Made by a program: the position numbers and the translations under genes. The notes beneath the pieces were generated by a model, which did not search any database, had not been told where the DNA came from, and saw nothing but the letters and a program-made list of their open reading frames with translations. Shown piece after piece: positions 1-64,000 of a stretch of DNA of 64,000 nt (position 1 is its first letter; each line of letters starts with the position of its first letter). The DNA comes from Paracoccaceae bacterium (GTDB lineage Bacteria > Pseudomonadota > Alphaproteobacteria > Rhodobacterales > Rhodobacteraceae), in the NCBI GenBank assembly GCA_020628545.1, contig JAHDEX010000005.1:29401-93400 (forward strand). The letters are read 5' to 3'.

Positions 1-345
1 TCGGGCTTGCGGGAGTTTTTGGGCGATACGGCAGGGACGCTGAAGGTCACGAACCTCGCCAAGTGGAAAACGACGGTGCAGATGGTGGCACTGGCGGTTC
101 TGTTTGCGAAAGGCGCGTTTGAGCATTTCCTGATCGAGCAGACCGTGGGCATGGATCAGGCGATGATGGATGATATCATCGCGGGCGTGATCCCGGATGA
201 AATCGGGTTGGGCTGGAAATGGCTCGGCTGGAATATCAGCTGGTACGGCGGGATCGTCCTTTTGTGGATCGCGGCGTTTCTGACCTTCGTGACCGGATGG
301 GACTACTTCAGGAAAGCGATGCCTTATCTGAGAGGTGCCAAATGA
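1..345 (+). CDS. pgsA: CDP-diacylglycerol--glycerol-3-phosphate 3-phosphatidyltransferase, C-terminal part (5' end outside the window)
   Basis: The ORF is open from the window edge (track 7..345, frame 1). It has a hydrophobic C-terminus typical of CDP-alcohol phosphatidyltransferases. Its stop overlaps the moaD start (ATGA). The pgsA-moaD-moaE order is common in alphaproteobacteria. Family call by eye only. Confidence 0.65.
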   Translation, partial: SGLREFLGDTAGTLKVTNLAKWKTTVQMVALAVLFAKGAFEHFLIEQTVGMDQAMMDDIIAGVIPDEIGLGWKWLGWNISWYGGIVLLWIAAFLTFVTGWDYFRKAMPYLRGAK

Positions 346-590
346 TTGACGTGATGTATTTCGCCTGGGTGCGGGAGCGGATTGGTTTGCCGAAAGAGCA
401 GGTTGAAACAGATGCTGTGACGGTGAACGATCTGGTTGCGGAACTGGTCGCGCGCGAAGAGCGCTACGCAGCGGCTTTCGCCGACACGGCGGCGCTGCGG
501 GTGGCCATTGATCAGGAGTTGACCACCTTCGATGCGCCGCTTGCGGGTGCACGCGAGGTCGCCTTCTTTCCACCGATGACAGGCGGCTGA
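342..590 (+). CDS. moaD: Molybdopterin synthase sulfur-carrier subunit MoaD
   Basis: 82 aa read from the internal ATG of track ORF 219..590. It ends in the diagnostic C-terminal GG (..FFPPMTGG) and sits immediately upstream of moaE. Confidence 0.85.
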   Translation: MIDVMYFAWVRERIGLPKEQVETDAVTVNDLVAELVAREERYAAAFADTAALRVAIDQELTTFDAPLAGAREVAFFPPMTGG

Positions 591-591
591 G

Positions 592-1050
592 ATGGATATC
601 CGCGTGCAGGCCGAAGCGTTTGATGCGGGAGCAGAGCTGAACGCCTTTGCGCGCGGTCGGACTGACGTGGGGGCTGTTGTCACTTTCAGTGGGCTGGTGC
701 GGGATGTGGCGCATGGCCTGAAAGTGATGGAGATCGAGCATTATCCGGGGATGACTGCCAAGGCGCTGGAGGCGATTGCGGCGGAGGCCAAAACGCGCTG
801 GTCGCTGGCGGATGTGCTGGTGATCCATCGTTACGGCGCGCTGCACCCCGGTGATCAGATCATGATGGTGGCGACAGCGTCGTCGCACCGCGCGGATGCT
901 TTTGCGGCGGCGGATTTTCTGATGGATTACCTGAAGTCCCGCGCGCCGTTCTGGAAGAAAGAAACGACCGGCAAAGGAGATGCCTGGGTCGCATCCAAGG
1001 ATGAGGACGAAGCCGCCCTTCATCGCTGGGATGAGCCTGGTCTGACCTAA
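592..1050 (+). CDS. moaE: Molybdopterin synthase catalytic subunit MoaE
   Basis: 152 aa with the MoaE-like stretch ..VVTFSGLVRD..HYPGM..VATASSHRADAFAAADFLMDYLKSRAPFWKKE.. The start lies 1 nt after the moaD stop. Confidence 0.9.
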   Translation: MDIRVQAEAFDAGAELNAFARGRTDVGAVVTFSGLVRDVAHGLKVMEIEHYPGMTAKALEAIAAEAKTRWSLADVLVIHRYGALHPGDQIMMVATASSHRADAFAAADFLMDYLKSRAPFWKKETTGKGDAWVASKDEDEAALHRWDEPGLT

Positions 1051-1171
1051 AGGAACGCCCGTGCCGGGCGTGCGACAAATTTGGTTTGGTCACGCTGGTG
1101 TTGCGCGCGCGGCGGCTGCGGGACGCCTTCGGCGGGAAGGTATTTTTAGCAAGAAGAAGACGGGGTCATGG

Positions 1172-1735
1172 TCACTTGCCATAGCGGTGGCAAGTGGTGA
1201 GGTGGTCGTTGATCAGCCCACAGGCCTGCATCCAGGCATAGACGATGGTGGGGCCGCAAAATTTGAAACCCGCCTTTTTGAGGTCCTTTGAGACCTGTTG
1301 AGAGAGCGGGGTTTGCGCGGGAACCTCTGCTTTGGTTTGCCAATGATTGATCAGCGGTGTGCCATCGACATAGGACCACATGAGGGTGGAGAAGCTTTGG
1401 TCCGCTTCAATCTTTTGCCAGGCACGGGCGTTGGTGATGGTGGCTTCGATCTTGCCGCGGTGGCGGATGATGCCGGGATTGGCCAGAAGGGTCTGCACCT
1501 CGGCCTCGCCCCAGGCGGCAATCACATTGGGATCAAAGCCCGCAAAGGCGCTGCGAAAGTTGTCACGTTTGCGCAGGATCGTGATCCAGCTCAGGCCGGC
1601 CTGAAACCCATCGAGGATCAGCTTTTCCCATAGGGCCCGGCTGTCGTATTCCGGCACGCCCCATTCGGTGTCGTGGTAGGCCTGGTAAAGGGGATCATCG
1701 CCAGCCCAGTCGCAGCGCGGCACCTGCATGTCCAT
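1172..1735 (-). CDS. tag: DNA-3-methyladenine glycosylase I
   Basis: Tag hallmark motifs are present: CDWAGDDPLYQAYHDTEWGVP..LILDGFQAGLSWITIL.. I trimmed track ORF 1172..1846 to the MDMQVPRC start. Confidence 0.85.
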   Translation of the reverse strand: MDMQVPRCDWAGDDPLYQAYHDTEWGVPEYDSRALWEKLILDGFQAGLSWITILRKRDNFRSAFAGFDPNVIAAWGEAEVQTLLANPGIIRHRGKIEATITNARAWQKIEADQSFSTLMWSYVDGTPLINHWQTKAEVPAQTPLSQQVSKDLKKAGFKFCGPTIVYAWMQACGLINDHLTTCHRYGK

Positions 1736-1815
1736 GTTGTTTAACCTCAGATTAGGTCGTTTCGGGCAAGGATGTCGCAAGCACCCAGCCTTGCCAAGAG
1801 CGGGAGGAGAACAGC

Positions 1816-2604
1816 GTGGACCTCGCGGATCGAAGCGACCCCCCATCGGACCCGTTTCAGGCGGCCGTCGCCAGCCGTGATGCGGATGTCATGACGCTTG
1901 TCACCGAAGCTGTGGCCGCAGGGCGGACGCGCATGGCGTTTCAGCCGATCATTCTGGCCGCCGACCGGCAGATGACCGCCTTTCATGAGGGGTTGATCCG
2001 GCTTCTGGATGAAACAGGCCGCGTGATCCCAGCCGCACAGTTCATGCCGGTGGTCACCAATACTGCGCTGGGGCGTGAGATTGATTGCATGACGTTGCAA
2101 CATGCCTTCCGATTGCTCAAGAAGCGCGATGATCTGCGGCTTTCAATCAATGTATCGGCCCGGTCGCTGGCAGACGGCAAGTGGCGCGAGACGCTGTACC
2201 GGGGGCTGGATGACAAGGGCAACCTCGGCGACCGGCTGATTTTTGAAATCTCGGAAGAATCCGCGATGCAACTGCATGAAGTGGTGATCCGGTTCATGTC
2301 AGAGGTGCAGCCGAAGGGGGTGGCCTTTGCGCTGGATGGGTTTGGCGCTGGGATGACGGCCTTTCGACATTTGAAGGATTTCTTTTTCGACCTGGTGAAA
2401 ATCGACAAGAGCTTTGTGCGCAATATCGCCACCAATCCGGATAATCAGGTGCTGGCCGAGGCGCTGATCATGGTGGCTCATCAGTTTGAGATGTTTGTCG
2501 TCGCTGACGGAGTGGAGACGACCCATGATGCGCAGGTCCTGTCGGACATGGGCGTGGATTGTCTGCAGGGGTACTTTTTCGGGGTGCCCAAGTTTCAGCT
2601 CTGA
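1816..2604 (+). CDS. Stand-alone EAL-domain protein (c-di-GMP phosphodiesterase family, possibly degenerate)
   Basis: GTG start. The EAL-domain landmarks are FQPI..HEGLIRLL..LSINVS..FEISE..ALDGFGAG..KIDKSFV..ADGVET..LQGYFFGVP. No GGDEF or sensor domain is present. Confidence 0.85.
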   Translation: MDLADRSDPPSDPFQAAVASRDADVMTLVTEAVAAGRTRMAFQPIILAADRQMTAFHEGLIRLLDETGRVIPAAQFMPVVTNTALGREIDCMTLQHAFRLLKKRDDLRLSINVSARSLADGKWRETLYRGLDDKGNLGDRLIFEISEESAMQLHEVVIRFMSEVQPKGVAFALDGFGAGMTAFRHLKDFFFDLVKIDKSFVRNIATNPDNQVLAEALIMVAHQFEMFVVADGVETTHDAQVLSDMGVDCLQGYFFGVPKFQL

Positions 2605-2770
2605 TCGCCGATATGCCGCTGCGGCAAAGCGGGGTTGCGTGCCCCTGAATCGGATTGCCCCTTGGGAAAGGACTCCGTAGATAGGGCGCAAGCGACAGGT
2701 TGGGGCCTGCTTCGCGCTTTGGTGGTTGGGCCCTGAGATGTCATTGACATAGCCAAGGGAGGACTCACCC

Positions 2771-3946
2771 ATGACCAACGTAGTAATTGCATCCGCCGCA
2801 CGCACCGCTGTCGGCAGCTTTGGCGGCGCATTCGCCAATACACCCGCTCATGACCTCGGGGCCGCAGTTCTTGAAGCCGTTGTTGAACGCGCTGGCATCG
2901 ATAAAGCAGAAGTGTCTGAGACGATCCTCGGCCAGGTCCTGACGGCAGCCCAAGGTCAGAACCCGGCGCGTCAGGCGCATGTGAACGCAGGTCTGCCAAT
3001 TGAAAGCGCGGCTTGGGGCATCAACCAGGTGTGTGGCTCCGGTTTGCGGGCTGTGGCGCTGGGCGCGCAGCACATTCAGTTGGGTGACGCGACGATCGTG
3101 GCTGCTGGTGGGCAGGAAAACATGACGCTCTCGCCCCATGCGCAAGCCATTCGTGCCGGGCAGAAGATGGGTGACCTGAAGTTCATCGACACGATGATCA
3201 AAGACGGCCTCTGGGATGCTTTCAACGGCTACCACATGGGCCAGACGGCAGAGAACGTCGCTGAAAAGTGGCAAATCAGCCGGGATCAGCAAGACGAGTT
3301 TGCAGTCGCCTCTCAGAACAAAGCGGAAGCCGCCCAGAAAGCTGGCAAGTTCGCAGATGAGATTGCGGCCTTCACTGTGAAGACCCGCAAGGGCGACATC
3401 GTCGTCGATAGCGATGAGTACATCCGCCACGGCGCCACGATGGAAGCGATGCAGAAGCTGCGTCCAGCGTTCACGAAGGACGGCTCCGTCACCGCGGCGA
3501 ACGCATCGGGCCTGAACGATGGTGCGGCGGCGACCCTGCTGATGTCGGTCGAGGATGCTGAAAAGCGCGGCATCAAACCTTTGGCACGGATTGCATCTTA
3601 TGCGACGGCAGGTCTTGACCCTGCGATCATGGGTGTTGGTCCTGTCAATGCGTCTAAGAAGGCACTCGAAAAAGCGGGTTGGAAAGTCGGTGATTTGGAC
3701 CTCGTTGAAGCCAACGAGGCCTTTGCCGCACAGGCATGCGCTGTGAACAAGGAAATGGGCTGGGACCCGGAGATCGTGAATGTGAACGGCGGCGCGATTG
3801 CCATTGGACATCCGATCGGCGCATCCGGCTGCCGCGTGCTGAACACGTTGCTGTTTGAAATGCAGCGCCGGGACGCCAAAAAAGGGATCGCCACGCTGTG
3901 CATCGGCGGTGGTATGGGTGTCGCGCTTTGCGTTGAGCGCGACTAG
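2771..3946 (+). CDS. phaA: Acetyl-CoA acetyltransferase (beta-ketothiolase)
   Basis: 391 aa thiolase with N-terminus [19 protein letters not shown], active-site region [10 protein letters not shown] and C-terminus [13 protein letters not shown]. It is followed by phaB. Confidence 0.92.
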
Positions 3947-4060
3947 CCTTGAATGGGACGGGGCGGCTGAAACGCCCCGTCACGACTGCGCAATGAAATT
4001 GCGTGCATCTGATTATTCAGATAACAAAATTCCAACATCAATTCTCTGGAGGAGACACTC

Positions 4061-4786
4061 ATGTCACGTGTTGCACTCGTCACCGGCGGTTCGCGCGGTA
4101 TCGGCGCTGCTATTTCCAAAGCTCTCAAGGACGCAGGCTGCTCTGTCGCCGCGACTTATGCGGGCAACGATGAGAAGGCCAAGGCCTTTACCGACGAAAC
4201 CGGCATCAAGACCTACAAGTGGAACGTTGCCGACTACGATGCTTGCGCAGCTGGTGTGAAGCAGATCGAGGACGAGTTGGGCGGCGTTGATATTCTCGTC
4301 AACAACGCAGGCATCACCCGCGACGCGCCGTTTCACAAGATGACGCCCGAGCAGTGGCACGAATGTATCGACACCAACCTGAACGGTGTCTTCAACATGA
4401 CCCACAATGTGTGGGGCGGGATGCGTGAGCGCAAGTTCGGGCGCGTTGTGACGATTTCGTCGATCAACGGTCAGAAAGGCCAGTTTGCGCAGGCGAACTA
4501 TGCTGCGACCAAGGCAGGCGATATCGGCTTTACCAAAGCATTGGCACAAGAAGGTGCGCGTGCGGGGATCACCGTGAACGTAGTCGCACCGGGCTACATC
4601 AACACGGAGATGATGAGCACAATCCCTGAGAAAGTGATGAACGAAGTGATCCTGCCACAGATCCCTGTCGGCCGTCTGGGTGAAGCGGAGGAGATCGCGC
4701 GCGCGGTCGCCTTCCTTGCGTCCGACGACGCGGGCTTCATCACGGGTTCGACGATTTCTGCGAACGGTGGTCAGTACCTCGCTTAA
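4061..4786 (+). CDS. phaB: Acetoacetyl-CoA reductase (SDR)
   Basis: 241 aa with TGGSRGIG, NNAGITRD and YAATKAG (YxxxK). This is the classic PhaB architecture, directly after the thiolase. Confidence 0.9.
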   Translation: MSRVALVTGGSRGIGAAISKALKDAGCSVAATYAGNDEKAKAFTDETGIKTYKWNVADYDACAAGVKQIEDELGGVDILVNNAGITRDAPFHKMTPEQWHECIDTNLNGVFNMTHNVWGGMRERKFGRVVTISSINGQKGQFAQANYAATKAGDIGFTKALAQEGARAGITVNVVAPGYINTEMMSTIPEKVMNEVILPQIPVGRLGEAEEIARAVAFLASDDAGFITGSTISANGGQYLA

Positions 4787-4810
4787 GCGGCGCACTCGCC
4801 AAGAACCGAA

Positions 4811-4839
4811 AAGGCCGGTCAGTGCGACCGGCCTTTTTA
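4811..4839 (+). terminator. Rho-independent terminator after phaB
   Basis: 10-bp stem AAGGCCGGTC / GACCGGCCTT with a 5-nt loop, followed by a T-run (TTTAT). Confidence 0.8.
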
Positions 4840-4884
4840 TGATCCCGTATATGGGAGGGGATGGGATCAGGTTTGATCTGTGCC

Positions 4885-5022
4885 TTAGGCTGTTTGCGCG
4901 CCCTTTGGGGCTTTTGCAGTCCAGGTGAACAGGTCTGCAAACATGTGACGCAGCACGTTGCTGCGTTCTGCGTGGGCTTCGTTCTTCAGGCGGCGCAGCT
5001 CTGGGTTCGTTGCGATCATCAT
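4885..5022 (-). CDS. Small hypothetical protein (45 aa), divergent from a LysR regulator
   Basis: This is the internal MMIATNPELRRLKNEAHAERSNVLRHMFADLF.. start of track ORF 4885..5106. On the minus strand it is preceded by a strong SD (AAGGAGACAGACA-ATG). No family recognised. Confidence 0.45.
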   Translation of the reverse strand: MMIATNPELRRLKNEAHAERSNVLRHMFADLFTWTAKAPKGAQTA

Positions 5023-5125
5023 TGTCTGTCTCCTTCGTGGGACAAGTGAAACTTTCTGATCCCAATATGGCGATGCGCCATTAAACTGACAAACGAGACT
5101 TTTCATCCGTTCAGTTAAGATATAC

Positions 5126-6073
5126 TTGAGTGATATGGTTGAGCGTCTTCCACCCCTTACAGCGTTACGCGCCTTTGATGCAGCCGCGCGTCACATGTCT
5201 TTTGCGAAGGCCGCTGACGAACTAAACGTGACGCCTGCAGCACTGTCGTTTCAGATCAAATCGCTTGAAGAGCATTTGGGGCACCCGCTGTTTCATCGAT
5301 TGAACCGGGCAGTTGAACTAACTGATTCCGGCAAGGCGCTGGCGCCCGGTGCGGCGGAAGGATTTGTGACGCTGGCCAAAGCGTGGTCTGATGCGCGGCG
5401 GCTTCACGATACGCGGACGCTGACGGTGACGGCGGGGCCGGGGTTTACGTCTAAGTGGCTCGCACCGCGCCTGTTTCAGTTTGCGCAGAATAACCCGGAT
5501 ATTGACCTGCGGTTTTCAGCCAGCCTCAAAATCGTCGATTTCAATGTGGATGAGGTCGATCTGGCGATCCGCTTTGGGCAAAGCGGGGATACCGGGCTGT
5601 TTCAGCGGGACATCATTGATGAATGGGTGACGCCGATGGTCGCCCCGTCCCTCGCAAGTCAGATTCGGACCCCGGAAGACCTGATGCAGATCCCTCTACT
5701 GCATCAGGATGACACAGCGTTTCTGCGCCCCAAGGTTGACTGGGACGCTTGGTTTGAGGCGGCAGGGCTTGATGCACCTGTTACGGCAGGAACCCACTTC
5801 AGTCAGGCTGATCACGCGGTGAATGCTGCCCTTTCCGGTGGCGGTGCGATGCTTGGACGCATTTCGATGACGGAGCGGCACATCAATGAAGGCCGCCTTG
5901 TCATGCCATTCGACCTGTCGCTGTGGAGCAATGCGAAGTATCGCTTTGTCTGTCCAGACGGCACGGAAACCCGCCCACAGGTCGCGCGTTTTATGGCTTG
6001 GGTGATGGAAGAGGTGGCAGCGATTGAGGAGATTACGGCGACGCGCCGCTTTGCAGTGCCAAAAATCGCCTGA
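5126..6073 (+). CDS. LysR-family transcriptional regulator (GcvA-like)
   Basis: N-terminal HTH LPPLTALRAFDAAARHMSFAKAADELNVTPAALSFQIKSLEEHLG. TTG at 5126 or ATG at 5135 could be the start. Confidence 0.85.
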   Translation: MSDMVERLPPLTALRAFDAAARHMSFAKAADELNVTPAALSFQIKSLEEHLGHPLFHRLNRAVELTDSGKALAPGAAEGFVTLAKAWSDARRLHDTRTLTVTAGPGFTSKWLAPRLFQFAQNNPDIDLRFSASLKIVDFNVDEVDLAIRFGQSGDTGLFQRDIIDEWVTPMVAPSLASQIRTPEDLMQIPLLHQDDTAFLRPKVDWDAWFEAAGLDAPVTAGTHFSQADHAVNAALSGGGAMLGRISMTERHINEGRLVMPFDLSLWSNAKYRFVCPDGTETRPQVARFMAWVMEEVAAIEEITATRRFAVPKIA

Positions 6074-6125
6074 ATCTGGTCGGATGGCGCATCAACCGCG
6101 CCACCCTCTGCTTCAATTGGGAGTG

Positions 6126-6296
6126 TTATTGAGCGCTGAGTCGCGAGATTTCTTCTTTCAGGTGGAGCTTTTGCTTCTTCATTTGAGCAATTTCGAGATC
6201 GTCGATCGCGGGATTACGCTGCATATTTTCAACGTTTTCAGATAGGGATTGGTGCTTTTTCTTCAGTTCCTGCAAATGCGAACTTAAGCTCATCAT
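6126..6296 (-). CDS. DUF465 (YdcH-like) small coiled-coil protein
   Basis: 56 aa, MMSLSSHLQELKKKHQSLSENVENMQRNPAIDDLEIAQMKKQKLHLKEEISRL. SD GGAGGA lies upstream. Trimmed from track ORF 6126..6383. Confidence 0.75.
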   Translation of the reverse strand: MMSLSSHLQELKKKHQSLSENVENMQRNPAIDDLEIAQMKKQKLHLKEEISRLSAQ

Positions 6297-6409
6297 CGTC
6301 CTCCTGTTGTGTGTTGTGTCTTCAGTGCACCATAAATCTTGCGACCTGTCACGCCGCGGGGCAGAAAAACACTGTTCTGGCATGCTGCCGCTGAAAAGTT
6401 GCTGAATAG

Positions 6410-7198
6410 TTAATCTGCAATGTGGAAAGCGGCGGCATCGCGGAGAATGCGTTGAAGCTGCGGCGTGTAGGCGTCTTGATCGCGTTTGTGATGATCACCC
6501 TCGTGGGTGACGAGCGTGGGCCTCAAGACAAATGGCGCACCCCCGGAATGAATGCCTTGTAGCAAGAAGAGCTTGGGCACAGCGCCTGCGCGCCCTGAAA
6601 TGGGGCGCAAAGTGATGCTGCCAAGGCGGCCTTGCAAGCCGGCCAGGACCTCGGGCAGGCGGGTGATGTTTTGGATCAAGGTAAAATGCCCGTTTGGCGC
6701 GAGACGTTTCAGCCCGATGTCGAGCCACGAAGAAAGCGGTGTGTCGCCCGCAAGTGCGGTTTCGCGCGCGGGTAGCGGCGCCTCAGACCCAGTGCGCCGG
6801 TCAAAGTAGGGCGGGTTCATCATCACGTGCTGGAATTGCCGCTGGCGCAGGTCATGTGGCAGGGCCTGAATATCGGCCGTCACAACGGTCATATCGGCGC
6901 CAAGTGACGTAGCGTTCTTTTGTGCGAGGGCCGCATAGGCAGGCTGGATCTCAACACCCGTCAGGGACAGGCCGTTCACCCTTGTGTGAAGACATAGGCT
7001 GGCCACACCCGCGCCGCATCCAAGTTCCAGTACGGTCTGGCCGGGTTTTGCCGGGACGCTTGCCGCCAACAGCACCGCGTCGATGCCAGAACGAAACCCC
7101 TTGCGCGGCTGATAAACATGCAGTTTCCCGCCCAAAAAGGCGTCATGGGTCAAATCGTCAAAGGTGGGGTTAGTCACGCCCGAGGTCGATTTCCGCAT
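6410..7198 (-). CDS. SAM-dependent N6-adenine methyltransferase, tRNA1(Val) m6A37 (TrmN6/YfiC)-like
   Basis: SAM motif LELGCGAGV and catalytic NPPYF motif. The start is either ATG 7198 or GTG 7177; the latter abuts the upstream gene's stop. Confidence 0.75.
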   Translation of the reverse strand: MRKSTSGVTNPTFDDLTHDAFLGGKLHVYQPRKGFRSGIDAVLLAASVPAKPGQTVLELGCGAGVASLCLHTRVNGLSLTGVEIQPAYAALAQKNATSLGADMTVVTADIQALPHDLRQRQFQHVMMNPPYFDRRTGSEAPLPARETALAGDTPLSSWLDIGLKRLAPNGHFTLIQNITRLPEVLAGLQGRLGSITLRPISGRAGAVPKLFLLQGIHSGGAPFVLRPTLVTHEGDHHKRDQDAYTPQLQRILRDAAAFHIAD

Positions 7199-7388
7199 CG
7201 CGCATGATCGCCTCTGCCATGAACAAATCCCGGTCCGCGACCATCAGCCGCCGGGGCATAATCCCGATGCTGCCTTCCAGAACGCTCATGTTTACGTCAA
7301 ACTGGAATGACGTTATATCCTCGCTGTCCAAGAGGGCGGTGGCGAGGGCCATGACCGTGGGGTCGTTGGTGCGCAGCAGCTCTTTCAT
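7170..7388 (-). CDS. DUF2007-like small protein (putative signal-transducing protein fold)
   Basis: Only the last 72 codons of track ORF 7170..7832 look coding (MKELLRTNDPTVMALATALLDSEDI..). The upstream part is antisense to the prenyl synthase gene. Confidence 0.6.
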   Translation of the reverse strand: MKELLRTNDPTVMALATALLDSEDITSFQFDVNMSVLEGSIGIMPRRLMVADRDLFMAEAIMRDAEIDLGRD

Positions 7389-7442
7389 ACTTTCGACGTA
7401 AGGCCGCCTTTGGCCTTTGTCCATGTCAGACGGAACCAGTTG

Positions 7443-8441
7443 ATGAGTCTCGACCTTGCCGCAACCAAACCGCATGAGCGCTTGGCCGCACTTTTGGCGG
7501 ATGATTTGGATGCTGTGAACACGGTTATTCGAGAGCGGATGGCGTCCAAACACGCGCCGCGCATCCCCGAGGTGACGGCCCATTTGGTTGAAGCGGGCGG
7601 CAAACGCCTGCGCCCAATGCTCACGTTGGCGAGCGCGCGGATGTGTGGCTATGACGGTGTGCATCACATCAATTTGGCGGCGACGGTGGAGTTCATTCAC
7701 ACGGCGACCTTGCTGCATGATGACGTGGTCGACGAAAGTAATCAGCGGCGTGGGCGGCCGACGGCGAACCTGCTGTGGGATAACACGTCTTCCGTGCTGG
7801 TCGGCGACTACCTTTTCGCACGTTCGTTTCAATTGATGGTCGAAACCGGGTCTTTGCGGGTGCTCGACATCCTGTCAAATGCCGCAGCGACGATTGCGGA
7901 AGGTGAAGTGCTACAGCTGACGGCGGCCAGCAATCTGGCGACGACGGAAGAGACCTATACGCACATCGTGCGCGGTAAGACGGCGGCGTTGTTTTCGGCG
8001 GCGACCGAGGTAGGCGGCGTGATCTCCGGACAGGAAGACAGCGTCGTCAAAGCGCTGTTTGACTATGGCGATGCGCTTGGCATTTCCTTCCAGATTGTTG
8101 ACGACTGGCTGGACTACAACGGCACAGACGCAACGGGCAAAGACATCGGCGATGACTTCCGGGAGCGGAAGCTGACCTTGCCAGTGATCCGCGCCGTTGC
8201 GGCCGCTGATGCGGACGAACGCGCGTTTTGGGAGCGGACGATTGGGTCCGGCAAGCAAGCGGACGGTGATCTGGAGCATGCGGTGTCGCTGTTGCGCAAG
8301 CATGGCACGCTGGACAGCACGCGCGAGACCGCGTTGCAGTACGCAGCGGACGCCAAGACCGCGCTTGAGGCGCTGCCGGAGTCTGAGATCCGGGCCATGC
8401 TGATCGATTTGGCCGACTACGTGGTCGCCCGCATCAACTAA
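7443..8441 (+). CDS. ispB: Long-chain all-trans polyprenyl diphosphate synthase (octa/decaprenyl; chain length not determinable here)
   Basis: Both aspartate-rich motifs are present: LLHDDVVDES and FQIVDDWLD. Start placed at MSLDLAATKP (332 aa); the track ORF begins at 7410. Confidence 0.88.
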   Translation: MSLDLAATKPHERLAALLADDLDAVNTVIRERMASKHAPRIPEVTAHLVEAGGKRLRPMLTLASARMCGYDGVHHINLAATVEFIHTATLLHDDVVDESNQRRGRPTANLLWDNTSSVLVGDYLFARSFQLMVETGSLRVLDILSNAAATIAEGEVLQLTAASNLATTEETYTHIVRGKTAALFSAATEVGGVISGQEDSVVKALFDYGDALGISFQIVDDWLDYNGTDATGKDIGDDFRERKLTLPVIRAVAAADADERAFWERTIGSGKQADGDLEHAVSLLRKHGTLDSTRETALQYAADAKTALEALPESEIRAMLIDLADYVVARIN

Positions 8442-8442
8442 G

Positions 8443-10155
8443 CTACTGAGAGCGATCCGCGACGTCGATCGGCTGTTCACCTTCCTCAACCAGAACCGCA
8501 TCGAGACCTTTTGAGAGCTTCATGCGAATGCGGTCGGCGTCTTCGTCGTTGGCCTCCATAAAGGAAAGCGCGCGGTTCCACTGGAACCTGGCTTCGGTCG
8601 TGCGTCCGACCGCCCAATAGGCATCGCCAAGGTGATCGTTGATGACAGGGTCGACAGCCTCCAGCGCAGCGGCGTTTTCCAGATGCACTACGGCTTCGTC
8701 ATATTGACCCAGCTGGAAAAGCACCCAGCCGTAGCTGTCGACAATCGCGCCGTTCTCAGGCTGCGCCGCAACGGCGCGTTCGATCATCTGCAGCGCTTCA
8801 TCCAGCTTTTCGCCACGCTCAACCAGCGAATAGCCGAGGTAGTTGAGGATCTGTGGCTGGTTTGGGCGAATTTCGAGGGCGGCGCGAAAATCTGCTTCGG
8901 CTTCGGCCCATTTATCCAGTTGATGGAACGTCACAGCGCGGGTGTAGTGGACAATCCAGCGATCCGGGTTTGTCGGCTGATACCGCGCAAGCGCTTCGGA
9001 ATAGGCGGCATTGGCGCCTTCGGTGTCGCCTGACGCCCGCAGTGTGTCACCCATGGATACATAGACAGCTGGAAGGTTTGGGAAATCAAAGGTCATGCTG
9101 CGCAGGACTTCCCGCGCGCCTTCATAATTGCCGCCATCGCGCAGCGCTTCGGCCCGCCCAAGTTCCGCCAATGCAAATGCCGGGTCGCTGCGTGGCACGG
9201 CAGAGTAGGTGGCGCTCGCGAGGTCGAACCGCTGGAGGTTCTCCAAAAGCCCGGCCGTGAGCAAAAGCGTCTCAGTATGCTGCGGCGTAAGGTATTGCGC
9301 CATACGCGCGTAGATCAGGATGTAGTTGTCCGGCGCGTCGCCATTCAGCGCCTCTGCTACAGCGAGAAAGATTTCTGCGATCCCTTCGGCGGGCGAGGTG
9401 ATGACATCGTAAGGGACGGGTGATCCGTCGGAAATGCGGCTGCGGAGGTCGGTCAACCTGTCGTCCAGTCCGCGACCAAAGACCGTATCGATCAGATTGA
9501 CCGCGTCTTCGCGCCGATCAAGCTGTGCAAGGATCTGGGCATGCGCCATCGCGCTTCGGCGGTTGTGACGCAGACCGCCACTTTCTGTGGTCAGCTCAAA
9601 AATCTGCGCGGCATCTTCAAACCGGTCAATCGCAGCCAGTGCGAGTGCCTTGTGGTAGATCCCAAAGCTGCGCAGCCCCGAGGTTTCCGTGACCTCGTCA
9701 AAGCTCCGCATGGCTGCTTCGGTGTCGCCAACAGCCAATTGCGCCCAGGCCTTCGCAAGGCCATCAACAACCGGGCCGATGCCGCGACCGTCTTCAAGTT
9801 GGCTGAGAATATCGGCCCAAGTGCCCGCTTTTGCGGCCTCACCCATCGCGACAAGATTTGGCACCTGACGATTGTCGCCAAGATCAATCATCGCGGATGC
9901 AAGGCTTATCGCCTTGTTGAAATGGGCCTGCGATAGCTCTACCGTCAGCGCGTTTTCGAGGATAACAACGTTGGTTGGATCCGCGCGAAGCGCTTCTGCG
10001 TAGTACGATGCCCCAAATGAGAAATCTGCAGCAAGCCCCGCAGAGCGTCCCGCCAAATATGCACCTGCATCAGGAGTTGCGGTTTGTCCGAATGCGACCT
10101 GACCGCTCACAATCAGCGCCGCAATGGCTGCGCTGCACATCTTGCCTGTCTTCAT
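8443..10155 (-). CDS. Secreted tetratricopeptide-repeat (TPR) protein
   Basis: Signal peptide MKTGKMCSAAIAALIVSGQVAFGQ. Repeated TPR-like A..Y...A/G..A patterns run through the sequence. Trimmed from track ORF 8443..10224. Confidence 0.75.
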   Translation of the reverse strand: MKTGKMCSAAIAALIVSGQVAFGQTATPDAGAYLAGRSAGLAADFSFGASYYAEALRADPTNVVILENALTVELSQAHFNKAISLASAMIDLGDNRQVPNLVAMGEAAKAGTWADILSQLEDGRGIGPVVDGLAKAWAQLAVGDTEAAMRSFDEVTETSGLRSFGIYHKALALAAIDRFEDAAQIFELTTESGGLRHNRRSAMAHAQILAQLDRREDAVNLIDTVFGRGLDDRLTDLRSRISDGSPVPYDVITSPAEGIAEIFLAVAEALNGDAPDNYILIYARMAQYLTPQHTETLLLTAGLLENLQRFDLASATYSAVPRSDPAFALAELGRAEALRDGGNYEGAREVLRSMTFDFPNLPAVYVSMGDTLRASGDTEGANAAYSEALARYQPTNPDRWIVHYTRAVTFHQLDKWAEAEADFRAALEIRPNQPQILNYLGYSLVERGEKLDEALQMIERAVAAQPENGAIVDSYGWVLFQLGQYDEAVVHLENAAALEAVDPVINDHLGDAYWAVGRTTEARFQWNRALSFMEANDEDADRIRMKLSKGLDAVLVEEGEQPIDVADRSQ

Positions 10156-10384
10156 GTTCGTCTTTGCCCGCTCGTTTGTCCCGCCCCCGCATAAAAGCCT
10201 AGGTGAGGTCGCCGCGCCATGCAAACGATCCCTTACGGCAGCGCGAAATTGTCACAGTTTCGTGTCATCTGCGTGTGCGCGAAGGCTCGCAAGTGGGAAG
10301 ATCGCGGCAGAGTTCTCCTCGACTCTACAGATCTGTGCCGTCATGCTCTGTCCATTGTTGGAAGAAATAACCAGGGAGGGTGCA

Positions 10385-11122
10385 ATGTCTTTGATGAATA
10401 CAGTGACGAAAATGGCCATTGGGTTTGCGATGGCAAAAGGGATGGACGCCATCAACAAGAACGGCGGTCTTGGGCAGCTGATGGAAGGCATGGCCAAAGG
10501 CGGCGGCACCCGGCAGGCCGGTGGCATGGGTGGCTTGAGTGACATTATGAAACAACTGGGCGGCGGCGGTGCCGCGCAAACCGCCGGTGCTGGTGGTGGA
10601 CTTGGTGGCTTGCTGGGCCAGTTGGCAGGTGGCGGCGGTGGCGCTGCGGCGGGTGGTCTTGGCGGTCTCGGAGGCCTGCTCGGCGGGATTGCTGGCGCGC
10701 GTGGCGGAAGCGCTGGTAACGGCCTTGAAAGCATGCTGGCAGCAGACAATCCGGCGAATGAGCCTGATGAAGAAGAAGTTGCGCAGTTGATGATGCGTGC
10801 GATGGTGCAAGCTTCGCAGGCTGACGGCGCGATTGATCCGGGCGAGCGGGAAAACCTGATGACACTGCTAAAGGACAGTGACCCGCAGGACGTGGCGACA
10901 GTGCAGCGCTTGCTGGATAGTCCGGTGGACCCAAAGGGATTGGCCGCTGACACCCCGAAAGGTCTGGAAACGCAGGTTTATTCTATGGCGGTCAATGCGA
11001 TCACCCCGGACAATCAGGCTGAGGCGCAGTATCTGCATGAGTTGGGAACAGCATTGGGCATTCGGCCAGAGACAGCCAACCAGATCCACGACAGCCTAGG
11101 CGCACCGCGCATCTACGCATGA
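10385..11122 (+). CDS. DUF533 / TerB-fold (YebE-like) protein with a Gly-rich linker
   Basis: SD GGGAGGG precedes ATG 10385. The C-terminal half matches the YebE pattern (..ASQADGAIDPGERENL..PVDP..LA..E..YL..LG.AL.I). The middle is a poly-Gly/Ala/Leu low-complexity region. Confidence 0.75.
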   Translation: MSLMNTVTKMAIGFAMAKGMDAINKNGGLGQLMEGMAKGGGTRQAGGMGGLSDIMKQLGGGGAAQTAGAGGGLGGLLGQLAGGGGGAAAGGLGGLGGLLGGIAGARGGSAGNGLESMLAADNPANEPDEEEVAQLMMRAMVQASQADGAIDPGERENLMTLLKDSDPQDVATVQRLLDSPVDPKGLAADTPKGLETQVYSMAVNAITPDNQAEAQYLHELGTALGIRPETANQIHDSLGAPRIYA

Positions 11123-11133
11123 ATTAAGCGTCG

Positions 11134-11160
11134 GAGAGCACCCGCGAAGCGGTGCTCTTC
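11134..11160 (+). terminator. Hairpin terminator after the DUF533 gene
   Basis: Stem AGAGCACC / GGTGCTCT with an 8-nt loop, followed by TCGGTCT. The T-tail is weak. Confidence 0.5.
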
Positions 11161-11436
11161 GGTCTCTGCCTGCCTCATTTGATCACCATTCGGTGCCAAG
11201 ATGACACGGAATATCGCGACAATTCCCTCGTCTTGCCACAAACTAAGGCGACACCGGGGGCGCGACCTTCCGCTACGTCAGATGCGTGAGTGGCCGAGGG
11301 CTTTGGTGAGTTTGCTGTTAAATGGTTGGTGACGAGTGCCTGGGGTAAACAGGCAAGCGCGTTCGGCTTGCCGGTTTGGGACGGCGTCAACCGGTCATCG
11401 CGCGACCGCTTGACGCTGGTCCCTGACACTCACCGA

Positions 11437-13083
11437 TTACATATTCGGATAATTTGGCCCATCGCCGCCTTGTGGCGTTGTCCAAGTGATGTTCTGGCTT
11501 GGATCCTTGATGTCGCAGGTCTTGCAGTGGACGCAATTCTGGAAGTTGATCTGGAACTTCTGATCATCCCCTTCGCCTACGAATTCATAGACTCCGGCCG
11601 GGCAATAGCGCGCGGACGGGCCTGCATAAGTGGGCAGGTTCACTTTGACCGGAATGTCCGGGTCGGTCAGCTTGAGGTGCGCCGGCTGGCTTTCCTCGTG
11701 ATTGGTGAAGCTGAAAGCCACGTTGGTCAGGCGATCAAAGCTGATTTTGCCATCGGGCTTTGGATAGTCGATGGGTTTATGCTTGGACGCCGCTTCGGTT
11801 GATTCAGCGTCAGACTTGCCGTGGCCTTTTGTGCCGAAGATCGAAAAGCCGAAGGTGTTCGTCCACATGTCAAACCCGCCAAGGCCCAGCGCGCCGAGGA
11901 CGCCGTTGTTGGACTGGAATGGCTTCACGTTGCGGACTTTGTAAAGGTCCTGACCCACCGCGCCTTCGCGCAGTTCTTTGTTGTACGCTGTCAGTTCATC
12001 ACTCGCGCGCCCGTCCTTGATAGCGGCATGTGCTGCATCAGCGGCAGCGATGCCCGACAGCATCGCGTTGTGGTTACCCTTGATGCGTGGGACGTTCACG
12101 AGGCCCACAGAACAACCCAACAGCGCGCCGCCGGGGAAACAGGCCTTTGGCATCGACTGATAGCCGCCCTGCGCAATGGCTCGCGCGCCATAAGCCACGC
12201 GCTTGCCGCCTTCGAGGAGTTCTTTGATCTTCGGGTGATGCTTGAACCGCTGGAATTCCATGTATGGATAAACGTGCGGGTTCTTGTAGTTCAGCGCGGT
12301 CACCAGACCGATGAAGATCTGGTTATTTTCGGCGTGGTAGACGAATGACCCACCCGCCGCATTGCCACCAAGGGGCCAGCCGAGGGAGTGGAAAACCTCA
12401 CCTTCTTTATGCTTGGCCGGGTCGATGTCCCACACCTCTTTGATGCCGATTCCGTATTTCTGCGGCTCTGCGTCTTTGTCGAGCGCGTACTTCGCGATGA
12501 CCTCTTTCGACAGCGACCCGCGCACCCCTTCGGAGAGGAAGACGTATTTGCCGTGCAGTTCCATTCCGGGTTCGGTGTTCGGGCCGTAGGAGCCGTCGGC
12601 TTCCAGACCAAACACACCCGCCACGACGCCTTTGACCTCGCCGTTGTCGCCATAGACCAGCTCAGAGCAGGACATGCCAGGGAAGATTTCCACGCCGAGT
12701 TCTTCGGCTTGTTCGGCCATCCAGCGGCAGACCTGACCCATCGAAACGATGTAGTTGCCGTGGTTGTTCATCAGCGGCGGCATCGGCGTTGTTGGGATGC
12801 GCAGCGCACCAGCCTCACCCAGCATGTAGAACTTGTCGGTCTTGACCGGCACTTTGAGTGGCGCGCCTTTTTCTTTCCAATCGGGGATCAGCTTGGTCAG
12901 GCCAGTTGGGTCAAGCACGGCACCTGAAAGAATGTGCGCGCCAACCTCGGAGCCTTTTTCGAGGACCACAACATTGCAGTCGGGATCAAGCTGCTTCAAT
13001 CGGATCGCAGCAGACAGGCCAGCAGGGCCCGCGCCAACGATTACGACATCATATTCCATTGCCTCGCGTTCAATCTCCGCCAT
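11437..13083 (-). CDS. Electron-transfer flavoprotein:ubiquinone oxidoreductase (ETF-QO)
   Basis: FAD motif DVVIVGAGPAGLSAA and C-terminal 4Fe-4S region CVHCKTCDIKDP..GGDGPNYPNM. Start placed at MAEIEREAMEYD after an SD; the track ORF extends to 13164. Confidence 0.9.
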   Translation of the reverse strand: MAEIEREAMEYDVVIVGAGPAGLSAAIRLKQLDPDCNVVVLEKGSEVGAHILSGAVLDPTGLTKLIPDWKEKGAPLKVPVKTDKFYMLGEAGALRIPTTPMPPLMNNHGNYIVSMGQVCRWMAEQAEELGVEIFPGMSCSELVYGDNGEVKGVVAGVFGLEADGSYGPNTEPGMELHGKYVFLSEGVRGSLSKEVIAKYALDKDAEPQKYGIGIKEVWDIDPAKHKEGEVFHSLGWPLGGNAAGGSFVYHAENNQIFIGLVTALNYKNPHVYPYMEFQRFKHHPKIKELLEGGKRVAYGARAIAQGGYQSMPKACFPGGALLGCSVGLVNVPRIKGNHNAMLSGIAAADAAHAAIKDGRASDELTAYNKELREGAVGQDLYKVRNVKPFQSNNGVLGALGLGGFDMWTNTFGFSIFGTKGHGKSDAESTEAASKHKPIDYPKPDGKISFDRLTNVAFSFTNHEESQPAHLKLTDPDIPVKVNLPTYAGPSARYCPAGVYEFVGEGDDQKFQINFQNCVHCKTCDIKDPSQNITWTTPQGGDGPNYPNM

Positions 13084-13205
13084 GGCGCATCCTTTCTTCG
13101 GGTGAGGGCGTTCGCCCGCAACAATCTTTCGGCATGGCCTAACGGAAACCGAAAAACCGCGCAATCAAGACACGACGTCGCATCCCACGTCTGCGTCTCA
13201 AAACG

Positions 13206-13658
13206 TTACGTTGCCCGGTTTTCATCGAGGAAAATGCGCAGCTCCTGCAATATCGGCAGGACCGCTGCTATTTTTTCAGGCGGAAAAGCTGCAGCGACCC
13301 GCTGAAAATCGGGGCCCATCCGCGCGATCGTGTTTTCGCGCAGCGCGCGACCTGCCTCGGTCAGCCAAACCTGTTTGGACCGCGCATCGTCAGGATTGGG
13401 TCGCATGTCGATGAGGCCGTGCTTGCTCAGACCGGACAGCGTGTGTGTCATCGTGGTTTTGGGCACCTGAAAGGCGCGCGCCAGTTCCAGTGGCGTGCGC
13501 CCGTCCTGCACCCGGATCAGGTGGTTGAGAACCCCGAAGTGCGGCGCGATCAGTCCGTCGGGCAATCGCGCCTCAAGAAAGGCCCGGCTGAGCTGTTCAA
13601 TGATGCCGATTTCATTGAAAAGCGCGAAGTAGGCGGCTGGGCCGGTGGGTTGGGTCAA
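13206..13658 (-). CDS. MarR-family transcriptional regulator
   Basis: 150 aa winged-HTH (..LELARAFQVPKTTMTHTLSGLSKHGLIDMRPNPDDARSKQVWLTEAGRAL). It overlaps the upstream gene's stop by 4 nt. Confidence 0.85.
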   Translation of the reverse strand: MTQPTGPAAYFALFNEIGIIEQLSRAFLEARLPDGLIAPHFGVLNHLIRVQDGRTPLELARAFQVPKTTMTHTLSGLSKHGLIDMRPNPDDARSKQVWLTEAGRALRENTIARMGPDFQRVAAAFPPEKIAAVLPILQELRIFLDENRAT

Positions 13659-14767
13659 ATCAGGCGAGTCTCAAGTGGCCAGCGTGGCGTTTGCGGTGTT
13701 TGCGGACCGTAACCTACGCGGCCCAGCATTTGAACCGTCTCACCCGGCTTGGCGAGGAGGTCATGTGCCTTTTGATAATGCGCAGCCATTTGCGGGTATT
13801 CCTGCAGCGCTTGTGACACCGGATGCAACGCCAGCCCCATCTGTGTCGTCTTGAGGTTCAGCCGCAGCCATTGCCGCCCCGCGTCAAGCTGGTCAGCGCG
13901 CGTGTTGGTCTTGGACGTCAGCACCGCATAGGCCGGGGTGGCGTGTAACATCTCTTGATAGATGACCTCGCCCTGTTTGAAGCTTGTGCTGTTGGGGTCC
14001 ATCAGGCTGTCGCGTGTCAGCAGACCCGCCAGCATCAGCGACTCAAGAAACGTGCCGCCCATATCAATCCCGTCCGGGTTTGCGTTGATCTCGGCCTTGC
14101 CGAGGCGCATCAGATCGACGCTCTCTTTCATGGTTGGCGGGTAATACGTCTCGGTCAGCCACGCCTCCCACGTGAGGGTTTTGAGCGCTTCCACGTCTGC
14201 GGTATCGCTCTTGATGATCGCGAAGTCTTGCAATGTTGCGATCTGAGCGTTGCTGAGGAGTTGATCGGTGAATGGTTCCTTGCAGGAACGGCGGTTTGGG
14301 ATTGCCGCGAAGAGTGGGTCTTTCGTACCGCCGTTGGCGAAATGGGCGATGGCCGCGGGGCCGTCTTCGCCGTCCGGGTAGTAGTCGAAAGTGACGTCAT
14401 ATCCTGCCTCCGCCGCCGCAATGCGCATCTGTTCCAGAAAACACCCCAGGCTGATGACGAGTTGCCGGTGATAGGGGTCTGTTTCGGGTAGGTCGCGGTC
14501 AACGTCGCGCCAGATGATAACCTGATCGGGGGTGTTCAGATCAACGAGCCACGGCTGACGGTTGTGCGCGTTCGGGGCAAGGATGGCATGCGAAACCGCC
14601 CATTTGCGTGGGTCGGCATAGCCACTGGCAGCCGACCATGGGGCGAGTGCGTCATTTGGGGTGCGCGTTGCAGCAAAACCGGCGGCGGCACCGGATGCAG
14701 CGACAATTGTGCCACCACCAATAAGTGAGATGAATTTGCGTCGTGAGAGGGTCATGCGAATCTCCAT
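13655..14767 (-). CDS. Tat-signal nitroreductase-fold (Acg-like FMN-binding) protein
   Basis: Twin-arginine signal MTLSRRKFISLIGGGTIVAASGAAAGFAA. The body resembles the Acg/nitroreductase-like family (NAHNRQPW..). The start is either 14767 or 14755. Confidence 0.65.
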   Translation of the reverse strand: MEIRMTLSRRKFISLIGGGTIVAASGAAAGFAATRTPNDALAPWSAASGYADPRKWAVSHAILAPNAHNRQPWLVDLNTPDQVIIWRDVDRDLPETDPYHRQLVISLGCFLEQMRIAAAEAGYDVTFDYYPDGEDGPAAIAHFANGGTKDPLFAAIPNRRSCKEPFTDQLLSNAQIATLQDFAIIKSDTADVEALKTLTWEAWLTETYYPPTMKESVDLMRLGKAEINANPDGIDMGGTFLESLMLAGLLTRDSLMDPNSTSFKQGEVIYQEMLHATPAYAVLTSKTNTRADQLDAGRQWLRLNLKTTQMGLALHPVSQALQEYPQMAAHYQKAHDLLAKPGETVQMLGRVGYGPQTPQTPRWPLETRLI

Positions 14768-14806
14768 TAGTGCGATATCGAACTAAATAGTACGATGTCG
14801 CACTAA
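14767..14806. promoter_or_regulatory. Putative MarR operator: 9-bp perfect inverted repeat TTAGTGCGA-N22-TCGCACTAA
   Basis: Read directly. The arms are at 14767..14775 and 14798..14806, at and just upstream of the start codon of the nitroreductase-marR operon, in the region divergent from greA. Confidence 0.45.
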
Positions 14807-14905
14807 ATGCAAGAACCTGCTGAATGATGGCTCTTGCACTTGACTTTGCTCTGTCCACATAAGGTATCAACGCTGGACTGAAACTTCGCTCTGAAGGGAG
14901 CCGCC

Positions 14906-15376
14906 ATGGACAAGATACCGCTGACACGTGCCGGATTTGACAAGCTTGATGCAGAGCTCAAGCAGTTGAAGACCGAAGAACGTCCGGCGATCATTCGTGC
15001 GATTGCCGAAGCGCGGGAGCATGGCGACCTGTCCGAGAACGCGGAGTATCATTCCGCAAAGGAAAAGCAGTCTTTCATCGAAGGCCGGATCAAGGAATTG
15101 GAGGGCGTGATCTCTCTGGCGGAAATCATTGATCCGACAAAACTGTCGGGCTCTGTGAAGTTCGGGGCAACAGTGACGGTTGCCGACGAAGACACGGACG
15201 AGGAGAAGACCTATCAGATCGTTGGTGAATATGAGGCGGACATTGAAAAAGGTCTGCTAAATATGAAATCCCCGATTGCGCGTGCGCTGATTGGCAAAGA
15301 TGTCGGCGATAGCGCAGAAGTCCGCACGCCGGGCGGTGAGAAGTCTTACGAGATCATTGAGATCACCTATAAATAA
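14906..15376 (+). CDS. greA: Transcription elongation factor GreA
   Basis: 156 aa, [55 protein letters not shown].., canonical GreA. Confidence 0.93.
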
Positions 15377-15403
15377 GCCGTCGTTGCCGGAGTAACGCAG
15401 CCA

Positions 15404-16369
15404 ATGGCGTCACATTTGCCTGACCCAGACCCGTCGCTGATCAGCCGCCGGACAGAAACCATCGCTTTGGTGCTGTCCGTCGGGTGGCTTCTTTTCGTGG
15501 TCGCCTTCTTCTGGTTCGTCCCCGTCAACATGGGTGACGAGGGGTTCGATTTCCTACGTTTTCTGATGGTGTTTCTGGGTATCTTCCTGCCTGTCGCCGT
15601 CATCTGGGTGGCGAGCCTTGTTGCCCGTAACGCCAGCGCGATGCGGCTTGAGACGCGGGCGTTGCAGGCCGAGATTGCGGCCTTGTCGGAAGAAGTCGCG
15701 CGCTCAAAGCATGCGGGGCCGCTGTCACCCGAAGCCTCGGTCGAGCGGAAGATGAGCAAGATCGCGCAGGCCGGCAAAAAGTCTGATCCAGCAGTTTCCA
15801 CCTTCAAGACGCAACGTGAGGCGGTTGGACTGCCTTCATCAGCCATGCAAGTGCAGCCGACGCTGGGGTTCGACCCACAGCCGGACGATGCGCTGGAACC
15901 CTTGCCGCGGGTTGATCTGATCCGGGCGCTGAACTTTCCCGATACGGATTCTGACTCCATCGGCTTTGCGGCGTTGCGAAAAGCGCTGAAGGACCCGACC
16001 TCGCGCAATCTGGTGCAAGCCAGTCAGGATGTGCTGACGCTGTTGTCGCAAGACGGCATCTATATGGACGACCTGTCGCCCGACCGGTCGCGGCCAGAAC
16101 TGTGGCGACGCTTTGCCCAAGGCGAACGCGGCCGCGCGATTGGCGGGCTTGGTGGGGTCCGGGACCGCACCTCGCTTGCACTCACGGCATCGCGGATGCG
16201 CGAAGACCCGATCTTTCGGGATGCCGCGCACCATTTTCTACGCCACTTCGACAAAATGCTTGTGTCGTTTGAGGCGGTCGCCACGGATGCCGAAATCATC
16301 GAACTGTCCAATACCCGCACAGCCCGCGCTTTTATGTTGCTGGGCCGGGTAACGGGGGCCTTCGATTGA
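15404..16369 (+). CDS. Conserved hypothetical membrane protein (2 TM helices + coiled coil + C-terminal globular region)
   Basis: 321-aa ORF with two N-terminal hydrophobic helices and a heptad-like LETRALQAEIAALSEEVARSK. Its stop overlaps the TTG start of the next gene. No family recognised. Confidence 0.6.
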   Translation: MASHLPDPDPSLISRRTETIALVLSVGWLLFVVAFFWFVPVNMGDEGFDFLRFLMVFLGIFLPVAVIWVASLVARNASAMRLETRALQAEIAALSEEVARSKHAGPLSPEASVERKMSKIAQAGKKSDPAVSTFKTQREAVGLPSSAMQVQPTLGFDPQPDDALEPLPRVDLIRALNFPDTDSDSIGFAALRKALKDPTSRNLVQASQDVLTLLSQDGIYMDDLSPDRSRPELWRRFAQGERGRAIGGLGGVRDRTSLALTASRMREDPIFRDAAHHFLRHFDKMLVSFEAVATDAEIIELSNTRTARAFMLLGRVTGAFD

Positions 16370-17295
16370 TCCAGGTCTTTTTGCAAACCGTGCCGTTCTT
16401 CGCAGTGATTGCACTGGGATACGGCGCTGTGCGCAGCGGGTTCTTCACGGCAGAGGCCACGGGGCATATCACCAAGTTCGTTTTCTACTTCGCGTTGCCC
16501 GCGATGCTCTTGAAGTTCGCCAGTAATCTGGACTTTGCAGATGTGCTCGATTGGGATTTCGTCGCGGCCTACTTCGTTGGGTCGCTCGCGATTTATCTGC
16601 TCGCAACGATTGTGGCGATGCTACGCGGCTTGCCTGTGGCAGAGGCGGCGATTGAAGCGCAGTGCTCGATTATCGGCAACGTCGGCTTTCTGGGCATCCC
16701 GATGCTGGCGCTGCTGCTTGGGCCAAGCTCTATCGGGCCGATCATGATGGTGCTGGCGGTCGACCTGATCTTTTTCGGATCGCTTGTAGTGATCCTGATC
16801 ACCGGGTCACGCGATGGGCGGTTGAGGCTTGGGACTTTGAAAGTGGTCGCATTGGGCGTGGCGAAAAACCCGATGGTCGTGTCTATCGTGATTGGGTTGA
16901 TGCTGTCGCGGTTCAACGTGCCGATCCCGAACGTCGCGAATGATCTGCTGGACATGCTGGGCGCTGCGGCGACGCCAGGGGCGTTATTCGCGATTGGTGG
17001 ATCACTCGCGGGCAAATCAGCAGAACGGGCCAGCGTGGCGGGGTGGCTCAGCGTTTGCAAGCTGGCGCTGCATCCTATCGCTGTTGGCCTGATGGCGTTT
17101 TTCGTCTTCGACGTTGATCCGGTTGCGGCGGGTGTCATGATCGCGGCGGCAGCCCTGCCGGTGGCGGGCAACGTCTATATCATCGCGCAGCACTACGGTG
17201 TGGCACCGGCCCGTGTCTCAACCGCGATTCTGTTCACAACGGTGATTAGCGTGGCGACGATCCCGCCCGTCATCGGGTGGGTGACAAGCCTCTAG
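16366..17295 (+). CDS. AEC-family (auxin efflux carrier) transporter
   Basis: 309 aa and polytopic. The N-terminus MIQVFLQTVPFFAVIALGYGAVRSGFF is typical of the AEC family. TTG start. Confidence 0.8.
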   Translation: MIQVFLQTVPFFAVIALGYGAVRSGFFTAEATGHITKFVFYFALPAMLLKFASNLDFADVLDWDFVAAYFVGSLAIYLLATIVAMLRGLPVAEAAIEAQCSIIGNVGFLGIPMLALLLGPSSIGPIMMVLAVDLIFFGSLVVILITGSRDGRLRLGTLKVVALGVAKNPMVVSIVIGLMLSRFNVPIPNVANDLLDMLGAAATPGALFAIGGSLAGKSAERASVAGWLSVCKLALHPIAVGLMAFFVFDVDPVAAGVMIAAAALPVAGNVYIIAQHYGVAPARVSTAILFTTVISVATIPPVIGWVTSL

Positions 17296-17339
17296 CGGTG
17301 GGGTAGCCGTTGAGCCGAACGATCATCGGGAGGCGCATC

Positions 17340-18167
17340 ATGGAAACCATCTCAGAAAACCGCAGTTTTGGTGGGACGCAGGGCGTTTACAAACATGCCT
17401 CTTCCGCGACCGGAACGGACATGACCTTTGGGTTGTTCATGCCGGCGGAGGCCGCCGATGGCCCGGTGCCCGTGCTGTGGTATCTGTCGGGCCTCACCTG
17501 CACCCACGCGAACGCAATGGAGAAGGCGGGCGCGCAATCCTGGGCCGCAGAGCAAGGGATCGCGGTGATCTTCCCCGACACCTCTCCGCGCGGTGAAGGC
17601 GTGCCAGATGATGAGGCTTACGATCTGGGGCAGGGCGCCGGGTTCTACGTCGACGCGTCAGAGGCACCGTGGTCAAAGCATTTCAAGATGTGGAGCTATA
17701 TCGCAGAAGATCTGCCGAGCGTTGTGGCCGAGAACTTCGCACTCGACATGGACCGTCAGGCGATCACCGGGCATTCGATGGGTGGCCACGGGGCGCTGAC
17801 CTTTGCGATGGCGCTGCCGGGGCGGTTCCGGTCCGTCTCGGCGTTTGCACCCATTTGCCATCCCACAAAGAGCGACTGGGGCCGCAAACAGTTCGCGGCC
17901 TATTGGGGCGATGAGGCCAATTGGGGACCCCATGATGCGACATTGTTGATGCAGGGTGGCGGCTTTGATGGCCCAATGCTGATCGACACCGGCACGGACG
18001 ATCAGTTCTTTGACCTGCTTGGGACCCATCACCTTGCGGCCGCGATGGCAGAGGCCAAACAGGAAGGGCAAATTCGGCTGCAGAAGGGCTACGACCATTC
18101 CTACTACTTCGTCTCAACCTTCATGGAAGACCACATCGCCTTCCATGCTGAGGCACTATACGCGTGA
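17340..18167 (+). CDS. fghA: S-formylglutathione hydrolase (esterase D)
   Basis: [21 protein letters not shown].. N-terminus, [10 protein letters not shown], and nucleophile elbow [10 protein letters not shown]. Trimmed from track ORF 17310..18167. Confidence 0.88.
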
Positions 18168-18189
18168 TGTTCCTACAACGGGTGCCCGG

Positions 18190-18639
18190 ATGATTTACGT
18201 GGATGCGGATGCCTGCCCGGTGAAGGCCGAGGTCGAACGGGTCGGTACACGGCACAAGTTGAAGATGTTCATTGTCTCAAACGGGGGCATCCGCCCCTCG
18301 CAGAACCCATTTGTGGAAACAGTTGTGGTGCCGGATGGCCCAGACGTGGCCGACATGTGGATCGCGGATCGGGCGACCAAGGGCGACGTCGTGATTACAG
18401 GGGATATCCCTCTTGCTGACAAGTGCATCCAGAACGGCGCGCTGGTTTTGAAACACAATGGCGAGGCGTTGACACAAGCCAACATTGGCAACGTCTTGGC
18501 CACCAGAGACTTGATGACTGATATGCGGGCAGCAGACCCTTTTCGCCAGGGTGGTGGAAAGCCCTTCGCCAAGGCAGATCGGGCCCGTTTTCTGGATGCG
18601 CTGGAGCGGACGGTGCGGGCCGCAGCAAGGTTGGCGTAA
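18190..18639 (+). CDS. YaiI/YqxD-family protein (UPF0178 / DUF188)
   Basis: 149 aa starting [15 protein letters not shown].., the family hallmark. This is the internal start of track ORF 18010..18639. Confidence 0.8.
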
Positions 18640-18833
18640 GGCGACGATTTCTTTGGAAGAAATCGGTCTGAATTCTACGAAGGAATTCAACGCCGCAACT
18701 GTATAACTGTTTCGAAATAGGCGACAATCACGCCACACTGATGCCGAAATTATCGGGTCTAAAAGCCGATAATTCAGCTTTGCCACGACTTATTGATAAA
18801 CGGTACCAGTGATTGTTCGAAGGCCCAGCGATC

Positions 18834-19616
18834 ATGATAAGTGACGACGAGATTGACGCGTATCAGCGCGACGGTGCCATTGTGGTCCGTGGCGTCTTTG
18901 CTGATTGGATCGACGTGATGGCGAACGGCGTGGCAGAAAACATGGCCGCGCCCGGTGAATACGCCTCTGAAAACGCTGTCACCGAAGGCCGCTTTTTCGA
19001 TGACTACTGCAACTGGACCCGCATCGCCCCGTTCGAACGCGTTATCCGCGAAAGCTGCGCCGGAGAACTTGCGGCCAAAGCCATGCGATCTGACACAGCC
19101 CAATTTTTTCATGATCACGTGCTGGTCAAGGAACCGGGTACACCAAAGCCGACGCCGTGGCATCAGGATGCGCCTTACTATCTCGTGGAAGGCACGCAGA
19201 CGGTTAGTCAATGGATCCCGCTTGATCCGGTGAAAGAGGCCTCGCTGCGGTTCATCGCGGGGTCACACAAGTGGGAGCGGATGGTGCGGCCGGTCAGCTG
19301 GGCCGATGACAGTGACTTTTACGACAGCGGCGATTGGACCCCGGTGCCCGATCCTGATGCGAACCCCGAGGATGTTAAAGTCCTCGAATGGGCGTTGGAG
19401 CCGGGCGATTGCGTGCTGTTTGATTTTCGCACGGTGCATGGCGCGCGGGGCAATACGTCGGCATCCCGGCGCAGGGCACTATCGTTGCGGTGGGTCGGTG
19501 ATGACGCGCGTGTTGTGAATCGCCCCGGTCGTACATCGCCACCCTTTCACGGTCACAACATGGCGGCAGGTGCGCCGCTGCGGGACGATTGGTTCCCCAT
19601 TATTTGGAAGTCCTAG
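18834..19616 (+). CDS. Phytanoyl-CoA dioxygenase (PhyH) family Fe(II)/2-oxoglutarate oxygenase
   Basis: PhyH-like N-terminus ..IDAYQRDGAIVVRGVF.. and the metal-binding region WHQDAPYY. ATG at 18834, inside track ORF 18813..19616. Confidence 0.75.
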   Translation: MISDDEIDAYQRDGAIVVRGVFADWIDVMANGVAENMAAPGEYASENAVTEGRFFDDYCNWTRIAPFERVIRESCAGELAAKAMRSDTAQFFHDHVLVKEPGTPKPTPWHQDAPYYLVEGTQTVSQWIPLDPVKEASLRFIAGSHKWERMVRPVSWADDSDFYDSGDWTPVPDPDANPEDVKVLEWALEPGDCVLFDFRTVHGARGNTSASRRRALSLRWVGDDARVVNRPGRTSPPFHGHNMAAGAPLRDDWFPIIWKS

Positions 19617-19618
19617 GT

Positions 19619-20554
19619 ATGCTTTGGTTTGCTCTTGTCCTCCTTGTTGTAACTCTTCTCGCGGCGCTGCCGTCAATCCTCGAGGGTCGACGGTTCGTAA
19701 TTGATCGCGCTAAGCGGCAAGAGGCACCCGGAAAGTTTGCTGAGTTGTCGCAAGGCGTGACCCACTACCGCTGGATTGGGCCGACCCGGGGCCCGGTCGC
19801 AGTGATGATCCATGGATTGATCACAAGCTCTCCGATCTGGGAGGACCTTGCCGATACGATGGCCGATCTGGGCTATCGGGTGCTGGTCTACGATCTCTAT
19901 AACCGTGGCTATTCAGACAATGTCGACGGGCCGCATGACACTGACATGTATCTGCGCCAGCTGGACGATCTTCTCGCACATGAAGGCCTTGAAGATGGGC
20001 TGACGATGGTCGGCTATTCGATGGGCGGCATGATCGCCACCAAGTTCGCCGCCACGGAGCCGCACCGGATGCACCGTCTGATCCTGATGGCCCCTGGCGG
20101 AATCGACATGAACGAGAGCGATTTCGGCAAGTTCTGCCGAACCACGCCAATTCTTGGACCGTGGGTGCACGGTATCTGGGCTGGCATGCGGTTTACGCGC
20201 CAGATCAACGAAGATGCCTGGGCCGCCGCGAACCCGCATGTGGTCGATACAATGGCGATGGAGCTTGATCGCCGGGGCTTCCTGCCTGCGATCCTGGCCT
20301 GCCGCAGCGGGATCTTAACCGAGGTGCTAGAGGACGCATTTCGGTCCATCAACCGCGACGGCATTCCGACGATTGTGATCTGGGGTGAAGAGGATGGCGT
20401 CATTCCATCAAGCGCCATGGGGAAGATGGCGCAATGGAACCGCAAAGCGCATCACGAGATTATCGAGGGCGCCGGGCATGAGCTGCCCTACAGCCACGTG
20501 GCCGAAGTCAGCGACGTTTTGCGCGCCATGTTGCGAGAACAAAAAGCGGTTTAA
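19619..20554 (+). CDS. Alpha/beta hydrolase with an N-terminal membrane anchor
   Basis: Hydrophobic N-terminus MLWFALVLLVVTLLAAL, HGL oxyanion region and nucleophile elbow GYSMGG. The start lies 2 nt after the preceding stop. Confidence 0.75.
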   Translation: MLWFALVLLVVTLLAALPSILEGRRFVIDRAKRQEAPGKFAELSQGVTHYRWIGPTRGPVAVMIHGLITSSPIWEDLADTMADLGYRVLVYDLYNRGYSDNVDGPHDTDMYLRQLDDLLAHEGLEDGLTMVGYSMGGMIATKFAATEPHRMHRLILMAPGGIDMNESDFGKFCRTTPILGPWVHGIWAGMRFTRQINEDAWAAANPHVVDTMAMELDRRGFLPAILACRSGILTEVLEDAFRSINRDGIPTIVIWGEEDGVIPSSAMGKMAQWNRKAHHEIIEGAGHELPYSHVAEVSDVLRAMLREQKAV

Positions 20555-21795
20555 GCTGCCTGTGCCACAGGTGACAGTGGCTTCTCCCGGATTGGCAAAT
20601 GCACAACCGCGCTGAACGCGCCCACGGCCACACCGACCCACCAGACATGCGTGTAAGTGCCAAAGGCATCGTACATCCGCCCGCCCAGCCAGACGCCGAC
20701 AAATGAGCCAAGTTGGTGAGAGAAGAACACAAGTCCGTAAAGCGTGCCCATGTACCGCAAGCCGTAGATATGCGCGACGAGGCCTGAGGTCAGCGGCACG
20801 GTTGCCAGCCACAGCGAGCCCATCGCGATTGAGAACAGGATCACCGTCGTAGGTGTCATCGGCACCATGATAAACGCCGCCGCAATGATCGTACGGCCCG
20901 TGTAGATCCCGGCCAGCAGATATTTCTTGGAATAGCGCTTGCCAAGGTAACCCGCGTAAAGCGTACCTGCGATATTGGCGAGACCGATCAGAGAGATTGC
21001 GACAGCACCCAAGGCGCTTGTGGTGGTGATCCCCATATTCGACAACATGCTGCCGGGCATGATCGGGCCGCAGACCTCTGCCACGAAGGCGGGGAAGTGC
21101 GCCGTGACGAACGACAGCTGATAGCCGCAGGAAAAGAAGCCGAGGAAGATGAACGTGTAGGACGGGTCCTTGAAGGCACGCCGGACGACCGTGCCGATGC
21201 TTTCTTCAAGTTCCGCCCGCGTCGCGACGGTTTCGGTGCGCATCATCGGCAGCACCAGAAGGACGCAAAGGATCAGCGCGGCAAACGTCACAAAGGTCAT
21301 CTGCCAAGTCATGAAGCTCAGCAGGTATTCCGCCAGCGGTGGCCCGAAGACCTGCCCGGCGGAACCCGCCGCTGTCGCAATGGCCAGCGCCATCGAGCGG
21401 TTCTCGTCCGAGGCCGCGCGGCCAACAACCGCGAGGATCACGCCAAAGCCAGTGCCCGCAATGCCAAAGCCCACAAGAACTTCATAGAACTGGTGCGCAA
21501 GCGGAGTGGTGGCCCCCGCCGACAGCAAGAGCCCCAGCGCGTAGCACAGGGCCCCCATGATGATCGCTTTGCGGTCGCCGATCTTTTCGGCGATGGCCCC
21601 GAAGATCGGCTGCCCAATCCCCCAAGCCAGGTTCTGGATCGCAATCGCAAGCGAGAAGTCTGCCCGCAACCAGCCGAACTCTTCGGCGATGGGGATCTGG
21701 AACACGCCAAAAGATGCGCGGATCGCAAAGCCTGTCATGATAATCAGGCAGCCCGCAATCAGAACCGGTGTGATCAGTGGCGCTTGTCTTTCCAT
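20551..21795 (-). CDS. MFS transporter
   Basis: 414 aa with about 12 hydrophobic segments. General MFS appearance; substrate unknown. Confidence 0.75.
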   Translation of the reverse strand: MERQAPLITPVLIAGCLIIMTGFAIRASFGVFQIPIAEEFGWLRADFSLAIAIQNLAWGIGQPIFGAIAEKIGDRKAIIMGALCYALGLLLSAGATTPLAHQFYEVLVGFGIAGTGFGVILAVVGRAASDENRSMALAIATAAGSAGQVFGPPLAEYLLSFMTWQMTFVTFAALILCVLLVLPMMRTETVATRAELEESIGTVVRRAFKDPSYTFIFLGFFSCGYQLSFVTAHFPAFVAEVCGPIMPGSMLSNMGITTTSALGAVAISLIGLANIAGTLYAGYLGKRYSKKYLLAGIYTGRTIIAAAFIMVPMTPTTVILFSIAMGSLWLATVPLTSGLVAHIYGLRYMGTLYGLVFFSHQLGSFVGVWLGGRMYDAFGTYTHVWWVGVAVGAFSAVVHLPIREKPLSPVAQAA

Positions 21796-21818
21796 ACGGC
21801 CACCAAACGACCGGTTTT

Positions 21819-22334
21819 TCAGGAAGTCAATTTTTGCGATTGTATCGGTACAGAGATGCCGAAGACGTAATCGGTGCAGATGATCTCACCCTCGGGCGTG
21901 GATTTTTCGCACAACAATGTGCCGCCAATCTTCTTGTAGAACGCGATTGCGCGGTCGTTGCCCTTCAGCACAGTCGCAGTGAATGGCGTCGGGTCTGCGC
22001 CGATGGCGTGGGTCAGAAGCGCCTGCGCCGCGCCGGTGCCGTGCGCGTGCCGCAAGGTGTAGTAACTGTATAGTTCGCGAGGATATGCCGCGCGCCACTC
22101 ATCATCCCGGTTGCGACCCATGTGTGCAAAGCCAATGCCCGGCAAATAGCTGACCGGGCACTTTCGGCCAAGAATATCCCCCCAGATTGCGCGGCGGCGG
22201 TCTCTGTTGCGCGCCTCAAACGCGGATCGAGGCAGCAGGTTGGGATAGGTTTCCTCCCATGCCTGCAGGTGCAGTTCGACGATATCGTCCAGGTCGTCTT
22301 CGGTCGCGTTCCGTGGTGTCATAGGGGCGACCAT
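21819..22334 (-). CDS. GNAT-family N-acetyltransferase
   Basis: 171 aa with acetyl-CoA motif-like LRHAHGTGAAQALL. Confidence 0.7.
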   Translation of the reverse strand: MVAPMTPRNATEDDLDDIVELHLQAWEETYPNLLPRSAFEARNRDRRRAIWGDILGRKCPVSYLPGIGFAHMGRNRDDEWRAAYPRELYSYYTLRHAHGTGAAQALLTHAIGADPTPFTATVLKGNDRAIAFYKKIGGTLLCEKSTPEGEIICTDYVFGISVPIQSQKLTS

Positions 22335-22396
22335 AATGCGGTGACATTTGGGGGCAACGCTGACTGAAAGGTTGTGAAGAACCGCATCGGCACGGT

Positions 22397-23464
22397 ATGC
22401 GAAAGTCTATGACGATGCAGGACATTTACCGGGCCAAGGTGGCCGCAGGCAGCTTGCAAGCTGACCCTGCGCAAGAGGCCGTGCTGGGCGAGTTAGAGCG
22501 TGTGCGGCAGGCCCTTGCAGCGCCAGCTCCCAAGAAGGGGTTCTTCCGCAAAGCCCCGGAACCGGAACCGGGACTATACATGTGGGGCGGTGTCGGGCGC
22601 GGCAAGTCAATGCTGATGGATCTGCTGTACGAGGCAGTTGAAGCTCCGAAACAGCGGCAGCATTTCCATGCCTTCATGCAGTGGGTTCATGCCCGCATGG
22701 GCGACGCGCGCAAGCGTGGCGTTGATGATGCGATTGCCCCGGTCGCTGCAGAATTGGTCGCAGACGTGCGCTTCCTTGCGTTTGATGAAATGCAGATTAC
22801 CGACATCACCGATGCGATGATCGTGGGGCGCTTGTTTGAGGCGTTGTTTGCAGGAGGTGTCACGGTCGTGACCACATCGAACCGGCCACCTGACGATCTT
22901 TACAAGGACGGGCTGAATCGCCAGCTTTTTGTGCCGTTCATTGAGCTGATCAAACAAAAGCTGGTCGTGCATGAGCTGTCCAGTCCAACAGATTACCGGC
23001 AAGGCCGATTGGCCGGGTCGCCTGCCTATTTCACGCCGCTGACGCGCGAAGCGCGCGCGCAGATCGATGCGGTGTGGCAAGATTTGACAGGCGGCGAAGA
23101 CGCACCATTAACGTTGCATGTGAAAGGCCGTGAAGTTGTCCTGCCACGTTTTCACAACGGCGCGGCCCGCGTGCCATTCTTTGAACTTTGCGGCAGACCA
23201 CTTGGCGCAGCGGACTACCTCGCCTTGGCAGAGGCCGTGCGGGTGCTGATCCTTGAGGAAATTCCGCAACTTGGTCGTAGCAACTTCAACGAAGCCAAGC
23301 GTTTTGTAACGCTGATTGATGCGCTTTACGAAGGCAAGGTCAAGCTGATCGCGTCAGCCGCCGCAGCGCCAGAGATGCTTTACATCGAAGGTGAGGGGAC
23401 GTTCGAATTTGAACGCACCGCAAGCCGTTTACGAGAGATGCAGTCGGCGGACTGGGCGGCTTAA
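22397..23464 (+). CDS. zapE: Cell division protein ZapE (AFG1-like ATPase)
   Basis: Walker A GLYMWGGVGRGKSMLMD and Walker B FLAFDEMQ. The overall AFG1 layout is present. Alternative ATG starts lie at 22409 and 22415. Confidence 0.85.
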   Translation: MRKSMTMQDIYRAKVAAGSLQADPAQEAVLGELERVRQALAAPAPKKGFFRKAPEPEPGLYMWGGVGRGKSMLMDLLYEAVEAPKQRQHFHAFMQWVHARMGDARKRGVDDAIAPVAAELVADVRFLAFDEMQITDITDAMIVGRLFEALFAGGVTVVTTSNRPPDDLYKDGLNRQLFVPFIELIKQKLVVHELSSPTDYRQGRLAGSPAYFTPLTREARAQIDAVWQDLTGGEDAPLTLHVKGREVVLPRFHNGAARVPFFELCGRPLGAADYLALAEAVRVLILEEIPQLGRSNFNEAKRFVTLIDALYEGKVKLIASAAAAPEMLYIEGEGTFEFERTASRLREMQSADWAA

Positions 23465-24009
23465 TCTTTCCGGGTTTTGCTGAAAAGCATCGTATCTTTG
23501 CAGTCTCTCCGTGGCGGCGTGGTCTGCGCGCGTAGCGGCGTTGCCGGGTCGATGCTGCTCACGCGGATGTATTTGCCGTTGATGCAAACGTCCTGCGCGT
23601 AATTGCCTGAATTGAAACCGAAGCCGGGGTTGCCGCAATCATCGACATTTCCATTCGCGTTCCATCCCTGAGAGACGAGACTGCCAAAATTGCCACCAAC
23701 CGGAAAGTTCATCGTGTCCGGCTCAAACCGCAGGAACCAAGTGGTCGATGCTGTGCGCTCTGCCAGGGACCAGGACCCAATTTCGCGCCCGCGATGGTAG
23801 CCGGTGATTTCAAAGTCGGTCACGTCGCCTTCTGTCACGAGCGGCTTTGCCATCGCGCCGGGGGAAAGCTGCATCCGGCCCGTCATAGTGTAACCACTGC
23901 CACCGACCCAGCAGATATAAAGATCGGCGCTTTGTGCGGGGGCTGCAAACGCGAACATGCAGGCCAAAACGGCCTGCATGCTGCACACTGCTCGACGGGT
24001 TGGTCCCAT
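23461..24009 (-). CDS. Secreted hypothetical protein (4 Cys in the mature part)
   Basis: Signal peptide ..MQAVLACMFAFAAPAQS/ADLY.. No family recognised. Trimmed from track ORF 23461..24111. Confidence 0.55.
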   Translation of the reverse strand: MGPTRRAVCSMQAVLACMFAFAAPAQSADLYICWVGGSGYTMTGRMQLSPGAMAKPLVTEGDVTDFEITGYHRGREIGSWSLAERTASTTWFLRFEPDTMNFPVGGNFGSLVSQGWNANGNVDDCGNPGFGFNSGNYAQDVCINGKYIRVSSIDPATPLRAQTTPPRRDCKDTMLFSKTRKD

Positions 24010-24252
24010 CTGTTTGTTGTTCCGTTTTTGCACTGGGATTGCCGCCTCTTGGGCCATGTCTTTCGCGTGCGCGGCCATCGGAAGGATGGCGCGTTTTGCA
24101 CGCAAAATCATGAAGTTACCCCCGATATGTGCGGCACCGTTTGGTGGTTTGGCTGGCAGGCCCGGCGCATCAATTCTTGTTGAGAACCTGTATAGGAAAG
24201 AGTGATTCGCGGGTCAAAAGAAAAACGAATCATCTGGCAAAAAACTGCAGGT

Positions 24253-25533
24253 TTATGACGGGTCGTTTTTTCGGATCACATCGCCCGCAAAATAAAGCGA
24301 TCCGCAGATCAGAATACGGGCATGCGGCGCATCGGCAATAATGGCATCAATCGCGGCCTCGACATTGTCGGCTGTCGAAGCAGTGATGCCCACCGAAGTG
24401 GCCACATCCGCGGTCGTCTGCGCTGGTAAAGTGTTCGCCTCACCCGGGATGGACACGCCCGTCAAGGTTGCGGCATGTGCCGCCAACGGGCGCAAGTATC
24501 CCGTGATGTCTTTGGTATTGAGCATACCGCAAATAAGGTGGGTCGGGCGGGGTGCGAGGCCCTTGAGTGTCGCTGCAATCGCTTCACCAGCAGCCGGATT
24601 ATGCCCCCCGTCAAGCCAAAGTTCGGCGGTGCCGGCGCGCTCGACCAAAGCACCTTCGCACAACCGCTCCATCCGGGCGGGCCAGTGGGCTTTTGTGACG
24701 GCGGCTTCGCAGCCTGCCTCACCCACGCCAAGCGCGCGCAGCGCCGCAATCGCGGCACCCGCATTCATAATCTGATGCGGGCCGGGCAGATTTGGCAGCG
24801 GCAGATCGCGCAAGCTGGTTTCGTCCTGGTAGACAAGGCGCCCGCGTTCATCCTGCACATGCCAGTGCTGACCATGTACGAGAAGTGGCGCGCCGACGCG
24901 GGCGGCTTGGCGCTCAATCACCTCAAGCGCGTCGTCATGTTGCGGCCCGACGATACAGGGCACGCCCCGCTTTATGATCCCCGCCTTTTCGCCAGCAATC
25001 GCAGGCAGTGTGTCGCCCAGAAAGGCCTGATGATCCATGTCCACCGGCGTGATGATGGTGAGCTTCGGTTCGGCGATGACGTTGGTGGCATCGAGGCGTC
25101 CGCCAAGACCCACTTCAAGCAGGGTGTAGTCTGCATCGGTCTCTGCAAATGCAAGAAGGGCGGCGACGGTCGTTATCTCGAAATACGTGATAGGGTCCGG
25201 CCCGTTTGCGGCATAGCAACGGTCCAACACTTCGGTCAGCGCCTCTTCGGTGATCAATTCACCCGCGAGCCGGATACGTTCATGAAACCGCGCCAGATGC
25301 GGTGAGGTATAGGCGTGAACCGCGTGGCCCTCTGCCTCCAACCCCGCACGGATCATCGCCTGGGTGGAGCCTTTGCCGTTGGTGCCCGCGATATGGATTA
25401 CCGGTGGCAAACGGTTCTGTGGATTCCCGACAGCCTCCAACAAGCGCCAGACACGGTCGAGCGTCAGGTCAATGACCTTTGGGTGCAGATCCATCATCCG
25501 CTTGAGGATCACGTCGGAACGCTGGCTCATCAT
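24253..25533 (-). CDS. folC: Bifunctional folylpolyglutamate synthase / dihydrofolate synthase
   Basis: P-loop HIAGTNGKGST. It is Mur-ligase-like and sits in the conserved position downstream of accD. Start placed at MMSQRSD. Confidence 0.88.
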   Translation of the reverse strand: MMSQRSDVILKRMMDLHPKVIDLTLDRVWRLLEAVGNPQNRLPPVIHIAGTNGKGSTQAMIRAGLEAEGHAVHAYTSPHLARFHERIRLAGELITEEALTEVLDRCYAANGPDPITYFEITTVAALLAFAETDADYTLLEVGLGGRLDATNVIAEPKLTIITPVDMDHQAFLGDTLPAIAGEKAGIIKRGVPCIVGPQHDDALEVIERQAARVGAPLLVHGQHWHVQDERGRLVYQDETSLRDLPLPNLPGPHQIMNAGAAIAALRALGVGEAGCEAAVTKAHWPARMERLCEGALVERAGTAELWLDGGHNPAAGEAIAATLKGLAPRPTHLICGMLNTKDITGYLRPLAAHAATLTGVSIPGEANTLPAQTTADVATSVGITASTADNVEAAIDAIIADAPHARILICGSLYFAGDVIRKNDPS

Positions 25534-25561
25534 CGGTCCTCGATCTGCGGATGTGGTTTTG

Positions 25562-26491
25562 CTAGGCTTTTGCGGCGTCAGCGGTCGCCGCGCCAGCATC
25601 GTTGACCTTGTCCGGCGCAGGCAAGTCGCCGTGGATTGCGGGGTCCTGTTTCATCAGCATGCGCACAATCGTCACCAGCTCTTCTTTCAGGTCGGTCCGC
25701 TTTGTCACACGGTCAAGCATCCCGTGATCCAACAGGTACTCCGCGCGTTGGAAACCTTCGGGCAGCTTTTCACCGATGGTCTGTTCGATCACACGGGCAC
25801 CGGCGAAGCCGATCAGCGCGTTGGGTTCGGCAATCTGCACATCGCCCAGCATCGCATAGGACGCGGTCACACCACCCGTCGTCGGATGAGTCAGCACCAC
25901 GATGTAGGGCAAGCCCGCTTCTTTCAGCATCTGTACCGCAATTGTGGTCCGAGGCATCTGCATGAGGCCCAGGATGCCTTCTTGCATCCGCGCCCCTCCA
26001 GCTGCGGAAAAGAGGATCAGCGGACGATTCAATTCAATCGCGCGCTCTGCAGCGGCGATGATCGCGTTGCCGACATACATCGACATCGACCCACCCATGA
26101 AGGAAAAGTCCTGCACCGCGACAACGACGGGCGTCCGGATCATCTCGCCCTCAGCGACCAGCATCGCGTCTTTCTCGCTCGTCTTCTTGCGCGCGTCTCG
26201 GATGCGGTCGGTGTACTTTTTCTGGTCTTTGAAGTGCAGCGGGTCCGCGACGGGTTCTGGCACCGCAACCTCGGTATAAAGACCGCCGTCAAAAAGGGTC
26301 GCAAGCCGGTCGCGCGCGCCGATAGGCATGTGGTGGCCGCAGTTCGTGCAGACGTTCAGATTTTCTGAAAGCTCGCGGTGGAACAGCATCGTGCCGCAGT
26401 CATCACACTTCGTCCAAAGGTTCTCGGGCACTTCGCGCCGCGAAAACAGCGAGTTGATCGTCGGACGGACGTAATTGGTGATCCAGTTCAT
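25562..26491 (-). CDS. accD: Acetyl-CoA carboxylase carboxyltransferase beta subunit
   Basis: N-terminus [10 protein letters not shown].. with Zn-ribbon [16 protein letters not shown], canonical AccD. Confidence 0.93.
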
Positions 26492-26563
26492 TGCGATGCC
26501 CTTGCGTTATTGACGCTCAGATATGCTGTGCCATGCGGGATTGCAACGATTGGGTGGGAGTGA

Positions 26564-26592
26564 GGCCTGCAGCACCATGTCGGCTGCAGGCC
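26564..26592 (-). terminator. Hairpin downstream of the DUF1330 gene
   Basis: 10-bp stem GGCCTGCAGC / GCTGCAGGCC with a 9-nt loop. There is no clear U-tail on the minus strand. Confidence 0.4.
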
Positions 26593-26605
26593 CCCTTTCA
26601 TGGAT

Positions 26606-26887
26606 TTAAAGCAGGGTGATCGTCGTCGTTCCGCTGCCGCGACGCAGCGCGTGCACATCTGAAAGCGCTGGGTCGTTCATCCATGCCTGTGCTGCGTCTT
26701 TCGACGGGAAGCTGAGCAACGCGATGGCGGTCGGCAACGTGCCTTCCCCTTCGATAATCGCAAGATCGCCAGAGGCCTGCAGAATTGCGCCCCCATGCTT
26801 GGCAAGGGCGGCCCCGGCTTTCTCACGATACGCGGCGAGGCTTTCGGGGTTCGTGACGGTCAGAGTTGCAACGGCATGTGTGGTCAT
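26606..26887 (-). CDS. DUF1330-domain protein
   Basis: 93 aa, MTTHAVATLTVTNPESLAAYREKAGAALAKHGG.., preceded by SD AAAGGA. Trimmed from track ORF 26606..26965. Confidence 0.7.
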   Translation of the reverse strand: MTTHAVATLTVTNPESLAAYREKAGAALAKHGGAILQASGDLAIIEGEGTLPTAIALLSFPSKDAAQAWMNDPALSDVHALRRGSGTTTITLL

Positions 26888-26963
26888 TGGATGTCCTTTC
26901 TTGTGATGACCAAGAGATACGGCGTAGCCGCCTGCGCGAAAATACGCTAATGTTGCATTCACC

Positions 26964-27866
26964 ATGTGCAGAAACGATCGGGATGGAGCTGTGGACTGGA
27001 ACGATTTACGGTTTGTGCTGGAGACCTCGCGCCAGAAAGGCCTGAGCGGCGCTGCGCGCGTGCTTGGTGTGAACCACGCAACGGTGGCCCGGCGGATCGC
27101 TGCGGCGGAGGATGCCCTTCAGGTCACGCTATTTGATCGTTTGCCCACCGGATATCGCCCGACAACAGCCGGTCAGGCGGCGGTTGAAGCAGCCATCGCG
27201 ATGGAAACCATCGGCATTGATCTGGAGCGGACAATTGGGGCAGAGGATCTGGCGATTGCGGGCGACCTGACCGTGACAGCACCCCAATTGATGATCGGGC
27301 ATGTCCTCTCGCCCGTTCTGCGCGACTTCTCAAGGGCCTATCCTGAAATCCGGCTCAAAGTGCTTGGCACGAACGAGACGCTGAACCTCGCCCGTCGCGA
27401 AGCGGATGTTGCCATCCGGATCAGCAACACCCCGCACGAGACGTTGTTTGGCCGCAAGGTCGCGGATCAAAAGTCTGCCGTCTACGCAAGCCGCGCCTAT
27501 CTTGAGGCGCTTGAGACGGACCCCGACAAGGCCTTGTCCTGGCTCCGGTTTGAACAATGGACAGGCATCATTCCAGAGGTCCGCGCCGCCTATCCGAATG
27601 TCACAGTGGCCATGACCTTTGATGATATGGCCGCGATGCTGGGCGCCGTTGAAGCGGGGATCGGTGTGACGCGCATGCCGTGCTTTCTGGGGGATGCCGC
27701 ACCGAACCTTGTGCGCGTGCCGCGGATTCCGCTCATGCCTTATCTGAGCATTTGGGTGCTGACCCATGCGGACCTTCGCAAAGTGGCCCGCATCTCGACC
27801 TTTATGACGTTCGTGGGGGAGCGGCTTGCGCAGCTCCGCCCACTTTTTGAAGGTGTGCCAGGCTAG
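26964..27866 (+). CDS. LysR-family transcriptional regulator
   Basis: HTH WNDLRFVLETSRQKGLSGAARVLGVNHATVARRIAAAEDAL. Divergent from the DUF1330 gene. Confidence 0.85.
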   Translation: MCRNDRDGAVDWNDLRFVLETSRQKGLSGAARVLGVNHATVARRIAAAEDALQVTLFDRLPTGYRPTTAGQAAVEAAIAMETIGIDLERTIGAEDLAIAGDLTVTAPQLMIGHVLSPVLRDFSRAYPEIRLKVLGTNETLNLARREADVAIRISNTPHETLFGRKVADQKSAVYASRAYLEALETDPDKALSWLRFEQWTGIIPEVRAAYPNVTVAMTFDDMAAMLGAVEAGIGVTRMPCFLGDAAPNLVRVPRIPLMPYLSIWVLTHADLRKVARISTFMTFVGERLAQLRPLFEGVPG

Positions 27867-27885
27867 ATGCCCGACACCCAAAACC

Positions 27886-28134
27886 TTATTCGGTGACCGT
27901 CGTGGCTGGTGCCGTTTGATCAGCCGTCGCGGGAGCGGCTTCTTCAAGTGCTGGCGCACCTGTTGTCGCTGCTGTGCCGTCGCCGCCGCCGCTGCCGAGC
28001 AGGAAGATGCCTGCAATAATGGCCACAACAACGATGATACCAATCACCCAGCCAGCGCCGCCGCTTTCATTTTGCATAGCGATGCGACGTTCTGCTTGGG
28101 CCCGCCGTAGGTTCTCTTGATCGATGGACGTCAT
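27886..28134 (-). CDS. Small single-pass membrane protein (82 aa)
   Basis: SD AAAGGAG precedes ATG 28134. One TM helix (GWVIGIIVVVAIIAGIFLLG) and an Ala/Thr/Pro-rich tail. No family recognised. Confidence 0.55.
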   Translation of the reverse strand: MTSIDQENLRRAQAERRIAMQNESGGAGWVIGIIVVVAIIAGIFLLGSGGGDGTAATTGAPALEEAAPATADQTAPATTVTE

Positions 28135-28553
28135 TTGATGCTCCTTTCGCTTCTCAGACACAGCTTCCCCGGTCTGCAAAACGCGCACGCCTGCAGTCCG
28201 CGCAGTGTGCCCTGCGCTTTGGTTTCAAGTTGAACACCACCACAATACGCCAAAGGGCAGAGGGGTTCCGGCAGGTTTGCGGGGATGGGTCCGATCCGGC
28301 CCGTTCTTGCCACTTTTCCGCCACAATCAGCCAAAAATGGCCGATCCGGAGCGGCGCCACCTGCGACAGATCGGAGCGTCGACCATTGGCCGTTGGCGTC
28401 ATGCGCGGAGACACGGGGCTGTGCGCCCTTCGGACAGGTCAGCAGATTAAAATCACCGGTGGCTTTGGGACCCTTTGCTCTGAGGTCAAAGCGCCGCGAA
28501 CGACCGCATACCTGTAACTTAGGGCGATTACTAAGTGTCTTGATCGGGCGCAT
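28131..28553 (-). CDS. Candidate Cys-rich hypothetical protein (140 aa); coding status uncertain
   Basis: This is the only long ORF in an otherwise ~440-bp gap. Its TGA overlaps the ATG of the downstream small membrane protein (ATGA). It contains 9 Cys. It has many A/T-ending codons, no obvious SD, and no family recognised. Confidence 0.3.
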   Translation of the reverse strand: MRPIKTLSNRPKLQVCGRSRRFDLRAKGPKATGDFNLLTCPKGAQPRVSAHDANGQWSTLRSVAGGAAPDRPFLADCGGKVARTGRIGPIPANLPEPLCPLAYCGGVQLETKAQGTLRGLQACAFCRPGKLCLRSERSIK

Positions 28554-28584
28554 CGTTCCTGTTACTTAGGTGTATGTCTAAGTA
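28517..28584. promoter_or_regulatory. Two copies of the inverted repeat ACTTAG-N8-CTAAGT (putative ArsR/SmtB operator pair)
   Basis: Read directly. IR1 is at 28517..28536. IR2 (TACTTAG-N8-CTAAGTA) is at 28563..28584 and overlaps the ArsR ATG at 28574. Confidence 0.5.
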
Positions 28585-28915
28585 TGATTCCAAGCTCGAT
28601 CTCTGTTTCTCTGCCCTTGGAGACCCAACACGGCGCATGATCCTCCAACGCCTTGCGCGTGGTGAGGCGTCTGTGAGCGAACTGGCAGAACCTCACGATA
28701 TGGCGCTGCCCTCGTTCATGGAGCATCTGAAGAAACTGGAAGCGGCCAACCTCATCACGTCGAAGAAAGAAGGGCGGACCCGCATATGCGAACTGGCCCC
28801 AGATGCCTTCACGCCTGCCAAGGACTGGCTGGGTGAGCAAAGCGCCATCTGGGAAGGACGGCTCGACCGCTTTGACGACTACATCACAAATTTGATGCAA
28901 GAGAGACCCAAATGA
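28574..28915 (+). CDS. ArsR/SmtB-family transcriptional regulator
   Basis: 113 aa; FSALGDPTRRMILQRLARGEASVSELAEPHDMALPSFMEHLKKLEAANLI is the classic ArsR HTH. Confidence 0.88.
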   Translation: MSKYDSKLDLCFSALGDPTRRMILQRLARGEASVSELAEPHDMALPSFMEHLKKLEAANLITSKKEGRTRICELAPDAFTPAKDWLGEQSAIWEGRLDRFDDYITNLMQERPK

Positions 28916-29379
28916 AACTCGACCCAAAAACCGATCTGACGTTTACCCGAACCATCAATGCGCCTCGCGCCCTGCTTTGGGAATGTTGGACGACGCCAGA
29001 GCACATCAAGCATTTCTTTGTGCCCAAGCCTTATGGGATTGACGCTTGCGAGATCGACCTTCGGGTCGGCGGCAAATTCAACACAACCATGAATGTCGAA
29101 GGCAATCTCATGGAGAACGAAGGTGTTTTTCTCGAAGTGGTTGAAGGCGAGCGATTGGTGTTCACCGACACCTATAGCGAAGGATGGAAGCCTGCCGCCG
29201 ATCCCTTCATGACGGCGATCATCGCATTCGCAGACGATGGCAAAGGCGGAACGACATATACGGCAACGGCACGCCACCGCTCCCCGGAAGCCCGCCAAAG
29301 CCATGAAGATATGGGTTTCTACGACGGTTGGGGAACAGTCGCGACACAGCTCGAGGACTACGCCCAATCACTCAAGTAG
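28912..29379 (+). CDS. SRPBCC / AHSA1-domain protein
   Basis: 155 aa that overlaps the ArsR stop (ATGA). The ArsR-SRPBCC pairing is very common. The sequence has the AHSA1-like pattern (..LTFTRTINAPRALLWECWTTPEHIKHFF..). Confidence 0.75.
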   Translation: MKLDPKTDLTFTRTINAPRALLWECWTTPEHIKHFFVPKPYGIDACEIDLRVGGKFNTTMNVEGNLMENEGVFLEVVEGERLVFTDTYSEGWKPAADPFMTAIIAFADDGKGGTTYTATARHRSPEARQSHEDMGFYDGWGTVATQLEDYAQSLK

Positions 29380-29806
29380 ACCTGAGGGCGGGCATTGTGC
29401 CGAAGTCCGCGTCGCCCTCTGGACCGACCCCGCTGGTGTTGCTCCATGACGGATCACCCATCACCTGCGGCTCGTTCCCGACCGGATGGCGGATCAAATA
29501 GATGGCTGCTCTGAGACCAACCTGTGAGTTCCAATTTTTCGCTGCGCGCGCTCGCAGCATGAACATCGCCGCAACGGCATCGTTTTCTACGCCGCCGCGC
29601 AGCGAGAAGAACTGCCATCCGTAGGGGATGCATTGAGGCTCAAGGCAGCAATCTACAGGTTGCGGACCTATTTGCCGTTGATGATGAGCCGTACCGTCGA
29701 CGGAACGGTGGCCTTCGGCTTGACTCCGTGCCTTGGAACTCTTCGCAACCGACTTCCAGAACGAGATCCAAGCGGGCGAATCTATGAGCAGAAACAAACT
29801 GCTCAA
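29372..29806 (-). CDS. Hypothetical ORF, possibly a gene remnant at an island border
   Basis: 144-aa track ORF. Only the C-terminal ~90 aa look protein-like. No SD and no family recognised. It lies directly next to the integrase gene. Confidence 0.25.
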   Translation of the reverse strand: MSSLFLLIDSPAWISFWKSVAKSSKARSQAEGHRSVDGTAHHQRQIGPQPVDCCLEPQCIPYGWQFFSLRGGVENDAVAAMFMLRARAAKNWNSQVGLRAAIYLIRHPVGNEPQVMGDPSWSNTSGVGPEGDADFGTMPALRST

Positions 29807-29903
29807 ATTGCCTTCGAAACGGGCCGTTCAACGCCTCTTGTAGTATCAGCACATCAGCGCGGTGCTGATGAAAGGGCGCGGAGGGAGGATCGGAGGACAA
29901 ACC

Positions 29904-30536
29904 ATGCCAAGAGTCCAACTACCCGCCGTCACCCCGAAACGCAGAGCCTGGAACAAAGGCCGGATCATCGGACAGAAACGACCGCTGCTACCAAAACAGG
30001 TCTGGGCAATCCGCGCGCGGCTCGAACTTGCCGGCAACCTACGTGACCTTGCATTGTACAACGTCGCGATCGACAGCAATTTGCGCGGTTGCGACCTCGT
30101 CAAACTACTTGTAGCCGATTTGGTGAAAGACGGCCGCGTTCGCGAAAGGGCCTCGGTGGTTCAGAGTAAGACCAGGAGGCCGGTCCGGTTCGAGCTTTCT
30201 GACTGCACAAGAGACACGGTCATCGCATGGACAAGATCGCCCGAGATGATCGGGTGCCGGTACATGTTCCCTAGCCGGTTCCATGACCGCCAGCACATCT
30301 CGACGCGTCAATATGGTCGGATTGTTCGCGACTGGGTGTCGTCAATTGGCTTAGAGGCGAGCGGCTATCGCACACATTCACTGCGGAGGACGAAAGTCGC
30401 TGAGATTTACCGCAAGACCGGCAATCTCCGAGCTGTTCAGCTTCTGCTAGGACACACGAAGGTCGACAGCACTGTCCGGTATCTGGGCGTCGAACTCGAT
30501 GACGCTCTGAGCATAGCAGAAAGCATAGATATCTGA
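29904..30536 (+). CDS. Small tyrosine-type site-specific recombinase/integrase (catalytic core only)
   Basis: 210 aa. SD GGAGGA precedes ATG 29904. Catalytic landmarks are ..RGCDL.. (Arg), HSLRRTK (H-x-x-R) and LLGHTKVDSTVRYL (His, Tyr). It resembles the short integrases common on alphaproteobacterial plasmids and islands. Confidence 0.85.
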   Translation: MPRVQLPAVTPKRRAWNKGRIIGQKRPLLPKQVWAIRARLELAGNLRDLALYNVAIDSNLRGCDLVKLLVADLVKDGRVRERASVVQSKTRRPVRFELSDCTRDTVIAWTRSPEMIGCRYMFPSRFHDRQHISTRQYGRIVRDWVSSIGLEASGYRTHSLRRTKVAEIYRKTGNLRAVQLLLGHTKVDSTVRYLGVELDDALSIAESIDI

Positions 30537-30613
30537 GCTGCGTCGGCGTACTCGAGACGACCGATTTTCCGCCGATCACCCTGTCGCAAAAGATGCATTG
30601 TCCTGATGTTAGC

Positions 30614-30641
30614 GGGGCGGCCAAGAGCCGCCCCAATTTTT
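30614..30641 (+). terminator. Rho-independent terminator after the integrase (also lies just past the mmsA stop)
   Basis: 7-bp GC stem GGGGCGG / CCGCCCC with a 7-nt loop, then AATTTTT. Confidence 0.7.
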
Positions 30642-30649
30642 GCAGTAGT

Positions 30650-32150
30650 TTAGCCCAACGTTGGCATGGCAAACTCCGGACCGCTTCGCACACCTGTCGG
30701 CCATCGGGTCGTGATTGCCTTCATTCGCGTGTAGAAACGCACACCCTCCATGCCGTGCATGTGGTGATCGCCGAAGAGCGATTGCTTCCAGCCGCCGAAG
30801 GAGTGAAACGCCATCGGGACGGGCAGCGGAACGTTCACGCCAACCATGCCAACCTCGATCTCGTGCGAGAATGCGCGGGCCGCGTCACCGTCGCGTGTGA
30901 AAATGGCGACGCCGTTGGCGTATTCATGCGCCTGCACCAGATCAACGGCCTCGGCATAGGTATTCCGCCGAACCACCGAGAGGACCGGCCCGAAAATCTC
31001 GTCCTTCCAGACGCTCATGTCCGGCGTCACGTGATCGAGGAGCGTCGGGCCGACAAAGTACCCGTTCTCATGGCCCTGCGAAGGGACAAAGCGGCGACCG
31101 TCCAGAACAATCTTGGCACCCGCGGCCTCTCCCTGACCGATGTAGTTGACAATCCTCTTGCGAGCCGCATCGGACACAACTGGCCCCATCTCTGCCGTAC
31201 GGTCCGTCGCTGGACCAACCCGGAGCTTCTCCATCATCGGGACCAGTCGCGCGACGAGCGCATCGGCGACCGCATCGGTCACCGGGACCGCAACCGAAAT
31301 CGCCATGCACCGTTCGCCTGCCGAGCCGAAGGCTGCCCCCATCAATGCGTTCGCGGCCTGATCAAGATCGGCGTCGGGCAGGATCACCATATGGTTCTTT
31401 GCCCCCCCCAAGCGCCTGAACGCGCTTCCCGTTCGCCGTCCCCTTGGCGTGGATGTACTTCGCGATCGGATTGGAGCCGACGAAGCTGACGGCCTTCACA
31501 TCAGGATGTTCAAGGAGTGCGTCGACGGCCTCTTTGTCACCTTGGACGACGTTGAAAACGCCATCGGGAAGGCCCGCCTCAGAGAGCCATTCGGCGAGCA
31601 ACAGCGACGCAGAGGGCACCCGTTCTGACGGCTTCAGCACAAAGGTATTGCCGCAGGCAAGCGCCACCGGAAACATCCACATCGGCACCATTGCCGGGAA
31701 GTTGAACGGCGTGATCCCGGCAACGACGCCCAAGGGCTGGCGCAGGGAGTAGCTGTCAACAGCGGTGCCGACATTCTCGGAAACCTCGCCCTTCAGAAGG
31801 TGCGGTGCGCCGGTTGCGAACTCCACCACTTCGATACCGCGTGTCACTTCGCCGAGCGCGTCGTCGTGGGTCTTGCCATGTTCGGAAGAAATGACTTCCG
31901 CGAGGGTTTCGGCACGCTCCCAGAGGATCGATTTGAAGCGATCGAGGATGCGTGCGCGACGCAGTGGCGACATGCGGGCCCATTCGGGCCAGGCGGTTCT
32001 TGCCTTCAGAACCGCGGCGCTGACTTCTGCCGCGGTCGCAAGCGCCACGCTCTTCGTTTGCTGACCGGTTGCCGGATCGAAGACCGGCGCGGTGCGATCA
32101 GACCTGTGAGAAACGGCAGTGTTGCCGGTGAATTGCGGTATCTCGTTCAT
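30650..32150 (-). pseudogene. mmsA: Methylmalonate-/malonate-semialdehyde dehydrogenase (CoA-acylating), disrupted by a +1 frameshift in a G8 run
   Basis: Two track ORFs (31362..32306 and 30650..31411) together form one MmsA/IolA. The N-terminal part ends ..[15 protein letters not shown].. The C-terminal part begins ..[17 protein letters not shown].. and carries the catalytic GERCMA. The frames switch at the C8 run at 31402..31409 (G8 on the coding strand). Removing one G restores [20 protein letters not shown]. Confidence 0.85.
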
Positions 32151-32223
32151 GTTCGCATCTCCTTGTATACTCTCTGTTTCGTTCATCTGATTTCGTATAT
32201 AAATATCCAACATCGGGTAACTG

Positions 32224-32243
32224 TTATGCGAAAATAGGCATAA
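32224..32243. promoter_or_regulatory. Inverted repeat TTATGC-N8-GCATAA at the LysR start (candidate LysR-type box)
   Basis: Read directly in the 92-bp mmsA/LysR divergent region. The right arm ends at the A of the LysR ATG (32243). Confidence 0.35.
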
Positions 32244-33142
32244 TGAACTGGGACGATCTGAGATACTTCCTCGCCGTGGCACGTGAGGGCCAGATGCTTG
32301 GCGCATCGCGCCGCCTTGGCGTCAGCCAGGCCCTGCTCAGTCGCCATCTTGCGAGGCTCGAAGACGACGTGGGCGCACGCCTGTTTGATCGCAGTACACG
32401 CGGTTGCACATTGACAGACGCCGGTTCCGATCTCCTTCAGACGGCTGAAAGGATCGAAGCCGAACTGCTTTCGGGCACATCGAACCTGGACAGCGCGGGG
32501 GCGGTCAGCGGCACATTGCGGATCGGTGCGCCCGACGGATTCGGCAGCGCTTTTCTCGCCTCAAGGCTCGGCAAATTGCGGCAGCGCCATCCGGACTTGC
32601 GGCTGCAACTGGTTCCGGTCGCCCGCACGATCTCGCTGTCCGAGCGCGAGGCGGATGTCGCCATCATGATCGGCCGCCCCGCAAAAGGGCGCCTCAGGGT
32701 CCGGAAACTCACGGAGTATACGCTCGGTCTCTACGCGGCGCAGTCCTACATCGATCGTCATGGGCGCCCGCGCTCAAAGGATGAACTGCGCGCCCACCCG
32801 CTCGTTGGGTATGTCGACGATCTGATCTACAGCACCGATCTGACCTATACCCGCGATATCCTTCGTGACTGGAAAAGCAGTATCGAGATCGCCACCGCTG
32901 TTGGTCAGTTTCACGCCGTTCGCGCCGGAAGCGGCATCGGCGTGTTGCACGACTTCATGGCCCACGAAGACAAAGACCTTGTGCCGCTTCTGCCCGAAAT
33001 CTCGATCCGGCGGGAGTACTGGCTGGTCTGGCACGAGAACCTGCAAGGATCGCCGAGATTGCAGGCGTTCAATGACTGGATCGACCCCGAGGTGCGGCGC
33101 GACCGCAAGATCTTCATAAGGCAGTCTCAGCCGGGAACGTAA
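32243..33142 (+). CDS. LysR-family transcriptional regulator, divergent from mmsA
   Basis: [47 protein letters not shown]. The MmsR-like arrangement (divergent from mmsA) is well known. Confidence 0.85.
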
Positions 33143-34089
33143 ACGCGCTCGGTCTCGGGATCGACCGTGTCAAAGGGCAGATCCGCCAGTTCTGACCAGA
33201 GATCTTCAACGACAGCTTCGTTTGCCCAACCCAGGGTCTGGCGCACGCGCTCCGGTTTGCTGACGCCGACAACCGTGGTCCCGATCTGTGGCTGGCGCAT
33301 CGAAAACTGAAGCGCGACGGCGCCGGGGGCAACGTCGTATGCCGCACAAGCCCCTTCGATCCGTTTCACGGGCGCCAGTGCGGCGTCATCGACCTCCTGA
33401 TAGGTAATGCGCTTGACCTTTTCGCTGCCCTTGGCAAACACGCCGCCTGCATAGGGCGCGGCGTTGAAGACGGTCATGCCTTTCTCAACGGCACGACTGA
33501 AAACGTCGTGCGCCGAGCGGTTGAGAAGCGTGTATCGGTTGTGGACCAGAACGACGTCGAACGGCCAGTTTTCAACAAGCGGCGCCAGAATATCTGTCCG
33601 GCCCATTGCGATGCCCGCAGCCTGAACGAGACACTCGTCTTTCAGCTTGAACAGAGTGTCGAGCGCACCCCCCTTGCGGGTAATCTCGTCGAGTTCGCGC
33701 GCATGCTCTGGGTCGTGCAAATGCAGAATCTGAAATCGGTCGATTCCTAGGGCTTGCAGGCTCTCTTCTGCGGACTGGCGCACCCGATCCCCATCGAAAC
33801 GCCCGGTCTCCATGTCACGATCGAGCTTGGTCGAGATGACAAAGCCGTCGGGGATACCGCCGCGCTCGCGAATGACCTTGCCAATCCGTTTCTCGGCGCG
33901 TCCGAACCCGTAGTTCCGTGAGGTGTCGATCAGGTTGACCGGCCCGTCAAAGATTTCGCGGATGGTGGCGTAGGCCGTGTCGTCGTCGACGCCGTAACCG
34001 TAGGTGTCGGGCATTCCGCCAAGGGCTGCTGTGCCGAAGCCGATGGGCGTTACAGAAAGGCCGGTGTTTCCAATGGGTCGCTTGTCCAT
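33127..34089 (-). CDS. Aldo/keto reductase (D-threo-aldose / L-fucose dehydrogenase-like subgroup)
   Basis: 320 aa from MDKRPIGNTGLSVTPIGFGTAALGG..NLIDTSRNYGFGRAEKRIG.. SD GGGAGGA upstream. It is the last gene of the ABC transporter operon. Confidence 0.8.
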   Translation of the reverse strand: MDKRPIGNTGLSVTPIGFGTAALGGMPDTYGYGVDDDTAYATIREIFDGPVNLIDTSRNYGFGRAEKRIGKVIRERGGIPDGFVISTKLDRDMETGRFDGDRVRQSAEESLQALGIDRFQILHLHDPEHARELDEITRKGGALDTLFKLKDECLVQAAGIAMGRTDILAPLVENWPFDVVLVHNRYTLLNRSAHDVFSRAVEKGMTVFNAAPYAGGVFAKGSEKVKRITYQEVDDAALAPVKRIEGACAAYDVAPGAVALQFSMRQPQIGTTVVGVSKPERVRQTLGWANEAVVEDLWSELADLPFDTVDPETERVYVPG

Positions 34090-34147
34090 GTCATCCTCCC
34101 GCAAAAACAGGTGCCGCCCGTTACCGGACGGCACCTCCTGGTTCCGA

Positions 34148-35203
34148 TCAGGTCCGTGTCTTGACGCCACCCGATCGGCGGCTGGCCACGGTGGTCAGGA
34201 TCGCGGCGATGATGATGACCGCACCCGTCGAGGCCTGGACGTAGAAGCTTGGCACCTGTGCCAGGGTCAGCAGGTTGTTGATCACGCCGATCAGCAGCAC
34301 GCCCGAGACGACACCGACAATCGTTCCGCGTCCGCCGCCAAGGCTGACCCCGCCGATGACTGCTGCGGCGAAGGCCGAGAAGATGATCCCCTGGCCTTGG
34401 GTTGTAACCGCCGAGTCGAGGCGACCCGTCAGAAGGATACCGGCGAGACCAGCGAGAAGACCGGCGAAGAAGAAGGCCGACCAGATCATGCGATCCACAT
34501 TGATGCCAGCAGCCCGCGCCGCGTCTTCGTTGCCGCCGATAGCATAGAGCGCCCGGCCGTAGCGGTGATACTTGAGCACCAGCCCCACAACCGTCGCCAC
34601 GATCAGGAAGACGAAGACCGCCATGGGAATCCCGGCAATCTGGGCCGAACCAAGCCATGTCAGCGACTCGCCCGGCGAGTAGATCGACCGCCCGTTCGAG
34701 ATGATCAGAATACCACCGCGCAACAGGACCAGGAGTCCGAGCGTCGAGATGAAGGGATTGAGTCCGACCTTCACAACAAGGAACCCATTGAAAAGCCCGA
34801 TCAGACCGGCGCAACCAAGCGCTACGATCAGGCCCATCCATTGCGGTAGCTCGACCCCGAAACCGCCCGCAGCCGCGGGCACAAGCATCACGGCGGCCAG
34901 CATCGGAGCAAACCCGACGACGCCTTCAAGGGAGAGATCCAGGCGTCCGATCAGCAGGACAAACGTCAGCCCGATGGTCGTCAGACCCAGCACGCTGACC
35001 TGCTCGAGGATGTTGATGATGTTGATGAAGGACAGGAAACGCGGCGCGATGAATGCGCCCACAATGATCAGGAGCAGCAGGACCGGATACATCGTCCAGC
35101 CGCCCGCCACGAAACCATGTCCGAAACGCGCCAGCGCCGATTGCCCGTCTGCAGCCATCTTCTTCCCCCCGTGCCCCTCGGGCACTCCAATTTCCATGGT
35201 CAT
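34148..35203 (-). CDS. Sugar ABC transporter permease (CUT2 / ribose-type)
   Basis: Polytopic, with RbsC-like motifs (..NILEQVSVLGLTTIG.., ..DLSLEGV..). The ATG overlaps the ATPase stop (ATGA). An alternative start is at MAADGQ. Confidence 0.85.
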   Translation of the reverse strand: MTMEIGVPEGHGGKKMAADGQSALARFGHGFVAGGWTMYPVLLLLIIVGAFIAPRFLSFINIINILEQVSVLGLTTIGLTFVLLIGRLDLSLEGVVGFAPMLAAVMLVPAAAGGFGVELPQWMGLIVALGCAGLIGLFNGFLVVKVGLNPFISTLGLLVLLRGGILIISNGRSIYSPGESLTWLGSAQIAGIPMAVFVFLIVATVVGLVLKYHRYGRALYAIGGNEDAARAAGINVDRMIWSAFFFAGLLAGLAGILLTGRLDSAVTTQGQGIIFSAFAAAVIGGVSLGGGRGTIVGVVSGVLLIGVINNLLTLAQVPSFYVQASTGAVIIIAAILTTVASRRSGGVKTRT

Positions 35204-36681
35204 GTTGCGCCCTCCATATGCAATATCAGGTCTTCCATGCGGTAGTCTCCGACCATTTCGTCGACGATCCGGTCTTCGAACACGATCACCACACGGTTTG
35301 CGAGTTGCGAGATTTCGTCCTCTTCATCCGAGACGACGATCACCCCGAGCCCCTTGCTCGCGAGATCGCGCAAGAGGGCATAAAGCTGTTCCTTGGCGCC
35401 CACGTCGACGCCGCGCGTCGGACTTAGGGCCACGATGATCTGCGGGTCGCGACAAAGCGCACGCGCAAAGACCACCTTTTGCTGATTTCCGCCGCTCAAC
35501 TGGCTGACGGCCTGATCGAGCGAAGAGGCAATGACATCTGTCTGCCGGGTCAGGCGGTTAACGAGGCTGTCCTCCTTCGCTTTCGAAATGAACCCAAAGT
35601 TGCCTGACAAGACTTCGAGACCGCCAAGCGCCACGTTTTCGCGAACGCCGAGGATGCCGACATAGCCGCTGGCATGACGATCGGTCGGGACCAAGCCGAT
35701 GGTCGGCAAAGCGCCATTCGGCCCGCTGACCTGTCCGCTAGCAGGCGCTTGTTGACCGGCCAGCACCATCGCGAGGTCTTCCTTGCCGCTTCCGACAGGG
35801 CCTGCCAGCGCAATGATCTCGCCCGGACGCACATCGATGTCGATCTTCGGTCTGTCGGGCTTCAATTGAACCTGTCGCGCCGACAGGAGCGGGGCCGCGT
35901 CGCCGAAAGTGTGATCCTCACGTGCGCTGCGGGTCGTTTTCTCGCCCATCATCAGGTTGGCGAGCGTTTCCGTATCAAGCCCCTCGACCGAGGCGCGGGA
36001 TTTCACAACCTGACCATCCCGCAGGATCGTCACGGTGTCCGCAATCTCGAAAATCTCGTCGAGATGGTGCGAGATGTAGACGAAGGACACACCGGCAGTT
36101 TTCAGCAACTTGACCTGATCGAACAACACCCGCTTCTCGGCATTGCTGAGGGCCGCCGTAGGCTCATCGAGAATGATCACCGGGACACCCCGGCTGAGCG
36201 CCTTCATGATTTCCAGAAGCTGACGCTGTCCTGCACCCAGTTCCCCGGCGAGATCGCTCGGAGCAATATCCATGTTCCAGTCGCGCATGAGCTTCTCGGT
36301 CTTCTCGATCATGCGCGTGTAGCTGACCATGCCCCAGCGATTGCGGACCAGGTCGTTCTCGAGGAAGAGGTTCTCGGCCACCGACAGCAGGTCGAACATC
36401 TGCGGCGTCTGCTGCACATGGGCGATGTCGCCCCGGATGCGCGCCGCGTAGCTGCTGCCGTCGACATTGAATTCTGTGGAGGCGATGCGGATCGTGCCTG
36501 TGTCGGCGGGCGTGTAGCCGCTCATCGCTGACACTAGGGTACTCTTCCCGGCACCGTTGCGTCCGAGGAGGGCGTGGATCTCGCCCTCCTCCAGGGTGAA
36601 GTCGACATCGCGAAGCGCACGCGTGGAGCCGAAGGTCTTGGAGATGCCGCGCATCTCTACGATGGGTCTGATCTGTTCCAT
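35200..36681 (-). CDS. Sugar ABC transporter ATP-binding protein (duplicated ABC domains, CUT2)
   Basis: 493 aa with Walker A GRNGAGKST, signature LGAGQRQ and Walker B IILDEP. The second domain has GPVGSGKE, LSGGNQQK and VVSDEE. Confidence 0.9.
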   Translation of the reverse strand: MEQIRPIVEMRGISKTFGSTRALRDVDFTLEEGEIHALLGRNGAGKSTLVSAMSGYTPADTGTIRIASTEFNVDGSSYAARIRGDIAHVQQTPQMFDLLSVAENLFLENDLVRNRWGMVSYTRMIEKTEKLMRDWNMDIAPSDLAGELGAGQRQLLEIMKALSRGVPVIILDEPTAALSNAEKRVLFDQVKLLKTAGVSFVYISHHLDEIFEIADTVTILRDGQVVKSRASVEGLDTETLANLMMGEKTTRSAREDHTFGDAAPLLSARQVQLKPDRPKIDIDVRPGEIIALAGPVGSGKEDLAMVLAGQQAPASGQVSGPNGALPTIGLVPTDRHASGYVGILGVRENVALGGLEVLSGNFGFISKAKEDSLVNRLTRQTDVIASSLDQAVSQLSGGNQQKVVFARALCRDPQIIVALSPTRGVDVGAKEQLYALLRDLASKGLGVIVVSDEEDEISQLANRVVIVFEDRIVDEMVGDYRMEDLILHMEGAT

Positions 36682-36705
36682 GGCCTTCGCCTCCCTGCGC
36701 GTTGC

Positions 36706-37725
36706 TTACATGCCGATCTTGTTGGCCCAGAGATCGTCCGAGTCGACGTTGTCAGACGTCACCAGCGTCGCATTGAGCTGGTACTGCGGACCAACAGGCG
36801 TCTCGACGACGCGACCGTCATCCTTCTGGCCGATCTCGATCGTGCCGCCGCCCATGACCAGTTCGATCAACTCGGCCGTCTTTGTCGCGTAGGCGCTCAG
36901 CGGCTGCGAGACGGTGGCATCGAGGGCGCCTTCGCGGATCAGCTGCAGGCCCTGGGGCGTGCCGTCGATTGCGATGCGGATGACGCTTTCGGGATCGCCA
37001 ACCTCGGCACCGCGACCAGCGCGCTTCAACTGCGCATTCACCGCCGTCGCCATCAGTTCGGACGCCATGAAGACGCCGTCCAGGTCAGGGTTCTGTGTCA
37101 GCACGTTCTGGGTCGCATCGGCGGCCATGTCGGCGGTCCACTCTGTCGGACGCTGGATGATGGTGACGTCCGGCGCCAGCTCAGCCAACGTGTCGGCAAA
37201 GCCGTTTGAGCGGTCGAGACCGTTCGGTGTGGTCAGCCCGCCCTGCAGCTCGAGGACCGTGCAGGATTTCGCGGCCCAGCAGGCGTCGTTCTGAAGACGG
37301 CGTGCCATCTCCTCGGCGCCCTGCGCACCGGCGTTGACGTTGTCGGCGCGTACCGTTGCGGTCACCTGGCCGCCAGCCGGGCTATCGTCGATCGAGAAGA
37401 CAAGCGCACCGGCGTCGTTGGCCCGCTTGACCGCCGGAACGATACCGGCCGCGTCGATGGGTGCGAAGACAACGACATTCGCACCGTTGGCGATGAGGTT
37501 CTGCAGCGCGTCAACCTGGGCCGCGATATCGCCGTTCGGATCAGGCGCGCCCACCAGCTCGAAGCCTTTGGCATCGAATGCAGCCTTGGAGAGATCCAAC
37601 ATCAGAGTCTGGAAGTCATCCTTCAGAAATTTCGGTGTGAAGCCGACCCGGACGTCGTCCGCGAAGGCGGCTCCTGCGGCGAGTGTGATGGCGCCTGCAA
37701 GTGCGGTGGTCGTGAAGTAGTTCAT
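36706..37725 (-). CDS. Sugar ABC transporter periplasmic substrate-binding protein
   Basis: Signal peptide MNYFTTTALAGAITLAAGAAFA/DD. It has an RbsB/LacI-type periplasmic binding fold pattern and is the first gene of the transporter operon. Confidence 0.85.
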   Translation of the reverse strand: MNYFTTTALAGAITLAAGAAFADDVRVGFTPKFLKDDFQTLMLDLSKAAFDAKGFELVGAPDPNGDIAAQVDALQNLIANGANVVVFAPIDAAGIVPAVKRANDAGALVFSIDDSPAGGQVTATVRADNVNAGAQGAEEMARRLQNDACWAAKSCTVLELQGGLTTPNGLDRSNGFADTLAELAPDVTIIQRPTEWTADMAADATQNVLTQNPDLDGVFMASELMATAVNAQLKRAGRGAEVGDPESVIRIAIDGTPQGLQLIREGALDATVSQPLSAYATKTAELIELVMGGGTIEIGQKDDGRVVETPVGPQYQLNATLVTSDNVDSDDLWANKIGM

Positions 37726-37819
37726 GGTCTTTCTCCTCCAGTGTGGTTGCCCCGGCGCTCCCGAACCAAGGCGGGTCTATCGGCCGTCGCTTTGCAAAGC
37801 TTGTTGCGACTCGACGGAA

Positions 37820-37867
37820 TTGTCAACAAAATTTGCTATATGTTATATTTTGCAATTTTCATTGTTA
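37820..37867. promoter_or_regulatory. AT-rich promoter region with two TGCAA-N6-TTGCA-like operator half-palindromes (upstream of the ABC operon)
   Basis: TGCAATTTTCATTGTT lies at 37851..37866. On the other strand AGCAAATTTTGTTGAC lies at 37821..37836. Both sit within an AT-rich island in an otherwise GC-rich sequence. Confidence 0.5.
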
Positions 37868-38848
37868 TACTTGCCTGACTTGCGACGCTGAAAACCGAAT
37901 TTCTTGTGCATTTACAACAAGCTCCGGATTTAGCAGCCCGTCGAAAAAATCCAGAATGTTCTGCGCTGATACAACCGCCATGCGCTCTGCGCATTCGGCA
38001 GTCATGCTTGCCGAGTGCGGCGTCAGCGTCGCCGACGCACACGTCGTCAACCGATTGGCTATCGTCGGCGGTTCATCGACAAAGACGTCGAGCCCTGCGC
38101 CATGAATGCGCCCCTGCAATAGAGCATCTGCGAGTGCGGCTTCGTCGATGCTTCCACCGCGTGCGGTGTTCACGAGAACGGCCGTTGGTTTCATGAGCGC
38201 GATCTCACGCTCTCCAATCAGAGGCTTGTTTGTCCTCGGCACATGAACAGACACCAAATCCGCGTGGGCCAAGGCTTCATCGAGACTGTCTACCACGGTG
38301 ACGCCCAGTGGCGCCGCCTGAGACACGTAAGGATCGTAGGCGATCACCTCGATGTCGAAGCCCCGCGCCATGCGCGAGAGATGGCGCCCAATTCTGCCAA
38401 GACCGATGATCAACAAGGTCTTTCCGGCAACTTCCCGGGCCGACAGACTGTTGCGGAATCCCCAGTCGCCACCAGGGCGGGTGGCCCCATCATATTTGAT
38501 TAGGCGTCTGCTGGCGGACAGCAACAAGAGCATCGCATGCTCGGCAACAGTTTGGGCATTCACGTCGCCGACGATGGCCAGCGGGATACCGCGAGAATTC
38601 AGCGCACCGACATCGACCGCGTCGAAGCCGACGCCATGGCGCGACACCATGGCGAGCTTTCGGCTCTTGGCGATGGCCGCCGCTTCGAAAGGCTGCGTTC
38701 TGAGAAGCACGGCCGTTGCGTCGGCGAGATAGGGCTCCATGGACGCTTCGCTGATTTCCTCGACATAGTCGATTTCGAAATCACTGCGTGCTTGCAGAAG
38801 CGCGAGACCGCTGTCGTGCAGTTTTCCGGCAACAAGAACACGTGCCAT
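37865..38848 (-). CDS. D-isomer-specific 2-hydroxyacid dehydrogenase (glycerate DH / hydroxypyruvate reductase-like)
   Basis: 327 aa with the NAD motif GKTLLIIGLGRIGRHL. The catalytic-domain pattern is ..VNTARGGSIDE.. and ..LTPHSAS.. The start lies 1 nt after the aldolase stop. Confidence 0.85.
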   Translation of the reverse strand: MARVLVAGKLHDSGLALLQARSDFEIDYVEEISEASMEPYLADATAVLLRTQPFEAAAIAKSRKLAMVSRHGVGFDAVDVGALNSRGIPLAIVGDVNAQTVAEHAMLLLLSASRRLIKYDGATRPGGDWGFRNSLSAREVAGKTLLIIGLGRIGRHLSRMARGFDIEVIAYDPYVSQAAPLGVTVVDSLDEALAHADLVSVHVPRTNKPLIGEREIALMKPTAVLVNTARGGSIDEAALADALLQGRIHGAGLDVFVDEPPTIANRLTTCASATLTPHSASMTAECAERMAVVSAQNILDFFDGLLNPELVVNAQEIRFSASQVRQV

Positions 38849-38849
38849 C

Positions 38850-39668
38850 TCAATACCCCGCTTGTTCGAGTTCTTCGTGCTCGGACGCCTGATCGCTGGC
38901 CATCGCCCGCGCCTGTTTGACAGTGCGCGAAGCCTCAGCGGCCAGCAGCCTGACGTCGTTCGACAAGGTCACCATGTCGAAGCCCCAGTTCATCGCCCTG
39001 GCGGCGTAGTCCGGCGTCCCGCAGTGCAGCGCGGCGCGGATACCTGCCGCCTTGGCCGCGTCCCGGATCCGGTGGATCGCCGCAATCATCTCGGGCTCTT
39101 TGCGATCAAACCCCGGCGGCAAGGCGCCGTCCGACAGGCCCAGCGTCAGATCGGCAGGGCCGATATAGACACCGTCGAGGCCAGGCGTTCTGACGATCTC
39201 GTCGAGGTTCGCCATCGCCTCTGCGGTCTCGATCATCGCGAAAGCCAGCATCTCCCCATTGGCCTCGGCAGCGTATCCCTCCCCGGCGGAAAAATTCGCC
39301 CGCGTCGGGCCGAAGCTGCGCGTGCCAAGCGGCGGATACCGCATGTAGCTGACCAGCCGCTCCGCATCGGCACGCGTGTTCACCATCGGGCAAATGATCC
39401 CGTAAGCCCCGGCATCCAACGCCTTCATGATCGCGCCCGGATCGAGCCAGGGAACCCGCGCCATCGGCACAACGCCCGAGGCCCGCATCGCCTGCAACAT
39501 CCCGAGCGCGCCCTCATAGCTGACCGCCCCGTGCTGCATGTCGATCGTGACGCTGTCGTAGCCTTGCGCAGCCATGATCTCGGCCACGAAGGGTGAGTTG
39601 ATCGAGAGCCAGCCATTGATCGTCGGCTGTCCGGAGGCCCATTTCGTCTTGAGTTCGTTCTTGATCAT
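38850..39668 (-). CDS. HpcH/HpaI-family class II (pyruvate-type) aldolase
   Basis: 272 aa; ..NGWLSINSPFVAEIMAAQGYDSVTIDMQHG..MARVPW..ALDAGAYGIICPMVNT..RYPPLGTRS.. matches the HpaI/GarL/YfaU family layout. Confidence 0.85.
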   Translation of the reverse strand: MIKNELKTKWASGQPTINGWLSINSPFVAEIMAAQGYDSVTIDMQHGAVSYEGALGMLQAMRASGVVPMARVPWLDPGAIMKALDAGAYGIICPMVNTRADAERLVSYMRYPPLGTRSFGPTRANFSAGEGYAAEANGEMLAFAMIETAEAMANLDEIVRTPGLDGVYIGPADLTLGLSDGALPPGFDRKEPEMIAAIHRIRDAAKAAGIRAALHCGTPDYAARAMNWGFDMVTLSNDVRLLAAEASRTVKQARAMASDQASEHEELEQAGY

Positions 39669-39679
39669 GCCGCGTGCCT

Positions 39680-41116
39680 TCAGAAAACCGATTGTGTGAG
39701 TTTGGTGTCGAGATATTCGGCGATACCCTCGGTCCCGCCTTCGCGGCCAAGACCCGAGAATTTGGTGCCACCGAACGGCGCTTCCGCCGCTGCCAGCGCA
39801 AAGCTGTTGATCCCGACCATCCCCGCCTTGAGCGCCGCCGACACACGTCGCGCTCGCGCTGCATCCTTGGTGAAGGCGTAGGCAGAAAGCCCCATGTCGC
39901 AGGCGTTTGCGCGGGTGAGCGCCTCGTCTTCGTCCTCAAAGGATGTGATCGCGGCGATCGGACCGAAGTTCTCTTCACTCATGGCGGTCATGTCATCGCG
40001 CACATTCGTCAGAACCGTTGGCTGAAAGAAGAAGCCCGTGTCCCCGACAGCCTTGCCCCCGGTCAGGAGTTCCGCCCCGCCAGCCACGGCATCCGCGACC
40101 ACGGACGCAATCTCATCACGACGCTTCTTGTTGATGAGCGGGCCCATGGCCGACGCAGGGTCCAGCCCGTCACCGAGCTTCAGCGCCGCAGCGCGTTTGG
40201 CGAAACCGTCGACAAAGGCATCGTGCAGCGAGGCATGGACGAAGAACCGATCGGGCGTCACGCAGACCTGGCCCGCATTTGCAAACTTCGTCGCGACCGC
40301 CACGTCCAGAGTTGCCTCCAGATTGCAATCCTCGAAAGCGATCAGGGGCGCGTTGCCGCCAAGTTCCATCGACACCTTTTTCAACGTGTCGGCGGCGTCC
40401 CGGATCATCTGCTGGCCGACGCGGGTCGATCCGGTCAGAGACACTTTTCGCACCGCCTTTGAGGCCATCAACGGGGTATAAGTCGTCGACGTCGGCCCGA
40501 CGATCAGCGCAACCGCCCCTTCCGGCAGCTCTCCTGCCCGCACGCAGTCGACCAGCACCATCGCAACGCCAGGCGTTTGGGACGAGGGGCGGCAGATGAC
40601 AGGGCAGCCGGCGGCCAGTGCTGGCGCGACCTTCCGGGCGACCAACGCCGCGGGGAAATTCCAGGCGGTAAAGGCCGCGACGACGCCGACAGGCTCCTGG
40701 CTGACGTGGAACTCGCCTCCCGGCACACGCGAGGGGACAATCCGACCGGTCAGCCGACGTGCTTCCTCGGCGTACCAGCGGAACTGGTCGACGGCGAGCG
40801 CCCACTCCCGGCGCGATTGCGCAATCGGCTTGCCGGTCTCAACCGAGATCATGGTCGCCGCCTCATCTTCCCGGCGCTTCATTTCGTCGGCGATACGATG
40901 AAGTCGATCCGCGCGCTCCCAGCCGCCCTGGGAGGATAGCGCTGGAAGCGCGCGTTCGGCAGCGGCAATCGCCGCTTCAGTGTCTTCGATGGTCGCCGGG
41001 CGGTAGGCCCCGACGGGCTTTTCGGTCACCGGGCTGATCACTGGCGTGCTGCCATCAGCTCCACCGATCCAGGTGCCCGCGATGAAATTTCCGAAAGGTT
41101 CGTAAAGTGACATCAC
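39680..41116 (-). CDS. NAD(P)+-dependent aldehyde dehydrogenase
   Basis: 478 aa with ALDH landmarks ..FTAWNFP.., ..ELGGNAP.. and ..GQVCVTPDR.. (catalytic Cys). The start overlaps the iolG stop by 4 nt. Confidence 0.88.
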   Translation of the reverse strand: MMSLYEPFGNFIAGTWIGGADGSTPVISPVTEKPVGAYRPATIEDTEAAIAAAERALPALSSQGGWERADRLHRIADEMKRREDEAATMISVETGKPIAQSRREWALAVDQFRWYAEEARRLTGRIVPSRVPGGEFHVSQEPVGVVAAFTAWNFPAALVARKVAPALAAGCPVICRPSSQTPGVAMVLVDCVRAGELPEGAVALIVGPTSTTYTPLMASKAVRKVSLTGSTRVGQQMIRDAADTLKKVSMELGGNAPLIAFEDCNLEATLDVAVATKFANAGQVCVTPDRFFVHASLHDAFVDGFAKRAAALKLGDGLDPASAMGPLINKKRRDEIASVVADAVAGGAELLTGGKAVGDTGFFFQPTVLTNVRDDMTAMSEENFGPIAAITSFEDEDEALTRANACDMGLSAYAFTKDAARARRVSAALKAGMVGINSFALAAAEAPFGGTKFSGLGREGGTEGIAEYLDTKLTQSVF

Positions 41117-42123
41117 GCGATCTCCGAAACTTGCACCAGCCGACCTTCGGCAAGTGACTTGTACGCGGCCTCAGCCAGGATCAGCGCCTGCCGCCCATCC
41201 TCGAAGCCGACCTCCGGCGCGGTGCCGTTCTCGACCGCGTCGACGAAGTAGTCGATCTGGGCGTTGAAGGCCTCGCTGTAGCGTTCGAGGAAGAAAAACT
41301 GGTAGGGAGCGGAAACCTCGGTCGTGGTCGCCGAATGGGTCCGCATCTCGTGCGGTTTCCTGTTGTCGGACAGCGCCATCCCCTTGGAGCCCAGGAGCTC
41401 GACCCGCTGGTCATAGCCATAAACGGCTGTGCGCGAGTTGTTGATGTGGCACTGCTTGCCACCCTCGGTGCGCATGATGATCATGGCACTGTCGATCTCG
41501 TTCAATTCTGCGCCAAGCTCCGGATCGATCAGCGCCCCTGCAACCGCAAAGACCTCCTTCACTGGGTCGTCCCCCAGCATGAAACGGGCCAGATCGAAGT
41601 CATGGATCGTCATGTCGCGAAGAAGACCGCCCGCGGCTTCCAGGTAAGCACGCGGCGGTATAGCCGGATCGCGCGAGGTGATGATCACCTGATGCAAATC
41701 GCCAATCGCCCCCTCCCGCATCGCGTCGCGCGCGGCCCGGTGGCCGGGATCGAAGCGGCGGTTGAAGCCGAGCTGGATCGGAACACTGGTCCCGGCGATC
41801 TTCTCGGCGCAGGCGTTGACGCGACCGAGGTCGAGATCGATCGGCTTCTCGCAAATCGCGGCTTTGCCGGAGGCGACAGCCATCTCGATGTAATCTGCAT
41901 GTGTGGGCGTCGCTGTTGCGATAAGGACGGCGTCCACATCCTTCGACGCAAAGACATCCTCTGCGGTTGCGGCGATCTTCGCCCCCTCGCGTGCTGCAAC
42001 TGCCTCGGCGGCGGGCGCGTGGACATCATAGACCATGGCGAGCTTGGTCCGCGCATGCCGAGCGACATTCGCCGCGTGCATCTGCCCGATTCTCCCGCAT
42101 CCAAGGACCGCAATTCGCAACAT
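41113..42123 (-). CDS. iolG: myo-Inositol 2-dehydrogenase (Gfo/Idh/MocA family)
   Basis: MLRIAVLGCGRIGQMHAAN.. Rossmann N-terminus, EKP motif (AICEKPID) and IdhA-like length. It is divergent from iolD-iolE. Confidence 0.8.
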   Translation of the reverse strand: MLRIAVLGCGRIGQMHAANVARHARTKLAMVYDVHAPAAEAVAAREGAKIAATAEDVFASKDVDAVLIATATPTHADYIEMAVASGKAAICEKPIDLDLGRVNACAEKIAGTSVPIQLGFNRRFDPGHRAARDAMREGAIGDLHQVIITSRDPAIPPRAYLEAAGGLLRDMTIHDFDLARFMLGDDPVKEVFAVAGALIDPELGAELNEIDSAMIIMRTEGGKQCHINNSRTAVYGYDQRVELLGSKGMALSDNRKPHEMRTHSATTTEVSAPYQFFFLERYSEAFNAQIDYFVDAVENGTAPEVGFEDGRQALILAEAAYKSLAEGRLVQVSEIA

Positions 42124-42145
42124 TTATCGACCTCCCGAAGTGTTC

Positions 42146-42200
42146 TGCAATTTTTGTAGCAGCATCGCAATAAATGTTGCAAGAGATTTTTGTCGCAATT
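42146..42200. promoter_or_regulatory. iolG/iolD divergent promoter region with repeated TGCAA-N6-T(T/A)GCA operators
   Basis: TGCAATTTTTGTAGCA lies at 42146..42161 and CGCAATAAATGTTGCA at 42166..42181. A further TTTTTGTCGCAA half-site follows at about 42187..42198. Confidence 0.55.
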
Positions 42201-42238
42201 ATACGTTTTCAAACGACGCCGAAATTTGGGAGGTTCAG

Positions 42239-44110
42239 ATGACAGAAACAGTCCGTCTTACTATGGGTCAGGCGCTTGTGCGCTACCTGTGCAATCAGTT
42301 CACAGAGATCGACGGCGAGCACGTACCGCTCTTTGCCGGCGTCTTTGGAATCTTCGGGCACGGGAACGTCACCTGCATCTCCGAAGCCCTCGAACAGGTG
42401 CAGGACACTCTGCCAACCTGGCGCGGTCAGAACGAACAAAGCATGGCTTTGGCCGCAATCGGATATGCGAAAGCCAAGCAGCGCCGCCAGATAATGGTGT
42501 CACTCTCCTCGGTCGGCCCGGGCGCCACCAACATGATCTCAGCGGCAGGCGTGGCCCATGCCAACCGGCTCCCCGTTCTGCTGCTGGCCGGCGATACCTA
42601 TGTGAATCGTCTGCCTGATCCGGTCTTGCAGCAGGTTGAACACTTCGGAGACCCGTCGATCACCGTCAATGACGGCTTCAAGGCTGTATCGCGGTACTGG
42701 GACCGGATCGTTCACCCCGCGCAAATCCTGCAATCCCTGCCAAACGCGATCCGGACGATGCTCGACCCCGCCGATTGCGGACCCGCCTTCATCGGTCTGC
42801 CCCAGGACATCCAGGAAGTCGCCTATGACTACCCGGTCGCTTTCTTTGCCGAGAAAACCTGGTCGATCCCACGCCCCCGCCCCGCGAGGGACGAGGTCGC
42901 GAAGGCCGCCGAGCTGCTCAAGACCGCCAAGAAGCCTTTCATCATTTCGGGCGGCGGCGTGCGTTACTCGGGGGCTGGTGAAGCTTTGGCCGAGTTTTCA
43001 ACGAAACGCGGCATTCCCTTTACCGAGACAATCGCGGGCAAGGGCGCGGTCGTACATGACCACCCGGCCTATGTCGGCGCGATGGGCATCGAGGGTACCG
43101 AGGCGGCCCGCGAGTTGGCGGAGGCGGCCGACGTCGTCATCGCTATCGGAACCCGGATGCAGGACTTCACGACCGGCTCGTGGACGACCTTCTCCAAGGA
43201 CGCGAAGTTCATCAACATCAACGCGGCCCGCTTCGACGCCTCCAAGCATTTCGCGCAGCCTTTGGTGGGAGACGCGCTCGAATCGCTCACTGAACTCGAC
43301 GACGCCCTCGGAGACTGGAAAGCCGACCCGGCCCAGATGCAAATGGCACAGCAGCTCTACGCGGACTGGAACGCCTTCCTCGACGCCGAACAAGCGCCCT
43401 CCAATGCGCCTGTGGCGTCCTACGCCCAGGTGATCGGGGTCGTGAACAAGGCGGCCCGCGAGGTAGACACGATGGTCACCGCGGCAGGAGGATTGCCCGG
43501 CGAGACAGCCAAGAACTGGCGCGTGAAAGCCCCCAACACCTACGATCTGGAATTCGGGTTCTCCTGCATGGGCTATGAGATCGCCGGCGGCTGGGGCCAC
43601 GCAATGGCCAAGACCGACAAGGACGGCAATCAGACGGGTGTTCCCATCGTGATGGTGGGCGACGGCTCTTACATGATGATGAACTCGGACATCTATTCGA
43701 CCGTCCTGACCGGCCACAAGATGATCGTCGTGGTGTGCGACAACGGCGGCTTCGGCGTCATCAATCGCCTGCAGACCGGCATGGGCGTTCCGGGGTTCAA
43801 CAACCTCTTGAAAGACGCGCGTATCAAAAATCGCGAAGAACCGCTCCATGTCGACTTCGCGGCGCATGCCAAGGCCATGGGGGCCGAGGCGCGGCACTGC
43901 GAAAGCCTTGCCGATCTGGAAGCTGCAATGGAATGGGCGCAGACCACCGACCGCACAACTGTTCTGGTGATCGAATCCGACGCCCATGCGTGGACGGACG
44001 GAGGCGCCGATTGGTACGTCGGCGTGCCTGAGATCAATGAACGCGAAAGCATCCGTGAGGCCCGCGCCAGACAAGAGGCCTTCCGCGCCAAGCAACGGGA
44101 GGGCGTCTGA
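42239..44110 (+). CDS. iolD: 3D-(3,5/4)-trihydroxycyclohexane-1,2-dione acylhydrolase (ThDP-dependent)
   Basis: 623 aa from MTETVRLTMGQALVRYLCNQF.. ThDP motif GDGSYMMMNS..DNGGFG. SD GGGAGG precedes ATG 42239. The track ORF's 5' extension to 42035 crosses the promoter. Confidence 0.88.
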   Translation: MTETVRLTMGQALVRYLCNQFTEIDGEHVPLFAGVFGIFGHGNVTCISEALEQVQDTLPTWRGQNEQSMALAAIGYAKAKQRRQIMVSLSSVGPGATNMISAAGVAHANRLPVLLLAGDTYVNRLPDPVLQQVEHFGDPSITVNDGFKAVSRYWDRIVHPAQILQSLPNAIRTMLDPADCGPAFIGLPQDIQEVAYDYPVAFFAEKTWSIPRPRPARDEVAKAAELLKTAKKPFIISGGGVRYSGAGEALAEFSTKRGIPFTETIAGKGAVVHDHPAYVGAMGIEGTEAARELAEAADVVIAIGTRMQDFTTGSWTTFSKDAKFININAARFDASKHFAQPLVGDALESLTELDDALGDWKADPAQMQMAQQLYADWNAFLDAEQAPSNAPVASYAQVIGVVNKAAREVDTMVTAAGGLPGETAKNWRVKAPNTYDLEFGFSCMGYEIAGGWGHAMAKTDKDGNQTGVPIVMVGDGSYMMMNSDIYSTVLTGHKMIVVVCDNGGFGVINRLQTGMGVPGFNNLLKDARIKNREEPLHVDFAAHAKAMGAEARHCESLADLEAAMEWAQTTDRTTVLVIESDAHAWTDGGADWYVGVPEINERESIREARARQEAFRAKQREGV

Positions 44111-45006
44111 TGCCATCGGCGAAACTTGGCATCGCGCCCATCGCGTGGTGGAACGACGATCTGGAAGAACTGTCAGACGACGTGAGCCTCGACGAGTGCC
44201 TCAGGCAAGCGGCCGAGGCCGGGCTGACCGGCATGGAAACCGGGCGCCGCTTTCCCATGAACATGGACGAGCTTGGCCCTATCCTTGACCGGCACGGCAT
44301 CTCGGTCTGCGGCGGCTGGTTCTCCGGCCTGTTGCTTGACGGAGATATCGAAGCCGAGAAAGACCGCATCGCCGAACAGCATGCGTTCTTCAAAGCGGCT
44401 GGTGCTCCCTGCATCGTCTATGGCGAAACCGCGCGGTCCGTTCAGGGCGAGCGCCAGACACCTCTCGCCCAGAAACCCGTCATCTCGGAACCCGAGATGG
44501 CCGCCTACGGTCGCAAGATCAGCGATTTCGCCGACTGGTGTGCAACCGAAGGCATGCCGATCGCCTATCATCATCACATGGCCGCGGTCGTCGAAACCGA
44601 GGCCGAGCTTGATCTGCTGATGAAGCATTCCAGCGTGCCTCTGCTGTTTGATGCCGGGCACATGGCGTTCGCGGGCGGCGACAACTTTCGCGTGATCGAC
44701 AACCACCACGCCCGCATCACCCATGTCCACACGAAGGACATCCGACAAACCGTCATTGATAGCCTCGACCGCACAATCGAGAGCTTCCTCGATGCCGTCA
44801 TCAAGGGCGCCTTCACGGTCCCCGGCGATGGCTCGCTGGATTTCGAAGCCATCGTGAAGGCGCTGGCTGACAAAGGCTACGAGGGCTGGTTCGTCATCGA
44901 GGCGGAACAGGACCCGAAAGCCAACCCCCCGCTTGATATGGCCATCAAGGGCCGTGCGGAATTAAAGCGCGTCATGGACGCAGCAGGATACGAGGTAACG
45001 AAATGA
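44110..45006 (+). CDS. iolE: myo-Inosose-2 dehydratase
   Basis: 298 aa. The N-terminus ..KLGIAPIAWWNDDLEEL.. is the IolE hallmark. It has a xylose-isomerase-like TIM barrel. The ATG overlaps the iolD stop. Confidence 0.88.
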   Translation: MPSAKLGIAPIAWWNDDLEELSDDVSLDECLRQAAEAGLTGMETGRRFPMNMDELGPILDRHGISVCGGWFSGLLLDGDIEAEKDRIAEQHAFFKAAGAPCIVYGETARSVQGERQTPLAQKPVISEPEMAAYGRKISDFADWCATEGMPIAYHHHMAAVVETEAELDLLMKHSSVPLLFDAGHMAFAGGDNFRVIDNHHARITHVHTKDIRQTVIDSLDRTIESFLDAVIKGAFTVPGDGSLDFEAIVKALADKGYEGWFVIEAEQDPKANPPLDMAIKGRAELKRVMDAAGYEVTK

Positions 45007-45836
45007 ACCGCATCGATGGAAAAATCGCCGTTGTGACGGGCGGTACGCAAGGATTGGGCGCAGCCATCGCCCGCCGCCTCGCAGAGGCCGGGGCCGCAGG
45101 CATCGTGACCTGCGGGCGCGGCGTCGAGAAAGGCGAGGCCGTCGCCGCGACCATTCAGGCGGACACCGGCTGCAAGGTCGTCTTCCAGAAGGCCGACCTT
45201 GGAAACGTCGCGGACTGCAAGGCGGTGACGGCGCGGGCGGATGCCGAGTTCGGGCGGATCGACATTCTGGTCAATGCGGCAGGCATCACGGATCGCGGCG
45301 ACATCCTGCGGACAGACGAGGCGCTCTTCGACAAGATGTTCGCGGTCAATACACGCGGCCCGTTCTTCCTGATGCAAGGCGCGATCGAGATCATGATCCG
45401 CGAGGGCATCGAGGGCGCAATCGTCAATATCGGCTCCACGTCAGCACTCGCCGGTCAGCCGTTCATTTCGACCTATTGCGCATCAAAGGAGGCATTGGCG
45501 ACGTTCACACGCAACACCGCTTTCGCGGTCATGCGCAACCGCATCCGCGTTAACCAGCTCAACATCGGCTGGATGGCCTCCGATGGCGAGGATAAGACCC
45601 AGCGGGAATATCACGGCGCCGATGAGAACTGGCTTGAAAAGGTCGCGGCCGAGCAACCCTTCGGCCGCCTCCTGGCGCCCGAGGAAGTCGCCAAGGCAGT
45701 GAACTATCTGGCGTCCGAAGATGCGGGCATGATGACCGGGTCGGTCATCAACTTCGACCAGTCGGTCTGGGGCGGCTATCAGTTTGCGCCGCCGACGCCC
45801 GAGCGGGCGATGTCGCTGGAAGCTCAATACGGCTGA
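45003..45836 (+). CDS. Short-chain dehydrogenase/reductase (SDR), co-transcribed with iolD-iolE
   Basis: TGGTQGLG, NAAGI and YCASKEA (YxxxK). It overlaps the iolE stop (ATGA). Confidence 0.85.
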   Translation: MNRIDGKIAVVTGGTQGLGAAIARRLAEAGAAGIVTCGRGVEKGEAVAATIQADTGCKVVFQKADLGNVADCKAVTARADAEFGRIDILVNAAGITDRGDILRTDEALFDKMFAVNTRGPFFLMQGAIEIMIREGIEGAIVNIGSTSALAGQPFISTYCASKEALATFTRNTAFAVMRNRIRVNQLNIGWMASDGEDKTQREYHGADENWLEKVAAEQPFGRLLAPEEVAKAVNYLASEDAGMMTGSVINFDQSVWGGYQFAPPTPERAMSLEAQYG

Positions 45837-45884
45837 CAATTACAAGACCGTCGGGCACCCCCCAATGGTCTTTCCCGAACCGCG

Positions 45885-46784
45885 TCAGGGCGCACTGACA
45901 ACCGGAATGAGTGGCGCCTTGGGGGCAGAGCCATCCGCCTGACGCGCCGCCAAGCCCAGCATCAGAGCCTGCGCAAGACAGATGGGCGCGGCCAGTGAGC
46001 GCGAAAAGGCCTGCTCTCGCTCCGGAACCTCGAAGAGCACGTCGGCCGACTTGGCGAGCGGCGACAGCGTCGAATCCGAGATCGCAATGATCGGAATGCC
46101 CCGCGCAGCCACCTCTTCCGCCGTGTTGACGACTTCCTTGGCATAAAACCGAAACGACACCGCCAGGAGCACGTCGTTCTCGTCGATGACCTTTCCCATA
46201 TGCGTCGCCAAGCCGCCGGCGGCATCGATCAGAACCGCGCGCCGCCCCAGCATGGTCAGAATGTAGCGCAACAGGACAACGACCGGTTCCGACCGGAGCT
46301 GCCCGAAGAGATAGACGCAATCAGCGGCCTCGAGAAGATCGATGGCGCGATCCAGATCCTTCTCGTCGATGTCGGACACAAGCTGTTCTAGCGACGCCAG
46401 GTCGTTTGCAACGAGATCGAGAAGATGTCCTTTCACCCCGCTGTCGCCAGCCTCGGCCAACCGCGCCTTCATCTGCTCGGCACGCGTTTCAAACCCCGGC
46501 GCGGCGGTGTTCAGGCGCTGGCGGAAGATGCCCTGCAACTCCTTGAACCCCTTGTACCCGAAATGCTGCGCGAAGCGGACGAAACTCGACGGATGGACAC
46601 CCTGCTTCTCGGCAATGGAGTTCACCGAGTTCATCGCCACATCATTCGGATTCTGGGTCAGATAGACGGCAATCTGTTGATTGGTCTTGCTCAGATCGTC
46701 GTACTGCGCATGGATCTCCGTGATAAGAGCTTCGAAGCTCTCGGGTTGTTTTGTATCTGTGGACTGCATTCGTTTCATCTCCAT
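45885..46784 (-). CDS. RpiR/MurR-family transcriptional regulator (HTH + SIS); candidate IolR
   Basis: N-terminal HTH ..NSIAEKQGVHPSSFVRFAQHFGYKGFKELQ.. and a C-terminal SIS domain. Alternative ATG starts lie at 46778 and 46769. Confidence 0.85.
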   Translation of the reverse strand: MEMKRMQSTDTKQPESFEALITEIHAQYDDLSKTNQQIAVYLTQNPNDVAMNSVNSIAEKQGVHPSSFVRFAQHFGYKGFKELQGIFRQRLNTAAPGFETRAEQMKARLAEAGDSGVKGHLLDLVANDLASLEQLVSDIDEKDLDRAIDLLEAADCVYLFGQLRSEPVVVLLRYILTMLGRRAVLIDAAGGLATHMGKVIDENDVLLAVSFRFYAKEVVNTAEEVAARGIPIIAISDSTLSPLAKSADVLFEVPEREQAFSRSLAAPICLAQALMLGLAARQADGSAPKAPLIPVVSAP

Positions 46785-46795
46785 GCCGCAAGCAC

Positions 46796-46833
46796 TGCAA
46801 TTGCAACAACTGTATTGTGCAATTTTTGTTGCA
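46796..46833. promoter_or_regulatory. Operator candidates upstream of the RpiR gene: palindromes TGCAATTGCA and TGCAATTTTTGTTGCA
   Basis: TGCAATTGCA lies at 46796..46805. TGCAA-TTTTTG-TTGCA, with perfectly inverted arms, lies at 46818..46833. Both are directly 5' of the regulator's start. Confidence 0.55.
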
Positions 46834-46963
46834 GTACCGCAAGCGCTCGTTCAGAATTCTCTGTGGACTGAAGTCAAAAGATCGAGACTGTGGAGCAGTC
46901 GTTTATTTCCGACGGGAGCAACAGTGCGGTAGAAGGTCAGATCTGAGCCGGTGTCAGGGTCGT

Positions 46964-47005
46964 CAATTCGAATGACCGGTCTGGCGCATGGGCCACAATT
47001 CGAAT
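46964..47005. repeat. Two copies of CAATTCGAAT (containing the palindrome ATTCGAAT) spaced 32 bp apart
   Basis: Read directly at 46964..46973 and 46996..47005, in the ~390-bp non-coding gap between the RpiR promoter and ilvD. Confidence 0.5.
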
Positions 47006-47244
47006 CCGATCCTGCGGCGCCTGCAAAAAAAATGCTGCGCAGGCAATAGCTGCATCTGCACAAGTCCGCTTCGTCCGCTTGCCTGACATTGTCAGCCGGG
47101 AACCGCGAAGATCCCTATACACTACCCATCGTCGTTCTATCTGGACCTGTCATCGGGTCAAACACCACCCCCAACACCAAACCGCTTGTCACGCTCCACC
47201 CCCTTAATTAGACCCGTCCCAAACTTTTCGGGAGGGACCGCCCC

Positions 47245-48972
47245 ATGACCAAGCCAGACAAATCCAACCTGCCCAGCCGCCATGTGACCGAAGGACCGGC
47301 TCGTGCACCGCATCGGTCGTATTTCTATGCCATGGGTCTGGATGAGGAGGCGATTGCCCAGCCGTGGGTCGGCGTCGCGACCTGCTGGAATGAGGCCGCG
47401 CCGTGTAACATCGCTCTGAACCGTCAGGCGCAAGCGGTGAAGCTGGGCGTCAAGAAGGGCAACGGCACCCCGCGTGAATTCACCACCATCACCGTCACCG
47501 ACGGCATCGCGATGGGGCATGAAGGGATGCGCTCCTCCCTCGCGTCCCGTGAAGCCATCGCCGACACAGTGGAACTCACAATGCGCGGCCATTGTTATGA
47601 CGCGATTGTGGGTCTTGCGGGCTGCGATAAATCCCTTCCCGGCATGATGATGGCGATGGTGCGTCTGAACACGCCGTCTGTTTTCATCTACGGCGGATCG
47701 ATCCTGCCGGGCCGCTTGAACGGCAAGGACATCACCGTTCAGGACGTGTTTGAGGCTGTGGGCAAGCATCAGGCTGGTGCGATGTCGGACGCCGAACTGG
47801 AAGTCATCGAACGCGTGGCGTGCCCATCCGCTGGGGCTTGCGGCGGTCAGTTCACCGCCAACACGATGGCTTGTGTGTCAGAGGCGATTGGTTTGGCTCT
47901 CATGAACTCCTCCGGCGCGCCTGCGCCTTATGAAAGCCGCGACCAATACGGCATTGCCTCGGGCGAGGCGGTGATGAACCTGATCGCCAAGAACATCCGC
48001 GCACGCGACGTGGTCACCCGCAAGTCGCTCGAAAACGCAGCCCGCGTTGTCGCTTGTACCGGTGGTTCCACCAATGCCGGTCTGCACCTGCCCGCGATTG
48101 CGCATGAGGCGGGGATCGATTTTGACCTGTTCGACGTCTGCGACATCTTCAAAGACACACCATACTTCGTCGATCTGAAGCCCGGCGGCCAGTATGTGGC
48201 CAAGGACCTCTATGAGGTTGGCGGCGTACCTGTTGTGATGAAGGAACTGCGCAAGGCAGGGCTGATCCATGAGGATTGCATCACCGCATCCGGCCGCACG
48301 ATTGGCGAAGAGCTGGACATGATCGCACCAGAGGCCGATGGCCGCGTGATCTATCCCATCGACAATCCAATCACCAAAACCGGTGGCGTTGTGGGTCTCA
48401 AAGGCAATCTCGCGCCCGAAGGTGCGATTGTGAAGGTCGCGGGCATGTCCGAGGAGGAGCAATCCTTCACCGGCCCCGCCCGCTGCTTTGAAAGCGAAGA
48501 AGAGGCCTTCGCGGCCGTGAAAGCCCGCGCATACAAGGAAGGCGAAGTGCTGGTCATCCGCAACGAAGGGCCATCCGGTGGTCCGGGTATGCGGGAAATG
48601 CTGGCAACCACGGCGGCCCTGTCCGGTCAGGGCATGGGCAAGAAGGTGGCCTTGATCACCGACGGCCGCTTCTCCGGCGCGACACGCGGGTTCTGCGTAG
48701 GCCACGTCGGGCCAGAAGCGGCACATGGCGGTCCAATTGGTCTGCTGAAGGATGGCGACCAGATCACCATCAATGCGATCACCGGAGAACTGTCTGTCGA
48801 ACTGACTGATGATGAACTGGCAGAGCGCAAGGCGAACTGGGGCGGCGCGAAAGAGACAATCTATGCCTCCGGCGCACTTTGGAAGTTCGCAAAACTCGTG
48901 GGTGCGACGCGCTACGGGGCGACGACCCATCCGGGCGCGAAGGACGAAAAGCACATCTACATGGATCTGTAG
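47245..48972 (+). CDS. ilvD: Dihydroxy-acid dehydratase
   Basis: 575 aa with ..[14 protein letters not shown].. (CDK..PG cluster ligand region). The short-form IlvD layout is present throughout. Confidence 0.93.
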
Positions 48973-48981
48973 AGGTTGCGC

Positions 48982-49596
48982 ATGGCGACGTTTCGCCTGG
49001 CACATGTGGCGGCGCTTTGCGTCGCCGCCGCTTGCGCTGAGATCGCGCCTTCCGGGTCCGGGCTGTCGGTGACCTCTGCCGCGCTCTTTCGGGGAGAGAT
49101 CACCGCCGCAGCGCCGCCCAACTACTGTATTTCACCGGCAGCCAGCCGACCGGATACGGGCTTTGTCGTCATGGGACGCTGTGCTGCCGCGAGCCCGGTT
49201 GCAGCAGATGGATTCATCACCGTGCAAGTGGGCGGACCGGAAAGCGGGATCACGGCAAGCGACGCTGCCGACCTGCGTGAAATCCTTGTCAGCGACACCG
49301 GGCGCGCGTTTCTGAGTAGCGCTGGCAACGCGGATGCAATCTCCGTACAGGCAACCGAAGTGGAAGGCGACGCTGTCACCGTGCGGTTCCGGGACCGGGG
49401 GCCTGCGCCGGTGACCGGACTGGATCAGACCGAATGGCGCGGCTTCTTTGATGTGGAAGGGCGCCTTGTGACCGTTGCAGTACGCGGGTTAGCCGCCGCA
49501 CCCCTTGGAACGGACGACGGCGAAGTGCTCTTGGCGCGGACAATCGCAGCCTTGCGCCAGGCCAATCGCGGGGTGGTGTCTGCCACCAATAGTTGA
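48982..49596 (+). CDS. Hypothetical lipoprotein
   Basis: MATFRLAHVAALCVAAAC.. is a lipobox-like signal (AAAC). It starts 10 nt after ilvD (ATG 48982, or TTG 48976). No family recognised. Confidence 0.55.
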   Translation: MATFRLAHVAALCVAAACAEIAPSGSGLSVTSAALFRGEITAAAPPNYCISPAASRPDTGFVVMGRCAAASPVAADGFITVQVGGPESGITASDAADLREILVSDTGRAFLSSAGNADAISVQATEVEGDAVTVRFRDRGPAPVTGLDQTEWRGFFDVEGRLVTVAVRGLAAAPLGTDDGEVLLARTIAALRQANRGVVSATNS

Positions 49597-49630
49597 GAAC
49601 TGTTTCCTTTCTGGCAACTCTTTGGCAGAT

Positions 49631-50449
49631 ATGAACGAACCGGAGGTGCTGACCTCTGAGAACTCGGGACAGACCAGCGTGGCAACTCGCTTCACATTCA
49701 AAGATCGCTTCGTGTTCCAGCGCATGATGGCCTATTGGACCGGCGCTGCGCGGGACGCCGAGTCGACGGAATTGTCGACCCTGCGTGCGGACCGTCAGAA
49801 AGCCCGCCAGCTCCGCGGGGCCATCGACAAGTTGCTCTACGTCGCTGACTCGCGCTTGGCCTTGCCGCGCGTCGGGTCGAATACATTCCCGAAACCGCCG
49901 GGAACGCGTTGGTCATGGCGGCCCCCCCTGTGGCGGGGGCCGATCACACCAAAAGGGGCCGTTGGCCTAAGCAACGCGGAAGAAATCAGCCCCGGCATGA
50001 AAGTCTTCCACGATTGCGCCGTCAGCGAGTTGACGTTTCGCCAGATCCGCAACAACCGCGAAGAAGACCTCGCAGCCTTTGGGTTGCGGATGGATGTGCT
50101 TGGTTTTGGCGGGAGCTTTTTATCCGTGGCGATTGATCTGCCCGCCGACGCGGCCGAAGGCCTCCGCAAGCGCGATATCCTGAGTGTCCATGCGCTGATG
50201 TCGATTGAGCGGCCAGCGGCGGTCTTTGCGCGATTGAACATCAAATGTGGTCCCAACACGTCACAACTTGTGGAAGAACTGCCCCTATCGACGCGAGCGG
50301 TCGCAGTCGACTTTGATCTGGCCTACACCGATATCGTAGAAAACCGGATCGAGGCGATGTGGCTCGACCTTATCTTTGACGAACCTGCGATGAACCTGAT
50401 TTTCATCAACGACCTAACCTTCTGCCGCTATCCAAGGGCGGAAGTGTGA
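49631..50449 (+). CDS. Conserved hypothetical protein (272 aa), function unknown
   Basis: Internal ATG start of track ORF 49505..50449 (MNEPEVLTSENSG..). No motif I can assign. Its stop overlaps the next gene's start. Confidence 0.6.
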   Translation: MNEPEVLTSENSGQTSVATRFTFKDRFVFQRMMAYWTGAARDAESTELSTLRADRQKARQLRGAIDKLLYVADSRLALPRVGSNTFPKPPGTRWSWRPPLWRGPITPKGAVGLSNAEEISPGMKVFHDCAVSELTFRQIRNNREEDLAAFGLRMDVLGFGGSFLSVAIDLPADAAEGLRKRDILSVHALMSIERPAAVFARLNIKCGPNTSQLVEELPLSTRAVAVDFDLAYTDIVENRIEAMWLDLIFDEPAMNLIFINDLTFCRYPRAEV

Positions 50450-50820
50450 TGGCTGAGGAACTTGTTCTGACAAAGACCCAGTTGCGTGCAGGCGTCTGGG
50501 AAGGCGTGCTGACCGGGGCGGGTGAGACCGAACCGGTTCTGACATTCCGCCAGGACGCAGAGATTCTGTCTGGTCTTGAGGTTTCGGCTGGTGAGAATGG
50601 CACTTGGATTGTGCGCGCGCCGATCCCCGCTGACCGGATCAGTGACGACATTCAGACTTTCACGATCATGGCCGCTGACGACGTGACTGTCCTCGCGCAT
50701 TTTGCGATTTTTGCGGGTGAGGCCGTCGACGCGGATTTGCGAGCAGAGGTCAATCTGCTGCGTGCCGAGCTTGATCTGTTGAAACGGGCCTTCCGTCAGC
50801 ATTGCAGTGATACAACCTAG
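50449..50820 (+). CDS. Hypothetical protein (123 aa) with a C-terminal coiled coil, translationally coupled to the preceding gene
   Basis: GTGATG junction: the upstream TGA shares one nucleotide with ATG 50449. The C-terminus LRAEVNLLRAELDLLKRAF is heptad-like. Confidence 0.55.
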   Translation: MAEELVLTKTQLRAGVWEGVLTGAGETEPVLTFRQDAEILSGLEVSAGENGTWIVRAPIPADRISDDIQTFTIMAADDVTVLAHFAIFAGEAVDADLRAEVNLLRAELDLLKRAFRQHCSDTT

Positions 50821-51261
50821 GGCGTAGCGCGTTCCCACGTCGGCCAATATGTGCAACGACGTCAGCATTGAGATGCATCAAATACGCGGGTCACCGCGCA
50901 ATCAGAGCGTGTACCCATCAGCGCCTTGACGCCAGCCCGCACAACTCCCTTCATCGTGCGTATGCAAAGCGGCGCAAATGCCTTCACGTGAACCGCTTTG
51001 ATGTGTCGGAAAGGAGGGGAACGACACGAAAATACTGACTTTTGAGTGCGTTGCCCCCACGTCAAACCGGGGATCTCGCAGCCCGACTTTCGCCCGAAAT
51101 GCGAGTCGGATTGAGGACAAATTACCGAAAAGCTTAGTGTTTTTAGGTTTCCTCCCCCTCAACAAAACAGGGATTACCCCGGTATTGTCAGGCCAAAGTC
51201 CTATTCCTGCCCGAATTGGCAAACACAAGGAGGCTCGAATTTGTTGAGATGAGGATCGCGT

Positions 51262-52167
51262 ATGGATCGCCTGACAGAAATGGAAGCCTTCGCCACGGTT
51301 GTGGATCAAGGTGGCTTCACCGACGCGGCCAAGAAGATGGGGATCTCGAAGTCTGCTGTATCCAAACACGTCTCCTCATTGGAAGCACGTCTCGGCGCAC
51401 GACTGTTGAACCGGACGACGCGCCGGGTCAGCCCCACAGAGATCGGTTTGGCCTACTACGATCGTGCGCGCCGCGTACTCAATGACGCAGGAGAGGCCGA
51501 TGCTTTGGTCACCTCCATGCAGTCTGCGCCGTCCGGTCTGCTCCGGATTTCTGTGGCAACCGACTTTGGTGTGAACCACCTATCTCCCGTTCTCGGCACG
51601 TTCCTTGCGGAATTTCCGGACATCACCGTCAACATGGTCCTCAACAACCGTTACGTTGAACTGATTTCCGAAGGCTTCGACATGGCCGTCCGGATTGGAG
51701 AGCTTGAAGACAGCACGCTGCGTGCCCGCAAGCTGACCGAGACGACCAAGAAGATGATCGCGGCCCCGTCTTATTTCGAACAGTATGGCCGCCCCGAAAA
51801 AATCGACGATCTGAACGAACACAAGCTGCTACATTATTCCAACCAAGCCAACTCTGCCGTATGGAAGCTGACAGCACCTTCCGGCGAAAAGCGTCAGGTG
51901 CGCACCGCTGGCTGGTTGACCGTGAATGACGGCCAGTCGCTGCTGAACGCCTGTATCGGCGGCCTCGGCATCGCGTATCTGCCAAGTTTCCTTTACGCCG
52001 ACGCGATGCAGCAGGGCTTGGTTGAGGTCGCGATCCCCGATCTGCCGGTAGAAACCCAAGGCGTTTACGCCGTCTATCCACCGGGCCGCTTCACACAGCC
52101 AAAAGTGCGCGCGTTCATCGACTTCCTTGTCCACGCGTTTGCCGACAAAGGCCCCGACGCCTGGTAA
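51262..52167 (+). CDS. LysR-family transcriptional regulator
   Basis: HTH MDRLTEMEAFATVVDQGGFTDAAKKMGISKSAVSKHVSSLEARLG. Confidence 0.88.
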   Translation: MDRLTEMEAFATVVDQGGFTDAAKKMGISKSAVSKHVSSLEARLGARLLNRTTRRVSPTEIGLAYYDRARRVLNDAGEADALVTSMQSAPSGLLRISVATDFGVNHLSPVLGTFLAEFPDITVNMVLNNRYVELISEGFDMAVRIGELEDSTLRARKLTETTKKMIAAPSYFEQYGRPEKIDDLNEHKLLHYSNQANSAVWKLTAPSGEKRQVRTAGWLTVNDGQSLLNACIGGLGIAYLPSFLYADAMQQGLVEVAIPDLPVETQGVYAVYPPGRFTQPKVRAFIDFLVHAFADKGPDAW

Positions 52168-52210
52168 TTCCAACAGTTTTCCCCCCCGGTGCGCTTGCAC
52201 CCACCTTTAT

Positions 52211-52246
52211 GGCGCAGCTTCCCCTCCCGGAGCTGCGCCTTTTTTG
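52211..52246 (+). terminator. Rho-independent terminator after the LysR gene
   Basis: 9-bp stem GGCGCAGCT / AGCTGCGCC with an 11-nt loop, followed by TTTTTTG. Confidence 0.8.
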
Positions 52247-52313
52247 CTTTCGGGACGAAAATCCCAACTTTTGATGGATTGAGCCGTGAGGAGGTCGTGA
52301 CCTAGGCTACTTC

Positions 52314-52709
52314 CTAACCCCGCGCGGCGGCGATCACTGCACTGCGCGAGGGGAGATCAAGCTGCCGGAGGATTGCGTGGACGTGGTCTTTGACGGTGGC
52401 GACTGAGATGGAAAGCGCCGTCGCGATGTCCTTGTTCGACTTGCCCGCAATCAAATGCTGCGCAACCTCGCGCTGTCGGCGACTGAGCGGGGCAAGAAGA
52501 TGCGACGATTCAGGCTGCACTGCCACAGTGACCAGCGGCGCGCCAATGACGGCGCTGGCCTCCATATCGATTTTCACCGCAGCACCCGGCTTTGCCAGCG
52601 GCGCCAATGCCTCGATCACGTCAACGGGCACAGACCCCTGTTTGTTGTCTTTCAGCGCGGCCAGCGATTTCGACAACGCCGCGACGACCTCTGGGTCAAC
52701 AGTCATCAC
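52314..52709 (-). CDS. LuxR-family HTH transcriptional regulator (short, no receiver domain)
   Basis: C-terminal LSRRQREVAQHLIAGKSNKDIATALSISVATVKDHVHAILRQLD is the GerE/LuxR HTH. Confidence 0.8.
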   Translation of the reverse strand: MMTVDPEVVAALSKSLAALKDNKQGSVPVDVIEALAPLAKPGAAVKIDMEASAVIGAPLVTVAVQPESSHLLAPLSRRQREVAQHLIAGKSNKDIATALSISVATVKDHVHAILRQLDLPSRSAVIAAARG

Positions 52710-52721
52710 AAAGGACCTTTC

Positions 52722-53093
52722 ATGCAGTCGATGCCATTAGAGATCACAAACTTCTTTCTTGCAATGCAGGCGGGGCCACACGGGCTGGAGCGGCTTGGTG
52801 CGATGTTCGCGGAAGACGCGGAGTATTCCGAACCCTTTTCGGGCCAGGAGGGTCCGCACCGCGGCCGTCAAGCGATTATGGCCGCGTTCGACGCAAGCCG
52901 CAGTGACGCCTTTGACGATGCGGTCATCGAACTCGGCGCTGTGGAAGTTGTGGGCGACAAGATCACGGTGAAGTGGACCTGCATCTCTGCCGCCATTCCC
53001 GGCGGGCAGGGCAGTGGTACAAATGAGTTTCAACTTGCGGACGGTAAGATCACTAAGCTGATCACGCAGCTCAATATGGGAGACACCGCATGA
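52722..53093 (+). CDS. SnoaL/NTF2-like small protein
   Basis: 123 aa from ATG 52722 (SD AAGGA), divergent from the LuxR gene. It shows an NTF2-like pattern (..FAEDAEYSEPFSG..G..AI...F..). Weak call. Confidence 0.55.
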   Translation: MQSMPLEITNFFLAMQAGPHGLERLGAMFAEDAEYSEPFSGQEGPHRGRQAIMAAFDASRSDAFDDAVIELGAVEVVGDKITVKWTCISAAIPGGQGSGTNEFQLADGKITKLITQLNMGDTA

Positions 53094-53446
53094 GTACCGC
53101 TGATGTTGATGCCTGGATGGCGGCCTATGACAACCCGATGAAGCCGGTTGTGGCGGCAATGCGCGACGTGATCATGGCGGCTGATCCTCGTGTGACAGAA
53201 GTGATCAAGTGGCAAGCGCCGACGTTTGTTTACAAAGGCAATATCGCGAGTTTCTTTCCAAAGTCGAAGAAACACGCGTCACTGATGTTTCATCAAGGCG
53301 CGCATATCGTGGGCGATTTTCCCAACCTTGTGGGTGACGCGAAAGACGGTCGCAGCTTCAAAGTCGCGAGCCTTGAGGAGTTGGAGGAAAAGACGGCAGA
53401 GCTGCAGCAGATCGTGATTGCGTGGTGCGATCAGAAGGACGTCTAG
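53090..53446 (+). CDS. DUF1801 (YdhG-like) domain protein
   Basis: 118 aa; ..MRDVIMAADPRVTEVIKWQAPTFVYKGNIASF.. is typical of DUF1801. Overlaps the preceding stop (ATGA). Confidence 0.7.
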   Translation: MSTADVDAWMAAYDNPMKPVVAAMRDVIMAADPRVTEVIKWQAPTFVYKGNIASFFPKSKKHASLMFHQGAHIVGDFPNLVGDAKDGRSFKVASLEELEEKTAELQQIVIAWCDQKDV

Positions 53447-53449
53447 GCC

Positions 53450-54376
53450 TTAGTTCTGCTGGTCGAGAATGATCACCTCAACCCGTCGATTGGCCTCACG
53501 CCCTGCCTCTGACAGGTTGTTGGCAACGGGTGCAAGATACCCCATCCCTTCCGCGGTCAACTGACGGCGCGGGATGCCGTAGCCTTCGATCAGCCGATCC
53601 ATCACCGACCGCGCACGCCGTTTCGACAGCGCGATATTACCGTCAAGCGACCCGGACGTATCCGTATGTCCAACGAGCGCCACGCGCAGTCCAGGGTTAT
53701 CGCGCAGATAACCTGCCAGCAGATCAAGCGACTGATACTCTCCCGGTGCCAGCGATGACGTGCCAGTGGGGAAGGCAAGATCGGCCAGCACCACCCGCCC
53801 GTCGGCTTCCAACGATGCCGTCAAACTGCCGGGTACAGTGCGCGTGGCAATGGTAGGTCGGGGCGCAGGAGCAGGCGCGACTGCGGCATCCGGTGCGCCG
53901 GTGCCAATGCGATCAATTTGGATGTAGGCGGTGTCCGCGATGCGGCTGATCAATAGCACGATGTGGTCGATGTCATTCGTGCCGGTCCAGTATTGGAAAT
54001 CCGCGATGTTGACCTGCATCTGCGGCGGCGGCAGTACGTCGACGGCAAACCGAAAGTCAAAGCCGCCGCAGTTGCGATCACCGCAGGCAAATGTCTTGGT
54101 GTAGCCTTCGGACTCCAGCTGCAGTACGAGCGGCAGAAGCAGACCAAGCGTCGTGTCATTTGTGTCAGCGATCTTGAACACACTGCGTGTCAGCGTGCCT
54201 TCCAGAACCGCAGATGGCATGGCGCCGTTTTCATGTGGCGCAATGGCGATCAGCAGTTGTTCGGGTGCCGCGGCAATTTCGGTTGTTGCGACGGCGGTAG
54301 GCGGCAGTTGCAACCCCTGACCGGTGGCCAGTGTCGCGCAAAAGAGCAGGGCAAATGTCAGCGCCGCCCGGATCAT
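53450..54376 (-). CDS. OmpA-family protein (C-terminal OmpA/MotB peptidoglycan-binding domain)
   Basis: Signal peptide MIRAALTFALLFCATLATGQG. C-terminal ..VALVGHTDTSGSLDGNIALSKRRARSV..NRRVEVIIL. Confidence 0.82.
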   Translation of the reverse strand: MIRAALTFALLFCATLATGQGLQLPPTAVATTEIAAAPEQLLIAIAPHENGAMPSAVLEGTLTRSVFKIADTNDTTLGLLLPLVLQLESEGYTKTFACGDRNCGGFDFRFAVDVLPPPQMQVNIADFQYWTGTNDIDHIVLLISRIADTAYIQIDRIGTGAPDAAVAPAPAPRPTIATRTVPGSLTASLEADGRVVLADLAFPTGTSSLAPGEYQSLDLLAGYLRDNPGLRVALVGHTDTSGSLDGNIALSKRRARSVMDRLIEGYGIPRRQLTAEGMGYLAPVANNLSEAGREANRRVEVIILDQQN

Positions 54377-54939
54377 CGCGCCTGCGAATGGTAGTCTTCA
54401 TTAGGGCGCATATCGACGGCAGAGGCGACACGATTGCTCATGTTGAAGAACCCGGTGACAGAGGCGATGTCAAAGATATCGCGGTCGCTGAATCCTACGC
54501 CGCGGAGCGCGTCACGGTCCGCTTCGGTCACTTTGGCGCTTTCGACGGTCACTTTCTCTGCAAACGCAAGCATGGCGGTTTGGCGGGCATCGAGATCAGC
54601 GACGCGCCAGTTCATCACCAGCATTTCTCCCAACTGCGGATTCCCGGACAAGGCCCGCACCGCGGCACCATGGGCGGTCAGGCAGTAGAAGCATTTGTTG
54701 ATCGAGGAGACGACAACCGCGATCATCTCACGTTCGAGCTTACTCAGCCCGCTATCGGCCAGCATCAGGTCGTTATACATGCCCGTGAAGGCATTCAGCT
54801 TGTCGATGTCGAATGCGTAGGCCTGCAAGACGTTCGGCACCATGCCCAGCTTATCCTGGCAGATATCGAAGTATTTCCGCGTTTCGTCCGGCAAGGGGTC
54901 GACCATCGGCAGGTCAAGGGCGGTAGGTTCTTTGGTCAC
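54373..54939 (-). CDS. Peroxidase-related enzyme, carboxymuconolactone decarboxylase (AhpD-like) family
   Basis: ..INKCFYCLTAHG.. (the CxxC..H motif of the family). GTG start at 54939, 1 nt after the upstream stop; an alternative ATG is at 54906. The track ORF extends to 55083. Confidence 0.78.
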   Translation of the reverse strand: MTKEPTALDLPMVDPLPDETRKYFDICQDKLGMVPNVLQAYAFDIDKLNAFTGMYNDLMLADSGLSKLEREMIAVVVSSINKCFYCLTAHGAAVRALSGNPQLGEMLVMNWRVADLDARQTAMLAFAEKVTVESAKVTEADRDALRGVGFSDRDIFDIASVTGFFNMSNRVASAVDMRPNEDYHSQAR

Positions 54940-54940
54940 G

Positions 54941-55669
54941 TCAGGCGTCCGCTTTGATACGATAGTGGTACTGTCCCACAAGGCGCATGCCGAGTGAAGC
55001 ATAGAGCGCGTTTGCGGCCAGATTGTCCCGGGTTGTTGCCAAGGCGAGATGGCTGGCTTTGTGCTTTTGCCCCCAGATCGCAACGGCGCGGGTCAGGTTG
55101 GCGGCAAGGCCTTTGCGACGGGAAGTGCTGAGTACCTCAAGTGCGTGGAGCATCGCGATCTTATTGAAGATCCCAGCGTAAACGGTGCCTGCTGGGCGGT
55201 CGTCCACGCGACCAAGAAAGCTTACCTTCCGGCAATCGGCGCGGCGCATGATCGCGATCCGATCCGGGCCGATGCCACCTTCGGCCCAGATCTCTCGCTG
55301 GACTTCCATGGGTGGCCAGACTTGGAAGGACGTGACTGGGGGCGGTTTGGTTGCCGCAATATCAGCGATGGGTGCAACGTACAGGTTTGTCGGATCCTTG
55401 ATCCTGTAACCGGAGGCTTCCAACATCTGGTCCAAGCTATCGTCACCGGGACGCAGCATGAACTGCGGGGCTTGGCCCCATGCGCGCATGGCGACTTCGG
55501 CGTCGCCGAGCGTTGTTTCATCGAATTGGCGCGTCGCAGTCGCGGCACTTACCCGGCTGCCACCGGCAAGCCCTTCGCGCAATGTGATCGGGCCGAGCGC
55601 CACCTTCGTTGCGGCAGGCCATGTCGCGTCGATCACGTCGCAGAGCGCAAGGGCGGTCGGCAGCCTCAT
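54941..55669 (-). CDS. GNAT-family N-acetyltransferase
   Basis: 242 aa with the C-terminal acetyl-CoA motif ..LEVLSTSRRKGLAANLTRA.. Confidence 0.7.
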   Translation of the reverse strand: MRLPTALALCDVIDATWPAATKVALGPITLREGLAGGSRVSAATATRQFDETTLGDAEVAMRAWGQAPQFMLRPGDDSLDQMLEASGYRIKDPTNLYVAPIADIAATKPPPVTSFQVWPPMEVQREIWAEGGIGPDRIAIMRRADCRKVSFLGRVDDRPAGTVYAGIFNKIAMLHALEVLSTSRRKGLAANLTRAVAIWGQKHKASHLALATTRDNLAANALYASLGMRLVGQYHYRIKADA

Positions 55670-56388
55670 GCGGTGAAGATCTTCTCAAGCGCCAGCATCG
55701 CATCATCAAGCCGGGTGGCATCCTGTCCACGGACCACGATGTTGGATCCGTAGACGCCGTCTTTCTGGTAGGGGTACGAGCCTACAGAGAGGTCCGAGAA
55801 GTCGTTTGCGAATATGCCAAGCGGGCCGGCAATGTCGCCCTCGCCTCGCTGGACGCGCAAAGTGCGTGACAAGAGCGGCGCGCCGCCTTTCAAGGTGGGC
55901 AGCACAGTGGCCACCATGGCTTGGAAAACCGAAGGCACACCGGCCATCACATGCACGTTGCGGATGGTGAACCCGGGGGCGGTGCTGACCGGATTGTCGA
56001 TCAGGGTGGCGCTGTCGGGGATGCGCGCCATGCGCAGCCGCGCGGCGTTGAGTTCCATCCCGCTGCGGTCGTAGTGGGCTTGCAACAAGGCGCGGGCGTC
56101 GTCGCGGATGTCGATAGGATCGTCAAAGGCGGCGGCGACGCAATCGGCGGTGATGTCATCATGTGTGGGGCCAATGCCGCCGCTTGTGAAAACAGCGTCG
56201 TAGGCCTCTGAAAGCGCCTGCACCGCAGCCACAATCGCGTCGCGATCATCGCTGACCACGCGCACTTCGCGAAGGTCGATCCCCGCTGCGGTCAACTGCC
56301 CTGCAAGGTGGTGCATGTTCGCGTCCCGCGTGCGACCGGAAAGAATTTCGTCGCCAATGACAAGCATCGCTGCGGTGGGGTTCGGCAT
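55666..56388 (-). CDS. CinA-like molybdopterin-binding (MoCF biosynthesis) domain protein
   Basis: MPNPTAAMLVIGDEILSGRTRDAN..FTSGGIGPTHDDIT.. SD GGAGA precedes ATG 56388. The track ORF extends to 56529. Confidence 0.8.
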   Translation of the reverse strand: MPNPTAAMLVIGDEILSGRTRDANMHHLAGQLTAAGIDLREVRVVSDDRDAIVAAVQALSEAYDAVFTSGGIGPTHDDITADCVAAAFDDPIDIRDDARALLQAHYDRSGMELNAARLRMARIPDSATLIDNPVSTAPGFTIRNVHVMAGVPSVFQAMVATVLPTLKGGAPLLSRTLRVQRGEGDIAGPLGIFANDFSDLSVGSYPYQKDGVYGSNIVVRGQDATRLDDAMLALEKIFTA

Positions 56389-56427
56389 CTCTGTCTCCTG
56401 CAATTTCGACATGTTATAGGCGCTCTT

Positions 56428-57129
56428 ATGCAGTTTGCCACACCCCTGATCCCCGCCCGCCTGATCCGCCGCTACAAACGGTTTCTGGCCGATTGCCGTT
56501 TGCAGGACGGGACCGAAGTGGTGGCGCATTGCGCCAACCCCGGTTCAATGATGGGCCTCGCAGAGCCGGATACAAAAATCTGGCTGGAGCCAAATGATGA
56601 TCCGAAGAAAAAGCTGAAATACGGCTGGCGCTTGGTCGATCATGAGAATGGCCATTTCACGGGTGTCGATACCTCTGTTCCCAACCGGGCACTCAAAGCC
56701 GCGTTTCTCGCGCATGAGGTGCCGGGGCTTGACTATGAAATGGTGCGGGCAGAGGTGAAATACGGTCAGAACTCGCGCATCGACTTTCTTCTGAGCGGCG
56801 CTGGGCGGGACATTTACGTTGAAGTGAAAAGCGTGACGCTGTCGCGCCAAACGGGGTTGGCGGAGTTTCCCGACAGCGTGACGGCACGGGGCGCGAAACA
56901 TCTGGCGGAACTGGCAGAGATGGTCAGGCAGGGGCACCGCGCTGTGATGTTGTATTTGGTGCAGCGGACGGACTGCGCGGGACTGACCTTGGCCGCGGAT
57001 ATCGACGGGACCTACGTGGCAGCGTTTCGCGACGCCGCAGCCGCCGGTGTGGAGGTGATGGCGTTTGATTGTGCGATTTCGCCAGAAGGCGTGGGCCTTC
57101 GGAAGCCGATCCTGTTCAACGCACCGTGA
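56428..57129 (+). CDS. sfsA: Sugar fermentation stimulation protein homolog SfsA
   Basis: MQFATPLIPARLIRRYKRFLADCRLQDGTEVVAHCANPGSM.. is the canonical SfsA N-terminus. Confidence 0.88.
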   Translation: MQFATPLIPARLIRRYKRFLADCRLQDGTEVVAHCANPGSMMGLAEPDTKIWLEPNDDPKKKLKYGWRLVDHENGHFTGVDTSVPNRALKAAFLAHEVPGLDYEMVRAEVKYGQNSRIDFLLSGAGRDIYVEVKSVTLSRQTGLAEFPDSVTARGAKHLAELAEMVRQGHRAVMLYLVQRTDCAGLTLAADIDGTYVAAFRDAAAAGVEVMAFDCAISPEGVGLRKPILFNAP

Positions 57130-57210
57130 CCTTGCTGTGGCATCGTCACATCTAGCCATAAGCGACTTGATCACCTATGTCCCCTCCAAGATGTGTGAAG
57201 GTGTTGAACG

Positions 57211-58014
57211 ATGAATAAGGGCGGCGTCACCAAAGACGGTATCCGGATTTACGAGCCTGGCGATTTTGCTGGGATGAACAAGGCTGGCCGCTTGGCCGCG
57301 CAGATCCTTGATGATGTCGCGGATTTTGTGGTGCCGGGCGCTACGACTGAAGCGCTCGATCAGTTCATTCAGGAACAAGTGGAGCTGGCGGGCGCGACCT
57401 CTGCCACCATTGGATACAAAGGCTATCAGCACGCCAGCTGCATTTCGGTCAATCACGTGGTCTGCCACGGGATTCCCGGTCCGAAAGTTCTCAAGGACGG
57501 CGATATCCTGAATATTGACGTCACAGTCATCGTGGATGGCTGGTTCGGTGATACGTCACGCATGTATGTCGCGGGGAGCTTGCCGCGGAAGGCAGAGCGG
57601 TTGATCCAGGTCACCCATGATGCGCTGATGAAAGGGATTGAAGCCGCGCGGCCGGGCAACACCTTTGGTGACATCGGCCATGCCATTCAGGTCTATGCCG
57701 AAAGCAACCGCATGTCTGTGGTGCGCGATTTCTGCGGGCATGGTCTGGGCCGCGTATTCCATGCGCCGCCCAATGTGCTGCACTACGGGCGTCCTGGCAC
57801 CGGAGCAGTCCTGGAAGAGGGCATGTTCTTTACGATTGAGCCGATGATCAATCTTGGACGGCCCGAGACCAAGGTGCTGGCCGACGACTGGACTGCTGTG
57901 ACCCGCGACAAAAGCTTGTCGGCGCAGTTTGAACATTCCATCGGCATCACGGCGCAGGGATGCGAAGTGTTCACCCTGTCGCCTGCTGGAAAGTTTCACC
58001 CGACCTACAGCTGA
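57211..58014 (+). CDS. map: Type I methionine aminopeptidase
   Basis: 267 aa with ..VCHGIP..D..NIDVT..GW.GDTSRM..FCGHGLG..EPM.. metal-ligand pattern. Confidence 0.92.
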   Translation: MNKGGVTKDGIRIYEPGDFAGMNKAGRLAAQILDDVADFVVPGATTEALDQFIQEQVELAGATSATIGYKGYQHASCISVNHVVCHGIPGPKVLKDGDILNIDVTVIVDGWFGDTSRMYVAGSLPRKAERLIQVTHDALMKGIEAARPGNTFGDIGHAIQVYAESNRMSVVRDFCGHGLGRVFHAPPNVLHYGRPGTGAVLEEGMFFTIEPMINLGRPETKVLADDWTAVTRDKSLSAQFEHSIGITAQGCEVFTLSPAGKFHPTYS

Positions 58015-58138
58015 AACGCCACGCGGCCCGGTTGGCCGAAATAACAGCTGTTAATTTCGATTTGATTTCAATTGTCTGTGTTTGCGGCGGCGTTGGAGAT
58101 TGAGTTGTTTTGGCCAGATGAAGGAAAGCCGTTGTGGC

Positions 58139-58783
58139 TTAGTCGAGGCCAAGCCGTGTGGCGATGTCATCCATATGCGTGACGACTTCGGCCCCGATTG
58201 CTGCACGGCGACCGTCGTCATCCTCAGGTGCAAAACCGAGCGTGCGCACACCGGCAGCGATCCCCGCTTTGGCACCGTTGACGCTGTCGTCGATGAAGAC
58301 TGTCTGTGCGACCGTGCAATTTGCGACGCGCATCGCGTGATAGATCATCGTGGGGTCTGGCTTTGGGACATAGTCGTGCCCGGAATAGATCCGGCCTTGG
58401 AAGCGGTCGATCAGGCCCGAGGGCGTCAGCGTAATTTCCATCTTCCGCATCGGCCCGTTTGAGGCGATGGCGGTGGCGATGCCCGCGGCTTCCAATTTGT
58501 CGAGAAGAGCGTCAACGCCATCAAAGACCGGTACGCCTTTTGCCAAGGCTGCGAACATTTCCGCGTAGGTGCCATCGACCCAATCCGCAGGCAGATCAGC
58601 GCCCTTGCGGCGGGCTTCGTCCGCAATGCCCTGAATGGTGCCGCCGATGAACATCGCGCTGGTTTCTTCCGGGGCAATTGGCAATCCACACGCTGTCAGG
58701 CGTCGCGCGATGATGGCGTCGGTTGTGGGTTCAGTGTCGACCAACACACCGTCACAGTCGAAGATCACAAGTTTTGGGGTCAT
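58139..58783 (-). CDS. HAD-superfamily hydrolase (beta-phosphoglucomutase/phosphatase-like)
   Basis: Motif I VIFDCDGVLVDTE and C-terminal ..FIDDSVNGAKAG.. Confidence 0.8.
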   Translation of the reverse strand: MTPKLVIFDCDGVLVDTEPTTDAIIARRLTACGLPIAPEETSAMFIGGTIQGIADEARRKGADLPADWVDGTYAEMFAALAKGVPVFDGVDALLDKLEAAGIATAIASNGPMRKMEITLTPSGLIDRFQGRIYSGHDYVPKPDPTMIYHAMRVANCTVAQTVFIDDSVNGAKAGIAAGVRTLGFAPEDDDGRRAAIGAEVVTHMDDIATRLGLD

Positions 58784-59337
58784 GCGGGCCTCATGAAGGT
58801 GATCCAGGTGTCGCCATAGCGGCGCTGATCGAGTTGCGTGAAACCTGCGGGTGCGGGCAGGGCAGTGCTCTCTTCCAGCACGATCACCGCATCGGGCGCG
58901 ATCCAGCCTTGCTTTTGCGCCGCGTTGATCGCAGCGATGCCAAGGCCCTTGCCATAGGGCGGATCGAGGAACACAAGTTGGCAGGGCGACTTTGCAGGAG
59001 GTAAGCGATCTGCCGGTGTGCGGAGGAGCGCCGCGTCGTCAACGCGCCGGCACTTTGCGATGTTTTCAGTGATAAGCCGCTGCGCCGTCTTGCCGTTATC
59101 AACAAAGGTGACGTGGGCTGCGCCGCGCGACAGCGCCTCAAGCCCAAGCGCACCGGTGCCAGCAAACAAGTCCAGCACCTGCGCCCCGTTGATCGGATCA
59201 CCAAAGCGTCCTCCCTGTAACACGTTGAAAAGGCTTTCGCGCACGCGGTCTGACGTGGGCCGCAGATGCGCGGCAGCGTCGCCGTTGCCGACGGCGGCGA
59301 GGGTCAAACCACGATGCTGTCCACCAATGATCCTCAC
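58780..59337 (-). CDS. rsmD: 16S rRNA (guanine966-N2)-methyltransferase
   Basis: MRIIGGQHRGL..RPTSDRVRESLFN..DLFAGTGALGLEALSRGA..FLDPPYGKG. Confidence 0.88.
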   Translation of the reverse strand: MRIIGGQHRGLTLAAVGNGDAAAHLRPTSDRVRESLFNVLQGGRFGDPINGAQVLDLFAGTGALGLEALSRGAAHVTFVDNGKTAQRLITENIAKCRRVDDAALLRTPADRLPPAKSPCQLVFLDPPYGKGLGIAAINAAQKQGWIAPDAVIVLEESTALPAPAGFTQLDQRRYGDTWITFMRPA

Positions 59338-60545
59338 GCCCGCAGGAGCGCTTTCATATCGGTCGCGGGGTCAGTGATTTGGTCCGGTGCGGGGCTTTTG
59401 CCCGCTGCGATCAGGCGTTTCCCAATCATGTAGTTGCGGGGGTCGTTCATGGCATCTACGGCAATCAGTTTGTTGCCCTTGTAGTACCAGTGCGAGGTCG
59501 CGTCGCCATCCTTGCGCACGTAGACCGCGTCATAGCCTGTGTTGAGCCCGGCGATCTGTAGTTTGCAGTCGTATTGATCGGACCAGAACCACGGCTCTGG
59601 CGTGTAGGGCGCCTCTGCCCCGCAGATATTGCGCGCAACGGCCTCGGCCTGATCAATCGCATTACCCACGCTTTCAATGCGGATTTGCTGGCCATTATGT
59701 GGCGTCGAGGCACAATCCCCAGCGGCCCAGATGTGCGGGTTGGAGGTTTGGCCGAGCGCGTTGGTGGCGATCCCGTTGTCGATGGTCAGGCCTGCGCCTT
59801 CCGCGAGGATCGTCGCAGGCGCGATGCCGACGCCGACGACGGCGAAATCGAGGTTCAGCTCAGTGCCGTCTGTCAGACGGGCACCTGTCACCGCGTCATC
59901 GCCCGTCAGCCGCTCGAGCCCGACGCCTTCCCGGATCGTGACACCGCGGGCCGCATGCAGTGCGCGGAAGTAGTCGGATGTTTCCGCGCAGGCGACGCGC
60001 TGCAAGATGCGGTCCGCCATTTCTACCAGCGTCACGCTGACACCGCGTTTGGCGGCAACGGCGGCGGCCTCCAGCCCGATGTAGCCACCCCCGATGATCA
60101 GGGCCTTCTTGCCTTCCGTAAATGCGGGCGCCATTGCGTCGGCGTCAGCGAGGTCGCGGACGGTAAAAACATTCTCAAGTGTCCCGCCAATCGCTGCTGG
60201 CAAGGTCCGTGGATGCGCGCCGGTTGTCAGCACCAGGTGATCGTAGGAGAGGTGCTCATCCCCCTCCAGCGTCACGGATTTGCCCGCAGGATCGATGACA
60301 ACGGCACGTGTGGCAAGACGCAGGTCAATGGTGTTGTCGGCGTAGAAGCTTTCGGGGCGCAGAAAAAGCCGCTCTTCTGGCATCTCGCCCAACAGATAGG
60401 CTTTGGACAGGGGCGGACGTTGATAGGGGGGCTGCGCCTCTCCACCGATAAGGGTGATCCGCCCGTCAAACCCTTCGGCGCGCAGTTTCGCAACGCAGGA
60501 CGACCCGGCTTGTCCGGCTCCTACCACCACCACATGTGCCATCAT
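59334..60545 (-). CDS. FAD/NAD(P)-dependent oxidoreductase (ferredoxin/rubredoxin reductase-like)
   Basis: MMAHVVVVGAGQAGSS.. FAD motif and a second dinucleotide motif LIIGGGYIGLEAA. Trimmed from track ORF 59334..60572. Confidence 0.82.
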   Translation of the reverse strand: MMAHVVVVGAGQAGSSCVAKLRAEGFDGRITLIGGEAQPPYQRPPLSKAYLLGEMPEERLFLRPESFYADNTIDLRLATRAVVIDPAGKSVTLEGDEHLSYDHLVLTTGAHPRTLPAAIGGTLENVFTVRDLADADAMAPAFTEGKKALIIGGGYIGLEAAAVAAKRGVSVTLVEMADRILQRVACAETSDYFRALHAARGVTIREGVGLERLTGDDAVTGARLTDGTELNLDFAVVGVGIAPATILAEGAGLTIDNGIATNALGQTSNPHIWAAGDCASTPHNGQQIRIESVGNAIDQAEAVARNICGAEAPYTPEPWFWSDQYDCKLQIAGLNTGYDAVYVRKDGDATSHWYYKGNKLIAVDAMNDPRNYMIGKRLIAAGKSPAPDQITDPATDMKALLRA

Positions 60546-60627
60546 CTGCCCCTTACTGCTGGTCAGCACCACCGCCGCAACCTATATGCCAATGCGAACG
60601 CAACGCAATGACAATGGGGCACTCCAC

Positions 60628-61116
60628 ATGGGACTCTCACAAGGCGATACACTGCCAGACGCAACACTTCTCGCAATGGGGGCGGACGGACCAGAGGAAG
60701 TCAGTCTAAGCGCCAAGCTGTCAGGGCGCAAAGTTGTCGTGTTTGGTTTGCCGGGTGCTTACACCGGAACCTGCACCGCTTCCCACGTGCCCAGCTTCAT
60801 TCGGACGATTGACCAGTTCAAAGCAAAAGGTGTCGATGAGATCATCTGCGTGTCGGTCAATGATCCCTTTGTGATGGCAGCATGGGGTGACAGCACAGGT
60901 GCAACAGCAGCTGGCATAACGATGCTCGGCGATGCATCTGGGGATTTCACCAAGGCAGTGGGCATGGATTTCACCGCACCACCCGTGGGCTTTTACGGGC
61001 GCTCAAAGCGCTACGCGATGATTGTCGACAACGGTGTCGTTTCCGCAATCGGCGAAGAAACAAGCCCGGGCGAATGCGATATATCCGGCGGCGAGGCGCT
61101 GCTGGAGAAAGTTTAG
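60628..61116 (+). CDS. Peroxiredoxin, Prx5 subfamily
   Basis: 162 aa with ..VVVFGLPGAYTGTCTASHVP.. (peroxidatic Cys context). Internal start of track ORF 60454..61116. Confidence 0.85.
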   Translation: MGLSQGDTLPDATLLAMGADGPEEVSLSAKLSGRKVVVFGLPGAYTGTCTASHVPSFIRTIDQFKAKGVDEIICVSVNDPFVMAAWGDSTGATAAGITMLGDASGDFTKAVGMDFTAPPVGFYGRSKRYAMIVDNGVVSAIGEETSPGECDISGGEALLEKV

Positions 61117-61126
61117 GCAAAGACAT

Positions 61127-61154
61127 AAAAGGCCGCGTTACGCGGCCTTTTTTA
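61127..61154. terminator. Bidirectional rho-independent terminator between the peroxiredoxin gene and phhB
   Basis: AAAAGGCCGCG-TTA-CGCGGCCTTTT: an 11-bp stem flanked by A-run and T-run tracts on both sides. Confidence 0.8.
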
Positions 61155-61436
61155 CGCCGCGAGTTTGTCCAACGCCTTCGCCAGCTTCGCGTCTAGCTCA
61201 CTGAGGCCACCAGTGTCATGGGTGGTTAGTGTGACATCGACCTTCTTGTAGATGTTGGACCACTCCGGGTGGTGATTCAGCTTTTCTGCCCAGAGGGCAA
61301 CACCCGTCATAAAGCGGAACGCCTCAATAAAGTCGCGGAACACGAATTGCTTTGTGATCGCATCGCGTCCGTCCACCATAGTCCAACCGTTGGCCAACAG
61401 GGCGTCCTTGTCTGCATCGCCTATTTTTTCGGTCAT
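61152..61436 (-). CDS. phhB: 4a-Hydroxytetrahydrobiopterin (pterin-4a-carbinolamine) dehydratase
   Basis: 94 aa; ..[42 protein letters not shown].. is the PCD signature. Confidence 0.88.
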
Positions 61437-62620
61437 TCCTGTTCCTCTCTGATTTCTTTCTTAAATGGGCCGTAACTGGTGAGCACTTCGATCTCATGAT
61501 CAACGGCATCACGCTCTGCCTGTAAATATTTGGCAATGGCATCTCTGAAGCCAGGATCACCAAACCAATGCAGCGAATGTGTGGCGACGGGAAGATATCC
61601 GCGGGCCAGCTTATGCTCCCCCTGCGCGCCCGCCTCGACCCGTTTCATGCCATGGGTGATCGCAAAGTCGATGGCGCGATAGTAGCACAATTCAAAATGC
61701 AGACAGGGTTGATGGGCCGTGCAGCCCCAGTAGCGGCCGTAAAGCGTTTCGCGCCCAATGAAGTTCAAAGCACCGGCAAAGGGGCCGTCATCGGTTGTTG
61801 CGAGCGCGAGCAGCATGTCGTCCCGCATCGTCTCTTGCGCGATCTCAAAGAAGCTGCGTGTCAGATAGGGGGTGCCCCACTTGCGACTGCCGGTGTCTTG
61901 ATAAAACCGCCAGAAGGCGTCCCAGTGGTGCGGTTGAAGGTCATCGCCTGTCAGCATCTCAACCTGGCCAACAAAATCGTTTGCGGTGGCACGTTCCTTG
62001 CGGATGTTCTTGCGTTTGCGACTGGCGAGGCTTGCAAGAAAGGCGTCAAAGTCGGCGTAGTTGCTGTTTTCCCAATGAAACTGCTGACCGACGCGCGCCA
62101 GAAGACCCATTTGCTCACCGGCGATCGCCTCGCCTTCGGTGCAAAACGTGATGTGGACGGATGACAGTTCATTGTCCGCGGCGATCTGCACGGCGCCCTG
62201 CACGATGGCAGATATGCCAACCGTCTCATGCCCCGGTTTGGTCAGAAAACGCCGGCCTGTGGCTGGCGTGAACGGCACAGCCATTTGCAGTTTCGGATAG
62301 TATCGTCCACCTGCGTTCTCATAGGCATGGGCCCAGTTGTGATCGAAGATGTACTCACCCTGACTATGCCCTTTGGCATAGAGGGGGGCGACGGCGATGA
62401 CCTGATCCGCTTCGCGCGCCACCAGATAGCGTGGCTGCCAGCCCGAACCGGGGCCTACCGATCCGCTGTCTTCCAGTGCCTTCAGAAAACGGTAGGTCGT
62501 GAAGGGGTCGAACGGACGGCCGCCATCGGCTGCTTCCGGGCAGGCGCAGGCATCCCAATCGGCAGGATCAATACCGGACAAGTCGCCGTGGGCGGTGATT
62601 TCGATGGGCGCGTCGCTCAT
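61433..62620 (-). CDS. DUF482 (FemAB/GNAT-like) protein
   Basis: ..[59 protein letters not shown].. is the DUF482 hallmark. Start placed at MSDAPIE. Confidence 0.78.
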
Positions 62621-62651
62621 GTTCGTCAACTTGTGTGCGCAAGCGCACCCG

Positions 62652-63404
62652 TCAAGCCAGGTAGCCCTCAAACGTGATGTTATCCGCGACTTTCCGGGCT
62701 TCGGCCTCAGCGGCAGCGGATTTGATCGTCCAGCACAAAATTGTGGCCCCTTGCGCCTTGAGGTCTGCGACGCGCGGGCGAGTCAGATCAGGGGCTTCGT
62801 GACTAATGAAGCAGGCACCTGTGCGATCATAATCCGGGATGTCGCGCAGACGGTCGCAGACGTGGGGCGCGACGGGTGCCCAGTCGGCGTAGACAAAAGC
62901 CGATGTGGTTATCCCGCGCGGGATTTCGGGCGCTGCGTTTCCAAAAGCGATGACTGCGTGTGGGTTGAACGACATGACGGCAACATCGCCGTTGTAAGAT
63001 TTGAGGGCAGTTGCCGTTGCTTCCTCGAGTGGCCCAACGTTTGGTCCCATCTGCCCGTCCTGATCCTTGATCTCAATCAGAAGCGGCACTTTCCCGTCAA
63101 CAATTGCCAACACTTCGTCCAAGGTTGGGATACCTGCCTCGCCACCTGTCAGCGAGATCGCTTTGAGATCGGCGGCGCTGCGTTGTGCGACAGGCCCTGT
63201 CTCCGCCGTCAGACGTGCAAGATGATAGTCGTGAAAAACCATCGCGGTGCCGTCCTGCGACATTTGCAGGTCGATCTCGATCCCATAGCCAGTGTCCACT
63301 GCGGCCTGAATGGCCTCAACGCTGTTTTCAGGCCGACCGTCGGTGACATCGTGCAAACCGCGGTGCGTGATCGGGCGGTTCAGGAATGCAGCGGGCAATG
63401 TCAT
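62652..63404 (-). CDS. Glycerophosphodiester phosphodiesterase family protein
   Basis: ..ITHRGLH..PENSVEAI..GIEIDLQ.. GDPD catalytic pattern. Confidence 0.8.
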   Translation of the reverse strand: MTLPAAFLNRPITHRGLHDVTDGRPENSVEAIQAAVDTGYGIEIDLQMSQDGTAMVFHDYHLARLTAETGPVAQRSAADLKAISLTGGEAGIPTLDEVLAIVDGKVPLLIEIKDQDGQMGPNVGPLEEATATALKSYNGDVAVMSFNPHAVIAFGNAAPEIPRGITTSAFVYADWAPVAPHVCDRLRDIPDYDRTGACFISHEAPDLTRPRVADLKAQGATILCWTIKSAAAEAEARKVADNITFEGYLA

Positions 63405-63865
63405 GCGATCTGGAAGATGCCGTCGATTTCGACCGCAACGCCGAACGGCAGGCTTGCGGCACTGACAGCGGCACGGGCGTGGGTGCCTTTCTCGCCAAGC
63501 GCAGCGACAAGGAAGTCGGACGCGCCGTTGATGACCTTGGGTTGGTCAGTGAAGTCGCCCGTAGAGTTGACAAAGCCTGTCAGCCGGACGACGCGGACCA
63601 GACGATCGATATCTCCACCACAGGCCGCTTTGACCTGGCCGAGAAGGGCGATGGCGCAAGCCTTCGCGGCTTCGGCCCCCTTTTCGACGCTGCAACCATC
63701 GCCAAGTTTTCCGGTGATCAGCCCCTCTGGCGTGCCGGGCAGCTGGCCGGAGACATAAAGCATATTGCCCGACAGGACGAAGGGCACGTAGTTGGCGGCC
63801 GGTGCGGCCGCTTCGGGAAGCGTGATGCCCATCTCTGCCAGTTTGGTTTCGATGTCTGATGCCAT
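63401..63865 (-). CDS. RidA/YjgF-family protein
   Basis: 154 aa with a YjgF/RidA-like C-terminal pattern (..RAAVSAASLPFGVAVEIDGIF..). It overlaps the next gene's start. Confidence 0.8.
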   Translation of the reverse strand: MASDIETKLAEMGITLPEAAAPAANYVPFVLSGNMLYVSGQLPGTPEGLITGKLGDGCSVEKGAEAAKACAIALLGQVKAACGGDIDRLVRVVRLTGFVNSTGDFTDQPKVINGASDFLVAALGEKGTHARAAVSAASLPFGVAVEIDGIFQIA

Positions 63866-63931
63866 GGTCGACTCCCCTTCGGACGTTATGACCGGACGCT
63901 AGCGCCCGGTCGCGAGGGGTGCAACCAAGGC

Positions 63932-64000
63932 TTACGTTTCGCGGAAGGCCTTCGCGAAATAGTCAGCCAGCGGTTTGATCAGATAGTCCATCGGGCTGCG
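63932..64000 (-). CDS. 3' end of an unidentified gene (remainder outside the window)
   Basis: The minus-strand frame is open to the window edge and ends ..MDYLIKPLADYFAKAFRET-stop (TAA at 63932..63934). Too short to classify. Confidence 0.3.
   Translation of the reverse strand, partial: RSPMDYLIKPLADYFAKAFRET

Follow-up and report, generated by a model that had tools for sequence, protein, structure and literature searches.

A widespread type-2 inositol-degradation gene cluster that probably marks an ATP-independent end of the inositol pathway

Background

In the canonical pathway of Bacillus subtilis, inositol is degraded by way of IolG, IolE, IolD, IolB, IolC, IolJ and IolA. A variant pathway of Thermotoga maritima (IolG, IolM, IolN and IolO) diverges after the first oxidation and is not known to use IolE and IolD. 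Non-phosphorylative deoxy-sugar pathways classically finish with an aldolase paired with an aldehyde dehydrogenase (ALDH), and the class II pyruvate aldolases GarL, HpaI and RhmA (YfaU), which belong to sugar-acid and aromatic pathways, split 4-hydroxy-2-oxo acids, releasing pyruvate together with tartronate semialdehyde, succinate semialdehyde or lactaldehyde. The canonical proteobacterial arrangement is iolCDEB, with an IolC-DUF2090 kinase/aldolase fusion (Price et al. 2022, PMC9007349).

The cluster described here, located in a 64-kb stretch of DNA (the window), is a widespread type-2 version of the inositol-degradation cluster, in which genes for an ALDH, a metal-dependent aldolase and a hydroxy-acid dehydrogenase stand in place of those for the usual isomerase (IolB), kinase (IolC) and phosphate-dependent aldolase (IolJ/DUF2090). 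No description of such a cluster was found in the searchable literature, and it probably marks an undescribed, ATP-independent end of the inositol pathway. Like the canonical system, it features IolG, IolE and IolD proteins scoring above equivalog cutoffs, an RpiR-type regulator, an ABC transporter and an adjacent mmsA gene, with malonate semialdehyde as the expected product. Unlike it, the window cluster has an SDR gene after iolE and ALDH, HpcH aldolase and D-2-hydroxyacid dehydrogenase (2HADH) genes after iolG, lacks IolB, IolC and IolJ/DUF2090 throughout the 64 kb, and belongs to a type whose IolG, IolD, IolE and RpiR share only 33-52% identity with their canonical counterparts in the Rhizobium daejeonense genome. 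The T. maritima route also departs from the B. subtilis scheme, but is not known to involve an HpcH aldolase.

Gene content and organisation of the cluster

The features of the cluster and its surroundings are as follows.

41113-42123, minus strand: iolG, inositol 2-dehydrogenase, type-2 lineage, first gene of the minus-strand operon (TIGR04380, 396 bits, cutoff 355)
39680-41116, minus strand: ALDH, SSADH/KGSADH-like (PF00171, 510 bits; best NCBIfam match the SSADH subfamily, 465 bits, below its cutoff of 646)
38850-39668, minus strand: class II HpcH/HpaI-fold 2-oxoacid aldolase (PF03328, 118 bits)
37865-38848, minus strand: 2HADH, SerA-like, D-isomer-specific (PF02826 and PF00389)
42239-44110, plus strand: iolD, trihydroxycyclohexane-1,2-dione acylhydrolase, type-2 lineage (TIGR04377, 811 bits, cutoff 715)
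44110-45006, plus strand: iolE, inosose dehydratase, type-2 lineage (TIGR04379, 382 bits, cutoff 290)
45003-45836, plus strand: classical SDR oxidoreductase (PRK06198, 416 bits, cutoff 240)
45885-46784, minus strand: RpiR/MurR-family regulator (HTH_6 and SIS), candidate type-2 IolR
42124-42238, no strand: divergent iolG/iolD control region
34148-37725, minus strand: CUT2 ABC transporter
36706-37725, minus strand: CUT2 substrate-binding protein
35200-36681, minus strand: CUT2 two-domain ATPase
34148-35203, minus strand: CUT2 permease
33127-34170, minus strand: aldo/keto reductase (AKR; weak AKR-family matches)
32243-33142, plus strand: LysR regulator, divergent from mmsA
30653-32150, minus strand: mmsA/iolA, CoA-acylating malonate/methylmalonate semialdehyde dehydrogenase, frameshifted (tblastn)

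Profile identities and reading of the sequence confirmed the layout given in a preliminary description of this DNA, namely iolG-ALDH-HpcH-2HADH on the minus strand opposite a divergent iolD-iolE-SDR, as well as the gaps of 11 nt between ALDH and HpcH and of 1 nt between HpcH and 2HADH. The 4-nt overlap described for iolG and ALDH applies with a GTG start (GTGA), whereas an in-frame ATG one codon later yields TGATG, with 1-nt overlap. Of the ATGA links described for iolD-iolE-SDR, that between iolE and SDR was found, but iolD and iolE are joined by TGATG, again overlapping by 1 nt.

Conservation across genomes

The proposed comparison of gene neighbourhoods revealed a conserved cluster reaching beyond Rhodobacterales into Rhizobiaceae, Pseudomonas, Pantoea and Klebsiella and frequently plasmid- or island-borne, with more than 597 matches among species-representative genomes. 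Identical gene order is found in dozens of unrelated genomes, and the window cluster is not a chance juxtaposition. Among 84 loci with an orthologous aldolase, 51 have iolD/E within 10 kb. The 2HADH gene immediately follows HpcH in 40 of these 51 iol-linked loci, ALDH immediately precedes it in 30, and both flanks are present in 29; iolD is divergent in 44 and the SDR gene present in 33. In loci L003, L019, L053, L057, L075 and L076 the aldolase is accompanied by an SDR only. The type of transporter differs between taxa while the ALDH-HpcH-2HADH trio remains constant, which supports an association of the trio with iolG, iolD and iolE rather than with the transporter.

Self-contained variant clusters without iolB, iolC or iolJ within 20 kb on either side were found on 8 of 9 complete replicons, e.g. 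on a conjugative plasmid of K. aerogenes and on an integrase/IS-flanked island of R. leguminosarum. R. daejeonense carries both kinds of cluster: a canonical one (iolG/RpiR/iolC-D-E-B) on one plasmid, and on another a variant with its own iolG, iolD, iolE, RpiR and ABC transporter genes and no iolB or iolC. Paralogues from the two clusters are 37-52% identical. Window proteins are closer to the variant than to the canonical copy throughout, i.e. 63% versus 48% for IolG, 71% versus 49% for IolD, 83% versus 37% for IolE, and 58% versus 33% for RpiR; type-2 IolE proteins are 37-39% identical to canonical IolE. As judged from these identities, IolG, IolD, IolE and RpiR of type-2 clusters form a distinct lineage, and separate iolG, iolD and iolE genes for each R. 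daejeonense cluster are what would be expected of two alternative lower branches.

Canonical genes and the type-2 module

The reported lack of iolB, iolC and iolJ in the cluster extends over the whole window: tblastn with two divergent IolB, two divergent IolC, one IolC-DUF2090 fusion and one IolJ-like class II aldolase as queries gave no match at E<=1e-5, and none of the window's open reading frames that were scanned against Pfam or NCBIfam matched IolB, IolC or IolJ families. As a general trait of the system this absence fails, since many genomes with the module carry canonical genes. In Paracoccus alcaliphilus and Spiribacter, iolB and iolC-DUF2090 share a divergon with ALDH-HpcH-2HADH. The type-2 IolD and IolE of P. 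alcaliphilus are encoded in an operon with iolC and iolB, and therefore presumably yield ordinary 5-deoxyglucuronate. P. versutus, P. ferrooxidans, Jiella, Acidiphilium and R. daejeonense carry canonical genes either on the replicon that bears the module or on a sister replicon. IolB/IolC/IolJ genes also adjoin HpcH-2HADH, without ALDH, in L038, L058, L060, L068 and L074, and HpcH alone in L072, a single-cell genome in which IolJ, IolB and IolC are kept beside SDR-IolE/IolG-HpcH. Loci with canonical genes beside HpcH-2HADH include several MAGs and SAGs. ALDH and IolB/C/J show an apparent anticorrelation (Fisher p=0.006), which is uncorrected for phylogeny and inflated by the 10-kb flank limit. 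Given that canonical iolB and iolC coexist with the module (Paracoccus, Spiribacter, Jiella, Acidiphilium and R. daejeonense), the latter is a branch parallel or alternative to the canonical one rather than a proven substitute for it.

Candidate operator motifs

An inverted repeat, GCAAT-N5-TTGC, lies at 42167-42180 in the iolG/iolD control region, and its columns are invariant in an alignment of five taxa. Only two exact copies exist in the window, the other (GCAATTTTTGTTGC) being located upstream of the RpiR gene at 46819-46832. Palindromic copies with one mismatch occur at 37794-37807 and 37852-37865, upstream of the CUT2 binding-protein gene, so that candidate operator motifs precede each transcription unit of the cluster, one or more in every one of its three promoter regions. 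The repeat is a candidate operator of the RpiR regulator.

Enzymes of the proposed lower branch

The ALDH, translated from a gene coupled to iolG, finds its best PDB matches among SSADH and alpha-ketoglutaric semialdehyde dehydrogenases (345-379 bits), and we propose it as a 5-deoxy-D-glucuronate dehydrogenase. Phosphoglycerate dehydrogenases and glyoxylate reductases are the best PDB matches of the 2HADH, which may oxidise C2 of 5-deoxy-D-glucarate and/or reduce hydroxypyruvate; a D-2HADH needs a D-configured hydroxyl, and on our reading of the structure 5-deoxy-D-glucarate offers one at C2. The SDR is closest to PDB 4NIM, a putative "versicolorin reductase" of Brucella (370 bits), and occupies the slot after iolE held by iolB in canonical iolCDEB operons.

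The aldolase shares fold and Pfam family with GarL, HpaI and RhmA but reaches only 30-40% of each equivalog cutoff (HpaI, 148 of 369 bits; RhmA, 131 of 441; GarL, 125 of 393), and the cluster encodes no dehydratase or hydratase to partner it. Among solved structures it is closest to SwHKA of Sphingomonas (Rhizorhabdus) wittichii RW1 (PDB 6R62 and others), at 222 bits and about 52% identity over 253 residues, compared with 113-126 bits for RhmA, HpaI and GarL structures. It shares with SwHKA the metal ligands, the catalytic residues and the equivalent of Ser116, and alignment indicates an intact active site, with H46, R71, E147 and D173 invariant in 83-84 of 84 orthologues. SwHKA accepts hydroxypyruvate, a property for which its aromatic residue F210 is held responsible (PMC10099721). 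Such a relative fits the cleavage to hydroxypyruvate and malonate semialdehyde suggested in the preliminary description. In its favour, the family-invariant His215 (82 of 84 orthologues) occupies the F210 column, which in SwHKA contacts C3 of hydroxypyruvate. Against it, this histidine is not the aromatic residue credited with hydroxypyruvate use, and genes of the SwHKA clade sit outside iol contexts, two relatives of 65-75% identity being found in aromatic or amino-acid catabolic contexts. Orthologous aldolases of 62-69% identity directly follow MR/MLE or IlvD-type dehydratase genes in Agrobacterium, Mesorhizobium and Microvirga, so that 2-keto-3-deoxy acids can also be substrates of the family, with release of pyruvate, the main alternative product.

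Proposed pathway and alternatives

Our preferred reading, held tentatively, is that of a type-2 inositol regulon under an RpiR-family repressor, with a kinase-free oxidative lower branch yielding malonate semialdehyde and hydroxypyruvate, all substrates being predicted. As in the classical upper pathway, IolG would oxidise myo-inositol to scyllo-inosose, IolE would dehydrate the latter, and IolD would open the ring to give 5-deoxy-D-glucuronate. The SSADH-like ALDH would then oxidise the C1 aldehyde to 5-deoxy-D-glucarate, the SerA-like 2HADH its D-configured C2 hydroxyl to 2-oxo-3,4-dihydroxyadipate, and the SwHKA-like class II aldolase would cut between C3 and C4 to form malonate semialdehyde and hydroxypyruvate. 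MmsA would convert the former to acetyl-CoA and CO2, and the latter would yield D-glycerate in a reduction that the 2HADH itself might catalyse. On this model, the handle is a carboxylate instead of a phosphate, and hydroxypyruvate takes the place of DHAP; the aldolase substrate would be one carbon shorter than that of HpaI. The Weimberg/Dahms pentose, LRA1-4 rhamnose and oxidative uronate (Udh-GudD-KdgD-KGSADH) routes similarly lead from aldehyde or hemiacetal to acid, 2-oxo acid and cleavage or decarboxylation without ATP, with involvement of a KGSADH/SSADH-related ALDH. They differ in forming the 2-oxo group by dehydration, whereas the conserved partner here is a D-2-hydroxyacid dehydrogenase and the entry substrate comes from ring opening by IolD. 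The non-phosphorylative branch previously suggested for this locus is partly supported, by the linkage, the conservation and the hydroxypyruvate-accepting relative of the aldolase, and the lack of iolB/C/J is not general; some genomes have the branch alongside the canonical one, which it does not necessarily replace.

Rather unlikely, but to be taken seriously, is an accessory role, in which IolB, IolC and IolJ elsewhere in the genome would carry the main flux and the trio (with the SDR and extra GFO oxidoreductases) would either process the ring-opened products of cyclitols or stereoisomers that are beyond the reach of IolB and IolC, or detoxify or salvage an overflow of 5-deoxyglucuronate. 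The shared operon sets and genomes listed above and the single-cell genome L072 are in line with this, as are the extra GFO/IDH/MocA and IolE-like genes that accompany the cluster, typical of isomer or derivative conversion; the separate lineage of type-2 IolG, IolD and IolE could mean a different substrate. Yet mobile variant clusters hold a full uptake, regulator and upper-pathway set without iolB/C, which is odd for an accessory function, all three Iol proteins exceed curated myo-inositol cutoffs, and type-2 IolD and IolE sit in the iolC/iolB operon of P. alcaliphilus.

We consider it unlikely that the kinase-free branch instead forms pyruvate, through loss of water at C2/C3 to 4-hydroxy-2-oxoadipate and cleavage to pyruvate and malonate semialdehyde (one carbon shorter than in the HpaI reaction), with the 2HADH and SDR in side or salvage roles. 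Dehydration of 5-deoxyglucuronate or 5-deoxyglucarate might then be due to a cryptic activity of type-2 IolE, whose divergence from canonical IolE would be compatible with this, to the IolE-like TIM-barrel protein of many clusters, or to an unlinked dehydratase. By our own reasoning, the stoichiometry needs only two oxidations, and the dehydratase-linked aldolase orthologues point the same way, as do ppsA and mmsA, which adjoin the cluster on the plasmid of K. aerogenes, and pyruvate carboxylase genes located within or next to it in several genera. The latter are linked to it in 7 non-duplicate iol-linked loci (P. italicus, Paracoccus MKU1, R. daejeonense, Pararhizobium, Rhizobium BG6 and two MAGs) and encode proteins 64-86% identical to one another, but pyruvate carboxylase would be useful with hydroxypyruvate as product, too. 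Moreover, no sugar-acid dehydratase family is conserved across iol-linked clusters, whereas the 2HADH, the most tightly linked partner, is, and would be left without a main-line role. The TIM-barrel protein (TIM354) is lacking in the window as well as in L001, Qingshengfaniella and Klebsiella, and the ilvD gene beside the window cluster passes housekeeping ilvD equivalog cutoffs and is not conserved in other loci.

It is most improbable that the trio merely neighbours the iol genes and serves a 2-keto-3-deoxy sugar acid brought in by the adjacent ABC transporter, the ALDH oxidising the aldehyde freed from it as in non-phosphorylative L-rhamnose and L-fucose routes: the aldolase-ALDH pairing is that of deoxy-sugar pathways and about 33 of the 84 orthologous aldolases lie away from iolD/E, but the module is translationally coupled to iolG, divergent from iolD in most iol-linked loci, independent of transporter type and covered by a candidate operator shared across the cluster, which has no set of sugar 1-dehydrogenase, lactonase and dehydratase.

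Peripheral genes

The CUT2, AKR, mmsA, RpiR and LysR genes previously assigned to the same block are all present, with two qualifications. The AKR gene is probably a transcription unit of its own, being preceded by a terminator-like hairpin (34109-34136) directly after the permease stop; it is loosely linked to the cluster, with an orthologue in only 4-5 loci. The mmsA gene is broken by a +1 frameshift in a run of 8 G at about 31402-31409, and appears as two tblastn segments in different frames with 72% and 64% identity to P. italicus MmsA; a run of 7 G would restore the frame. In P. italicus, Pseudomonas, Klebsiella and Spiribacter, as in the window, mmsA is located within the cluster or next to it.

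Gene organization of the iol cluster

The window carries an iol cluster in which, to judge from its gene content, an oxidative, non-phosphorylative branch may have been grafted onto the inositol upper pathway. Inositols are plentiful in soil, plants and seawater, and their catabolism influences both rhizobial competitiveness and enteric colonisation. To our knowledge, the inositol pathway is held to be fully mapped, save for the recent discovery of the IolC-DUF2090 fusion.

Genes of the iol cluster, in window coordinates
34148-37725, minus strand: CUT2 ABC transporter (binding protein, two-domain ATPase, permease)
37865-38848, minus strand: SerA-like D-2-hydroxyacid dehydrogenase (2HADH; PF00389 and PF02826)
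38850-39668, minus strand: HpcH/HpaI class II aldolase (PF03328)
39680-41116, minus strand: aldehyde dehydrogenase (ALDH; PF00171; best NCBIfam match, SSADH subfamily, 465 bits)
41113-42123, minus strand: iolG (TIGR04380, 396 bits, cutoff 355)
42239-44110, plus strand: iolD (TIGR04377, 811 bits, cutoff 715)
44110-45006, plus strand: iolE (TIGR04379, 382 bits, cutoff 290)
45003-45836, plus strand: SDR
45885-46784, minus strand: RpiR/SIS regulator, beyond the SDR gene

The gene calls of the preliminary description are borne out by the ORF listing and profile searches, and its gene junctions stand as described, except that iolD and iolE are joined by TGATG rather than ATGA; for ALDH, an in-frame ATG one codon later is also a possible start. 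IolG, IolE and IolD all exceed their curated equivalog cutoffs, indicating a canonical upper pathway. The enzymes of the trio (ALDH, aldolase and 2HADH) are less easily named, and PGAP annotation of the cluster genes is generic. ALDH falls below the cutoff of the SSADH subfamily (TIGR01780/GabD; 465 against 646 bits), its orthologues nonetheless being labelled 'NAD-dependent succinate-semialdehyde dehydrogenase' by PGAP. The 2HADH has both D-isomer-specific domains (PF00389, 82 bits; PF02826, 172 bits) and stays under the cutoffs of the PGDH (253/454), glyoxylate reductase (195/455) and GhrB (143/492) equivalogs. The transporter genes lie on the same strand, 139 nt from the 2HADH gene; the substrate-binding protein gives weak ribose- or allose-type matches only in PDB, so that no ligand was assigned. 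Directly past the permease stop, a strong terminator-like hairpin (34109-34136, minus strand; 12-bp stem including 9 GC pairs, followed by a T run) overlaps the 5' end of the aldo/keto reductase ORF as annotated; the true start of this ORF is probably further downstream, and its transcription probably separate.

Searches for the canonical lower branch gave no tblastn match to IolB, IolC or IolJ-like proteins in the 64-kb window with two divergent query sets, one from related loci and verified with NCBIfam (IolB, 313 bits, cutoff 205; bifunctional IolC kinase/DUF2090 aldolase, 694 bits, cutoff 600), the other consisting of divergent IolB, IolC and IolJ-like proteins of a marine single-cell genome. 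Likewise, no PF04962, PF00294, PF01116 or PF09863 domain was detected in those window ORFs that were searched against Pfam or NCBIfam. The earlier remark that iolB, iolC and iolJ are missing from the block thus extends to the whole window. The mmsA/iolA gene (30653-32150, minus strand) carries a +1 frameshift due to one extra G in a G8 run at about 31402-31409, and with G7 the protein reads through; this represents either a homopolymer sequencing error, a recent pseudogene or a phase-variable site. The ilvD gene (47245-48972) was considered for the role of a missing dehydratase and rejected, as it scores above the cutoffs for housekeeping ilvD and is not conserved beside other clusters. Downstream of it lies a gene for a DUF6478 protein (49505-50449, 351 bits).

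The cluster is flanked by ordinary chromosomal genes (phaAB, ETF-QO, accD, folC, ilvD, map), and no tRNA gene was found in the window. An ORF of the phage integrase family (29862-30536, 224 aa) lies just outside mmsA, and G+C content is slightly raised over 34-46 kb (0.61-0.64, against 0.57-0.60). Together these may mark the edge of an acquired island.

A conserved cluster type

Relatives of the aldolase number in the thousands, many near 70% identity. Matches in species-representative genomes exceed 597, the best at 71% identity, and the exact window protein was found elsewhere only on metagenome contigs of 1-2 kb. Genes were called in 84 aldolase loci by a self-trained codon model, and families were mapped by tblastn. 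The aldolase gene has iolD/E within 10 kb in 51 of these 84 loci.

Neighbouring genes in the 51 iol-linked loci
2HADH immediately downstream of the aldolase: 40/51
ALDH immediately upstream of the aldolase: 30/51
Both of these: 29/51
iolD divergent: 44/51
SDR present: 33/51
RpiR present: 30/51
iolG present: 25/51

Gene order is identical on independently retrieved contigs, and the enzyme trio is constant across loci while the type of transporter varies. Hosts include Rhodobacterales/Paracoccaceae, Rhizobiaceae, Labrys, Pseudomonas, Pantoea, Klebsiella and Spiribacter; the module was not found in complete genomes of E. coli. The iolG-ALDH-HpcH-2HADH arrangement singled out in the preliminary description is thus a conserved cluster type, hereafter "type-2" (trio, iolD/E and RpiR). 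The window belongs to it by its contiguous trio, divergent from and close to iolD/iolE of the type-2 lineage, and its RpiR regulator, a pattern shared with 29/51 iol-linked loci and nine complete replicons. In eight of these nine, iolB and iolC are absent within 20 kb on either side of the module. Several PLSDB 'plasmid' records (NZ_CP069303.1, of 4.6 Mb, NZ_CP016452.1, NZ_CP038196.1 and others) are replicons of megabase size (chromids or chromosomes) that come with hardly any gene table, and genes were located on their DNA by tblastn.

In other loci, a levoglucosan-dehydrogenase-like GFO oxidoreductase gene (GFO373) often comes next after 2HADH. It was considered as an alternative C1 oxidase and discarded: it is absent from the window, and usually stands alongside ALDH, not in its place. 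Together with an identity of about 40% to the GFO gene located after iolB in the canonical cluster, this makes a function as inositol-isomer dehydrogenase more likely.

Relation to the canonical pathway, and mobility

The type-2 module is not a simple replacement of the canonical branch. In Paracoccus alcaliphilus, a single divergon has iolD-iolE-SDR-TIM-GFO-iolC(DUF2090)-hyp-iolB (TIM, IolE-like TIM-barrel protein) facing iolG-ALDH-HpcH-2HADH-GFO, and both modules are arranged much alike in Spiribacter. The distance of iolB from the aldolase gene is about 11 kb in P. versutus and P. ferrooxidans and about 16 kb in Acidiphilium multivorum, and in Jiella pelagia both genes lie on one plasmid. 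In five loci from MAGs and SAGs (L038, L058, L060, L068, L074), IolB/IolC/IolJ genes adjoin HpcH-2HADH without ALDH, and in L072 they adjoin HpcH alone. The latter locus, from a low-G+C marine single cell (SAG AG-337-C02), encodes an aldose epimerase, an IolJ-like aldolase, IolB and a stand-alone IolC kinase at 761-4353, and also has GFO, an ALDH (39% identical to that of the window) and SDR-IolE divergent from IolG-HpcH, with no iolD within 10 kb. Counts of ALDH against canonical genes within 10 kb (1/29/7/14; Fisher p=0.006, raw, with kinship ignored) are biased by the size of the flanks, which miss iolC/iolB in Paracoccus-type clusters, where iolC begins 8.4 kb from the aldolase. The anticorrelation was therefore taken as no more than a weak hint that ALDH and IolB may be alternative consumers of 5-deoxyglucuronate.

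Rhizobium daejeonense KACC 13094 has two iol clusters on two plasmids, each with its own iolG/D/E/RpiR, and having both cluster types in one genome it is a natural test organism. One plasmid bears the canonical cluster iolG/RpiR/iolC-iolD-iolE-iolB; the other, which is conjugative, bears GFO-TIM-SDR-iolE-iolD divergent from iolG-ALDH-HpcH-2HADH-GFO-pyruvate carboxylase-RpiR-ABC. Judged by protein identity, the variant and canonical IolD, IolE, IolG and RpiR are two separate lineages.

Protein identity between and within lineages
IolD: window vs variant copy 71%; canonical vs variant-lineage copies 49%
IolE: window vs variant copy 83%; canonical vs variant-lineage copies 37-39%
IolG: window vs variant copy 63%; canonical vs variant-lineage copies 48-52%
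RpiR: window vs variant copy 58%; canonical vs variant-lineage copies 33%

Pyruvate carboxylase genes were located at L094 17003-20437 (R. daejeonense), L005 19634-20812, L033 13245-13670, L008 2411-4288 and L013 13554-14981, and in L099 and L100. Such copies, from several genera, are 64-86% identical to that of R. daejeonense, across orders too; none is present in the window.

The conjugative clinical plasmid pC9_001 of Klebsiella aerogenes carries SDR-iolE-iolD-RpiR divergent from ALDH-HpcH-2HADH-iolG-GFO-ABC, with ppsA and mmsA nearby, and in R. leguminosarum Vaf-108 the cluster is found on an island bordered by integrases, IS elements and a group II intron. These two cases point to horizontal mobility of the type-2 cluster. 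A cleanly bounded copy is present in Qingshengfaniella.

The aldolase

The aldolase matches PF03328 at 118 bits (cutoff 25) and fails the equivalog cutoffs of HpaI (148/369), GarL (117-125/393-407) and RhmA (131/441). Among solved relatives, the Sphingomonas wittichii enzyme SwHKA comes first by far (222 bits, about 52% identity), with RhmA, HpaI and GarL at 113-126 bits. The metal ligands and catalytic His/Arg of HpcH/HpaI class II aldolases are retained: H46, R71, E147 and D173 correspond to H44, R69, E145 and D171 of SwHKA (numbered after correcting a one-residue offset of the stored sequence) and are shared by 83-84 of 84 orthologues. SwHKA accepts hydroxypyruvate, an ability credited to aromatic residues in place of a conserved Leu, with F210 touching C3 of hydroxypyruvate (PMC10099721). 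In the window aldolase, by contrast, the F210 column lacks such a residue and holds His215, as it holds His in 82/84 orthologues. The genomic context of SwHKA gave no clue to function, two relatives (65-75% identity) lying in unrelated, non-iol contexts.

A neighbour-joining tree places the iol-linked aldolases in a broad clade that also contains some scattered non-iol members. The latter lie directly behind an MR/MLE dehydratase gene in Agrobacterium and Mesorhizobium, and behind genes for an IlvD-like dehydratase and a 239-aa protein in Microvirga (L031/L083). Non-iol orthologues of A. cucumeris and Microvirga are 66-69% identical to the window aldolase; evidently, the family has been reused for cleavage of 2-keto-3-deoxy acids. 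In A. cucumeris, the orthologue directly behind the MR/MLE-family dehydratase gene is at L095 7889-9837.

Predicted reactions

The product of IolD is OHC-CHOH-CHOH-CHOH-CH2-COOH, and a class II aldolase requires a 2-oxo acid bearing a 4-hydroxyl. We prefer an oxidative, dehydratase-free sequence, in which ALDH would oxidise C1, the D-2-hydroxyacid dehydrogenase would oxidise the D-configured hydroxyl at C2, and the aldolase would cut C3-C4 to give malonate semialdehyde and hydroxypyruvate, the latter being reduced to glycerate. Such a sequence would draw on the conserved neighbours and map one-to-one on IolB/IolC/IolJ, with carboxylate for phosphate and hydroxypyruvate for DHAP. Alternatively, dehydration across C2/C3 might yield 4-hydroxy-2-oxoadipate, to be cleaved to pyruvate and malonate semialdehyde. 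The linkage of pyruvate carboxylase to the cluster in seven non-duplicate iol-linked loci, ppsA on the Klebsiella plasmid and the dehydratase-linked aldolase orthologues are all in keeping with this alternative, which however calls for a conserved dehydratase that is missing and leaves 2HADH without a main role. The SDR gene occupies the position of iolB after iolE in canonical operons, and is always present in loci with the aldolase but lacking 2HADH and ALDH.

On a kinase-free reading, the mobile type-2 cluster could enable hundreds of proteobacterial species of marine, rhizosphere and enteric origin to take inositol all the way to central metabolism without ATP, and would suffice for growth without IolB/IolC/IolJ; in this full form the proposal is tentative and somewhat doubtful. 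Three undescribed activities would be involved, namely a 5-deoxy-D-glucuronate dehydrogenase, a 5-deoxy-D-glucarate 2-dehydrogenase, and an aldolase splitting 2-oxo-3,4-dihydroxyadipate (or 4-hydroxy-2-oxoadipate) into malonate semialdehyde and hydroxypyruvate (or pyruvate). No description of the gene combination or of the predicted intermediates was found in full-text literature searches; Price et al. 2022 (PMC9007349) reported the IolC-DUF2090 aldolase, not an oxidative route.

A second lower branch, if true, would add three new enzyme functions and render wrong the current labels 'succinate-semialdehyde dehydrogenase', 'aldolase/citrate lyase family' and 'hydroxyacid dehydrogenase'. It would also correct pathway-gap predictors, which would call such genomes inositol-negative, account for the many clusters with iolD/iolE and without iolB/iolC, and suggest a natural role for the SwHKA-like aldolase family employed in biocatalysis. 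Were its role accessory only, it would still be a conserved four-gene module within a well-studied regulon.

A candidate operator

When the iolG/iolD intergenic regions of five taxa are aligned, one inverted repeat, GCAAT-N5-TTGC, is unchanged in all of them. Exact copies number only two in the window, at 42167-42180 (iolG/iolD) and at 46819-46832, just upstream of the RpiR gene. Palindromic copies with one mismatch lie at 37794-37807 and 37852-37865, upstream of the binding-protein gene; the total of one-mismatch sites is not above chance, so that their placement alone is suggestive. Sites of this kind front all three transcription units of the cluster, and the repeat is a putative operator for the RpiR regulator of type-2 clusters.
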